This document shows, in pieces, positions 1-64,000 of a stretch of DNA of 64,000 nucleotides. The translations under genes and the position numbers were made by a program. The notes below the pieces were generated by a model, which was given only the letters and a program-made list of their open reading frames with translations, searched no databases and had not been told where the DNA came from. The DNA lies in the NCBI RefSeq assembly GCF_003918875.1, contig NW_025765499.1, positions 1 to 64,000 on the forward strand, in the 5' to 3' direction. Within the stretch, counting starts at the first letter, position 1. Each line of letters starts with the position of its first letter. Source of the stretch: Haliotis rubra (Eukaryota).

Positions 1-299
1 GTTAGAAACAACTTATAAGATATCAAGTGCCTTCAGGCATGGCTTTCATTTTCTAAATATTCGTGTGTTTTCGACAAAAGTGTGCACAATTAGGTTTTAA
101 TTTTTAACTTTATCTATAACCTCTGAGAAGTTCAATCCAGCTGAAGAAGGTGACAAGAAGGAGGAAGGTATAAAGCAAAGTGTGAAGGTAACATACAGGT
201 AGATGAACTGCACCACAACTTGCAGACTTGTGTTAAGGAACATAACTATGAATGACGCTCTGTCGAACCAAAATGGCCCTATCAGTAGGAGGAGAAAAT

Positions 300-1190
300 G
301 AATGAATTGAATTGTACTGGCTCAATTAAAATTTCATCGATGCTTTTTGAAATATGTTTCTTATAAGTAGATAACTAATGGGTTTGTATCCTGCGCGTTA
401 TATAACTGCAGGTCATTAACATAATGCCTTAGGTCCATACTTCACAATTCCACTGAAGTAGATTTGAATCGGTCATGAAGGTGCTATTGGAGATCGTTGA
501 CGTGAACGTGATGAGCTTGTTATGTTGCGGAAGGCAAGGGGTAACATCCATATCTAATGAAATTGATGGTTTGTTGTCTCCGTGCACACTCAACCAAACG
601 AGTGCCGTCCTGAACCTTGAAACATTCTTTTTCACCTCTTTCAGAAGTACTCTTTCAATCGCTTTGCTAAATAGCAAAGGAATTGAATTTCAAAGGAAGG
701 TCATTCCTCTGATTCCAACTGCTGAAAACCGTGCTTAAGGACTTGAATGTTGCTGAAAGTGGGAACATCTTTCATATCAGAAGAGAAATTCACAGCTTCC
801 AACCGTCTTTTCTTATCATAAGGTTTTAAACCAGAATGATTATGTGCCATGTTAATATCTTCAGCCGAGGTCGGACAACCTTGCTCCCCGACCACCACGA
901 ATTGTCGAGTGGAGAGACAGAGTTGTAATGCACCGGATATCCACGATGCCAACACTAGGGATACATGATTGTTATACTCCGGCAAGCATGACAAAATAGC
1001 AATATTTTGTACACTAATTCCAGTGTCTGACTGGTTTTGCAAGACGACTTGAAATCAGATACATATTGAATTTGGGGGTCAACGTCACCTCGATTGTCCA
1101 TTGAGCTACTGCCTTGTGGCATAGGACTCCCCAGGCAAATGTATGGTACAAAATGTCCATTAGTTATTATTCTTTCTTCTATTCAATTGT
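300..1190 (-). pseudogene. Possible decayed cGAS-like/Mab-21 nucleotidyltransferase gene
   Basis: Joining minus-strand frames across stops and frameshifts gives PMPQGSS..(x15)..SDF/xVVL (NTase GS...DhDh-like), later ISLDMDVTPCLP (like the third-Asp strand ISVDLVPAL), STFMTDSNLL and LSTYKKH (like LSSYxxK). These appear in Mab-21 order. Motif recognition only. Confidence 0.35.
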
Positions 1191-1693
1191 GCAAGAATTG
1201 GAACTTGAATGTATTACATGCACAGGGCATGTCGTGTTCAGACGATGGAGAGAACTGGGCGGTAAGGTGAAGTAAAGGGTTGTATAAGCATGTTATAATG
1301 ATGTGATATAGATGACACAATGACGTTTTCACAAATAATATTCACTATGAAGAGCGTCCTCTAAAATTAAGCTTTCATCCAACGGAATCCAAACGTCAGG
1401 CGTCTTGTCATTTTATTCGTAAGTGCACAAGTAATAGTTTTGTCTCGGACATATTCCTTGAACTCCAGATATAAATCCATTGTGAAATGGGGTCAAGTTA
1501 AACATTCTTGCAATATTTTTGCTCAGAAATCTATAGGCAGAAGAGCTAGGTATGAAAAAACAATCTCAAAATTAAACCATTGTTTAAATCTTAACCAACT
1601 CAATATGATTGGCAACAGCAATACGTTTGGCCAAGCATCAACAGTAACTGATGGTCAAACATACCAAAAATACGTGAACTATGTTTTTCACAC

Positions 1694-1911
1694 GATCGCC
1701 TCTGTGGTGTTGTGGTTAGAGCCTCCGCCCGGAGAGCGGAAGGTCGCGGGTTCGATCCCAGGCCGCACCATGCCACAAGACGTTAAATATGGTACTTGTT
1801 GATCCCTGCCTGGCGCTCGGCATTAAAGGGTACAACAAGGACTGGTCGGCTCTGAGTCAGTATACTGAGTGGGGTGTTCAAGTAAGACGTTAAACCCAAT
1901 TTCACCTCACC
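1694..1911 (+). mobile_element. tRNA-derived SINE (family A), internally deleted
   Basis: A box TGGTGTTGTGG and B box GGTTCGATCCC, (TCACC)n tail, 12-bp TSD TGTTTTTCACAC (1682-1693 / 1912-1923). Longer copies at 18619, 46005 and 54759. Confidence 0.85.
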
Positions 1912-2659
1912 TGTTTTTCACACAACATCAGTTGTTATTCAGGCGCATGCTTGCGTTTATCAATAAGTACATTATTCAGAATGGCTGAAATATTGCCGAT
2001 GTGACGTTAAATATTAACTCACTCACTTTAATAAAAGTCAGTCGTGGCTTCACATTTGCGTTTGCACTTTATATAAACAAATGAATATAACAGAAACAAT
2101 CAATTACACATTGTTAGACAATAGGTTTCACTGACACATAACACTGCATACACATCTGTCAATAATAAATGCATTTATATCTGGTTTGAACGAAGGACAA
2201 CATCAGCATTTAATACAATTCGTTTAGACAATGAAACAATAAATACACATGTGCAAGAGATCTGTTCCTCAAGAATCAACAGAAACTTTAGCTAAATCAT
2301 TGCTAGCGGTTGTCAACATACAATTAGAGGGAATAACAATTAGAAACTCAACATGGGCACACCGATATTGCTCCTTCCAACGGGTAATGTTTCGAAAGCT
2401 ATCTAATAAATATTTCGCACAAACCAACGTGGGTGGGCCCATAGTTGCTTAGCACTGACTTGATGGACACAGCAATGCAGCCTTGAAATTATGTCAGTGA
2501 CTCAGTTTTACGCTCCTTTTTGCAATTTAGCAATACCAAAATGTGGGGAATCGAGACTGGAATTCGGCATGAGGCACAGACGCTTTAAACACAGGGTACT
2601 ATTAACTTTCCCTCTGAAACTGATTAACATCAGCACGACAAATGAATTGTGAAATATGT

Positions 2660-2774
2660 GATGAGTGAGTGGGATTTTAGGTCGCTTTTTAGCAAGTACC
2701 CATGTAGGGAATCGAACCCGGGTCTTCGGCGTGACCAGCGAACGCTTTAACCACTAGGCTACCCCACCGCCCCG
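2660..2774 (-). mobile_element. tRNA-derived SINE (family B), partial
   Basis: Antisense tRNA head (GGAATCGAACCC...AACCACTAGGCTACCCCACCGCCCC) with (TCAC)n tail. Related copies near 46660, 47005, 49375, 57075 and 57780. Confidence 0.75.
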
Positions 2775-3242
2775 AAATATGGGAAGAATGTCGATAAGTA
2801 GCATACTATGTTCTTCTTTTAAACATCGCAATTCACTGTGGAGAGTTATGCTCCTTATCTGGTCCTTGTGCTGTTGCTGGTCGTGATCTAAGATTAAGCT
2901 AGTTTGTGATCCGAGGTACAGCAACAATTCTGCATACTACTGAAGGATTTCTATCTGGGTCCATCTGCAGACTGAGAACAAAATACCCCACAGATGCTTT
3001 CATCTGGATCCGAGCTTGAGCTTCCTTAGTTTCAAACGGAATGAAATCTGACGGAACCAGATCAGTGGAATAAGAAGGGTAATGAAAGAGTTTAGTTTGT
3101 TCACTGATTCATTGTGGTGATGGTGTGGAGGGCACACTTTCTTCCAACTTCCCACGACTCTCAGATTCAATGTATCTCCCGTCACTTGTATGTTTGTAGA
3201 TATATCGCAAACAGATGATCTGCTCCAGATTCTATATTACTT

Positions 3243-3582
3243 AGCTGACTGAGGAAAGCCATAAAGTCCGTCATAAGTTTGTTTCCATGCAGGAAGCAAA
3301 TGTGCTGTAAGTCCCCATGGTCTCTTGAATGGTGATCTACCTTTGGTTGTTGGCAATCTATAGTCTATATGTTTGTATAGTGTACTGTTCACTTTAATAA
3401 TATCGTTTTATGATAACATGTTAGTTTTACTTTAATATCTGTGATACACTAGTAGTTTTACTGTTCTTCGTCAACAGGCTTTTAATTCTAATTTTATTGA
3501 TCTATGATATAATAACTAATTGTTCTCATCACGACATGGCTGAAATATTACCAATGTAACGATAAATATTAACTCACTCACT
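3243..3582 (+). mobile_element. 3' end of a LINE (probably I/Nimb-type)
   Basis: Recurrent block CCATGCAGG..GTAAGTCCCCATGG..GGTGATCTACC..ATGGCTGAAATATT..AACTCACTCAC. Other copies at 10430-10905, 13871-14228 and 26257-26566. Confidence 0.6.
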
Positions 3583-3812
3583 AATACATTTGTTACAAAA
3601 ACATTAAAACATATTATTATATTGACTTTAAGCACATACTTAGGTAAATAGTTACCTTGTTACAACAACAGTCAATGCCACATGAGTCTATATACCAACC
3701 ATATACATTGACTACATCAAAAAAGCAAATTTTTGAAGTGGAAATTACACTTGAGGCATTCCCTCAGACAGTCAGGAGGACATTGAATGTCTACCTCCAG
3801 ACTCAGTCCTTC

Positions 3813-4941
3813 CTATACACAAAACACCAGCAGGGACATCAGAGCCAGCACCAAGAACACCATGAACAAGACGCGTTTTGTTCGGCAGTCATTTTGAGGC
3901 GGACTTCGAATGTGGGCGTTCAGTGCTGTTCGTGGTTACTTCATCATTCATTGGCTGTACACCTGTCTCGGACTTAAACAGAAGGCTGTTACTGCGAACA
4001 TTGAGGCTGGCCATAGTGGTAATGATAGCCAGGCAACTCTGGCAGATGACAAGGGTCAGGTACACTGAGAGCCGACACACGTCTCCGGACTTTGGGATTG
4101 AGTCATTGACGAAGTTCATGAACACTGCATATGACACAAATATGGAGATGAGGTAGAACATCTTCTCTCCGGAGTCAGCTGGTAGGAGGAACACACAGGC
4201 GTTGAGCAGAGAGAGAAGAGTCATGGGAAAGATGATACTCACTATATAGAACATGCTCTTGCGTTTCAAACAAAAATCAAATTTCACCAAATTTGGGATC
4301 CGTCCCATCGGTACATCTTCAACGTAGGCATATAGGTCAACCAACTTCCATTCATTGTTCCCTATGAAGAATGTCGGTACTCCCCCCATAATCGAGCCAG
4401 CCATATCAACTCCAAGATAAAAGTTACCCGACGGCATTAACATCATGCTGCATTGTTGCTCATCAAAGGGGTTCATGGTGATGTCTATCTGACAACTGGT
4501 CTTGAAAGTGTCAGTAATAATAACTGATGCTTCTCCGTTGTTTTGAATCAGTGAAGATTTTACTGAATCCAGTCTTACCTCGTCGATACCATTAGGGATG
4601 ACAACAGAAGGAACCCGCACGTAATCTGCAGATATGGTCACGTTTTCAATATCATCATATTCAGTTTTGTTCCAAGCCAGGGTTTGGTCGAGCCATATCA
4701 TGTTGACACCAGCACTAAAAGTGAAAGTCTGTTCTGCTGCATTGAGACTGGAGATGGACATTGGCAGTATACTAATGTTCACCTGTTTGCCATCAGTGAG
4801 GGCCAGAGCAATACCAGCAGATGAGTTTTCCCCTTGGATATATGATAGGAGTCTTCTTAATGTTGGCTGGGTTCTATTGTTCGGATTGGCGCTTGATAAG
4901 ACAACGAGTGAAAGTAGTGCTAACGCCGACATGAAATGCAT
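3813..4941 (-). pseudogene. Intronless divergent Cys-loop ligand-gated ion channel subunit (nAChR-like), copy A, with a 1-bp frameshift before M4 (pseudogene or assembly error)
   Basis: Signal peptide, Cys-loop CQIDITMNPFDEQQC, NNEW, M1-M3 with LPADSGEK. The ORF stops at 3889, but removing one base from the T4 run at 3892-3895 restores SNDCRTKRVLFMVFLVLALMSLLVFCV* ending at 3813, matching copy B's M4. Confidence 0.85.
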
Positions 4942-5639
4942 GATGTCACTGTACAGTGGTGATGCGCAGAATGGTTTGCTTTGATGTGCATGTGTTGTTT
5001 CAGTTCATCCGTTGCTTAGGTTACCGAACGACATCTATTTGGACCATACACTACCCCTATGCTGGAATATCAAATCACACCGATGCATTAAACAAGGAAT
5101 AATAGGTAAGTGCTTCACAAACAGATCTATACTTGTGCTCTTCCTGTGAAACTGCCTGCCTCCACCTTCTGCAAGCAGGGGGCTATCACTTTACATTGAA
5201 TCACTCAGTTATGCAATAATAATCAAAATGGTTATGCCATGGGAACAATTTCACGCTATTAATATTGCTGTTGTAGTTGACATGGTCAATAGATTATTTG
5301 CTCACACGTCATAGGTGGTGTTTGCCTCAGCATTTCCTGCGCAAGAGTTGTTTCCAGCACGGAAATGTATTGTATATTCAATGTCTTTGCTAAAACATTT
5401 TGAAATGAGAACTGTCATATTTTAACTTTTGTAAATGAACATTATTGTTTGTTTCTGCTATTGTATATTGATTGAGATAATGTGTCACCGGTAGAGAATA
5501 TATATTCTCTTTACTTCGACAACAGTATGTGCACGAAACATTTATCTGTTAAGTTTTAAAGGTATAAGAATCGTTCCACAATGGCTCAAAAGTGTCTATC
5601 TAATAAATACATGTTTATCAAAGATGGCAGTTGGTTAGT

Positions 5640-5835
5640 TTGTTGGTTGTCTTCCTGTTTGACACCGCAATCAGTAACATTCCAGCTATATGGCGGTCAG
5701 TAAATAATAGAGTTTGGACCAGATCAACAGCATGAGCATCGATGACATGTGTCAAACAAGTCAGCAAGTCTGACCAACCGATCCCGTTAGTCTCATGGGT
5801 TACTGAAGACCAATTCTAACCCGGATCTTCATTTG
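5640..5835 (-). mobile_element. SINE family C, partial
   Basis: CCAGCTATATGGCGG..GGACCAGA..ACATGTGTCAA..GATCCCGTTAGTC..AACCCGGATCTTCA. Copies at 12986, 43590, 45180, 45830 and 58260. Confidence 0.7.
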
Positions 5836-6269
5836 TAGATAAAGTACGAGCCCAATGATCTCCATAGGTCAAGTCTCTTCAACTAGTTGCTACCAATTCA
5901 CTTAAAAAACAGCCATTACAACCTCGTCTTTGACACCAACCCGGATCTTCACGGTTAAGTTGAAGTAATGTACTTATGTCATGGAAGTAATATGGAGTCC
6001 ACGTAATAATAAATCCTGTTTTGAAATATGTATTTCATATATAATCCAACGACCTTATCTATTATCGCCCTTAACTGATACCATTATGAATTGAAGTCTT
6101 CATATAAAATGTAATGCATTGCGAACAGAAATACCAGTTACTGATGAATTCGGCTCACTCCTTTTAGACAGGCATGTAGACCTAAAAGGACATTAAACGT
6201 CCTATGTTTGCATTTACTACAGACACGCTGACTTAGTAATTCATCCTTTGTGCCCTGGAGTTTAATGAC

Positions 6270-9080
6270 AGAGAGAGAGAGAGAGAGAGAGAGAGTCTTT
6301 ATTTCCTCCAGACGATCATCCGAAGATCAAACATATTATATACATGTAGATACAACAAACAGGCAAAGTTACAAAATTGATATAGATGTATATACAATTA
6401 TATTAATCAAGATGAATACCTAAAGCTACAATTTACATAAGAACATACATGTATAAGTGTATACAATTAATTTATACAAGAAACAGTGGACATATATCAT
6501 TATAAATCTGCAGAGATCAATCAGTGTAACATTGTAGGAGATGTCGTCTTATTCGGTAAATGTATAAAGAAAATCGTAAAATGATTGTTTCCTATGTCCC
6601 TTGATCAACAGTATCATTAAAAACAGTTTCACCTCCAAATAGAAAAGAGAGCATGTCGAGTTCATCCTGTGATTCAAAGGCAACATAGGTGTCCACATCA
6701 AGATTGTCAATCATAAACACAAAAAAATCGTTTCTCTCAGTGTGAAGTTGTTCACAGTGTAGGAGTATATGAAAATCATAATCATAAGTATATTTGTTGC
6801 ATAGGTTACATTCTTTAGATATTTTGCCACGTGATGAGATTTTAATACATATTTGGAGGGCAGATTTATAATTGGGATGCAAGTATGCCAATTGCCAGAG
6901 GATATGATAGTTTAACTTGGAATGGACCCGTGCATAAAGCGTCATGTTTGTATTAATTGAGGTTTGCATAACCCATCTGTGTTCTTCATAGCTATGTACA
7001 GATGTATTTACAATTTTTCGCCATTCGTACTTTGGAGGGAATACACCTTCTTTAATATATTTATCTATGTGTACATGTAAATTATATTTGTAGAGTACTG
7101 ATAGTAGATCATCACAGATTGAAGGGGATTTTGTAGATGTGGTTATTGCTGCACAAAATATGTTTTTGGCAAAATTATTACAAGAGATTTTGCATAGACG
7201 TCCAAGAAAAATGAGTTTACATTTGTCGATGTAACCAATGAGTGTCCACAATCCCAGATTTGCAATAGTAGAGTCTGTTGGTGATCTTTTATCGAGCCCC
7301 TGGCCAATACGAGCAAAATATCGTTGTGTAACTTCAAGTGCATCGGCTTGTTGACCTCTAATGTTAGGTAATATTTCACAGCCATAGAGACTTGTTGTAA
7401 GTATCATTCTCAGCCAGATTTTGACGCATGTGAATGGATGGAGTTGAGAGTGATGAAGTCCCACAGATCTTAGGGAATTTATGTTTTGTCTTGCTTTCTG
7501 GCAATACCTAACGATTCTTGTTTTTGTTGAGAGATTATCAGTTAGGAGAACACCTCCATAGGTAGTTGATTCAGACTGGGAGATAGGCGTATCACCAAGG
7601 CGGTACTGGAAGTTAGAACAAGTGGATTTTCGTTTGCTGAAGACAACTATAGTACTTTTAGCTGGGTTGTAGGTCAAACGCCATTTGGAGGCATATGACG
7701 ACACGATGTCTAATGATGATTGTAAACCTTTAGGTGATGCACTAATAAGCGTGATATCGTCAGCAAGCAAGACTGCAGGAACATGCATACCGTATACACA
7801 AATACCACAACTGGCTTCTCTGAGAGAAGTGATAAGGTCATTTATAAAAATAAGGAAGAACCAAGCTGAAATAACTCTTCCTTGGCCAACACCTTGCTTG
7901 ACACAATATGTATCTGATCTCTCGCCCTGGTAACAAACAAAGGATTCGCTATGAGTATAACAGTGATATAAAAGATTTCAGGTATTGCCGCTTATACCAA
8001 TTTCATGCAATTTATAAAACAATCCATCGTGCCAGATTCTGTCAAAGGCTTTTGCAATGTCAAGAAAGGCAGAGAAAACAGCAGAATCTCTATGCATATA
8101 AAATTGAATACTTTCCATGAGCGTGAATACAGACATAATGGCTCCATGTTGGCGTCGAAAGCCAAATTGTAACATATCCGGAAAATCTGGCCTTGATTTT
8201 GTTAATTTATGTTCGATTCTTTTAAGAAGGAGCTTTTCAAAAAGCTTACCGAGACAAGATGTTAAGGTGATACCTCTGTAATTTCGTGGGTCACTTTTGT
8301 CTTTTTTGCCTTTATATATTGGTATAACCATACCGAGTCTATATTCCTTTGGGACATATTGAGAGGTAGTGATAGCATTGAATAGTTTGCATAGATGGGT
8401 GGTGATAAAGATGATGTGTTCATTTGTAATTCTATCAGGGCCAGGTGATTTGTTTTTACTCAGAGATTTAATGGCATCCTTAACTTCACTGAAGGAGAAA
8501 TCCTTTTCAAGTTCTTCACCATAGTCGTCATGGGAGATTTTTATATCAGTAACCTTTTTAGATACATGATCTTTAAAGTCAGAGTCAAATTTATCTGACT
8601 CGTGTGGTTGAGCTAAATCTGAGAAATATTTCCCCCAAATTCTACAAATGTCAAGGGGTGTTGATCCACTCGCTTCCCCGTATGTAAGAACTGGGACATT
8701 AGTAACAGTTGCTCTCTGTTTTCGAATGTTTTTATAAAAAGAGTTTACATCCATTTCAGCTGAAGCTTAGATTTCTTTCAGCATTTCATTTCTATTATGC
8801 CTTTTGGATTGTCGGATTATGTGCGCTTTGAAAGCTGAGTTGCTTCCATCGGAAAAGATGACATCTATAATCTTCAAAAGAAGTAGGGGAACCTGAACTT
8901 TCAATTTGAATAGGAAGGATAAGCGTTATCAAAGTTTTCAAAGACAGACGTCTTATGAACACACCACCATTTCTCTTTATCACCAACCCTGAACAAAACT
9001 CATTGGATTCACGTGCACAATGCAGTAGGCCCAAACACGTGCATGGGGTGTCCTTCTTGATTTTGACGGTTTTCAAGAAG
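6270..9080 (-). mobile_element. 5'-truncated non-LTR retrotransposon (RTE-X/CR1-group-like), frameshifted RT
   Basis: ORFs 7978-8754 (KSPGPD, NYRGITL, QFGFR, FLDIAKAFDRIWH) and 6592-7788 (LLADD, C-terminal CxxC...HxxxxC). AATAAA and a (TC)n tail at about 6270-6304. Confidence 0.9.
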
Positions 9081-9999
9081 GTCGATAGATCACTATAGCT
9101 AGACCATTAATTTTGACAATCATCTTACATCACACTGTTGTTCATGTTTGTTTCTAGCTGTGTTTTTGTTGTTGTTTGAAAATAAAAATCGTACTCATGT
9201 AAATTTCACATCATACATCATCATTTTTCAAGAGCGATTACTGTACAAACAACTATGGTCATAAGGAAGTGCAAGTGGTGATGAACTCTCAAAACATTCA
9301 TTATTATCATGTCACCATTGACTGACTCCGATATATCTCAATCTTTTAATCGTGAATCGTGAATCTTTAAAAATAAAGTTCCCCTACTTTCTGTAAGAGT
9401 ATACTGGAATAAGGAAGAATAAGAGTATTATTATAGAAGGCATGGAGGCATGTTTTCAGTATTATGGTGTTTTTCCCAACGATACTGCCTCGTGAGTTGT
9501 CTTATGTATGTGGATGTGGAAAGGGTTTTGTCGCTTCTATTTTACTGGATGTAATCAGATGATTTTAGATTAAATATGAGTATGAATGAAACATAAATAT
9601 ATACGGAAATACAAAAACAAAAGCTCAGATGTTTAAATGGACAATCTGTCGTCTTAAAGTCGATCTTCCTACCCATGCTAACACTTACAGTAATAGTAAG
9701 TGAGTTCAAATTTTACATCTCATCGGCAATATTACAGCCATAAAGCGATGGTTACAAGTTAGTTATAATTGAATACTAGTCTGCAAAGGACAACAAAACA
9801 GGAATGTTTCACATTTTACTTTTCACACATCTAGTTTTCCGCCAAATTATTTATGGTACACTAAAATAAGGTTATAGACTACAGTACCAAAGTAAGAACA
9901 CGTTAACGGGAATCATGGGTACTACTGCTTCCTGTATGTGGTTGTATGGAATGAAGTCTATAAAAACCACCGAAATGCTATCTAGGAATTAAATTAACA

Positions 10000-11810
10000 C
10001 ACTGGTCGTTTAATATAATAATGAAATAATAATTAATATAAACATGCTAAGTATGTAGATATCGCCTTTGAAATGTCTCGCTTGCATCCCAAGTACATTG
10101 TCGTCAGACTCCCCATTGTTCTCGGTGCCCTTGGTTTCGTTCCTCCTGATCTTTTGGCACAGATCAGGAGAGTGTCCGGGTTCTCCACCGGGAGCACAGC
10201 CCTTCTGACACTCTGGGTAATGCAGAGGGCTGCAGTGTTGGGGAGTCTTCATATTCTCCGGAAAGTTCTTGGTGGTTCGAGTACAGGACCTTTTTAATAA
10301 AGTTAATTTTCATTTAATCATTGATTTTTTTAAAAGAGATAGACATGAATTTTGATATATGTTTTGTAAATAGATAAAGTTTAATAATTGGTAGTTCAGA
10401 TTATCAACTTAGATTGTTAGTGGCTGTATCCTCAAAGGGGGTTGAAGTAGCGTAAAATTATTGTCCTCCTGAGAGGGTACGTAAGTCCCAAAAACTTCAC
10501 GAATTTTCACGAACCAAGTTTTTAAACGTAGTATTTTTGTTCTTTCAAATTTCGGCTAAATTTTCCTACAATCGCCAGCGGCTGAAAGGATGGTATAAAT
10601 CCAGCTAGGCTCCATGCAGGTAGCAAAAGTAATGTAAGTCCCCATGGTTCCTAGTATGGTGATCTACCTTCAGATGCTGGCGATCTGTAGCCTGTGTTTT
10701 ATATTGTATTGTCTTCTTTAATTACACTGTTTTAGTTTTAGATGCTAGTTTTATGTTCATTTCTGTGATACTCTAGTACTTTTTTACTCTCCATCGTTGA
10801 CAGGTTTAACTCTTCACAATGTTTTCATTTTTGTATTGTATAAATTGTTTTCGTCACGATATGGCTGAGCTAATGCCGATGTGACGTTAAATATTAACTT
10901 ACTCTATCACTTGGTGGTTCGACTAGGCAGCGTTTCCTGGGAGAAGTCCCATACGCTGTCTGGGCTGCGTCTACATGGGGCAAGGGCCCTGAGCTGATGA
11001 TGAGCCTTACCAGCCTGACTGTGCATGGATCACCCGAACCCTCTCCGCTGCATACTATCTTTAATCTGTAAAAGATAATAATCATAATAATAATCAATTC
11101 GTATATGCCAATCAATTCTTATACGCCAATCAATTCTGGAAGTCGGGGTTTGATTAAAATGGAGGCTCTTCATGATATAATTTTATTGTGTACTTTTGCA
11201 CATATTTATTCACCGGATGATCCTCTGGTGATGCATGTTAAGACTCATGATGAACGCAAGAAATTCCACAGCTATTTTAAGCGTGCCAAGGTTGTTGGAC
11301 AGAATCTGAAATTTGAGGTTGATTTTGTCGATGGCGATGTACTGCTTGACGGTACAGCGATGGACGTAAACCAGGTAAAATTCTTCACCAAGTCTGCTCA
11401 GAGTCGGTCATTTGTGGAGAAGCTTTATGAAAAATACATTGCATCGTGTGTACATGAAGTGTGTAGACAGAACATTAATCCGACGGACGCCTTCGCCTGG
11501 ATGAAGTCGGCTGGTCTTAAACGTGAAACTGAAGGGCTTTCTATTTGCTGCTCAAGACCAGTCACTTCCCACTCGCAACCCCCAAGATTGGCAAGATTCA
11601 GGAAAAGCTCGCCTTTGAAATGTCTCGCAAACTCCCAAGTACACTGTCGTCAGGCTCCCATCGTTCTCGGTGCGGCCATTCGCTGTCTGGGCTGTGTGTA
11701 GAGGGGGCAAGGGCCCTGAGCTGATGATGAACCTTACCAGCCTGACTGTGCAAGGATCACCCGAACACTCTCTGCAGCATATTATCTTTAATCTGTAAAT
11801 CATAATAATA
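10000..11810 (+). mobile_element. R4/Dong-like (RLE-type) retrotransposon remnants, two 3' ends
   Basis: WMKSAGLKRETEG..(AAQDQ) in 11105-11701 and C-terminal PIVLGALG..MQRAAVLGSLHILRKVLG in 10073-10297. Duplicated 3' UTR ending in (TAA)n at about 11090 and 11805. The first copy is split by a LINE 3' fragment (about 10290-10905). Confidence 0.65.
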
Positions 11811-12639
11811 AAGAAATGAAATTGATTTATTAAATGAAGCTATTTTTTTAAATCTTTCTGCGGACTGTTCGTTACATGAAGTAAATTGCTTTGTCTTTGC
11901 TGCCGTACACACATTGGAGGTAGTTCACACAGTTTCCAAGGAACAAAACACCCAATGATAATACACCAGAGAAAAACCGGTTTCTAGTAAAACTTAATTA
12001 AACTTAAAGAAACATATAAGACAACGAAAGAAAAGATACATCCTAGTTGCTGTTTCTGTTACAATACGTGTCATCACCATCAGAGGGAGATCAGTTTACA
12101 CTGAGTCATTCAGTCATGCACACATGCCTTCTGCATCTACCCTCATTAGAGAATATTAGCATCAACCACTTTTATGGACGGACACAAAGCTAAAAAAACC
12201 CATTTGATTAATCTTTGCTGTTACTGCAATATTACCAGAGTTTGTCAATCACAGAAGTGTAGTGTGTGTGGAGATTATGTGCCATCGGTAGAAAATTCAG
12301 TGGACTTGATTTAAATTTCAGTTGCTTAATCCACATACCTATAATATATTCTTAAAACTGCTTTGTTATAGTTCATACGATTACCTCTTTGAATTGTTCG
12401 AGACAAAAGCATTGCCGCATTTCTATCGTGATGAATTACGTCCCTTGCATGATCGTACGTTTGCATTCGTACGAAGAGTTCGTAAAAGTATATAAACTAC
12501 CGGGCAAAAGAAAGTTATCACCGACTTCACTTGACCAAAAATAGAAACAAAGACGTATGTGAGATTTATTATAACTATTTTACAAACACAAAACATTTTC
12601 CAATAATTCGAGTGAAAATTCATTGTAATACTGATCTTG

Positions 12640-12875
12640 CATTTGGGCCAATGTATTTAGAAAGAGTCAAGAGATCAAAATTAGAAATTTCATAAATCAG
12701 AGTTTATTCAAAAAGTGCATAAAGAGTCACATAATGAGACATGTGTCAGGGGCATGTCATCAATAGCGAGTGTGACCATCCTAGGCATCCATTCACACCA
12801 ACACAGTTCTCAACATTGACGTTTGCAGGAATCCTGTTCCATAAGTCCAAGAGGGATTGTTTGAGTTCCTGTCGG
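12640..12875 (-). mobile_element. Tc1/mariner transposase C-terminal remnant
   Basis: Minus strand encodes GHTRY* (GGTCACACTCGCTATTGA), a typical Tc1 C-terminus. Confidence 0.45.
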
Positions 12876-12879
12876 TTCC

Positions 12880-14228
12880 CTTAAAGGGGGTTAAAGTATC
12901 GTAAAATTATTGTTCTCCTGAGAGGGTACATAAGTCCCAAAACTTTCAAAGTTAAGTTTAAGCTTACCGGTTTTTAAACGTTGTAGACCCGTGAAGGTCC
13001 GGGTTAAAATGAATCTTAAGTAACCCATGCTTGTAGTAAGAGGCGACTAATGGGATCGGGTGGTCAGGCTTGCTGGCTTGGTTGACACATGTCATCGGTT
13101 CCCAATTGCGCAGATCGATGCTCATGCTGTTGATAATAATAACAATAATAAATGGATATTTCTTATGCGCCATAGCCCATCCAGAGCATGCTCAAAGCGC
13201 TACATATAAAAGAGTCACTAGAGCTGAAGAGGAAGATATGACAATTCCTCAAAATGATCATGAGAATATTTCGCAGCATTTTTTATGGGATTAGGAAGAC
13301 TGTTCTACAGGGTTGGTGCTGCATATTTGAATGACCTATGGCCAAAGTGTTTGAGATGAACTTGGGGAACTGAGAGAAGATCTTGATTCTGGGAGCGGAG
13401 AGAACGGGCAGGCATATATGTTGACAACATCTCAGAGAGGTATGGAGGATCTAGGCCGTGTCTGCAGCGGAAAACAAGAGTGAGGATCTTGAAATGAATT
13501 CTGGCTTCAACCGGCAGCCAGTGCAGACTCTGGAGGATTGGTGTTATGTGAGACCATTTGGATGTTTTAGTGACAACTCTGGCGGCAGCGTTTTGAAGGT
13601 TTTGAAGTCTGAAGAGAAGATCATTGGAGATTCCAAACAGTAGGCTATTTTAATAGTCAATCCTGGAAAGAACAAGTGACTGAGTGAGAACTTTAGCTGC
13701 ATCTGTGGTTACAAGATGGCGGTTGTTACCAATAGAGTGGAGATGGAAGTAGCCTACTCTACAGAGATGGCTGATCACTGGATTGTCTAGTCCAGACTCG
13801 ATTATTTACAAACCGCCGCCATATAGTTGGAATATTGCTGAGTGCAGCGTAAAACTAAATTCACTCACTCATTTAAGGGTAGTATTTTTTATCTTTTAAA
13901 ATTCGGCTAAATGTTTCCTACAATCACCAGCAGCTGAAGGGATGGTGTCATCCAGCTAGGGTCCATGCAGGTAGCAAAGGCACTGTAAGTCCCCATGGTC
14001 CCTGGTATGGTGATCTACCCTCAGTTGTTGGCGACCAATAGCCCATTTGTACATTGTATTGCCCAGATAGTTTTCTACTTTTAAAGATATATGCTAGCTA
14101 GTTTTAACTCTTTTTGTGATACTCTAGTTATTTTACAGTTACGGTTATTTAACTACTTGTATTTATTGTGTATGAACAACCTTTCCGTCACTATATGGCT
14201 GAAATATTGCCGAGGTGAAGTTAAATGT
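12880..14228. mobile_element. Three-level nest: LINE 3' end > SINE C > L2-like 3' fragment
   Basis: LINE 3' block split at about 12985/13871. SINE C split at about 13133/13773 (..CATGCTGTTGAT | GATCACTGGATTGTC..). Inner minus-strand fragment 13134-13772 with a (TAT)n tail. Confidence 0.65.
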
Positions 14229-14229
14229 C

Positions 14230-15810
14230 GGTCAGATAACGATCAAGATGATCCAAGAGATGTTTAGTGGTGTCACATCCTCCGTGCCATACCAGACTCT
14301 TGTATCAGTACCCTGGACACTAGACGCACTGTGGATAGCATTGTAAAATTAGTTTCTAGCTGCTTTCGGACCGTCTACTTCACCTGGCAAGACAACATCT
14401 ATTAACAAATCCATGGGCTCCCCATGGGTTCACCTCTGTAACCGCTAATCACCGAGATCTTCATGACCAGCTTTGAAGAGACAGCCCTGACTACATCCCC
14501 TTTCCAACCACTCTGCTGGTACAGAAAGGTGGATGACACCTTCACCATCCTGGATCCCGACCACGATCCTGCCATCCTCCTCGACCATCTCAACAAGCAG
14601 CACCTGCGCATCCAGTTAACGATGGAGATAGAAGACCAACAGAAACTTCCGTTCCTAGACGTGCACTTGCAGAACTCCTCCAACAACATCACCTTTTCCG
14701 TCTACAGAAAACCCACCCACACTGACAAGTATATACATTACCTCTCCAACCAACACCCCCAGATCAAACGCGCCATTTTATCAACCCTAACCAGACGATC
14801 TAAATCCATCTGCGACCCTGAACATCTCCAAGCTGAAACAGTTCTTCTAAGAACCACATTCATCAACCTCAACGGCTATCCCAAACGTCTTGTAGACAGA
14901 ACCATAGCATCGACCCTCCAACAGAAAGATGAACGCCAACCCAAACCTGAGCCATCCCCGATTAGAATAAACATTCCCTACCAAGGTCAGATCAGCCACC
15001 ACATCAGCCGACTGCTCAAGAAAACTGCCGGTATAGATGTGACCTTCAGCTCTAACAAAACACTAAGAACCATTTTGAAGGCCAATGGTAGATGTACCTC
15101 AACCAACATCCCTCAGAAGCCCAGGGGTTGCATGTACAAACTAACGTGTGACTGTGGCAGCAGCTATGTAGGAGAGACATCCCGCCCCATTGGCATTAGG
15201 CTCAAAGAGCACAAAACGTCGGTAGAGAAATCACATCTAAAGTCAGCCCTTTCTGAACACATTGTGAACAATCCATCACACTCCATTGACTGGCAAGCTA
15301 CAACCATCATAACATCGAACATCCGTGACTGGCGACGACGCAAGATTTCAGGGTCTATCTGCATCAAAAGATTAGCGCCACAGATGAACAGAGATCAAGG
15401 AGTTTACCAACCCAATGCCTGGGAAATTAACTAGACTCATGGCTTCACCAATCTCTCGATCTTAATCCACTGTAACAGCATCATCCCTACATTTTGTATC
15501 TTACTTTGTATCTTATCCTAGCTTTTGTATATCATTAGACTATCTGCCACCGTTTTCTACAGCAATTAGACTCAATGGCTTCTACCACTTACCCACTGAA
15601 TCCACTGTAACAACACCATATCTGCTTTTGTATAATTTATTCTTTCATCTTATATCCGCTATTTATTGTATATACATGCTTAAAATCACCCTGGCTTCGT
15701 GAACATTACTAGTATATATATCCTGTACAACTGTTAGTAAGTACTCACCTGACGAAGGGGCAAGGAATAGCCCATAAACGTTGTGTATATAATAAAGAAG
15801 AAATTGATAT
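14230..15810 (+). mobile_element. Penelope-like element (RT C-terminal part + GIY-YIG endonuclease), 5'-truncated
   Basis: ORF 14463-15434: WYRKVDDTF, LPFLDV, VYRKPTHTDKY, GCMYKLTCDCGSSYVGET..RLKEH (GIY-YIG). Upstream MGSP motif. Degenerate hammerhead and AATAAA at 15746-15796. Confidence 0.9.
15746..15785 (+). ncRNA. Degenerate minimal hammerhead ribozyme in the Penelope 3' LTR
   Basis: CAC-CTGACGA-A-GGGGC(AAGGAATA)GCCC-A-TAAAC-GTT-GTG. Stem I is CAC/GTG; G12 is mutated to T. Confidence 0.55.
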
Positions 15811-15814
15811 CCAT

Positions 15815-16370
15815 AATATTTTGTCTTATAATAACAAGTCTTGTTGATCTCTGGCTACAAATACCACCCCATATCATGACGCTGTTTGGAGGCAGTCGCT
15901 CACTTCTACGTCTAAAGGTTCGAACTGTGCCATGGTTTCTGAACCGACTTAACCGATTTTCATCTTTAAAGAGCACTCTCTTGCTCACTGCAGTCGGTGT
16001 AGACGGGTTAAGGGCCATTCCACAGCGGGCTCGGTAGGCTCCTATACCAGTCATACCAAGTCTTCGAAGGACTCTTCGTCTGCTGATGGCGTGTCCCAGT
16101 GCTGTCGCCATCGCTGCCGTCACGAATCTGTTCTGGCGGTATATCAATTGCTGATGGTGGCCTGGCTGCAGTTGGAGGTTCTTGTCTGCTGACGTTGTGA
16201 TGCACCCATATTGGCCATACCGATCCCTCTGTCACGTTGCGCTTGCGTAATTCTTTTTTTTCGTTACTGCATACTTGCTCTGTCCATCATCGGTATGTAT
16301 ACCAAAATCATGCACGTTCATTTGGAATAATGTCCAACAATTATGTTTTTCACGTTTTTGAAAAATGCTC
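15815..16370 (-). mobile_element. Tc1 transposase remnant
   Basis: ORF 15734-16147 contains ISRRRVLRRL, VLFKDENR (VLFSDES) and SVMIWGGIC. Confidence 0.75.
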
Positions 16371-16799
16371 GATTCGTACAAAGTTTTCGGACAGCTCCGT
16401 TGTTATTGGGACCATGCTGCCCTTTGGCGAATGCTTTCTGCTTGGGTTCAAACCTGCACCAGCGTTGTTTTTTTAGTGTTTGTATACAATTATTTGAAAA
16501 GTGATAACTTTCCTTGCCCGGTAGTTTATATTCGGAAAGGTGGTGTTCCCAATGTTTGGTTGATTTCCCTCTGCATCCGATTACAGTCCTGTTCAACTGA
16601 ACAGCACTACCTAACTCATCACTGGTTACTTGTACTCGTGTTGTACTCTGGGTTTAGTGATGAGACGCCCAGATCAGATCATTTGATACCCCGATCTATG
16701 CAGTCTGGAATCTTGACCGCTGGGAGGACACTGACATGTAAACTTCGCGATCAGTGGGCGTGGCCGACGAGTGTTACCTTTTCCTCAATTGCGATCGCC

Positions 16800-16990
16800 C
16801 TTGTCTGATCGACGTCATGCAGTCTTGTGTATGCTTGTTTAAGATCTCTTTAACAAGATATTTACAAGAATCATAGGAATCATCATGCTCACTCTCCTTA
16901 ATGTTATATAACACCACATTATAGGTGTGTGCTTCAAGGTTGTCTAGGTCATCGGTGAATTGGATAAGAAGTGGTGACACAGATTAATTG
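16800..16990 (-). mobile_element. LINE ORF1-like fragment
   Basis: LDNLEAHTYNVVLYNIKESE resembles the LE...NLxxxGIxE RRM entry of ORF1 proteins. Confidence 0.4.
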
Positions 16991-17881
16991 AGAGTGATTT
17001 TTACCAGTGACACCAACATGGCTGGGCGACCAACAAAAAGATGATGTCGTATTCGCCAGTAACACATCATTACCTATTTCAGCTATATGTCAAGCAAAAC
17101 TGGGTGCTACCATGACCTGTTTTTAATAGCTTGAAGACAGGACAACGAGTCCAAAAATATTATGAATTGCTAATGTTTAGACTGTTTGATATATCTCAGA
17201 GCTGAACAAATGGAAGAGTTATCTACTTGATAATGTATTGAATCCAATGACAGTGGCGCTGGTGACTGTGCCTCGATCCTTCGATCCATCTGTAGATATA
17301 TATTTGTAGGTATTATATGTACTTCTTATCCGATTATATTCTTGTTAATACTGTAACTGAAATGTTTCTGATTTATCTTGTTTGCGTAATGTGAGGTCCA
17401 CTTGTGGATTTACTAATTGCTAATGTGGAGAAGAGAGCAAGTATATGATCGAGTTCAATATCAGATGCTGAAATGAAAGGTTTAATTCCCAGAGGTGAAA
17501 TAAGCAATGTCTTTCTACTGTAAAAGTGTCATAAAAATAGGATAAAATACACATTGTATGCAGGGTTGACCTCAGTAGAATATAACGTGTCTATGTAGTG
17601 CAAATATAGTTTAATGCGGCGTTGTTTAATGATTGGTCGCTAGCTCAACGTAAAGAGCCAAGGCATAGTCTCAGGCCTTGATGGTGAATAGAATCAAGCA
17701 GTTTAAGGTTGCTTTTACAGGCTCCATCAAACATGATGCAGCCATATTAGAGTTTTGAACGGCCAAGTGTTCTATATAAGTGAAGGAGGGACGACTTGAA
17801 CACCTTTACTTAATCTAGTGCCTTCAACCATTTAGCTTTAACATAATTAACATGTGACAAGAAGGTATGATGATTATCAAA

Positions 17882-18085
17882 TCAAAAATGATAGCAAACA
17901 TTTGGGGTTTCCTTTACTACTTTATTGGGTGTGCCATTTGGTATGTATTTTCGACAGAAAAGGATGCAATGTTGTGTGTTTGGTTTAGATTTAGACAATC
18001 TCAGACCATTACGCTCTGACCAATCATGAATTCTATTCAGACAAAGCTGCAACTGTTTCTCAACCATGGGCATATTTTACTTCTA
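17882..18085 (-). mobile_element. I/Nimb-type LINE RT fragment
   Basis: EKQLQLCLNRIHDWSERNGLRLSKSK (post-YADD RT motif). Confidence 0.6.
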
Positions 18086-18618
18086 TATTAAAACGAGAGT
18101 GTTGGGGAATCAGCTCGCTTGACAATACCAACCCACATATAACATATGAACAACACCTGAGTAAATAAACGAGGAGTTTATTTCACAGCCACTGAACGAT
18201 GTATATAATTAACCAATGACAGAAAAGTTTACAATTAATTATTAGAACATGTTAACAATGCAATCACCCACGACACATACATTAATCACGATACATATTC
18301 CAATTAACACAACAATAGTTCCGTACTCTACACATCACCTCAGTGGATGTTCACACAATCTACATTATATATATGTCCAGAACAGCATAGTGTTTACAAC
18401 GTAATACAATAGTTAAGATACCCGACACACTCTATACATTCTATAATCGTCACAAAACAGCGTAGTGTTACTCAGTATTAAGTAACGAATGATCCTAAAC
18501 AGTAATGCAGAATTTATTAGATATATATTGAAGATGCCACGTTCCACATAAACCTGAAGGTAGTGCCAAGGGTAACACATAGTAAAGAGATGTCCAATAA
18601 GATTTAAGTTAACATAGA

Positions 18619-18975
18619 GGTGAGGTGAGGTGAAATTGGGTTTAACGTTGTGCTTGAGAATATTTCGCTCATATGACGACGTGCATGCGTGTGTATGTGT
18701 ATGTGCGGCTGCATGTACTAGACCAGACTTAAGCTGGTTTTATAGTGCTAGCCCAATGAGATACCATGCCGCAGTCAAGCATGAATACCCCACTCAGACA
18801 CATTATACTGACTCCGATCCCGCCAGTCCTTGTTGTACCCTTTAATGCCGAGCACCAGGCAGGGACCAACAAGTACCATATTTTAACGTCTTTTGGTATG
18901 ACGCGGTCGGGGATCGAACCCGCGACCTTTCGCTTTCCGGGCGGACGCTCTAACCACTACATCACGGAGGCGGTC
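18619..18975 (-). mobile_element. Full-length tRNA-derived SINE family A
   Basis: tRNA head, core, (TCACC)3 tail. TSD AAGTTAACATAGA / AAGTTAGCATAGA. Confidence 0.85.
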
Positions 18976-20669
18976 AAGTTAGCATAGAATAGCAATAGTA
19001 GAGATTTATTGAACTAGAAGACATTAAAGTTACACACCTGAATACATTTGCTAAAGAGACCATGGTTAGTGACTGCCATCCGTATTATAGTATATACGTA
19101 TTCTAGCTATCGGAGATAATCGCGTTTACAGATATGGGAACTTGAAGTGATGTCATTCAGTTGGACCAAAGCATTGATGGTCAGTCGCGAGCATGCCATG
19201 AAGGTATATAGCGCACGCGTGTGATTTGACCGTGGAATTTAAACATACAACACAGACAAACGTATTACTGGTTCTATTAGTTTAAGAGACACTTGTCCCG
19301 GATAATGTCGAAGCATATTATCAGTGTGACCCTTTGCAGTTTTCAGATAGTGTAACGTGGTCATTTATCTGAAATATTTCCAATTTTCAATAACATGCCA
19401 TATCATAAAATTTTGGGTAAACTTTGTTGACGAAACATTAGGATCATCTACAAATAATGACCCATTAAAACTTAAGATAAGCGATTTAGTTTTATATTAA
19501 ACAACGTTACCAAGAATACGCTGTCTTGTTGTACGCTCTGATCTTGATAATAATAACATAAAATAAGGTGAAATATTGCTGCAAACTGTGATATAAAATG
19601 TAACATCGGCCGCTCGAACGATTTCATGAAGATTTGTTAACATTATATTGTTGCCAGGTTATATCATTGGTTTGCTTATTAATAATGCCATTGTTAAAAA
19701 ACGTTTCCAATCTAACCAAATGATCAATGGTACTTCTATTTTTCCTAAAACCACATTGCATATTTGTGATCAGGTTATTTGTTTCCAATTACCATATTAA
19801 TCTGTTATTGACCATTCAGTCCATCGTTTTACAGAGGCAACTAATAAGCAATATTGCCCTGTAATTTGAAGGATCAGTATGATCCCGACAGGTTTCGGTA
19901 TTGGAATTATTTCAGTATTTCGGCATGATGACGGGAAATAATCCCATTGTCAACATGTTATCAAATACATTTCATAATGAGTGTTATCAGTATCCTGAGT
20001 TTGCCATGAGGCAGCATGTAGCTCATGAATAAAAAAAACAAACTTGTAGATCCTCACCATTATCTGAAGCAATTTGATTATCTCATTTGTTTCTGCCTGC
20101 TCATTAAATGTTTTAAATTTCGGCGTAAGTTGGTTGATCACTATCTGGATGAGCATTAGTCTGGACATGAAACACTGATTCACGTCAACTAATGCATCTC
20201 TAAGTGAACCTAGTGGCAATCATCGTACAATGAGTCCCCAGTTAAGCCATGTTTGTTATATTTAGAGCTGACTTAAGAATCCTGGATGGTCAATATCGAT
20301 GACTTTGCTTATTGTCTCCATGCGGTATTTGCATAGATAACTCCTCACTTACTTGAGTTGTCACTGACATGCCATCACACTGTCAGGTTCATTTGATTAT
20401 GGAATGCGTAAAAAGTCGTTCAATAAATTTTGAACGCCCAAATTATTTTGGCTTTACGTAGATGGGTCACACAGACATGTTTACAGCAATGACAGAAACT
20501 ACGTCACACCTGTCTAGACACATACCATTGATCCAACATAAATTATTACTGAAGGAACCCACACAACACATTACATCTCTTGAAACTCCCACACTTGAAA
20601 TAGTGATTATATCTGAGGCCTTCCATCGCAGCGGAGAGTTCTAATGTAGAACCCTGGACGAATTCCTTT

Positions 20670-21788
20670 CTATACACAAAACACCAACAGGGACATCAGT
20701 GCCAGCAGCAGGAACACCCCAAACAAAACGTGGTCTGTGCGGCGGATATTTGACTGAGACTTCAGACGTTCGTTACTGTTCATGTTTACTTTGTCATTTC
20801 CTGGCTGAACACCTGTCTTGGTTTGAAATAGGAGCCCCTTATTCCGGACATTGAGTGTGGCCATAGTTGTGATGATAGCAAGACAGCTTTGGCAAAGAAC
20901 GAGGGTCAGGTACACAGACAGTCGGCACACCTCTCCAGACTTGGGGATGGAGTCATTGACAAAGTTCATGAACACTGCATATGACACAAATATGGAGATG
21001 AGGTAGGACATCTTCTCCCCGGAGTCGGCTGGTAGGAGGAACACACAGGCGTTGAGCACAGAGAGAAGAGTCATGGGTAAGATGATACTCACTATATAGA
21101 ACATGCTTTTGCGTTTCAGAAGAAACTCAAACGATGCAACGGTTGATATCCTTCTCATTTCGACGTCTTCCACTTTCGCAAGTATGTCAAGCAACTCCCA
21201 CTCACTGTTCTCAATGAAGAAAGTCGGTCGGTCCGTAAGGATGGAACCAGTGGCACGTACATCAAGTGTGTAACCATTGACAGGCAGGATCAGAATACTG
21301 CATCGCTGCTGGTCAAACGGGTACAGAGTTATGTCTATCTGACAACTGGTCTTAAAATTCTGAACTATTAGAAGGGTTCCAGTTCCTTCGCTCCGAATGC
21401 TTGGTGACTGTACTGACGCCGGTACAACGTTGTCGATTCCGTTAGGGATGACAACTGACGGCACCCACACATAATCTTCTGAGATGGTCACACTTTCAAT
21501 ATCATCAAATTCAGTTTTGTTCCAAGCCAGATTTTGGTCAAACCAGCTCATGCTGACACCGGCACTAAAGGTGAATGTCTGATCGGCTGCATTGAGATAA
21601 GAGATGGACATTGGCAGTATACTTATGTTCACCTGTTTGTCATCGGTTTGGTCAACACTGATTCCTGCTTCAGCAGCGTTACCTTTGAAATGTGTCTTCA
21701 GCTTCTTTATTGGCGACTGGATTCCATTAGAGCTAGCCCCTGATAAAATGACGAGAAGCAACAGTGTTGATGCCGAAGTGAAAACCAT
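20670..21788 (-). CDS. Intronless divergent Cys-loop ligand-gated ion channel subunit (nAChR-like, predicted cation-selective), copy B, 372 aa
   Basis: Signal peptide, WFDQNLAWN, VWVP, Cys-loop CQIDITLYPFDQQRC, NSEWEL, LKRK-M1, LPADSGEK-M2, M3, short loop, M4. No vicinal CC and no loop-B Trp. Confidence 0.93.
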   Translation of the reverse strand: MVFTSASTLLLLVILSGASSNGIQSPIKKLKTHFKGNAAEAGISVDQTDDKQVNISILPMSISYLNAADQTFTFSAGVSMSWFDQNLAWNKTEFDDIESVTISEDYVWVPSVVIPNGIDNVVPASVQSPSIRSEGTGTLLIVQNFKTSCQIDITLYPFDQQRCSILILPVNGYTLDVRATGSILTDRPTFFIENSEWELLDILAKVEDVEMRRISTVASFEFLLKRKSMFYIVSIILPMTLLSVLNACVFLLPADSGEKMSYLISIFVSYAVFMNFVNDSIPKSGEVCRLSVYLTLVLCQSCLAIITTMATLNVRNKGLLFQTKTGVQPGNDKVNMNSNERLKSQSNIRRTDHVLFGVFLLLALMSLLVFCV

Positions 21789-22789
21789 GGCTTCTGTGTT
21801 TTGCAGGCTTGTTCGCAGTGTAATTATTTCAGCTCTTACTTAAAGCTCTATCAGTGACTCTAATTCCTGTATGCGCTGGAATGAAAGTTCACATGGATCC
21901 ATTGAGCTTGGAATTAATGACCATTAACTTTGAAAACATCCTTTCACACGAAGTAAGCACATTAAAATTGATGATTGTTGCCATTTGTATTGTAATCCCT
22001 ATCGGTACCTTCGGTATTTATGTTAAATCACGAAGCTTTGCAATACTGTATCAAGGGTAATGACAATAAATGAAGACATGTAAACATTTTCGTTAATTAC
22101 GCAGAGCTTGCCAGTGGAAATATATAACGTTACCATGACAACGTAACATCAATCAACTTCTGGATCGTCCGCTATTTGTACCTGATTCTTCAATCAGTCC
22201 ATTAACGACTGTTTGGATTCTTTTCATTAAGGTCTGCCCAAATCGCGGCCTCCACTACTGGGCGACAGGCTATATATTTACTTAAGAACTGGTGGTTAAA
22301 TATTTTCACAACACTTTCATCGATAGTATGACAAAGTATACGTAAACAAGACAACGCCCATCGTTACGTTTAATGCACGAAAACGTTCTTTCAGTAGTTT
22401 CGAGAAACAAAGTCGTCGATAAATGGGCGAAAGGTAAACAATGACACACCCTATTTTCAACACCGACATATGCGTTGATATTTAGTGTCAGCTCGCCATT
22501 GTCACAAAATTGTATACATAAAACATGGATCTGAACGACCACATTAATGAAATGTAATTAGCATCTTTCTTTTAGGAAAAGTGAAGACGAAAATATCGCA
22601 GATTATGTCTCGTATCTTTTATTACACAGGTAACAAACACCAACCATTCCTTCACCTTCACAGGTTTGTTTCAAACATATTTTATTCACAGAGAAAAGGA
22701 TTAGGAACACGTTCTCCAACTTATACCAACTCCAAAGAATACCCTCTCCTTAGCTTGTACATAGGTAATTTAGATTCCCGCAAATAAAG

Positions 22790-25700
22790 ATGACAGATAG
22801 TGGACAAGAAAGGATAATATAAATAAAAAGAGATAGGGCTTATACAGAATAATATCAATATGCTATACAAATCGTTTTGTCTCACTAATGAACGATTGCA
22901 CTAACTTGAATACATTTGTATTTTCACATGATGATAGGTCTGCACTTTCATCTAACAGAAGTTTAAGGTCAGCTGAAATATCTACTGATGAACAAATGCG
23001 CTTAACAGATAAAACGAAGTTAAATCTCCGTTGTTTGTACAATAGACATTCAAACAGATAATGATACGAGTCTTCAATAGAATCACCACATATACAAATG
23101 GAATCAGTTTTCAATCCAACTCTGTACAAATCAAAGTTCAAACAACTAACAGAATAACGCAACTTGGTATGAGTAATATTTAATTTTCTTTTACCACACT
23201 AATAATACTGAGGTGCATATGCATGGTTATCGGTTATACATGATTTAAAAGTTGAAACACTTTTTGAATTAAGAACGGTGGTTGGTATATTGCTCCAAGA
23301 GCATATTGTAGATGGAAAGAAGGATTCTTTTGAATGTTTAAGTCTTGGAATAGGAATCGATATACATTAAGAGTACTGCGTAGCTTATACTTTGATTTAG
23401 AACTAACATTCAAGGGAAGCAGTTCTATTAGATATGGAGGAGCCATTTCATTTTGAATTTTATACATCAAACATAGGTTTCGTTTTCTACGACGATCTTG
23501 TAATGTTGTCCATCCAGTTTCAAAATAAAGAAATTTACGTGATGTATATTTTCGTTAACCAGTAACTATTCTCGCTGCTTGTAACTGAATCTGTTCTAGT
23601 TTATGTATTTGTTTAAGAGTACACCCGTCCCAGACTTCACATGCGTATTCAAGATGCGGCCGAATGAACACGGTATATATCTTATTAAGAGTACCCCTAC
23701 ACAATACATATTTCAATAGTCGCATGGAGATAAGCATTTTTGAAACTTTTTGTATCATATTTTGAATATGGCCAGCCCATTTTCCGCCGTGGGTAAGGTT
23801 AACTCCAAGATGTTTATGATTATCAACAATTTTAATTTCAATACCATCAAAGTAAAGATGTGGTATGTCGATATCATTTTTCATCGAGAATAGGACAGCT
23901 TCCGTATTTTCTGGGTTGTACTTAATTAGCCGTCTTTTACCTCAAATATTTAACTTACATAAATTAGCATTTAGGTTCATTTCAATAATCCTGTTATCTG
24001 GTGAAGAGTGACCCCAAGACGAGTCATCAGCAAATAGACGCGTTAAGCAATCTAATTCATCTGCTATATCATTAATGTATACAATGAATAAAAAATGGCC
24101 AAGAACTGACCCCTGTGGGACACCAGCGCTTAGAGTCCTCAGCTTGGAAACTGACCCATTGACAAATACACTCTGAGTGCGATTACTTATATAACTAGCT
24201 AACCATCCCAACAGCTGTCCGCTTACACCATAGTTGTCAAGTTTCAACAATAATCCTCTGTGCCAGACACGATCAAACGCTTTTGATATATCGCAAAATA
24301 CCATACAAAAAAAATCTGTTATCCAATGATTCACAAACCCGGTGGTATATTTCAATTAATTTATCTACAGTGAAATGTCCTGGCTAAAAACCAGACTGAT
24401 ATTTATACAGGAGCTTGTTAGCATGAAAAGAATGAAACAGGTGTTTGAAGACAACTGTTTCAAATACTTTACCAACACAACTTATAAGGGATATTGGTCT
24501 ACAGTTGGCAGCTAAAGTTGGATCACCTTTCATGAAGAGAGACATAACATTGGCAACTCTCCACTCAGAAGGGTACACACGTGTTTGCAAAAACATATTG
24601 AACAACAAACACAAAACGTTACTTATTGAGTGTACAACGTGTTTCAACAGTTGATGACATAATATTCTGTCACGACCGGACGCCTTTTTCACGTGTAAAC
24701 ATCTAATGACATCTTCAATTTCAAATATGGATATAGTTAGGGTGTCAAAGGTTAGGTTCGTTTATTGAAATATGGTAGACATACATTTTTTCCATCCACT
24801 AATGAAATAGATTGGAAATACTCATTCAATCTTTCCGCTTTTTCACAGTCAGAGAAACCAGATGGACTTTCATGATCATCATTAGATTTAAGAGACGGTA
24901 TGCAGGTATTCGCGCCAAACTGTTTTACTAGATAACGTAGTAGCTTCCAATATGAACTTTTGCTTTCAGCATATGAATCCAGGCGAAAAGTGTCTACATT
25001 AGCAAAACATTTTCTTCTGCATAATATTTCATGTTATTGATTTTTTGTCGTTGCTTTTTGAATTTTGTAATATCTGATAACAGCGTTGTTCTTTTTGCTT
25101 TTCTGCGTAGCCTGTCCCTTTTCCTGCATTCACGTCTTAGACATGAATCGAACCATGGTTTGGCATTTGGCCTTATAGTGACTTTCTTTGTTGGGGATAC
25201 ATGATTTGAGAAATATACTGGTAAAATATTTCACAAGCTTGATTTAGAATCCTGACAATTTACTGACAATTAAGTCCAATCTGTTTCATTGATAAGTGCA
25301 TTTAAGGATGTATAATCACCTTGGGTGTAACATAATATATCTCTGGTATATGAAATGTGTGTATTAACTGTCATAGTTAGTGCCACGTAAGTGCCCTTGC
25401 GATCACTTATCGATCCGTCGAATTCAATAACTCCACAATCATCAATTATTTCTACTTTTCGCTGATTATAAGTGGATCAAGCAAAGTACTAGAATGTTGC
25501 GTTACCCTTGTAGGCTCTGTTATAATATTTTTCAAACACTTATTTAACATGATATCTTTAAGGTGATTACCTCTACAAGACAGAAGGTCAGCATTCAGAT
25601 TACCTATTATAGTAATTCGACTTGTAACACCTAGAGCATTTTCAATACTTACGTCTAATCATTTCTAGAATTCTAGAGACTTATACTCGGGTATGTATGC

Positions 25701-26230
25701 TAGAGAAATGATTAATGGTTTTACAGATAGGTATATTTGTATCCAGACAGTTTCATCATGAATGTTTTCTAAGTTTTGCATTCTCGTAAATGCTAATGTT
25801 TTTCTGATGTAAATCATAATACCTCCGCCAAATGAGTTTCTGTCTTTACGAATAGAGTCATGGTAACCTGTCCACTTCATTGAAACATTATCGGTGTTGT
25901 CGTCTAAACGTGTTTCTGTGAAACCAACAATGTCGTTATCGGAAACATACACGCTAAGATATTCCAGTCTATTTCTTATACTTCTGGTGTTAAGATGAAA
26001 TAAAGATAGAGTTTTGTCATGAAACTCGTGCATTTGTGAGCCTGGATTCGACTCGATGTCGCCAGCAAGCTGGAGTAACAATAGCAGTAGGATGGTTACG
26101 TTAGTGTTACTGAATTGACTCTGTAATACACAAAGGAAAGCTATCACAGGGCTTGTTTTACATGACGCCGATAGAGGAATACACATGTTATATAATTCTC
26201 ATAAAATGGCCCATAGTAAGGAATTGTTAC
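22790..26230 (-). mobile_element. Degenerate CR1-clade LINE ORF2 (2A-like motif + APE + RT)
   Basis: LLLLLLQLAGDIESNPGS then LFHLNTRSIRN..FTET..RKDR..GGG (APE). RT pieces RPISLISCVGKVFE, FCDISKAFDRVWH, GVPQGSVLG, LFADD. C-terminal CICG..HYLFEC. Confidence 0.9.
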
Positions 26231-26619
26231 ATAAACTAAATGGGGAAAGTCCTTTGCTGAAGGGATGGTATAAATCCAGCTAGGGTCCATGCAGGTAGCA
26301 AAAGTACTGTAAGTCCCCATGGTTCCTAGTATGGTGATATACCTTCAGTCGCTGGCGATCTATAGCCCAATTTTACGATGTGTTGTTGTATATTATCTAT
26401 TCTTTTAAATGCTATCAACTATTTGTAACTTATAACTGTGATAATCTAGTTATTCTATTGCCCATCGATGGCAGTTTTTTATTCCTTGTGTATTTAGTCT
26501 TAAGATTCCAATTGTCGTCACGATATGGCTGAAATATTGCCGATTTGACGTTAAACACTCACTAACCCACACAGCAGGCGGAGCAATAGTTCCTTACATT
26601 CACGAGCGAGATTGCAAAA

Positions 26620-26836
26620 TATACCACCATTGCTCAGTTGTCAAATATAATTCAGTCGAATTGCAGAGGACTTAAAAATAACTTCAACGAAATACAATTA
26701 TTGATACAGGATTTACAACCGTCAGCATTTTGTCTAAAGAGAACATGTCTCAAAAAAATACGGATACGTTCAACTGAAGACAGTATAGTGATTATCATTC
26801 CTTTTCCCATCCAGGAGATAGAACAACTGGAAGTGC
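26620..26836 (+). mobile_element. I/Nimb-type LINE ORF2 N-terminal (APE) fragment
   Basis: NIIQSNCRGLKNNFNEIQLLIQDLQPSAFCL. A matching C-terminal piece lies at 30660-31130 beyond the nested inserts. Confidence 0.65.
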
Positions 26837-26844
26837 TTTATGTT

Positions 26845-27197
26845 GGTACTGCAGGTATTGCCTTGACACTGTGCAGCTTGTTTAGCCATCCCTCTTCTGA
26901 TATTCGCACAGAAGTGAGGGCCGCCATTGGGCAGACCCTACCGGTGTCAGTGTCGAAGCGTAGCGCAGCAGACCCCGGGATCCAGGCTGCGTACACCATC
27001 AGCTCATGATGCGGCTTTCTCGGAGCCTGCACGTTCCTGTACCTATCTGTGATGAAGGGGCGGCGCGGCAGCCTCGTTTTGATAGTACTGGTGGCGAGTA
27101 TGACTCCATTTCAGCATGGGTAGACGAATGGGACTCGGTCATCACGTTCATCGGCTTTCCAGGTCTAGGACAATCGTTTATTTCACCAGCTGCCACT
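26845..27197 (-). mobile_element. Tc1-like transposase N-terminal remnant
   Basis: GEINDCPRPGKP (DRPRSGRP-like) in ORF 26999-27196. Confidence 0.4.
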
Positions 27198-30100
27198 TGC
27201 TACATTTACATTTACATGTATATACATTTATATAGCGCTAATATCCAGTCTTAAGAAGACTGCACAAGAGCGCTGCTGAACTCCATATGCAATGCTGAAT
27301 AAATGAGTTTTTAATCTGGATTTGAAAGTACTGAATGTCTCTACTGATCGAAGAGAGAGGGGTAATTCGTTCCACAAACCTGGGCCGACAACCTGAAAAG
27401 ACCTTCCACCACATGTCTTGGTCCGGCTGACTACTGTCTGGTACATGTGCTATTGTGATGACCTCAGATGGCGTGTAGGTTGATATTCTTGCACAAGGTC
27501 TGAGAGATACCCTGGTGCCGTGTTGTGCAAGGCTTTGAACATCAGTACCAATATTTTGTAATGGATACGTTGTCGGATGGGTAACCAGTACAATGTCATC
27601 AGAACAGGTGTTATATGCTCTGTCTTCTTTGTGCGTGTCACAACTTGGGCAGCTGAGTTCTGGACTCCCTGTAACTTGCTCAGAAGATATTCTGGAATCC
27701 CCTGCAGCAGATCATTGCAATAGTCCAACCGAGATACTACATATGCTTGCATCAATGTTGCAGCAGTTTGTTGGTTGATGTACTTCCTGATTAACCCTAT
27801 GTTGCGGATGAAATAGTAGGCATTCTTGCACATTTTATTGACGTGCTTTTCAAGGCTAAAAGTGCTGTCAAATATCACCCCAAGATTGCGAGCATGATCA
27901 GTGGGTTCAATGATACACTCATTAATTTCAAGTGTTATTGAAGACAACCTTTGTCGTGTTGAACTTGAACAGAGAATGAGCATTTCTGTTTTGTCTTGAT
28001 CCAGCTTCAGGAAATGTCTGGTCATCCATGTTTGAATATCAGCAATACAATTTTGAATTGTCGAACATGCTGCATCGCTGGATGACAACTGCAGAGGCTT
28101 GAAACCTAGGTAGAGTTGGGTATCATCTGTGTACAAGTGAAAAGCAAGGTTGTGTGATCGGGCTATGTCTCCAAGTGGTGATGTATAAATGACAAACAGA
28201 ATCGGACCGAGGACTGACCCTTGGGGCACTCCAAATTGAAGTTCTTCCTTCTCCGAAATTGTTCCATTAATACACACTGACTGATGTCGGTTTGATAAGT
28301 ACGACCTGATCCACTTTAACGCTAGGCCAGTGACCCTGATCCTACGTTCAAGGATGGAGATTAAGATGCCGTGGTCTACCGTGTCAAACGCAGCGGATAG
28401 ATCCAGTAAGACTAGGATGGATCCTCCTGTAGAATCAACAGCACACAATAAGTCATTCTGCACACGAACTAGCGCCGTCTCGGTGCTGTGCCCTTGCCGA
28501 TATGCAGATTGCATAACTTCAAACAAGCAGTTTGATTCCATGCGCTCTTTCAGTCTTGATGCAACAACACGCTCCATGAGTTTTGGGAAATACGACAGGT
28601 TAGATACTGGCCTGTAGTTCTTCATTATCTCAGAGTCAAGCTGGCTCTTCTTTATGAGAGGACTGACAACAGCTTCCGTCATTGACAGTGGCCCTGATCC
28701 TTCTGAGAAAGATGTGTTTATTGTGTGCATCAGGGTAGGAGCAACAGAGTCATGGCACTCCTTTAGGAACCATGTTGGCACAGGGTCTAGGGAACATGAT
28801 TTTCCCGGACTCATCTTAATTATCTCACCCACTTCTTTTTCAGTTGTATCACTGAAAAAGGCCAGTGGGGAGAAATCACAACAGTTTATATCTTCGCTGT
28901 ATGCAGGCGAGGTATCAGATTGTAGATTTTCCAAACATGTCCTTATAACTTTGATCTTTGAAGTACTTTGCAAACTTGTTTGTGAGTTCATCCAGTGCAT
29001 CCAAGGTTGGTAGAACTTTATCTGTTTTCTTGAACAAGAGCTTGTTTGAAAGAACCTCTTTAACATTAGAAGCTCCATTTAACTGCTCAACAAAAAAGTT
29101 GGTTTTCTCTATCAAAGAGGTAACCATATTCCTTAAGATATTGAAAAGCTGTTTGTGAATGAATAGTCCAGTCCGTCTCATTTGTCGTTCTAACTTTCTG
29201 CGTTTCTGTTTTTCATTGCGTATGTTGTCATTGTACCAAGCGGCATTTTGGTGTATTGTAACTTTCTTTGTTACCTGTGGTGCATGCTTATCCAAAGTTT
29301 CCTTCAATGCCTCAGTGTACAGATCAACACTTTCATCAGCGGATCTGTTCCCATGATGTACCAGGGCATTGTCGAGATCTTGTTTGAAGCTAGGCATATT
29401 GATAGTTTTCCATCTTCTGAACACCACTTCTTGTATTTCTCGCCTGGGGGCAATGATGTTCGTGTTGAACAGAACGGCAAAATGATCCGACTTAACTGAC
29501 TGGTCCAGTGTGATATCGGTGATGTCAAGTTCTAGTAATAACTAGATCCAAAATATGCCCCTTGCTTTGGGTGGGCTCCTTTACATGCTGGCACACCGTG
29601 AAATTGAAGAAGATTATTGAACCTTACAACGTCTCTCCTCTGTGGCATATCAACATGAAGATTGAAGTCACCGCACATAAGTAACTTGCCAGGAAGTGTC
29701 ACAATGCTGTCAAGCAGCAAAGGGAAAGATTGAATGAAAGTTGCTTCTTGCCCAGGTGGACGGTAAAACCACAATCAGGGTTATGGATTGATTATCCACT
29801 GATAGTGTCACTGCTAGAACTTCGCAGGACGACTCCCAATTTGTGAGTTTTATCCTTGAACACTGTAGAGTTTTTCTATATACAATGGCCACGCCTCCTC
29901 CTCTCTTGGTATTCCTGGGCACCTGAATGCACTTGAATCCAGGAGGAGTCATTTTGCCGATGGCAATCTTATCTGTGTCATCCTTACGTAACCATGTTTC
30001 TGTGACTACCAGAACATCAAGGTTATTGTCTACAATTAGATCACACAATGACTGAGCCTTATCAGTCGAGGAATCATAGCTTTTAGCTGATCTTGAGTTG

Positions 30101-30630
30101 ATAGTGCCAAACTTCAAAGTATGCACCTTGTATGTACATTATTCATTTAAGTGTTTTAGTTTAATTGAAGAGAGACGTGAAACGTTGTTGACAACGTCCG
30201 CCACGGTAACCTCGACGTGTTTTCTTGATGCGACAGGTGCCAAAGTCTCTTAATGTTTTAATTGTAGTGGCTGGTATTCTGTCGTGTTTTTTTACAGCCA
30301 GAGATTGCAAGTCACTCGAGGTGTAAGTTAACATTGTGATAAGCAGTAACCAGGGAAACGTATACATAATCAGACACATGGTGAAGCGCGGATCACATAG
30401 CTTACATATAGCCAAGTCACCACGGTCCTGGTCCTTGAATGAACAATAGGTACACCAAACACAATAGGCAGGCCTGATTGGAAAGATCTTTAAGCTTGGG
30501 GTAATCAGGTTGGTGTGAAGAAAATACCTTGTTCAATGGTGAAATTTGTCAGATAGTTTATGCCTTATATGTCATATTTTGACATAAGATTCAAGAAATC
30601 AAATCCAGTAGATGTAAGCACTCACACATG
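27198..30630 (-). mobile_element. Near full-length L2-clade LINE with frameshifted APE-RT
   Basis: APE pieces (VTETWL, GGGVAI, YRPP, CGDFN). RT 27450-29078 (NYRPVSNL, QSAYR, LLDLSAAFDTVDH, GVPQGSVLGP, YTDD, WLPIRQRI). C-terminal FKSRLKTHLF and an (ATGTAA)n tail. Confidence 0.92.
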
Positions 30631-30659
30631 TTCCATCTTCATGTCACATTTGAAAGACG

Positions 30660-31130
30660 TAGGTGGTAGCTGTGTGTAGATATTGTCACATAACATGTTG
30701 TCTAATAACCGTCTGGGCCATGTCGAGAACTTTCCATCGTATAATTTCTGAAAGGCGACCCTGTCGTAGAGTTGATATTGTGTTACATCGGTGCCGAATT
30801 TGGCATGCCCTCTTTACCCATACGTTCCTTCTAAAAGGGGAACATTCCCGTAAGTGTACTCCTTGCCAGTGTCAGGTAAACGTGCAATATATCCTTTTAG
30901 ACGGCATGGATACAGTGTCAATACGTCATAAGTATTTTGCTGTTTCTACAATGAATTAAAACACTATTTACTCAAGTCCATTGTCAAAACATTATAGCAC
31001 TATTAAAAGAAACTGATTATGATAAGAAAAATATATTGTCTCAATTGTGAGTTTTTCTCCATTTTTGTGTGATATGTACCACTTACTATGAACCTTTGGT
31101 TCTACTTTATTGGTACAAGTTGGAGCTTTT
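30660..31130 (+). mobile_element. I/Nimb-type LINE C-terminal fragment
   Basis: RRVDIVLHRCRIWHALFTHTFLLKGE..CTPCQCQVNVQYIL (RLRIGH..CxxC..H zinc knuckle). Confidence 0.7.
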
Positions 31131-31462
31131 ACTAGTAAATTCCGTTATATTGCTGATGCTGTAGCGATAGTATTCATTCATTCTGAACGTCTACTTCATG
31201 ACGTGTAAGAACAGTTAGTATTTAGTACTGTCGTCTTATGAATCAGTTCAGGAGGCTGTAGCGCAGATAAACCAATCAGGAACTGTACACCCTAATACGC
31301 TTGGTGCCATCAGGAACCGACATCAGGAACCGCCGTGATGTTGCTTGAATATTACTAAAAACGGCGGAAAATTAAACCCACTCACTTCCATCCTCCATAA
31401 TATTGGTAAATACCGTCTGCAAACTGGACCTTTGTTCGGAATCCAGTTGGAATGCACCCCCC

Positions 31463-31559
31463 AACTTACTTACTATTTTGAATAAGCAATGTGTGAACTT
31501 ACTTACTATTTTGAATAAGCAATGTGTGAACTTACCGACTATTTTGAATAAGCAATGTA
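31463..31559. repeat. 33-bp tandem repeat x3
   Basis: AACTTACTTACTATTTTGAATAAGCAATGTGTG at 31463, 31496 and 31529. Confidence 0.9.
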
Positions 31560-31724
31560 TTAGTATTAGGGGATGTTTTGACGGTTTGTGGTATTGTACA
31601 TTTGTAAATTTCAGGGATATATGCACGGTTATTAAATTGTTTGTTGAGGTAATATAATATTGTCAGGCAACTGAACAAGTCGTGTTTGAAATGACATTAA
31701 TGCATAAAAGGACTATAGTACATA

Positions 31725-34700
31725 TAAGCTTTTATTCCTCAAAAGGAGAGTACAATGAGATGCATATACATTAAATTACATTATACATGCATACATTTTT
31801 TGTTGTTGTTGGTTATCATCATTATTGTCATTTTTTGTGTATTATTATTTTATTCATATTTTTTTTAAAGAAAAATTAGTTTGACTGTCATACAGTTCCA
31901 CACGTTTGTTGAAGGACGCAATGTGAGTTATGATGGTTGTGGCATATTGCAATGTCTCGTCATCACTCAGCTGTAACGGAGGTCTACAGGATAGCAGCAT
32001 GGATACCAGTCCAATGTCACTCTGGTTGTGAAGGCAGACACTGACCTCAATTGGACTGCAGTTGATGATGTCGCACCAGAGACTCTCTCTTATGCCAGAT
32101 GTTCCAGGGCAGGAGCACACAGTGTGCACCAGAAGATCACAGTAGTCCTCATGGCACAGTTAACATTGTCCCTTGACTTTGCCAGGTCTCCAACACGCAC
32201 AGAGCTGGACAACCACTCTGCACAAGGATTTCAAGGAAAGATAACTCTTGTCTACCAACCAGGCCATGTGAGGTTGGATATGGGGGTGAATCAGTTTGAA
32301 GTGCTTCAGGTCGGGATCGTCATCCGTTCTGGTCACCCGCTGCCTCTCTTCGTGCTGCTTAAGAGTGGCTTTAACCTTCTTCTTCCAGGACATGTACGTC
32401 ATGAATACTCCTGTTGCTAAAAGGAATGGTAATGCTCTTGCAACTCATATCTATGCAGAAGTCGACGAATATCAGGTATGAAGCCCAGTGATGTACTGCT
32501 ACAGTTATATCTGAGGGAATACAACCGAGTGAGAAATAACTGAGATGATATATTCTGCCTTTTTGTATGACAAAGTCTCCCAAAGAAAAGAAGTTTTTGT
32601 TTGTCGATATATGCTCCTTCAGGAAGGACACCAAGGAAAGCGTTGCAAATGTCAGTCCTTGTGCATCTGGGAAGTCCTTGTGCCAGCTTCATCGCGAATC
32701 TATGTCCACGCTCGATTGCAAGGATCTAGGGATTTTGGTAAACATATGGACTGGAAGAGTTTTAAACTGGTTAGTGGATTTAGGGCGTGTGAATGGACTC
32801 CATGTTTAATTAATGCCATTGAGGTTGATTTTAGCTTTAAGCAGGCCTTTGCGGTTCTGTTCCAAGAATTTAATTTACTGTTCAACTCAATGCCAAGATG
32901 TTTGGTTTCAGTTACATTAGGGATGTTGGATCCGTACAGACATATTTTCACTTGGGCTGCCTCCCTTCTACCAAATGACATCACAGTACTCTTTGATGCC
33001 AAAAAACATGAAGCGCCACATGCTACTGTATTGAACACACATGTTTGTCATAGCTTGCAGGTTAGCTGTCAGAGGACTCAACATTGTGATATTGTCTGCT
33101 TGTGTTGGGGCAGAAACATGTACGTCCAAGACCATTGCCCCTTTTTGAGATGATGTAAGCTTTCGAAGCAGGTTGTTGATGAACACTAAATAGATTTGCT
33201 GAGAGAACTCCGCCCTGCCGGACACCTCTCTCTAGATTAAACCAGTAGGATTCCTTACCATTCACTAGCACACGGCTCTTCATCCCTTCATAACAGTTAG
33301 ATATTATCCTCCAAATAGGTTCTTGAATCTTCATTTCATGCAGTTTCCATAGCTGCCCGCTATGCCAAACCGTATCAAAGGCCTTTGTGCTGTCCAGCAT
33401 CACAGCTTTCAGTGAATCACCTTGCTCTATGTAGTGAACAGCCACCTCCTTGATAGAAAAATGAAGCATGAGTTGAGGACAGACCTTTTTGAAATCCGCA
33501 TTGATGCGTATTTGGAAATGTTCTGTAGCCTTGAAACTGTTGTATCCTCCTGTCTAAAATGGTTTCAAATAATTTGAAGATTACTGGTAAGAGTGACACT
33601 ACCCTGTATAAGTCCGGTGAAGTCTTTGGCTTCCCACCTCCCTTGTAGATAGGTACTACAACTCCATGTTTCCAGGCACATGGTATTATGCCAGAGTCTA
33701 TGATACTATTAAATATGTTAGCTAGGCATGTATGCAGGTTCGATCCGCCATATTTGAGATGCGCACACATTTTATATTTCACGTTTAGAAGTGTACAAGT
33801 CCTTAGAAACATTTCAGTTCACTGACCCTGTCCTCAATATCAGTTTTGAAGTCTCTATCAAAATGGTCCTCATCCTTGTCACTGAATACCTGCTTCATGT
33901 GGTCAGCCATCGAATCACAAATCTGTTGTGTGTCTTTGGTTAACTTTCCATCAACATTGAGCATATTCCATTGTTGGTTACTACTTCCTCTTCCCAGTAA
34001 TGACCAGCTTCTGGTCAATGTCCTGCATGTTATCCAGATTCTTGAAGTATTCAGACTCATACATTTGCGCTGCTTGTCTTAGGAAATCTCTGAATATATC
34101 CTTAGTTTTTTTGTAGGTTTTAAAAGAATCAAATTCCATCCCTCTTGGGCATTCATCGTCTTTCCAGATTTGTCTTGCTAGTCTCGTGTGGTTGTGATGA
34201 GATGCTACCTGTGTATTCCAATATGGTTTTAAGAAGGGTTTGTATTTCCTACTTGGCAGACATTCTGATGCAGCTTTCTGTAAACTCCAGATAACTGATT
34301 CATATTTTCTTTCAATGTCAGTTTTAGTGGGATTTGGTGGCAAGAGAGCTTCTCCCCATAAGCAGTGTGAAACAGCAAAAGTGTAATCTTTAATAGTTCC
34401 GTTTTTTTATTGCCTTATCCCATGCAGGTTTCTGATGACCGGACAGCTCTTTGACATAATCAACAGCATTGACTTGCAAAGTGAACAGTACAGGGTGGTG
34501 ATCAGATATAATTAGTGGGTTGTCATCAAGCACCTTCACCTCACTTACTAGCATCAGCATATCTTTAGGTATGATAATGTGGTCAATCGTAGACTCCGGG
34601 CCGCCGTCATAAGCCTGAAATGTACTCACTGGTCCAGTGTATATGCTGAGGAGGTTAGCTGATTCTAGAAAGAACCTTTGTTTGAGTTCAGACAGAAGTA

Positions 34701-34800
34701 AACTACGACAGTCCTTTGAAAAATCAGTTTTAGGGCCTGAGAGTTGGCATTAAAGTCACCCATAACAATGACGTCACCTATTAATGATATGCAGCAACCA
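31725..34800 (-). mobile_element. Heavily degraded RTE-X-like LINE (APE-RT)
   Basis: Fragments MGDFN, STIDHI..ISDHHPV, YRVVSLL, QCGFQ, LDSTKAFDTVWH, GVRQGGVLS, QADN, KHLG across many short ORFs. Confidence 0.85.
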
Positions 34801-36268
34801 ACTCATCAAATCATCGACGGACTGTTGAACTTGATATTCAGCGAGAGGGTGGTATGCTGTTGACCAGAGGGCAAGCGTGAAGATCACTAGGAGTAATACC
34901 AAGGCTGGAGTAGTGGCCATTTTAGGCTGATGAGTCGGACAGTGGAACTACTGAGGCCTGCTGACACCGGTAGAGGATTGATGCCAAACACGGACACTGC
35001 TACCTTGTTGTCAAAGTAACCATCATTTACTGGTATCACTATGAACATGTACCTTATAACAGTTATAATGCTACAACTGTGCCGATGAGTAAGTCTGGTT
35101 AGATAAGTGTTTGAGGGTCTGTGTGCAGGTGAATAAGTGTATCATGGTTTGAGTATATCTGGGTGAGGATTGAAAAGCCTGGGTATGTGCATGTAATTTA
35201 AATGTGAATTGCATGTGAGAGATACGAGATTTAAGACATATATCACTGTTTTGATAAAAATGAATGTGTATATGATGGCGTGTTTTGTACATCTGGGGGT
35301 TGGTACAATAAACGTTTGAAACTTAATCTTTTTGTTCTGAATGTGACAATGATTTCAGATTGTTTTTTGTTTAATAATAAATATGTGAAGATATATTGTT
35401 TGACGTATGTTTTAATAAGAATATACGTTATTACGTTTTCGCATGTATGGAGTTATGAACGTGTTCAGTGTGTGCAGATGTTACGTAAATCTTTCACGTA
35501 CACGGTACGCTCTTCGGGTGTCACATTTACACCTTCAGCAGCAATGTAAACGTATGAGCAAATATTGAAGCCACGTTCTTCATAAACAGGCTTCTTATTC
35601 CATTGAAAATATCGGGTGTTGTAATCTGGGTGGGGTTTTTTAATTTAAGCTCATGCGCGAGAGCTATTCCGTACTATACGGATAAGGGGAATATCTTGTA
35701 TTTTGTGTTTCTCATCGCACGACCGACTGTAATATGTCTGCCGACCCGCAAATTAAAAACAACTGTTTTTATTTCCGCCGACTCAAACTCAGAACGTACT
35801 GCTGGTTCAATCGCTACCTTAATATCAGTGCTGGCATGAAGGCTGTATGTAGCGGACAACTGTAAATATTCACAAGAAAGCTCAGTGCTTGGTATTAACA
35901 TTCTTCTTTCTAAACATCATATTTATTAATACCTTATCATATATCAAAGATCAAAGAAACGTTTTAATGACCGAGGTGTCTAACTTTGTGAGATCTGATT
36001 CAGTCTATTCTGATGTTCTCTGCTATTGGTCTTTGGTTTTCTCTGCTGCTTCTACGTGCAGTGCAATCTGTGTTATTGATTCACAGTCTGCAAATATGAC
36101 AAATGATTTTGCTGTTTATATTTTAAAAAGGTTATTTCCCGAATATTAACATGATAAAATGATTTATTGCTTCTTATATATTTTAAACAGGTTATTTACC
36201 CACTCATAAACGAATTCGTATTAACAGGAATGATACAAATAAACAGAATTCGTATATCATAAAACGGG

Positions 36269-36561
36269 GGAATTCGTCCCATACCCACTCATAAACAGGA
36301 ATTCGTCCCATACCCACTCATAAACAGGAATTCGTCCCATACCCACTCATAAACAGGAATTCGTCCCATACACACTCATAAACAGGAATTCGTCCCATAC
36401 CCACTCATAAACAGGAATTCGTCCCATACCCACTCATAAACAGGAATTCGTCCCATACACACTCATAAACAGGAATTCGTCCCATACCCACCCATAAACA
36501 GGAATTCGTCCCATACCCACTCATAAACAGGAATTCGTCCCATACCCACTCATAAACAGGA
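36269..36561. repeat. 29-bp minisatellite, 10 copies
   Basis: Unit GGAATTCGTCCCATACCCACTCATAAACA. Confidence 0.95.
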
Positions 36562-37813
36562 ACAATAAAGCAAAGTCACAGTTATACATGTTTTTGTCTC
36601 CTTTCAAATCTTATTTTTCTTTTTCAAACCAACCGAAACGACCTAAGTTTAGATCACGGTGGCTACGTGAAACACTTAAAATAAAAACGCTGCCCTAATC
36701 GAGGACAACATGATTGACAGACGTCCTTGGCGATCTCAAGGAAATGTGTGCAGACGGATATTTATATATGTCTCACTGGCTTTTACATGATTATCTATCA
36801 CAAGTTTTGGGAACTAATTTCCAATTCAAAGCGCCAGTTTACTTATATGTTCAAGAATATTGCGGTGGTCTCTAATTAAACATTTCTTGTGTTTCCGCGC
36901 CAAGGTCGACATTGTACATATCAAAACAGTTCTTGCTTTTGTTCATTATCTCTATCCGTGCGTCTGTTGACTTTCCTCTCACGTCCTGCCAGTGCACCTA
37001 TTGTCGGTGCCAGAAGTATCGCCTATCAGACGCTCAAGGCTTCACATTGTCTGGGTCACTTTACAGTATTGACATGCTTACTATATTGACATGCTATTTG
37101 AAGCTCTTGTACCTGGCAACGGCGAGATTATTGGAACTGGTCTTAAAGTTTCTACGAACCTTAATTTGTTGGTTTAAAAGGAAATCGCTATTATCTGGCT
37201 TTGGGATGATAATGGACTAAATACGTGGGTGGCCAAATAGTTTCCATCACTGCATCAAACAAACTGTAGCGCCGATATTTCTTTTACGTTTTACCTTCAA
37301 AACAGTCAACGTTTCCCAGAGACCTCATGATGCAGTGCTTTCTGGTATATTGACGTTGTCGATAACCAGTTCTGCAGGTGATGCCTTTTGCTTGATTTAT
37401 CTGCCTCTGTGTTTACCAAACCCAGTCACAGTGACATAAAACATACACCTACTGACAGACTAAACGTCTTACGGACCCTTTTTATACCAGAAACCTACCG
37501 CTGCTGACCTTATGCACCACATCCCGTATTAATTCCTTCACAAAATCAACATAACTTGTATATTCCAACCCTACATATACACACACCTTGTATACCACAA
37601 CCTTACAGCTACACACCTTGAATACAGCAATTCTACAGTTATACACATTATGTACCGCAAACCTATAACTATAATTCCTTATATGTAATCAATCATAGAG
37701 TTATGTATCTTATTTATCACAACGTGACAGCTGTGAACATCTTATCTTTCTTAACCTTACATCTGTAAAACTGTACCACAAACCTACAGCTACATACCTT
37801 ATATACTGAAACT

Positions 37814-37936
37814 CCAGGACCTCCTTTCACGAAGCAACCTTAACTAAGGTTAACCTGAACTCACATTCTTTAACACTGCACTAAGGTTACCTTATTGACT
37901 TACGATCACCTTAGTGCTTTCTTAAAGGAAGCCCTG
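37814..37936. mobile_element. Short MITE
   Basis: Imperfect TIRs CCAGGACCTCCTTTCACGAAGC / GCTTTCTTAAAGGAAGCCCTGG. Shares TTACGATCACCTTAG with the 45337-45661 element. Confidence 0.5.
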
Positions 37937-38806
37937 GTTTATACACTATATACATACCAACTTTGAGACTATAAACCTTGTATACTGACACTATAGGTCT
38001 ATACACATTATTCATATCAACTTTGAGACTATAAACCTTGTATACTGACACTATAGGTCTATACACCTTATACATACCAACTTTGAGACTATAAACCTTG
38101 TATACTGACACTATAGGTCTATACACCTTATACATACCAACTTTGAGACTATAAACCTTGTATACTGACACTATAGGTCTATACACCTTATACATACCAA
38201 CTTTGAGACTATAAACCTTGTATACTGACACTATAGGTCTATATACCTTATACATACCAACTTTGAGACTATAAACCTTGTATACTGACACTATAGGTCT
38301 ATACACCTTATACATACCAACTTTGAGACTATAAACCTTGTATACTGACACTATAGGTCTATACACCTTATACATACCAACTTTGAGACTATAAACCTTG
38401 TATACTGACACTATAGGTCTATATACCTTATACATACCAACTTTGAGACTATAAACCTTGTATACTGACACTATAGGTCTATACACCTTATACATACCAA
38501 CTTTGAGACTATAAACCTTGTATACTGACACTATAGGTCTATACACCTTATACATACCAACTTTGAGACTATAAACCTTGTATACTGACACTATAGGTCT
38601 ATATACCTTATACATACCAACTTTGAGACTATAAACCTTGTATACTGACACTATAGGTCTATATACCTTATACATACCAACTTTGAGACTATAAACCTTG
38701 TATACTGACACTATAGGTCTATACACTTTATACATACCAACTTTGAGACTATAAACCTTGTATACTGACACTATAGGTCTATACACATTATTCATATCAA
38801 CTTTGA
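37937..38806. repeat. 60-bp minisatellite, about 14.5 near-identical copies
   Basis: Unit TATACTGACACTATAGGTCTATACACCTTATACATACCAACTTTGAGACTATAAACCTTG, flanked by older ~30-bp degenerate units (about 37500-37810 and 38806-38920). Confidence 0.97.
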
Positions 38807-39649
38807 AGCTACTTTATATGCCATATCTACAAAGTTATACACTATATATCACAAACTTGTATGTATTAACCTTTCTCAATCCACACACCCCATACGCATA
38901 ACCCTTGTACGTCACAAGTATGTTCATAGTGAACTAGATATACGGGACTATATATTGTCTGTTTGCAGCGAAAACGTACCAATGAATTTCACTTTAAACA
39001 AAAAAGTAAATAAAATAATGTCAAATGAAGATTGCGAATCTTCATAATTTTACCTTGACAGTTGAACATTTAAATCTTAGAATTTTATTCAACTTAAGAT
39101 AAAAGTTGTTTAACAAACGATCATAGTTTGAAATCGCTATTATTGGTTTCTATTACAAGGGGGGGTATTCTCGGTACGTTTTAACTGCAAACACACTATA
39201 GCTATACAGCTGTATGACACAGGACCTGTGTTCAGTTTGATAAGTAGTAATGCGATTCTTGTCAATGAACCCCCATTTATATTTCATATGTTATGTGAAT
39301 TTAACGTATTGGAAAGATTTCCGCCAAAATACCCCCGTTTTTTATCATTATATGCCTAAGAATAGATGTTATTGTTTTTATAGAAAGCCTACCCTAACCC
39401 TAAACCTAACAAAGTGATAAATCTAAACCCTAAACCTAAACCCTAGAAATAATCATAATAAATAGAATACATTGCGGGCGGGGGTTACGGACGGAACTCT
39501 TACCACTGAGGGTACCGAACAGCTACTTTAGGGGCATTGTGTATTTCATAGCTGTCGGCCGTGGGAGCCGGGCCAATTAACACTTATCAGAGGGGCACAC
39601 AAAGCCCGCAGTCTAGACTACCAGTTGTCCGACTTCCATGTTTGTGGAA

Positions 39650-39850
39650 ACCGCGGTGGCTGAGCAGTCTAGGCGGCTGACTTGTGTGCTGGCGTTTAGG
39701 TGCCTAACTCTGAGGGTGTGGGTTCGAATCCCGGATGGGACTCAACCCAAAAAGTACTAGAATCTGTACTTTACTAAAGAAAGTTTAAGCCCAAATATAA
39801 CATATGTTACATTTAACCACTTTCTAAAATGGCATTGTGCATTTCATTTT
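39650..39850 (+). mobile_element. tRNA-derived SINE (family D)
   Basis: A box TGGCTGAGCAGTCTAGG and B box GGTTCGAATCCC, no acceptor-stem pairing. A degenerate antisense copy lies at about 49225-49365. Confidence 0.55.
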
Positions 39851-39963
39851 TGGGGGGCAAAGCTGACTAAACAACCGTACGTGACATACACCAAGAATGG
39901 GAGGCGTCGAGCGCGGTGTAAATACTCCACTTACGATGATGTTATGAAACTTATTCACTCTCA

Positions 39964-40058
39964 GCACACACACACACACACGCACACACACACACACACA
40001 CACCCCACCACACACGCACCACACACACACACACGACACACACACGCAGTCTCACACA
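39964..40058. repeat. (CA)n microsatellite, interrupted
   Basis: Direct reading. Confidence 0.9.
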
Positions 40059-40546
40059 TATAATTTTGACACAAACTAAGCCCCCACCACACCACCTCGA
40101 GACCCATTAAAACATTTAGGGCTTTAGGGTGAGAGGTACTCAGGGAAGAACAAGGCCTTTAAATTCATGCCTAACATGACAGGCCGTCGAAACCAGTGTA
40201 GCATAGGGGAATGCTGGGACCACACAAAGGGGCACTTTGACATGACCCCCAGCCGTCGTCTGCATGAGCAAGCCCACAAGCGACATGAGCGAAGACTGTA
40301 TTGTACAGACAGGGCATGTGTTTTACCACCATTGAAGGATATAGGTTCAAGCGGGCGATTGTTTGAACATAGATAACGTGTTTTTCAGCAGGGGGATAGT
40401 GGAGGACGGGGAAGGGGAAAGTGAAACACAAATAATATAGACTGACTCAAAGAGTGTACATTGCTTCGTTCGCAGAGCCCATGAACGAAAAAAGGCGAGA
40501 GACCTTCGACCCCAAATTACTGGTGAGCCGGTTGTCCGCGATGTGG

Positions 40547-40734
40547 GTCACGTGTTTAAGTCACGTGGTTGCAGAGCGGACGGGTCTGTGTGAGCAGTGA
40601 CACACTTTCAAGCAGACGACTTAGGCTTGTAAACACGAAGCGGGTGAGTATATGTTCGCTATAGACATGTAGAACTAGTTCATGAACTGGACGTTATGCA
40701 AGGATAGCCATATAAATGTTTCACATATTGCGTG
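40547..40734 (+). promoter_or_regulatory. Putative CYP promoter / 5' non-coding exon region
   Basis: Two GTCACGTG E-boxes (CACGTG at 40549-54 and 40562-67), strong donor CGG|GTGAGT at 40644, TATAAA at 40711, XRE-type TTGCGTG at 40728-34. Candidate acceptors at 41190, 41226 and 41254. Confidence 0.4.
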
Positions 40735-40943
40735 CATGTTGGTGTGAATAAGAGTCGTTTAGCTGTACAGAAGTTATCTAACACCGATATATACTCATGA
40801 CACGGCGCCCCATCATGTCGGTGCATGCCCTGTTTACATAATATAGTTATATAAGTTTTGTAACCTCGAAGGCGAACATTGCAAGGATCGCCTTGACAAC
40901 GATTTCCAATGCCTTAAATACTCATGAACACCTGCAGATTAAT

Positions 40944-41098
40944 AATGAGGACAATTGTATGAATATACAACTTCTTTATTCTGTATAGGGGTCATTTCGA
41001 CATAGATTCTAATGTCGTTGACAAGCACATTAGAATCGATGTCCAAACGTCGCCTATACAGAATAAAGAAGTTGTATAACCATAAAATTGTCCTCATT
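40944..41098. mobile_element. Penelope-derived palindrome with mutated hammerhead cores
   Basis: Arms AATGAGGACAATT..TATACAACTTCTTTATTCTGTATAGG / CCTATACAGAATAAAGAAGTTGTATA..AATTGTCCTCATT. Minus strand reads TTGTCAA-C-GACAT(loop)ATGTC-GAAAT. Confidence 0.65.
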
Positions 41099-41258
41099 CT
41101 TCATCGCCTCAACTTCTAGAATGCCAATCAAAGAAACCTGCAAGTTATACAAACATATTATACATAACTTATACATAATCTTTACTTCAGATGGGTTTTG
41201 TCTAAAACATGCATATATTTCTTCAGATTCAGACGAAGTTTCATCTTACTTCAGAACC

Positions 41259-42791
41259 ATGGTAGGGCAACACTCGTCAGCAGGAGGCATGGCAGCATTA
41301 GTTTCCTCAATGGAGATCCAGGTTGCAGTGGCCACGTTTATTGCGTCCTTCGCAACTATCAAGTTATTCAGATACTTTCAAAGTAATAACAACGCAGCCC
41401 CTGGACCGTGGGGATACCCAGTCCTCGGCCATCTGCCTCTCCTGGGAACTGAGCCTCACGTCACCTTCCAAAAGCTACGAATGAAATTCGGGGATGTTTT
41501 CCGCATTCAACTAGGCACCTGGCCAGCTCTCGTAATCAATGGCAAGAAAGCAATTAAGGAGGCCTTAGTGGAACAAGGTGACGCATTCTCTGGACGACCG
41601 CAGTTCTACACAACGTCATCGTCTGTCCTTTATGATGGTCAAGGTGTAAGCTTTAGTCAGTTCAGTCAGGACTATTTACGACACAGAAAAATGGCCAATA
41701 AAGTCCTTGCAACTTTCGCAAATGCCAAATCCAATCCAATGGAAGAGGCTATTCACCGAGAGATAGATACAGTTGTTGACTCATTTGCTTCCAAAAGAGG
41801 AACAAGTTTCTGTCCGCACGATGACGTGTTTCTTGCTGCGGGAAGTATCATATACCAGATCTGCTATGGTCGCCAGGAAGACATCAGAGAAAGGACGGAC
41901 TTCACAGACTTCATCCTGCAATCTAAAGAGTTCACTGAGACAGTATCGACAGGAAATCCAATTGACATATTTCCCTGGCTCCGATTTGTGATCCCATGGA
42001 CATTGACTAATTTTCGCCGGTTAATCAAGAAATTCATTGAGTCGCGTAAGAAAAAAGTGGAGGAACATGTGACTACCTTTGATCGTAATCACCTCCGTGA
42101 CGCTACTGATGGGTTTGTAGACATCGTTGACAGCAACAGCGAGGACGTGCAGGTGTTGGGTAGTGCTCGGATCTTTTCAACAATTGACGATTTGTTTGGT
42201 GCAGGGTTTGGAACGGTGGCTACCACCATGGAGTGGGCGACCATGTACATGGCTGACAATCCACAGGTTCAGGCTAAGGTACAGCAGGAGATTGACGACG
42301 TTGTGGGGCCGTCTCGGAGACCAACGTTAGAAGACCGCGGAAAGATGGTGTACACCGAAGCCTGCATACACGAAATCATGCGCATCACTGCACTAGCTCC
42401 TCTATCACTACCGCATTATACTACAACTGACATCACGTTTCAAGGATACAGCGTAAAAAAGGACACCGTCGTCTTCATCAACCTCTACTCCATGAGCCAC
42501 GACCCTGACGTGTGGGGCGACCCGGAAGTGTTCCGTCCTGAACGTTTCCTGGACTCTTCCGGGCAGATCAACAAAGCTCTGCTGGAGGAGTTCCTGCCGT
42601 TTGCTACTGGAAGGCGGAAGTGCCTTGGAGAGTTCTTGGGCAGGATGGAAATATTCCTGTTCTTTACTGGTCTGTTGCAGAAGTGCTCCTTCAGCAGACC
42701 TCCAGAAGTTGCGGAATACGACTATGGGGTTGGTGTTGGGTTCGTTCGAAACCCGAAGCCATTTGACGTTCAGGTCACATTGCGATATTAG
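41259..42791 (+). CDS. Cytochrome P450, clan 2, CYP1-like; single coding exon, 510 aa
   Basis: Kozak ACCATGG at 41259, TM anchor, PGPWGYPVLGHL..LG..PH, EALVEQGDAFSGRP, I-helix DLFGAGFGTVATT, EIMR, PERF, heme motif FATGRRKCLG. Confidence 0.93.
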   Translation: MVGQHSSAGGMAALVSSMEIQVAVATFIASFATIKLFRYFQSNNNAAPGPWGYPVLGHLPLLGTEPHVTFQKLRMKFGDVFRIQLGTWPALVINGKKAIKEALVEQGDAFSGRPQFYTTSSSVLYDGQGVSFSQFSQDYLRHRKMANKVLATFANAKSNPMEEAIHREIDTVVDSFASKRGTSFCPHDDVFLAAGSIIYQICYGRQEDIRERTDFTDFILQSKEFTETVSTGNPIDIFPWLRFVIPWTLTNFRRLIKKFIESRKKKVEEHVTTFDRNHLRDATDGFVDIVDSNSEDVQVLGSARIFSTIDDLFGAGFGTVATTMEWATMYMADNPQVQAKVQQEIDDVVGPSRRPTLEDRGKMVYTEACIHEIMRITALAPLSLPHYTTTDITFQGYSVKKDTVVFINLYSMSHDPDVWGDPEVFRPERFLDSSGQINKALLEEFLPFATGRRKCLGEFLGRMEIFLFFTGLLQKCSFSRPPEVAEYDYGVGVGFVRNPKPFDVQVTLRY

Positions 42792-42884
42792 CCATTATGA
42801 CCTTGAAATCATGGATGTTTGTCACGGTAGAGATTAGTGGTGTTGAGCACTTTAATACACTAAACATGACAATACGTGGTGTAG

Positions 42885-43022
42885 AGGGACACGTTTAATG
42901 GATAGACAACTTCTTTATTGCAATAGATGCGATGTTTCGATGTAGAACACCGTTATCAAGCATGTGATGATAACGTCGATCTATTGCAACAAAGAAGTTG
43001 TTTATCCATAACAAATGTTCCT
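42885..43022. mobile_element. Penelope-derived palindrome in the CYP 3' region
   Basis: ATGGATAGACAACTTCTTTATTGCAATAGAT / ATCTATTGCAACAAAGAAGTTGTTTATCCAT. Confidence 0.65.
42927..42963 (-). ncRNA. Minimal type I hammerhead ribozyme motif, U3-A8 variant
   Basis: Minus strand ATGC-TTGATAA-C-GGTGT(TCT)ACATC-GAAAC-ATC-GCAT, with stem I ATGC/GCAT and a 5-bp stem II. Confidence 0.55.
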
Positions 43023-43589
43023 ATTCATCATACCAGCTTGTAAATGCCACTTAAACAAGTAATGCATGGTGTACATACGACTTAATGGGAATACATGTTG
43101 GTTTCCTTTACGAAGATTTCTATTCATTTTTTATAGTTTAGGTTATAGTATGATTGCTTAAATTTAGATTTGTTTTCGTGTACTGGTAAAACCATTTCGT
43201 TTCATTCAGTCATACCTTCAGCATGAGATGTTGATAAATACACAATAGATTTTGGCAATTGTTATGCACCGACATAATATGGCAGATGCATTATGATGTA
43301 TTTTGACAGTCATGTACATAATAGTTTTAAGTCCTTTAACAATATTCATGCCTAACATGCCCTTTGATGGATATTTGTATGTTAACAGTTACTATCAGAG
43401 CTGCAGAAATACTATTTTTCATGTGTACTAATGAATGCTTTCTCTATCAAAACTTAAGGGTGGATAGATAGGGTCACCACATTATTATGTGCCCTCCTTT
43501 AACCTGATATGGTTGGAGCATCGGCCTTTTCTCCTAATTAAAGGCAGCACTTCACACGCACTCTTTGCACAAGCAATACGTTTGTCTTG

Positions 43590-43797
43590 TGTTGCTGTAA
43601 GAGGCGACTAACGGGATCGGTAGGTCAGCCTTCCTGGCTTGGTTGACACATGTCATCGTGTCCCAATTGTGTAAATCCATGCTCATGCTGTTGATCACTG
43701 GATTGTCTTGTCTCGATTGACTCGATTATTTCCAGACCGCCGCCATATAGCTGGAATATCGCTGAGAGCGGCGCAAAATTAAACTCACTCACTCACT
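43590..43797 (+). mobile_element. SINE family C
   Basis: GTAAGAGGCGACTAACGGGATCGG...GCTGGAATAT...AAACTCACTCACTCACT. Confidence 0.75.
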
Positions 43798-44434
43798 CTT
43801 GTGTTGGAATTCAACATCTTCTCATGTCTGGCAAATTTACGCTTGATTGGCTTGGCGACGCTTTATGTCTACGTCCTATTGCCATTTCGTGTGGTTATTA
43901 TTACACATAGAATAAATATTCTCACCCCGTAACCAGTGTTCAGGAATATATTATATCCACTCAATATCTTAGATACAGTAACACAGTAGACAATAAGATT
44001 TACACCAAGTAGTCCCTGCCAGGGTATCGCATCTGCATACTTATCCCATCATGGTACCCAGAGACAGAACTGGTTCATCGCATTATAACACTATCCATAT
44101 TATCATAATCAATTGTCTTTTCTGCATATTTCGTACCTCCTCATTTGTACATAGATTTGCATTGTGCAATTATTCGTGTATTTGTCATGTTTTTAGTGAT
44201 AAATAGTTTTCAACATGAGTATTCTTGTTCTTGCTTTCAGGCAACAGTTTTCCGATTGGTCTGTTTTCTGTCCGTGGTCTGTCAAAACCATCTATTCCCT
44301 TTTCGTGCATTTTGAAAATCCTTCTCACGTCCGTTTATTCCCGACAACGATAGCGGTCAGTGTGTCTGTGAAACCAGTGAAGTTGTCACGACAAAAAAAA
44401 ACATACATTCAAAATACATGCATGATTACGATAG

Positions 44435-44640
44435 TATAGTCCGTTTGATTTCATTATAGACCTATGAATTGCTCAATAACACAAAATCTAATAATTGCAC
44501 AAAACCAAATTTTGCACAGTCACATGAAATCGAGAGACTAACTCTGGTGATTTGTATCATAATTTTGGACACCCGAATAAAAAATGTTGGTTTAACAACC
44601 GTCGTTCAAATTGGAGTTATAATTCCAAAACTGTTCACAT
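44435..44640 (+). mobile_element. One arm of the palindromic MITE family seen at 63317-63995
   Basis: TATAGTCCGTTTGA..AACACAAAATCTAATAATTGC..GCACAGTCACATGAAATCG..CATAATTTTGGACACCCGAATAAAAAA. Confidence 0.7.
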
Positions 44641-44936
44641 ATTAACACATGTCGACACCGCCGTGTTCAACTGATATTTCCATAGATTCGATACCTGTTG
44701 ATTTCTCATATGGAATCGGCCATGTTATCCAAAACAGTAGGTATATATCCTAAACATGCCATGGGACTGAATGGAGCTCAATATAGATATACCCTCGATA
44801 AGTAGTTTGTCATAAAACTAGTGAGGGTCAACACGGAGGACATTTACATCGTCTACAAAAATATTATGTTTTGATTCGGAAATGTTCCAGTTTCATTCTG
44901 GTGAAAGAGCATTGGAGACCGTAATTTATGGCCTAT

Positions 44937-44937
44937 G

Positions 44938-44968
<31 letters not shown>

Positions 44969-44985
44969 CGTGCGTGCGTGTGTGT
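44937..44985. repeat. (TG)n/(TGCG)n microsatellite
   Basis: Direct reading. Confidence 0.9.
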
Positions 44986-45336
44986 GGAGGGGGGATTTTA
45001 TGGAAAGGTCAGCCATTTTGTTCTCGCCCAGAAGAACTTCTCGGGAGGTGTGTGTGGGGGGTGGGGGATGGTTAATTAATTCTGTACATATGTACTAGAG
45101 GGGAGTGAGCAACCTTTTACAAAAAAATATGAATTGATTTTGTTCATGACATGTAGGGAGAACAGTTCCCCTGAAGGTTGTTTGTTTGTTGTTTAACGCC
45201 ACACTCAGCAACATTTCAGCAACATGGCGGCGGTCTTCTGGAATTAAATGAGTCTGGACCAGACAATCAATATCATGAGCATCGATCTACACAATTGGGA
45301 TAAGATATGTGTCAACAAAGTCAGCGAGCCTCACCT

Positions 45337-45661
45337 CCAGAGCCCCCTTTCGTAGCGCTACGACTGTCGTAAGTCTACAGTATGTTAAAGTATGGGAGTT
45401 ACGATCACCTTAGCGCTACGACTGTCGTGAGTCTATGTTCAAGTATTGGAGATACGATCACCTTAGCGCTACGACTGTCGTAAGTCTATGTTCAAGTATG
45501 GGAGTTACGATCACCTTAGCGCTACGACTGTCGTAAGTCTATGTTCAAGTATGGGAGTTACAATCACCTTAGCGCTACGACTGTCGTAAGTCTACAGTAT
45601 GTTAAAGTGTGGGAGTTACGATCGTCTTAGGGTTACGATTGCTTTGAGGAACGGCGTCCTG
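45337..45661. repeat. MITE with internal 53-bp tandem array (about 5 copies), nested in a SINE C
   Basis: Unit TAGCGCTACGACTGTCGTAAGTCTATGTTCAAGTATGGGAGTTACGATCACCT at 45411, 45464, 45517 and 45570. SINE C sequence resumes on both sides. Confidence 0.8.
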
Positions 45662-46004
45662 TTCCTGTTAGTCGCCCCTTACGACAGGCATGGGTTACTG
45701 AAGACCACTTTTAACCCGGATCTTCATGGGTACTCCCATGAAGGACCAAATCACAGACATCGCAATTGTTATTCTGTACATAAACAACTCAAAGGGTTTA
45801 AGAAAAAAATATTATATTCCAGATAAATCACGGTAGATTGTAAATAATCGAGACTGGACAAGACAATCCAGTGATAGAAATCATGAGCATCAATGTATGG
45901 AACTGGGACACGATGACATGCATCAACCAAGTCAGTGAACCTGGCCACATGATCATTCACCTCTTGTGACAAACATGGGTAGCTGAAGATCAATCCTATC
46001 CGGG

Positions 46005-46359
46005 GTGAGGTGAGGTGAGGTGAAATTGGGTGTTACCTCGTACTTGAGAATATTTTGCTCACATGACGACGTGCATGCGTGTGTATGTGCGGCTGCTTGT
46101 ACTAGCCCAGACTTAAGCTTGTTTTATAGTGCCAGCTCACTGAGATACCATGCCGCAGTGAAGCATGAATACCCCCCTCAGATACATTATACTGACTCCA
46201 AGCCGACCAGTCCTTGTTGTACCCATAAATGCCGAGCACCAGACAGAGACCAACAAGTACCATATTTTAACGTCTTTTGGTATGACGCGACCGGGGATCG
46301 AACCCGCGACCTTGCGCTCTCCGGGCAGAGGCTCTAACCACTACACCACGGAGGCAGTC
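46005..46359 (-). mobile_element. Full-length SINE family A nested in SINE C
   Basis: Perfect 15-bp TSD TCAATCCTATCCGGG (45990-46004 / 46360-46374). Confidence 0.9.
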
Positions 46360-48242
46360 TCAATCCTATCCGGGATCTTTACAGTATATTGTGTATGCAC
46401 TAAATGTATTTGTGAGGAACACATCCCTAGAGATACAAACATGACACGCTTTAATCAATGAATTCTTTTATTAAAAACAAATCATCAGTATTTGACAACA
46501 TGACATAAAGGTAACATCACTGGGAGAGCATTTTATATAAACACATATGTATCAATTTCAAACATGCAGAACCTTCACAATGGGTACTGGTTGTCACGAA
46601 CCACAACATTCCTCAATATTAGTATCTTGAAAGTGAATTGGATTGACAATATCATCTGAGTGAGTGACTGAGTTTAGGTTTTTTTCGCTGCTTGTAGCAA
46701 TATTCCAGCAATATCACGGTGTGGGACACCAGAAATGGCTTCACACGGATTGACAATATCAAAATACACTTATGTAGATTACATCTAATGCTTGCATTAT
46801 GAGACCTAATACATGTTTATTTGATATATTTATCTGAAAAGGGTGAATGATTACCAATCAGTGTCAGACTAGTGGGATCTGTAGGTTGAGGTGAAGTGGT
46901 TGTTTCAAATACGTATGGTTGTTTCATCAACCACCATGTGAGTTCGTTATGGATTATCCCCATAAATTGTGTAATTTTAAACCAAACCAGATATTCATCA
47001 TACAGTGAGTGAGTTAGTTTAGTTTTACTCCGCTTTTAGCAATATTCCAACAATATCAAGGAGGACACCAGAAATAGGCTTCACACATTGTACCCATGTG
47101 AGAGTGAGTACCCATGTGAGAAACGTTCCTAAGTCTTCAGCATGACAACCACTTGGCTACCCACCAACCCCTGTATACTTCATGGAGGAAACATATCAAG
47201 ACACAGTTACCCAACAATTAGCCTGGCCTGACTGACTGAAATGAGCACATGCCCTCAAAACCAAAGATACATAAAGACAGTATTTTACAAAGACAGATGA
47301 CCAGATCCTGGAAGGGACAGAACTCTGTGGGGCAACTTGCACCAACACAGACCAACACCACATTGACTGATATTTGTCATTTTTATCACCTTAAAGCTCC
47401 CGAAGATGCTTGACAATCAAATGATCAAACATGTCCTCAAGAAATACGTAACCTCTATGCTGCATCTATAACTAACCTTCCATCAATTAACTTGTCTTTT
47501 ATAACTAAGGATTCTTCCATGCACATAAACATTCTATCAGTCAATGAGAACTGATGGTTCTAAATTATCAACCAAAACCATTAAATGGCTATTTATCTGA
47601 ATTCTTTCTTTTGAAAACAAATATATTCTGGGTGTTCTGAAAGCCACATATTATATATCCTATTGTTTCTGATGCAAATGGTATCTTTCTGAGACTGTTA
47701 TTTTGTTACAAATGAAAACAAGGTGGTTAAGAAATAAAACCATCTTGATTCATGAAGCTTACAGATCAAAGTGTTACAGACGCCCATATTCTTCATTTGG
47801 AATGAAGAGTCCAAGTCTATTGAGGGTTAACCTGAGGCAACCTCACATGATTCGAAAACTAAACATCTGATTCGTATTAGACTGTTATTTTTTACGAATC
47901 ACATTCTTTGTTAAATCTTAATTCATACTCAATTTAAAAAGCATGATTACGAGTTGTCAGACGTATTTCTTGATTAATTTTGATGGTAAGAAAATATTCA
48001 TAAGCAACCAAATGAAAAACAAATCTTTCTTGTGATGGAACTAAGATGGACAGTATGGATGATCATAAAAAATGATTATAATGTTGAGCTCCAATGAGAC
48101 TGATGAATCATATATACAACTGTCATTCTTCATCCACCCTGGGAACACTGGGTATTGTTGCCACTGTACAGGGAGCCAGCAGCCAAGGTAACTTGCTTAA
48201 AGACAGGCATAGCACAGACGATACTTTCCTCACAACCACTCT

Positions 48243-48286
48243 TCATTGATAATACAGCTCAAGGTTCATCCCATCGTGAATTTCAT
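48243..48286 (-). CDS. UBL5: UBL5 last coding exon ((Y)[13 protein letters not shown])
   Basis: Acceptor TACCTTAACATACACCAAG| then AT GAA ATT CAC..TAT TAT CAA TGA. Confidence 0.95.
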
Positions 48287-51200
48287 CTTGGTGTATGTTA
48301 AGGTAAATGGCTTGGCTTGCTGGAATAATTATATAATTAATTAATTTGATTACGTAAATTTAAACCAAACATGGATGTAGCCAGATTGTCCTAACTACTT
48401 CTTGGGCTTGCATAGACCATGAATACATGCAGATGCAATGCACTGCAGCAAAATTGTTTCATGAAAAATTCAAGCCAGCAATTTTGTGCACCCCTCTGAC
48501 AAGTGTAAACTGGCACAGATCCAAAGGGTTATGCTAACACGCAAAAGTAACATGTTGTATTTGTGAATACACTTTCTCGGGGAAATACAGATTTAGTGGT
48601 TTAGGGGGTTGAATCTCATCAGGGGTTTGAAGCCACCTAATCACCAGCACACAAATCAGCGATCTCGCCGAACCCGCCACCACTGCTTTCACTCAAGTTT
48701 AAGTCTGACAACTGGAACACAAACCTTCCGTATCCCTCTGACAAGTGTACATTGGTGTAAATTACTGAAGCTATGAACACACAAGGCCTTTTCAAATGTT
48801 GTCAAATGTAAATTCTTTGAGTGGCATTTTAGAAGTTGGGAAGTACAATATAGAACAAACTTTATGGATAACAACTTCTTTTTATTCGAGAGTGAGACGT
48901 TTCGATACAGATTCTTGTACAGATGCACTCATCCACCAAGCCCAATCTACTGTATAAACTCTGCTGTATAAACATCTCATTATTATTTGTACATCATTGG
49001 CTTCCACGCCTGTCCTTTGTCTACTCTCTGGCTTCATCAGCTTTCTGCCTAGCCAATTATGTTAATTATGTTGTTTTCTTTGTTACATTGTTACATCCAG
49101 TATATATATACTTCCCCCTTCTTCATGTTCCATTATGCTTGACAACAGTACAAGAATCTGTATCGAAACGTCGCACTCACGAATAAAGAGAAGTTGTTAT
49201 CCATAAAGTTTGTTCTATATTGTCAGATGTAACATGTCACATTTTGGGATTACACTTTCTCAGTATTCTAGTACAAATTCCAGTACATTTGGGGGGGTAA
49301 GTCCCATCCTGGAGTCAAACGTATACTCTGAGAATGAGGCATGATGAATAACAGCTTCAAGAGGCAGGATGAAAGTGAGTGAGCAGATTTATTTATCTCA
49401 GAGTCATTCAGCTGGTTTTCATGCCACTTTTATGCATATTTCAGCAATATCACGGGAACTAGGCTTCACATATTGTATCCAAGCTGGGGACAAACTTCTG
49501 TGGGGTATGCTTCACACCTGGATCACCACCACTCCTACAGCATTACCATTTGACAGGATGGGCTAGGTTATTCGTTGAAATGTTTCTCATATAGGAAAGG
49601 ATACAATCGCCTAGCGTCACATGGTCCTTGAAGATTGTGTACCTGAAACCAAAAACAGTGTTAATGTTTAACAAGCAATAGAGGTACTGATGATCCACAG
49701 TTCAGTGGAAAATTTGTCATTCCGATTTTGGCAGAGTATGTGAGTGGCACACCCCTGGGTGCCATTGTACAAAGCAATCTTAGCACTAAGATGACAGAAA
49801 CTCCCATATCGTAACATAGATTTACACTAGACTTATTGCTTGGGTTGTTTCGTACAACGGTACCCTGGTCATTAACTGCTGCATTAACCCACAGTCCGAT
49901 TAAGGGAGATGACTCGGAAAGGACAAATCCCTCGTTGGTCATATCCAGAATATAATCCAGATCTATCAAAATGCTAAAGTCTTTTTCAATACAGCATGCA
50001 TTTCAATAAATGCATATAGTTCCCTGCCATTATTAGAACAAACAGCATACAACACCAAAATGACAGATACATTGCTGTGATATTATAGTAGTAACTAATC
50101 TTGAGGTGACTTTATTGAAAACAAAACGCAGGTGATGCAGGTGTGAGACATTTACCACTCTGCTGAAACCAACAGGCCTGGTGATTGTAAACCTTTAAAC
50201 AACCTAGCCCACAATCACAGGTTTCTGGTACGTCAATAGGCTGCAACTATACACTTCAAATTGTATCACCGCAGATAATTGGGTGAACCAATGACATTTA
50301 CGAGGCCAGGATAGACCCTGAAAAAAACTAATATAATGAGGGCCCATGAGGTATTTGATCTCCAATTACTCCAAACCATTGGACGCTGGGACATGTTAGG
50401 AAGACAAATGAGTGAGTGAGTAAATAGCAAAGTGTGGTGTCACCCAGCGTTTCTTCAAAGCAGCCTGTGAATCTCTGTCGCTATCACAACAGGTGAAGGT
50501 GTGAGTGAATACTGAAGGCTGCAGTCACCCAGCGTTATCACAGCAGCCTGTGAATCTCTGTCTCATCATGTGCTATCACAACAGGTGAAGGTGTGAGTGA
50601 ATACTGAAGGCTGCAGTCACCCAGCGTTATCACAGCAGCCTGTGAATCTCTGTCTCACCATGTGCTATCACAACAGGTGAAGGTGTGAGTGAATACTGAA
50701 GGCTGCTGTCACCCAGCGTTATCACAGCAGCCTGTGAATCTCTGTCTCACCATGTGCTATCACAACAGGTGAAGGTGTGAGTGAATACTGAAGGCTGCTG
50801 TCACCCAGCGTTATCACAGCAGCCTGTGAATCTCTGTCTCACCATGTGCTATCACAACAGGTGAAGGTGTGAGTGAATGCTGAAAGGCTGCAGTCACCCC
50901 AGCGTTATCACAGCAGCCTGTGAATCTTTGTCTCACCATGTGCTATCGCAACAGGTGAAGGTGTGCAGTGAATGCTGAGAGGCTGCTGTCACCCAGCGTT
51001 ATCACAGCAGCCTGTGAATCTTTGTCTCACCATATTGCTATCGCCCAACAGGTGAAGGTGTGAGTGAATACTGAAGGCTGCTGTCACCCAAGCGTTATCA
51101 CAGCAGCCTGTGAATCTCTGTCTCATCATGTGCTATCACAACAGGTGAAGGTGTGAGTGAATACTGAAGGCTGCTGTCTGCCAGCGTTATCACAGCAGCC

Positions 51201-54200
51201 TGTGAATCTTTGTCTCACCATGTGCTATCGCTTAACAGGTGAAGGTGTGATGAATACTGAAGGCTGCTGTCACCCAAGCGTTATCACAGCAGCCTGTGAA
51301 TCTTTGTCTCACCATGTGCTATCACAACAGGTGAAGGTGTGAGTGAATACTGAAGGCTGCTGTCTTCCAGCGTTATCACAGCAGCCTGTGAATCTCTGTC
51401 TCATCATGTGCTATCACAACAGGTGAAGGTGTGAGTGAATACTGAAGGCTGCAGTCAAGCGTTATCACGGCAGCCTGTGAATCTTTGTCTCACCATGTGC
51501 TATCACAGCAGGTGAAGGTGTGTGAGTGAATACTGAAGGCTGCTGTCACCAGGCGTTATCACAGCAGCCTGTGAGATCTTTGTCTCACCATGTGCTATCA
51601 CAACAGGTGAAGGTGTAGTGAATACTGAAGGCTGCTGTCACTAAGCGTTATCACAGCAGCCTGTGAATCTTTGTCTCACCATGTGCTATCACAACAGGTG
51701 AAGGTGTGAGTGAATACTGAAGGCTGCTGTCACCCAAGCGTTATCACAGCAGCCTGTGAATCCTGTCTCATCATGTGCTATCACAACAGGTGAAGGTGTG
51801 AGTGAATACCGAAGGCCGCTGTCACCAAGCCGTTATCACAGCAGCCTGTGAATCTTTATCCTCACCATGTGCTATCACAACAGGTGAAGGTGTGTGTGAA
51901 TACTGAAGGCTGCTGTCACTCCAGCGTTAATCACAGCAACCTGTGAATCTTTTGTCTCACCATGTGCTATCGCATCGCAAAAGGTGAAGGTGTGAAGTGA
52001 ATACTGAAGGCTTGCTGTCACCCTGGCGTTATCACAGCAGACCTGTGAATCTTTGCTTAATCTCACCATGTGCTATCACAACAGGTGAAGGTGTGAGTGA
52101 ATACTGAAGGCTACTGTCACCCAAGCGTTATCACGGCAGCCTGTGAATCTTTGTCTCACCATGTGCTATCGCCCAACAGGTGAAGGTGTGAGTGAATACT
52201 GAAGGCTGCTGTCACCAAGCCGTTATCACAGCAGCCTGTGAATCTTTGTCTCACCCACAAAGCTGTCGCAACAGGTGAAGGTGTGAGTGAATACTCGAAG
52301 GCTGCTGTCACCCAGCGTTATCCTGGCAACCTGTGAATCTCTAATCTCATCAGCGTGCTATCACAACAGGCAGAAGGTGTGAATACTGAAGGCTGCTGTC
52401 ACTTGGCGTTATCACGGCAGCCTGTGAATCTTTGTCTCACCATGTGCTATCACAACAGGTGAAGGTGTGAGTGAATACTGAAGGCTGTCTGTCGCAAGCG
52501 TTATCACAGCAGCCTGTGAATCTCTGTCCTCATCATGTGCTATCACAGCAGGTGAAGGTGTAGTGAATACTGAAGGCTGCTGTCACCAAGCCGTTATCAC
52601 AGCAGCCTGTGAATCTTGTCTCACCATGTGCGCTGCTCGCAACAGGTGAAGGTGTGAGTGAATACTGAAGGTCTGCTGTCACCCAAGCGTTATCACAGCA
52701 GCCTGTGAATCTCTGTCTCATCATGTAAGCTATCACAACAGGTGAAGGTGTGAGTGAATACTGAAGGCTGCTGTCACCCAAAGCGTTATCACAGCAGCCT
52801 GTGACCTCTGTCTCACCATGTGCTATCGCAAGTGAAGGTGTGAGTGAATACGGAAGGCCGCTGTCACCCAGCCGCTATCACAGCAGCCTGTGAATCTTTG
52901 TCTCACCATGTGCTATCACAACAGGTGAAGGTGTGAGTGAATACTGAAGGCTGCCGTCACCCAAGCGCCATCGCAGCAGCCCGTGAATCTCTGTCCCATC
53001 ATGTGCTATCACAACAGGTGAAGGTGTGAGTGAATACCGAAGGCTGCTGTCACCCAGCCGCTATCACAGCAGCCTGTGAGATCTTTAATCTCACCATGTG
53101 CTATCACAACAGGTGAAGGTGTGAGTGAATACCGAAGGCTGCCGTCACCCAGCCGTTATCACAGCAGCCTCGTGAATCTCTGTCTCATCATGTGCCATCA
53201 CAACAGGTGAAGGTGTGAGTGAATACTGAAGGCTGCTGTCACCCAAGCGCCATCACAGCAGCCTGTGAATCTTTGTCTCAACCATGAAGACACGCAACAG
53301 GTGAAGGTGTGAGCGAATACTGAAGGCTGCTGTCACCCAAGCGCTATCACAGCAGCCTGTGAATCTTTGTCCTCACCATGTGCTATCACAACAGGTGAAG
53401 GTGTGAGTGAATACCGAAAGCTGCTGTCACCCAGCGCCATCACAGCAGCCTGTGAATCTCTGTCTCATCATATGCTATCAGTGAGTGAATACTGAAGGCT
53501 GCTGTCACCCAGCCTTATCACAGCAGCCTGTGAATCTTTGTCTCACCATGTGCTATCACAACAGGTGAAGGAGTGAGTGAATACTGAAGGCTGCTGTCAC
53601 CCAGCGTTATCACAGCAGCCTGTGAATCTCTGTCTCACCATGTGCCATCACAACAGGTGAAGGTGTGAGTGAATACTGAAGGCTGCTGTCACCAGCCGCT
53701 ATCACAGCAGCCTGTGAATCTTTGTCTCACCATGTGCTATCACAACAGGTGAAGGTGTGAGTGAATACTGAAGGCTGCTGTCACCCAGCGTTATCACAGC
53801 AGCCTGTGAATCTTTGTCTCACCATGTGCTATCACAACAGGTGAAGGTGTGAGTGAATACTGAAGGCTGCTGTCACCCAGCGTTATCACAGCAGCCTGTG
53901 AATCTCTGTCTCACCATGTGCTATCACAACAGGTGAAGGTGTGAGTGAATACTGAAGGCTGCAGTCACCCAGCTATTATCACAGCAGCCTGTGAATCTCT
54001 GTCTCACCATGTGCTATCACAACAGGTGAAGGTGTGAGTGAATACTGAAGGCTGCTGTCACCCAGCCGCTATCACAGCAGCCTGTGAATCTCTGTCTCAC
54101 CATGTGCTATCACAACAGGTGAAGGTGTGAGTGAATACTGAAGGCTGCTGTCACCCAGCGTTATCACAGCAGCCTGTGAATCTCTGTCTCATCATGTGCT

Positions 54201-57200
54201 ATCACAACAGGTGAAGGTGTGAGTGAATACTGAAGGCTGCTGTCACCCAGCGTTATCACAGCAGCCTGTGAATCTTTGTCTCACCATGTGCTATCACAAC
54301 AGGTGAAGGTGTGAGTGAATACTGAAGGCTGCTGTCACCCAGCGTTATCACAGCAGCCTGTGAATCTTTGTCTCACCATGTGCTATCACAACAGGTGAAG
54401 GTGTGAGTGAATACTGAAGGCTGCTGTCACCCAGCGTTATCACAGCAGCCTGTGAATCTCTTGTCTCATCATGTGCTATCACAACAGGTGAAGGTGTGAG
54501 TGAATAGTGAATCACCCAGCCGCTATTACAGCAGCCTGTGAATCTTTGTCTCACCATGTGCTATCACAACAGGTGAAGGTGTGAGTGAATACTGAAGGCT
54601 GCTGTCACCCAGCGTTATCACAGCAGCCTGTGAATCTTTGTCTCACCATGTGCTATCACAACAGGTGAAGGTGTGAGTGAATACTGAAGGCTGCTGTCAC
54701 CCAGCGTTATCACAGCAGCCTGTGAATCTCTGTCTCACCATGTGCTATCACAACAGGTGAAGGTGAAATGAGGTTTAACGTCGTACTTAAGAATATTTCA
54801 CTCATGTGACGACGTGCATGCGTGTGTGTGTGGCTGCTTGTACTAGCCCAGACTTAAACTGGTTCTATAGTGCCAGCTCGCTGAGATACCATGCCGCAGT
54901 TAAGCATGAATACCCCACTCAGACACGTCCTTGTTGTACCCATTAATGCCGAGCATCAGGCAGAGAACAACAATTGTGGGATCGAACCCACTACACCACG
55001 CAGGCGGTCCTATCACTACAGGTAAATGCAGTCAGTTGAGAGCCTGAATACCTGATCCCATACTCTGTATGCCCAACAATAAGATATTGAAATCTAAAAC
55101 CAGTCCTAGACAAAATGTCCAATTCTGCAATCACGGAAAGATTTGCAAAAAATGTAAGTAATTCATAAATTTACCCTTTTTCTCAATCAATACACTCATT
55201 TCCATATTTTCAAGTTCTACGGAATATAGCACCTGAATGATATTTAATCAAAAGCACAAATTATGAATCCTATGAAAAATAAATTTTAAAAAAAATGTTT
55301 AAAAGTTCTTTTGTGTTCTTCTAAAGACCACTGATGACTCCTTTAAGTTGGTATCTTAACTCGAGATTTGAAAGTCCAAACGCAAGAGAGTAATAATATT
55401 TTAAAGAAAAATGAAGGAATACGTATATATATATTTGAAGTAAAACTGGTTATGCTTTTACAGTAGAATTGTCCAATCTTCCTCCTGAAATCATATTAGT
55501 ATTACTCAAATCCCCATGGGCCCTGGTGACTGCTTTACATACCATTTCTTGAGAACAATCTTCTCCCACCTGGTGCCGGTCTGTGCTGCTATCAACTTCT
55601 TCAGGTCACCTATGGTGTCATCAGAGCTGGAGTTGGGTTAAGGCATCAACAAGTCCAGTGTGACTGGATTGAGTAGCAAGTACATGTATAAGTGCAGTAA
55701 GTAATATTACAAACATGTAACAATAGGGAAAATCAAGTCTCATCTGAATGCTATAGTCCGTTTGGCTCAAAAGCGGACCGATGAATTGCAATCTAACTCG
55801 AAAACTTATAAACATAAAATACTCAATGAAACACTGATCATAATGAAAACGTCAGACCAACTCTGAGAGGTGTTTGCAGAATTTATGTCCTAAAAATAAA
55901 AAAGTTGTTTAACAAACTATCATTAAAATATCGACACAGTTCACTATTTGTTACGAGGGAGGAGTGCAGAGAAAGGGACAGCCGGGTGTGCGAGAAAGGA
56001 TGGAGACGGCACAGCACAGGTTAATGAATCAATAACTTTGTCGGCACTTGTGCACGTGCTTCTCTAACACCTGCCTGTCCCTTTCTCTGCACTCCTCCCT
56101 CGTAACAAATAGTGAACTGTGTCAATATTTTAATGATAGTTTGTTAAACAACGTTTTTAATTTTAGGACATAAATTCTGCAAACAAATCACAGAGTTGGT
56201 CTGATATTTTGATTATGATCAGCGTTTCATTGAGTATTATATGTTTATTAGTTTTTGAGTTAGATTGCAATTCATCGGTCCGCTTTTGAGCCAAACACAC
56301 TATAGGGTTTGATTGCATCAGCAACCATTCACGCTGTAGGTGTATGAACACATTAATCTTCCTGTGAACACATTTCAGTTTGCTTAAAATTAGAGATATT
56401 CTGTTCAACAAAGTAGAGTCGGAGTCATTTCTGTTCCAATATGTCTCCTTAAATCTGAATACTTGAATAATTTGCAAGCAAGAATGTGACAATTGTCTGA
56501 GATATCTTTGCTTTAGTAGGGAGCTGGCAAACCTACAAACACAAAGAGGGAATTGGGATTCAACCCCGCAAACATAGGTTCTGATGTGCTCAGGGGAGAC
56601 AACTCCACACAGAGAAAGTAGCTCTTCAAATGAAGAATGAAAGAGTTCTAAGAGGAGACAGGAACTATATGAGCAATTGATATACCGGTACCTTAATGAC
56701 CCTTTCTCTGGAACAAAAGGTATGGCAAGAACTCTCAAACTCAGTTTAGATAATAAGTGTTAAAATAATTCTCTGAGATCATGTAAAGAAGTTGTAAGGT
56801 CTCAGGTATGCAACTTCACTTTGCAATAAGCAAAATAACAGATATCTCATTGGTCAGTGAAATGCTAATGAAAATTAGCAGGTAATTTGAGATTGTTCAA
56901 ATCAACCACTTTGCCTGTAACTTTGGTTAATTTCTCCAATTCTAATTCCATTGTGCCATCAGACTTAGCATTTTCTATCATAAGTGGAAATTAACATGGT
57001 CTCTGGTGATGTTGAAACATTATTTAAGAACTGACTTTCACCTTGTGTGACTTCATTGGAGCATAAATCTTCACAGTGAGTGGGTTTTTAGTTTCATGCT
57101 ACTATTAGCAATATTCCAGCAATACCACGGCAGGCGACACCAGAAATGGACTTCACACATCGTGCCCATGTGAGGAATCGAACCCAGGTCTTCGGCGTGA

Positions 57201-58684
57201 CGAGCAAAAGCCTCAACAACTAAGCTACCCCAGTGCCCTTAATCCTCCCAGAGTGAGCCCCAAACTGTATTAATCAAACTATACCCCAGTTTATGCTCAA
57301 ACATTAACATGGTTAAGTTCAAGATTTTATTCAAATGATCAGAAACAATGCTTGTATATTTATTGAGCATGGTTTTCCCCCAAGAGTGAGTGAGTTATTA
57401 TTTAAATGTCACATCGGCAATATTACAGCCATATCGATGTAGGTTTTCCCCAGGAATGTGGATGTAGTCAGTCTGTGTTCATGTCTTGTCAAGAATACAG
57501 CTCTTGAAAGACATGTAAACATCAAAATGAGTTGTTCATACACTTATGAATGTCAGATTCAAAGTCAGGTGACCATCCTCACATTCAATGAAAATGAAAA
57601 ATCTGTAAATTCTGTAAACTTCACATTAAAAAGTAGGTAATGATGAATTGATAAATGGGTTGGGATGGCGTGATTCATCATGTTCATATCATGAGTAAAT
57701 CAGTGAATTTTGACATCCAATTCAGTAAAACCCACTTACTGGCAAACAAGGATAAGTTGGACCAGCGTAGAGCATTTGTGACTGACTGACTGACTGATAT
57801 TGGTTTTACGCCGCTTTTAGCAATATTCCAGCAACATCACGGTGCGGGGACACCACAAATGAGCTTCAAACCTATTTGGTTTATGCAAAGCCAAGAGTAG
57901 ATATAGGCTAGTGCATTTGTGAAGTAGGCAGTGCACGGCAATGAGCAAACCCATTTGGTTTATGAAAGGTAGAGTAGATATAGGCTAGTCCATGTGTACT
58001 GCATGACAATGAAATTGATTCCGCATGTAGCTGCACACGCTTTGCTCATAAGACTCTCACGTCGGTGATCGCGGACAACCTGGGGGCCCTTCGCTAACAA
58101 TGGTAAGCGCCAGTGGGTGGCACTCATACATGAGTGGGTCAACTGTCAGGTCGGTGCTCAACTTATCCTTGTTTTCCAGTAAGAACCTATATTTTCATGT
58201 CAAACTCAGCAATATTCCAGTTGTATGTGGTTGGCTTGTAAGAATCATGTGTAGTGTAGAGTGAGTGAGTTTAGCAATATTCCAGCTATAGTGTCTGTTA
58301 TGATAACAGACAATCCAGCAATTGCATGATCTGTGTAATTGGCATGACATGTGTCAAGTCAAATCACCAAATCTGACCAACTGCTGACAATGAAGATTCT
58401 ACCCGGATCTTCAGAGTTTTGCCTGCTATTGATAACAGCATAGATGCCTTCATTGGGAAAACAATCTGACCAACTTGACGATGGATTTTGCCTCTATTGA
58501 TGAGCATAGATTTCTTGGGGACAATTTTAACGTGGAATCCCCACGTTAATTCCCAGTTCTATGAAATGGTAATAGCATGCTGAGGCATATAGGGGAATTA
58601 TAACCTCTTACACTCTGATAAAGGATACTTGCACTTCACACGAACTTTCTTTCCAAGACGGTCATTACAGGTAATTTCAATCAT
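48243..58684 (-). CDS. UBL5: Ubiquitin-like protein 5 (Hub1), 73 aa; coding exons 58629-58684, 55543-55626, 49605-49642, 48243-48286
   Basis: Spliced exons (56+84+38+44 = 222 nt) give [73 protein letters not shown], with the diagnostic C-terminal YYQ. All junctions are GT-AG. Confidence 0.97.
48845..49223. mobile_element. Penelope-derived inverted repeat with hammerhead motif
   Basis: About 75-bp arms ACAATATAGAACAAACTTTATGGATAACAACTTCT..GACGTTTCGATACAGATTCTTGTAC and their reverse complement at about 49148-49223. Confidence 0.75.
49136..49175 (+). ncRNA. Minimal type I hammerhead ribozyme motif, U3-A8 variant
   Basis: TGC-TTGACAA-C-AGTACA(AGAATC)TGTATC-GAAAC-GTC-GCA followed by AATAAA. Palindromic ACGT stem III. 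Confidence 0.55.
49605..49642 (-). CDS. UBL5: UBL5 coding exon 3 ([12 protein letters not shown])
   Basis: TTTTTGGTTTCAG| ... |GTATCCTTT. Confidence 0.95.
50410..54758. repeat. 92-bp satellite, about 47 copies, inside the UBL5 U2 intron
   Basis: Unit GTGAGTGAATACTGAAGGCTGCTGTCACCCAGCGTTATCACAGCAGCCTGTGAATCTCTGTCTCACCATGTGCTATCACAACAGGTGAAGGT (period 50501 to 50593). Confidence 0.97.
54759..55009 (-). mobile_element. SINE family A (deleted) inserted at the end of the satellite
   Basis: Family A sequence flanked by CTATCACAACAGGT / CTATCACTACAGGT. Confidence 0.8.
55543..55626 (-). CDS. UBL5: UBL5 coding exon 2 ([28 protein letters not shown])
   Basis: TGCCTTAACCCAACTCCAG| ... |GTATGT. Confidence 0.97.
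55751..56305. mobile_element. Long palindromic (foldback) MITE
   Basis: About 240-bp arms, from CTATAGTCCGTTTGGCTCAAAAGCGGACCGATGAATTGC to GCAATTCATCGGTCCGCTTTTGAGCCAAACACACTATAG. Confidence 0.85.
57075..57238 (-). mobile_element. SINE family B, near full length
   Basis: GTGAGTG..AGCAATATTCCAGC..CACCAGAAATGG..GGAATCGAACCC..GCTACCCC. Confidence 0.75.
57735..58183. mobile_element. MITE with a nested SINE fragment
   Basis: TIRs CTTACTGGCAAACAAGGATAAGTTG / CAACTTATCCTTGTTTTCCAGTAAG. Confidence 0.65.
58629..58684 (-). CDS. UBL5: UBL5 first coding exon ([18 protein letters not shown])
   Basis: ATG at 58684. Probable exon start at 58749 after CTCTTTACAG. Donor GTATCCTTT. Confidence 0.97.
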
Positions 58685-60550
58685 GATGATAAACAGGAAA
58701 GAATATTTCAGTCTCCAAGATGACAGCTGTGTCGGTTTGAGCTTAAATTCTGTAAAGAGACAGGAATTGCATACTTCATGTCCATATCACTATTATCAGT
58801 TAGCGTGACTAGCAGGATTAAAAGCAGGAAACACAACTGATTCTGCAAATATAATCAGAGGTCTCTCTACATTTTTATACCTTTTCTCAACATACTTAAC
58901 ATGCTAAAAAATTATGTATATTTCATCAACTGAAGTTGGCAGTAAATTTGCAACTTGAAACAATATATAATTCCTTACTAATTCACTCCAACACCTCAAG
59001 TTCATCATAATCATGTGTAAGGTACTGAGGCCCACAAACACAACACGATATACAAACACAAGACATTTTACAAACACAAGACATTTAAGACAAAGACAAA
59101 GACGCAGACTGAATACAATCGAGAAACAATCACATGTCACAGTTGACGAGTCCACATGCAGGGGCACGCTAATGTTGATGATGGTTGCGTTTGTACGATG
59201 CTGTCCAAATACCGGGAACAACCTCACACATGATAATACATTTATAATATATAGCAGCAAAGTTAAGCAGTATACAGGAGTAAATATATCAAGAAAATTA
59301 CAAAATAATGACACAACATGAATTTTCCTCATACATGTTTCACCTTGACTTCAGAGGGGAGGTCTCGGAAGAATTGATCAGCTTACTTGACTGAACAGAA
59401 TAGATTCAGGCTCTAATCTAATGTGTAAAGTGACAAACGTCAACAGTAACATTTTCAGCTTGCTGGTGTATTCCTAAACAATGTACACTGACAGCGAGAT
59501 TCCAGCTGCCTAAATAATCAGAGTCTGTAACCAACATTCCATTAGTAATGTCATGAGTCACCAGTGCAGCACTGGTAATCTTAAAACGATACCATACACA
59601 ATTCATTTGTTTTGTAATCAATTCATATTTTGATGTATATCAATTATCATTTATATGTGGCACCAATGTCTTTATATAAAAACATTTCCCCAAATGGCAA
59701 AGTGAAGCACGTTATGCTACTGCTTATATCACATTGAAAAATAACATATGAGTTCTTGCATAAAACACTCAAAACTTTAAACATGTTAAATTGATTCAAT
59801 TGAATTCTACACATTTTGGCTGGCCTTGTTGAAAGAATTTAAGATAAAATGCGGGAGCAGCTTTGGAAAACAGAACATATTCTCCTGAGGATGATCTCTG
59901 TCATAAGTCACACAACAAAGACAGACAGTTTATTGAGAATCCTATCCTGCCATCTTGGGATTTGGGGGCAGGACAGGCAATGACTGAGCTACATCTACAC
60001 TGTTACACTAAGCATGCTGTGTACTGTAAGTAGGTTTTAGAATGTGTGACCTATGGCTGCGACTCTCCTGACGAGAATTTGGTGCTGAATTGAATACTGA
60101 CACATTTTTCTGACCTGTAGATCCAGAGATACCTTTAATGACATATGGGGAAGCTGATAATGGAAGGAATATTGTTAACTTAGAATCAAACTACAAACAT
60201 GAAAAAAGATAGTGTTGCAACTGATTTAGCTGCACCTGATAGTTTTTTCAATGTTTCTTGGAGTTCTTTCATTCAGCATGTGATTTAGTAAATCTATAAA
60301 TTTTGGCTTCAGTACTACATTTTCTGTAACTCACTCCAGCAAAGATAATATTTCATAAGAAACTTTGACATTAGTTTACATTCAACAGTTCAACAGAACA
60401 GCATTGTGACACATTTCCGAACAACGTGTTCAATTAAATCACAAATATACTGGCAAACTTGGGGTTTTTTCAACACCAAACATGATCTCAGCTATACAAA
60501 CCTGGGATATTTTTACCGCAAGAAGATACGCTTGTAACACGTTTCTCATT

Positions 60551-60560
60551 ACCGGAAGTG
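60551..60560. promoter_or_regulatory. ETS/GABP-type motif, candidate UBL5 promoter
   Basis: ACCGGAAGTG about 1.9 kb upstream of the UBL5 ATG, typical of housekeeping promoters. Confidence 0.35.
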
Positions 60561-61048
60561 GATGAAAGCTCCTTACAGCGAGAATGATATCATCGTTTGA
60601 ATCAGAGCTTCACTGTAGGCGGTCAGAGTTAATTCCCCTTGACCACTTTTGCAAGCTGCACTGTTCAACAGCGCTTGCGCTCCTCGTTGTATTTCAACCA
60701 ATAGCAGGCGATATACATTACATGAAACCAGTCTACTTTACCAGCGATACAACGTGGGATATGAGAGACGGGGTTCCAGCTTAGCGAGCAGTCTTGGCCA
60801 AGTAAGAGTTGCCGTGCCAAGCGGAGGATACGATAGCCAGTCTACGAGTGGACATGTGAGTATCACTGAGGCAGGCGAGATCTGTGAACAGACAGGGAGT
60901 TACAGCGACAATAATAAGCGGAGTGGAACACTTTTTATGGATAGAATAAAAGAAGAAAATAAATAAGCGATATAAATGCGCTAGGTAAACTGCCTTGCTG
61001 CCAGTGTTTTAAATTTATTTATTTATTTTTGACTCAAGATTCAATTCG

Positions 61049-61280
61049 TACAGTGAACTCCCGCTAAACCGACATATCCTTCTAATCCGACATTCCCTAG
61101 CTGTAAACCGACGTACTTATTTGGTCCCGAAGTTGTCCCTATATAACATCATATAGGGGGTTTGGGTTAGGGTTAAACTCCCTCTAATCCGACATACCTC
61201 TATTCCGAATTCCGACACTCAAATCAGGTCCCAAAACATGTTTTTAGTGTAAATTGACTCTCTCTATTTAACCGACATTG
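61049..61280 (+). mobile_element. pogo/Tigger-like DNA transposon end
   Basis: TA|CAGTGAACTCCCGCTAAACCGAC with repeated AATCCGAC/AACCGAC subterminal motifs. Confidence 0.45.
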
Positions 61281-61460
61281 TAATTTTACAAGAGATTGCA
61301 TCGGCCAACACATGGTGTGTACATGTAGCTGGCAATCAGCACGCTTGGGTAAGATGTGGCCTGCTAAGGCATAATAGGATTAACTGCTAATTACTGGCTA
61401 TTTATAACTTATTATTATTATTAACTATTCATTGATTGCTGAAATCAAACGTTAATTTAA

Positions 61461-62000
61461 GTGTTTGTTATATTCAAAAAGTGTCAACAAAGGTTACACT
61501 TCTTGCGCAACTTGAGATCTTTCAATGTTAATCAATCAATTATGTGTTTTTTCTATCAGTGCTTTATACAGAGCATTCTGGCTTTTTCTGTACAATGCTG
61601 GTATGCAACCTTGTCCCTTAATAACAGAAACTGTCTCACCAGAATAGTTTTATTAGCCAGTAAAATTGCAGGTGTATTTTTTGCTAACCTAAATGAAATA
61701 TATGAAGAGAGAGTTCTGAAGTCAGCCCGTAAGGTTATATCTGATCCAGATCATCCCATCCACTATGAGTATAAATTACTGCCCTCTTGGTGCCGTTATA
61801 ATTTACCCCGTTTTAAATCCAATCGTGCCATGAAATCCTTTGTTCCCGTCAGTAATAATCTTTTAAATGATTCCTAGTGATTGTCTAACCTTGTTAGCGT
61901 GTTATATGTGTGTAATTTATTGTATGAAAATAATTTAATCATTTTATCAATGTTTGAGCTCTGTACTTTACACAAGAATTCCCTCACGTGTAATAAAGTA
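61461..62000 (+). mobile_element. Rex1/Babar-like LINE 3' fragment
   Basis: KKCQQRLHFLRNLRSF..FYQCFIQSIL..WY..DPDHP..LLPS..KSFVP, followed by AATAAA. Confidence 0.75.
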
Positions 62001-63316
62001 TTGCCATTGTCATTATGATTGATTGACATTGAGATAATTAGATATGTTTTTATTGCAATAGAGAGGCATATATTAAAACACCATGATACGCAATTTATTA
62101 TAACATTTAAAATACCCTATTTGGTTTAAACATATTTTTATTTCGCCAAAGCAGAAACCTGGATAGGCGAACAAGCCTAGTGGCTTATTTTCACGCCGCT
62201 CCAGTACATTGTTCAAAATTAATAGCTGGATACATAATGAAATAGTTTGACAACAAAAGAATAATACCAAATATCTGATTGAGTAACAAATATGTTCGTT
62301 CTGGTGTTGAGTTATGCCTAGCAACGAAATGGGCTGCCGCAGAAAATCACGTTATATAAAATTTGTCTTACACTGAATATATATGTTGAGGGGATAATCA
62401 CTGGAAGCGGTTACTTTTAGAAATCAACAGGTGTAATGAGTTAAGAATGTCACTATTAGTTGAGTTATTAAATGCGCCGTTACCGTATAAAGTAGTTTTA
62501 ACATCATATCCTTGAAAATAAAATACACAGTTGTTCTTAAATTTTGATAGTTCGGACATGTTAAAAGCTAGTGAATAACGTCTTCGTTATAATAACCACA
62601 TGAGCACCTGGGTGTGTCCGATATATGCCGATTATCTGTCTGCGTTTAGATCACTACAGCCGGGCTTGAGGCGACAATGAACGATTTGACAAAATCTAGT
62701 TCCAAAATTTAAATCAAAGTAATTGTGAGTTTCTGTTGTGTTTATCATGGTTTTAAATTGATTCAGGGAAATAGCGTTAACAGCTCCATCAGGCAATGAA
62801 TTCCACGTCATAATCGCGCTCGGTAAAAATGATTGAGAATATCTTCGCGTTCTACAATTAATAGTTTAAATGGAAGTACTATTTCTAAGCTTATAGTTAC
62901 TTTGTTTACCCTATTTAGAACCTTTATTTATTCAAACACTTTCCACGACATTTGTACATGATGCGGTATGGTACAGTCAACTCTTTCTTTGGTAGAGATT
63001 GCCTGGACAAATGCAGTTCTCTCTCTCTCTTATGTTTAGTGAAGCAGTCACAACAATTTATGAACAGATACCCATTCATAGATAGTTAAAAACACTGAGC
63101 GTATGTATAAGCAAACAACAGCTGTTCCCTTCGATTCAACCCGAATGCTGGAGGTTCGATGTCGAACAATGTAAACGAGTCTCACACCGAATAAACTACA
63201 ATTGCTCCTATAGTCCGTTAAGGTTAGTCGTTGTGGGTCAGCGTGCATAACACGACTGATAGTTGGTTATTATGTGCACTCGAAGATAATACTTGACCTG
63301 TGCAGATTTAGGTTAA

Positions 63317-63995
63317 AGCAGTGAGTCAGTCTATTTAAGACAGCGCATTGGTCCCCTGCATAGTCCGTTTGACTGTTAGACCGATGTATTGCTCACTAAC
63401 ACAAAATCTAATAATTGCAACAAAACCAAATTTTGCACAGTCACATGAAATCGACAGACCAATTCTGATGATTTGTCTCATAATTTTGGACACCCGAATA
63501 AAAAAATTGTTTAACAAACGATCATTATTTCGTGTCACTGTTCGCTATTTCTTACGAGGGAGGACCACTTGCTAGTAGAACAGCCAGGTGTGCCAGTTGT
63601 ACGTGTGAAATTTAAATTTCACTGCACACGTTTGTTGATTACCTGGCTGTTCTACCAGCAATTGGTCATCCCTCGTACGAAATAGCGAACAGTGACACAA
63701 CACATTCGTAACTACTCGTGTCATTCCGGCATTCTTGTAGATCACGGAAAGAGGCGAGTAGTTACGAATGTGACACAACATAATGGTCGCTTGTTAAACA
63801 ACTTTTTTATTCGGGTGTACAAAATTATCAGACAAATCATCAGAGTTGGTCTGTCGATTTCATGGGACTGTGCAAAATTTGGATTTGTTGCAATTATTAG
63901 ATTTAGTGTTAGTGAGCAATTCATCGGTCTAACAGTCAGTCAAACGGACTATACAGGAGACCAATGCGCTGTCATAAATAGACTGACTGACTGCT
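63317..63995. mobile_element. Palindromic non-autonomous DNA transposon with TTAA TSD (Kolobok-like)
   Basis: TTAA|AGCAGTGAGTCAGTCTATTTA..AGCGCATTGGTC ... GACCAATGCGCT..TAAATAGACTGACTGACTGCT|TTAA. The arms pair for more than 250 bp. Confidence 0.8.
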
Positions 63996-64000
63996 TTAAC

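What the first reader, a model, noticed from the sequence alone, without database searches (positions are those of the whole stretch)
3813..21788. Tandem intronless Cys-loop channels that have lost the ACh site: candidate ionotropic chemosensory receptor family in a non-cephalopod mollusc
Seen: two same-strand, intronless paralogs 16.85 kb apart. Copy B has a signal peptide, Cys-loop, cation-type GEK ring and a very short (~40 aa) M3-M4 loop. Aligned by eye to nAChR alpha, the agonist-site residues are absent: loop A reads WVPSVVIPN (no Tyr), loop B ILILPVNG (no Trp), loop C has no YxCC..Y, and the loop D Trp position is Gly. The pore has Val at 9' and Asn at 16'. Established: cephalopod chemotactile receptors are intronless, tandemly clustered nAChR derivatives lacking these residues, and intronless nAChR expansions are reported in other lophotrochozoans. 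Inference: this may be an independent or shared 'taste-by-touch' receptor cluster, for example sensing algal or settlement cues.
Basis: partly seen in the sequence, partly recalled or inferred. Interest (0 to 1): 0.8.

Follow-up and report, generated by a model that had tools for sequence, protein, structure and literature searches.

The report
Abalone orphan nicotinic-like channel gene pair
Two neighbouring intron-free abalone genes (one intact, one with a one-base frameshift) encode short nicotinic-receptor-like cation channel subunits that have lost the acetylcholine site; such gene expansions are already known in molluscs, and a taste or smell role is untested.

Summary
Copy B (20670-21788, minus strand) is an intact single-exon gene for a 372-aa Cys-loop subunit. 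It has a signal-peptide-like N-terminus, a C-x13-C loop, a GEK cation ring, Val 9'/Asn 16', and a loop of about 40 aa between M3 and M4. All five canonical ACh-site aromatic positions and the loop C Cys-Cys are missing.

One extra base in an A4 run (3892-3895) puts a stop at 3889-3891 and throws a well-preserved M4 out of frame.

The window is blacklip abalone. Four other abalone genomes carry the same family as single-exon genes; in H. asinina four lie within 112 kb. Selection is purifying: dN/dS is 0.28 overall and 0.06 across M1-M3. The binding-site loops vary most.

The family nests in a gastropod-wide Val-9' clade. All 17 clusters I could name in it are gastropod. Copy B is 17-21% identical to squid and octopus chemotactile receptors and 22-24% identical to vertebrate nAChRs, so I see no special kinship. 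An independent origin is more likely than a shared one, but it is unproven because no octopus sequences could be put in the tree.

No RNA data were reachable, so the sensory role is untested. The scan had already found similar arrays on other pieces of this genome. Verdict: a new member of a known kind.

The parts
20670..21788 (-). Copy B: intact single-exon CDS, 372 aa. It has a signal-peptide-like N-terminus (1-~19), an extracellular domain with a Cys-loop (C149-C163), M1-M3 (~229-318), a short M3-M4 loop (~319-352) and a C-terminal M4 (353-372).
   Evidence: ORF. Pfam LBD and TM domains. PDB hits to nAChR and 5-HT3A at E about 1e-33 to 1e-35. AF2 helices at 229-251, 258-280, 289-318 and 338-371. 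The H. asinina ortholog is 82% identical with a single-exon CDS. dN/dS 0.28.
3889..4941 (-). Copy A: 350-aa ORF running from the signal peptide to the M3-M4 loop and ending at a premature TGA (3889-3891).
   Evidence: 67% identical to B. Pfam LBD E=3.4e-23 and TM E=4.3e-10.
3892..3895 (-). A4 run where copy A's frame breaks. Compared with the rest of the family there is one base too many here.
   Evidence: Sequence read. Read with one A fewer, the frame gives ...KSASNDCRTKRV..., the same length as the family consensus ...KSASNVRRADHV....
3813..3893 (-). Copy A tail in the other frame: 26 codons with a conserved M4 (RVLFMVFLVLALMSLLVFCV), then a stop at the position where the family's genes end.
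   Evidence: This M4 is near-invariant in the Haliotis homologs.
21789..22200 (-). 5' flank of copy B. It has blocks shared with copy A's flank (4942-5350) and with the flanks of the H. asinina genes, including ...CACTTAC... and ...ATTCCAGC... about 125-200 nt upstream of the ATG. It is a putative promoter or 5' UTR, and may hold a 5' UTR splice acceptor.
   Evidence: DNA alignments. Function not tested.

Best explanation
These are two members of a tandem family, so far found only in abalone, of short single-exon subunits of pentameric ligand-gated cation channels. The subunits descend from nicotinic receptors but can no longer bind acetylcholine in the canonical way.

Copy B is a working gene. 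Inferred mechanism: five such subunits assemble, alone or with paralogs from the same family. A small molecule that is not ACh binds in the remodelled pocket between subunits, which is built from loops E, B, F and C, the parts that differ most between paralogs. The invariant Cys-loop, the pre-M1 strand (beta10) and M2 carry this to a cation-selective pore (Glu -1', Asp 20') with a Val 9' gate.

Copy A is the same kind of gene with one extra base just before M4. It is either a very young pseudogene or an assembly error.

The pair belongs to the already described lophotrochozoan expansion of intron-free, tandemly arrayed nAChR-like genes. The natural ligand and the tissue are unknown.
For: Shown:
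- Family and fold.
- Loss of all five aromatic ACh-site positions and of the loop C Cys-Cys.
- Cation-type pore motif.
- Copy B has an intact ORF with orthologs or paralogs in H. asinina, H. rufescens, H. cracherodii and H. rubra.
- Four single-exon genes lie within 112 kb in H. asinina.
- dN/dS between B and its H. asinina ortholog is 0.28 overall and 0.06 in M1-M3.
- M2 is invariant at 24 of 27 positions across 20 family members, while loops E, C, F and B are the most variable. Regional dN/dS is highest in loops E, B and F at 0.3-0.8 for most pairs.
- DNA contigs of a closely related abalone cover the locus. Depth over the TM-coding part is about 6-11 times the single-copy level, which suggests about ten paralogs.

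Known context:
- Intron-free tandem nAChR expansions in molluscs (PMC6896357).
- Divergent molluscan clades with altered ligand-site residues (PMC13174522).

Inferred: pentamer assembly, a non-ACh agonist, and gating.
Against: - There is no expression data and no functional data.
- Because the subunit lacks both faces of the ACh site, it could be a silent partner in a receptor that other subunits make ACh-sensitive.
- The AF2 model is only moderate (pLDDT 64), so the pocket cannot be read in detail.
- No region reaches dN/dS above 1, apart from one 28-codon N-terminal window in one pair (1.18), so diversifying selection on the pocket is not shown.
Confidence: 0.7

Rival explanations
1. Chemotactile-like external chemoreceptors. 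The family would be expressed in peripheral sensory cells (tentacles, epipodium, lips, osphradium, larval apical organ) and gated by environmental cues such as algal or biofilm compounds. This would be a convergent parallel to cephalopod CRs.
For: - It shares the hallmarks of CRs as summarised in PMC11526382 and PMC13174522: a nAChR-derived cation channel, intron-free coding sequence, tandem copies, and a lost ACh site.
- Variation is concentrated in the binding-site loops over a frozen pore.
- The family is lineage-specific and sits on a long stem.
Against: - No expression evidence at all.
- The family is small: four linked genes in H. asinina, up to seven listed clusters in other species, and about ten copies by read depth.
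- No positive selection was detected.
- It is not closer to CRT1 or CRB1 (17-21% identity) than to vertebrate nAChRs (22-24%).
- The same hallmarks fit hundreds of molluscan nAChR-like genes, which have been linked with stress and immune responses (PMC6896357).
Confidence: 0.2
2. Accessory (structural) subunits. The proteins would bind no ligand themselves but co-assemble with canonical ACh-binding alpha subunits and tune an ACh-gated channel, as non-binding subunits do in vertebrate heteromeric nAChRs.
For: - Both faces of the ACh site are lost.
- The best sequence matches in the PDB are non-alpha subunits: Torpedo delta, and human beta4 and beta2.
- The interface loops, which also govern subunit partnering, are the variable parts.
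Against: - The Val 9'/Asn 16' pore is conserved as a signature of the clade and differs from the Leu 9' of canonical subunits. A mixed pore with canonical partners is possible but not the obvious reading.
- The family forms its own tandem cluster with near-identical TM domains, which fits partnering among paralogs.
Confidence: 0.2
3. Decaying retrocopies: the genes are non-functional leftovers of retroposition and duplication.
For: - Copy A carries a frameshift before M4.
- Copy A has the longest terminal branch in the family (0.30 against 0.05-0.17).
- One H. asinina member (P0019) also has M4 out of frame.
- Retrotransposon ORFs lie between the copies.
Against: - Copy B and most homologs keep full ORFs across abalone species, with dN/dS of 0.28 overall and 0.06 in M1-M3.
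- A rough three-way estimate from the pairwise values puts copy A's own lineage at dN/dS about 0.4. Its out-of-frame M4 and stop codon are undamaged, so any inactivation is very recent.
Confidence: 0.05

Closest known systems
Lophotrochozoan expansion of intron-free, tandemly arrayed nAChR-like genes (BMC Genomics 2019, PMC6896357; molluscan clades in the MolluscaGenes preprint, PMC13174522)
   Same: - Cys-loop, nAChR-type cation subunits.
- Single-exon coding sequence.
- Tandem arrays.
- Lineage-specific duplication.
- Altered ligand-site residues.
- Retroposition followed by tandem duplication is the accepted origin.
   Different: - This subfamily was seen only in Haliotis.
- It is very short (about 370 aa, no tail after M4).
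- It belongs to a gastropod-wide clade marked by Val 9' and mostly Asn 16'.
- I could not match that clade to any named clade in those papers; abalone is not mentioned in either main text.
Cephalopod chemotactile receptors (octopus CRT1, squid CRB1)
   Same: - nAChR-derived cation channels.
- Intron-free.
- Clustered.
- Do not use the ACh aromatic box.
- Same overall fold (Z 15.7-16.7).
   Different: - Only 17-21% identity, lower than to vertebrate nAChRs.
- None of the 30 clusters I could name among the 150 nearest is cephalopod.
- The family nests among gastropod genes, some of which have introns.
- Expression in sensory epithelium and gating by hydrophobic ligands define CRs, and neither is tested here.
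Alpo4, orphan Cys-loop receptor of the annelid Alvinella pompejana (eLife 2023, PMC10338036)
   Same: - A lophotrochozoan nAChR-like subunit without the loop C Cys-Cys.
- No response to ACh or serotonin; the agonist is unknown.
- Similar structural match (Z 20.5, 20% identity).
   Different: Alpo4 keeps the aromatic cage (F103, W159, Y199, Y205, W65 by the paper's numbering). The abalone proteins have lost all of those positions.
Vertebrate non-alpha nAChR subunits and 5-HT3A
   Same: - They are the best sequence and structure matches.
- GEK ring.
- Cys-loop motif (Y/F)PFD.
- Four-helix TM domain.
   Different: - No loop D Trp.
- No loop B Trp.
- Val instead of Leu at 9'.
- M3-M4 loop of about 40 aa instead of 80-150.
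- Single exon.

Membership tests
[quoted passage not shown] | Extracellular beta-sandwich domain followed by four TM helices | tested here: met
   Pfam PF02931 and PF02932 score above their curated cut-offs for both copies. The AF2 secondary structure fits. Z is 20-22 to nAChR, 5-HT3A and GABA-A chains.
[quoted passage not shown] | Cys-loop: two cysteines 13 residues apart, with the (F/Y)PFD motif | tested here: met
   C149-QIDITLYPFDQQR-C163 in copy B. 10 of 15 positions are invariant in the family.
Cation-selective nAChR / 5-HT3 branch | Glu at -1' (GEK) and no Pro-Ala-Arg anion motif before M2 | tested here: met
   SGEKMSY in both copies, with Asp at 20'. The best PDB hits are nAChR subunits and 5-HT3A. 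Ion selectivity itself was not measured.
Acetylcholine-gated nicotinic receptor (subunit contributing to an ACh site) | Principal face: loop A Tyr, loop B Trp, loop C Tyr-x-Cys-Cys ... Tyr | tested here: not met
   Pro115, Leu168 (with a 2-aa deletion), Lys205, no Cys-Cys, Ser215. All 20 Haliotis family members lack the loop B Trp, both loop C Tyr positions except one (copy A has Tyr at the Tyr190 position) and the Cys-Cys.
Acetylcholine-gated nicotinic receptor (subunit contributing to an ACh site) | Complementary face: loop D Trp | tested here: not met
   Gly77 in copy B. The position is Gly, Arg or Glu across the family.
Molluscan intron-free tandem nAChR-like expansion (PMC6896357) | Single-exon coding sequence | tested here: met
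   Copy B is one ORF. Gene ranges equal the CDS length in H. asinina (four genes), H. cracherodii and Gigantopelta. UTR introns were not tested.
Molluscan intron-free tandem nAChR-like expansion (PMC6896357) | Tandem arrays and lineage-specific duplication | tested here: met
   Two copies lie 16.8 kb apart here. H. asinina has four within 112 kb. The Haliotis family is one clade with 100% SH-aLRT support.
Cephalopod chemotactile receptors (CRs) | Membership of the CR clade in a phylogeny | tested here: inconclusive
   No CR sequence could be fetched for the tree. Indirect evidence: 17-21% identity to CRB1 and CRT1 against 22-24% to vertebrate nAChRs; the nearest named relatives are all gastropod or bivalve. 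This points against membership.
Cephalopod chemotactile receptors (CRs) | Expression in peripheral chemosensory epithelium | not testable with these tools
   No RNA run was found. The three runs laid are DNA contigs.
Cephalopod chemotactile receptors (CRs) | Gating by poorly soluble or hydrophobic environmental molecules and not by ACh | not testable with these tools
   This needs electrophysiology.

The most novel reading that the evidence does not exclude
The single-exon Val-9' subfamily of vetigastropods arose by its own retroposition inside Gastropoda. It serves as an ionotropic chemoreceptor family in abalone sensory organs or larvae, for example for algal, biofilm or settlement cues. If so, nicotinic-type channels were recruited for external chemosensation twice in molluscs, once in cephalopods and once in gastropods.
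Probability: 0.15. Interest if true: 0.8.

Novelty: new member of a known kind. Interest (0 to 1): 0.35.

Why it matters
If these channels prove to be sensory, abalone would give a second, independent case of neurotransmitter receptors turned into chemoreceptors. It would also give a molecular handle on settlement and feeding cues in a farmed and threatened group.

As the evidence stands, the pair adds one well-defined subfamily to the known molluscan expansion of orphan nicotinic-like channels. The subfamily is short, cation-type, has a Val 9' pore, and is kept by selection. Copy B is a compact 372-aa candidate for de-orphanising by expression and ligand screening.

Tried and rejected
1. Fetching cephalopod CR sequences for a joint tree. 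Two profile word-searches returned scallop and oyster relatives and nematode DES-2/DEG-3 relatives, but no cephalopods. The CR papers themselves are not held. The direct phylogenetic test could therefore not be run.

2. RNA evidence. The run search found only three runs from one 2018 study. Once laid, they proved to be DNA contigs of a close relative, 93-97.5% identical, covering the flanks and repeats as well. They give no information on expression, strand or splicing. Reads were laid on copy B, so the copy A frameshift could not be checked against reads.

3. Positive selection. Pairwise Nei-Gojobori dN/dS by region stays below 1, apart from one 28-codon N-terminal window in one pair (1.18). 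With only six coding sequences to hand, no site model was tried.

4. Intron homology. Aplysia (2 exons) and Babylonia (at least 6 exons) members of the clade have introns. Matching their positions to a canonical Lingula gene was too imprecise with tblastn exon ends to call them ancestral.

5. The ESM Atlas look-up returned only generic nAChR-like clusters.

6. The pseudogene reading was rejected for copy B on dN/dS and conservation across species.

7. A literature search for abalone nAChR-like genes in tentacle or chemosensory tissue found nothing specific.
Full report
**What is in the window**

Two ORFs on the minus strand encode Cys-loop receptor subunits. Copy B is at 20670-21788 (372 aa) and copy A at 3889-4941 (350 aa). 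Both match Pfam Neur_chan_LBD and Neur_chan_memb well above the curated cut-offs. They are 67% identical to each other. Their start codons are 16,847 bp apart, and tblastn finds no third copy in the 64 kb.

The window has no N. It is the first 64 kb of contig QXJH01001546.1 of assembly GCA_003918875.1. Earlier notes of this scan call that genome blacklip abalone. This fits the homolog list, in which every close relative is a Haliotis protein.

HMMER alignments to Torpedo delta and human alpha6, and a 188-sequence alignment, give these substitutions in copy B:

- Loop D Trp is Gly77.
- Loop A Tyr is Pro115.
- Loop B Trp is Leu168, within a 2-aa deletion.
- Loop C is 3 aa shorter and has no vicinal cysteines. 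Tyr190 is Lys205 and Tyr198 is Ser215.

The Cys-loop (C149-x13-C163, YPFD) is intact. The pore reads GEK at -2' to 0', Val at 9', Asn at 16' and Asp at 20'. The M3-M4 loop is about 40 residues, and M4 (VLFGVFLLLALMSLLVFCV) ends the protein.

The N-terminus (MVFTSASTLLLLVILSGAS|S) looks like a signal peptide by inspection, and AF2 leaves residues 1-21 unstructured. No signal-peptide predictor was run.

Copy A is not open down to 3813. On the minus strand the sequence reads ...TCC GCC TCA AAA TGA, so a stop lies at 3889-3891 right after an A4 run at 3892-3895. The M4 segment and the family's usual stop (NDCRTKRVLFMVFLVLALMSLLVFCV*, 3893-3813) lie in the next frame.

Read with one A fewer, copy A has exactly the length and pattern of the family consensus (...KSAS-N-x-x-R...). 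The lesion is therefore a single extra base in a homopolymer. It is either a very recent inactivation or an assembly error, and I could not check reads at that spot.

Copy A has the longest terminal branch in the family (0.30). Pairwise dN/dS against the other genes is about 0.3, and 0.05-0.11 in M1-M3. A rough three-way estimate from those pairwise values puts its own lineage at about 0.4. It was therefore a constrained gene for nearly all of its history.

One H. asinina member (P0019) independently has M4 out of frame, through a different lesion.

**The family**

Word-based search finds 19 clusters of close homologs (63-84% identity) in H. asinina, H. rufescens, H. cracherodii and H. rubra. 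Full-length members are about 370 aa, and some gene models are N-terminally truncated. All but the two frameshifted members end in the same M4.

In H. asinina, four of the genes lie within 112 kb of one chromosome. Each gene range equals its CDS length, so each coding sequence is a single exon.

- Copy B against its H. asinina ortholog: dN/dS is 0.28 overall, 0.37 in the extracellular domain and 0.06 in M1-M3.
- Across 20 family members, M2 is invariant at 24 of 27 positions, and the Cys-loop and beta10 are nearly frozen.
- Loops E, C, F and B, the N-terminal helix and the M3-M4 loop carry most of the change.
- Regional dN/dS peaks in loops E, B and F at 0.3-0.8 for most pairs and does not exceed 1 there.

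Synonymous divergence is mosaic along the gene. For A against B, dS is 0.93 in the extracellular domain and 0.47 in M1-M3; for P0005 against P0007 the pattern is reversed. This hints at gene conversion.

Contigs of three DNA runs from a closely related abalone cover the locus at single-copy depth. Depth over the TM-coding part is 6-11 times higher, which suggests about ten paralogs in that genome.

**Wider placement**

A full HMMER scan of 1.84 billion representatives with the family profile gives 15,210 hits. The best 150 are almost all nAChR-like subunits without the loop C Cys-Cys, and many lack the aromatic residues too.

The FastTree and IQ-TREE trees agree on three nested groups:

- The Haliotis family is one clade (100% support) on a long stem.
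- It sits in a group with other single-exon genes of Haliotis (on other chromosomes) and of Gigantopelta.
- That group sits in a well-supported clade of about 60 representatives (99-100% support) marked by Val 9' and mostly Asn 16'.

The 17 clusters I could name in that clade are all gastropod: Haliotis, Gigantopelta, Aplysia, Bulinus, Biomphalaria, Batillaria, Nucella and Babylonia. The next clades out are gastropod (Patella, Littorina, Haliotis) and then bivalve. Only 30 of the 150 could be named, so cephalopod members are not excluded.

The Gigantopelta and Haliotis relatives are single-exon and tandem. The Aplysia member has 2 exons and the Babylonia member at least 6. If introns are ancestral, as PMC6896357 argues for molluscan nAChR genes, the intron-free state arose inside Gastropoda. 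It would then be independent of cephalopod CRs. This step is an inference, because intron homology could not be settled.

**Comparison with chemotactile receptors**

No CR sequence could be fetched, so the comparison rests on structure. The AF2 model (pLDDT 64) was aligned to one representative of each PDB sequence cluster:

| Chain | Z | Identity |
|---|---|---|
| Muscle nAChR subunits and alpha7 | 22 | 22-24% |
| 5-HT3A | 21.4 | 22% |
| Alpo4 | 20.5 | 20% |
| Squid CRB1 | 16.7 | 17% |
| Octopus CRT1 | 15.7 | 21% |

CRs are also absent from the 60 best of 308 PDB sequence hits. Nothing therefore ties this family to CRs beyond the shared features of divergent molluscan nAChR-like genes. Fast evolution of CRs could hide a relationship, so this is evidence against a link and not a refutation.

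**How it most likely works**

Shown: copy B is a conserved, selected gene for a cation-type Cys-loop subunit that lacks both faces of the ACh site.

Inferred: it forms pentamers, probably with its own paralogs, since they share a near-identical pore. A non-ACh ligand would open the channel by binding in the diversified interface pocket. From general knowledge of 9' mutants in nAChRs, the smaller hydrophobic Val at 9' should still gate the pore and may lower the barrier to opening.

The rivals are an accessory role in ACh-gated heteromers, a specifically chemosensory role, and decay. Decay is rejected for B and open for A. No RNA data were available, so the tissue is unknown.

**Novelty**

- Intron-free tandem nAChR-like expansions in molluscs were described in 2019 (PMC6896357).
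- A 2026 preprint reports molluscan clades with altered ligand-site residues and 'CR-like' sequences in gastropods. It raises the idea that such clades add an ionotropic arm to gastropod chemosensation (PMC13174522).
- This scan had already followed up three other arrays of the same kind on other pieces of this genome, with the same conclusion.
- New here: this small, very short subfamily is delimited, its place in a gastropod-wide Val-9' clade is shown, and the copy A frameshift is found.

I rate it a new member of a known kind, of moderate interest. A modest chance remains that it is a convergent sensory family.

**Limits**

- No cephalopod sequences were in the tree.
- Only 30 of the 150 nearest clusters could be named.
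- Tree support is SH-aLRT from short searches.
- The structural model is of moderate confidence.
- dN/dS is pairwise only.
- There is no transcript evidence.

Noticed in passing
window 41088-42791 (+): A single-exon cytochrome P450 ORF (Pfam p450 E=8.7e-112). Its best solved relatives are CYP1A2 and CYP1A1 (E about 1e-100). The ORF finder starts it at a TTG; in-frame ATGs lie at 41121 and 41259. It is an intron-free CYP1-like gene about 19 kb from copy B.
   Followed up: partly
window 6592-8754 (-) and 27450-29078 (-): Reverse-transcriptase ORFs (RVT_1). Two adjacent broken halves sit between the two receptor genes, and a 542-aa RT ORF lies downstream. These are retrotransposon insertions in and around the cluster.
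   Followed up: partly
window 14463-15434 (+): A 323-aa ORF with no Pfam hit. Its C-terminal part (…YKLTCDCGSSYVGETSRPIGIRLKEHK…) looks like a GIY-YIG nuclease motif, as found in Penelope-like retroelements. This rests on recall only and was not tested.
   Followed up: no
L004 10930-11200 (H. asinina CM074527.1, gene of P0019): A second family member, in another species, has M4 (ALFGVFLLLAVMSLLVFCV*) intact but out of frame, after a deletion in the M3-M4 loop. The annotated protein ends ...KCTRCSGCSCFWQ. Lesions just before M4 therefore recur in this family. Gene conversion may keep the out-of-frame M4 looking fresh.
   Followed up: partly
window 21789-22200 and 4942-5350 (-); L001-L004 9590-10000: The 5' flanks of the paralogs share blocks, including ...CACTTAC... 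and ...ATTCCAGC... about 125-200 nt upstream of the ATG, and the AG is kept in 5 of 6 genes. This could be a 5' UTR splice acceptor, which would make only the coding part intron-free, or a core promoter.
   Followed up: partly
copy A/B and H. asinina paralogs (CDS): Synonymous divergence is mosaic along the gene. For A against B, dS is 0.93 in the extracellular domain and 0.47 in M1-M3. For H. asinina P0005 against P0007 it is 0.14 and 0.52. This suggests gene conversion between paralogs.
   Followed up: partly
window 19591-19984 and 22349-24900: Stretches flanking copy B have very high contig depth in the related abalone's DNA runs, up to about 900 times the single-copy level at 19591-19787. 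They are dispersed repeats.
   Followed up: no
representative proteins P0051-P0066 and others: Many of the nearest database proteins are 600-1,470 aa with 2-8 receptor domains in a row. These are most likely neighbouring intron-free genes fused by gene predictors, so public annotations undercount and mis-size this kind of gene.
   Followed up: partly
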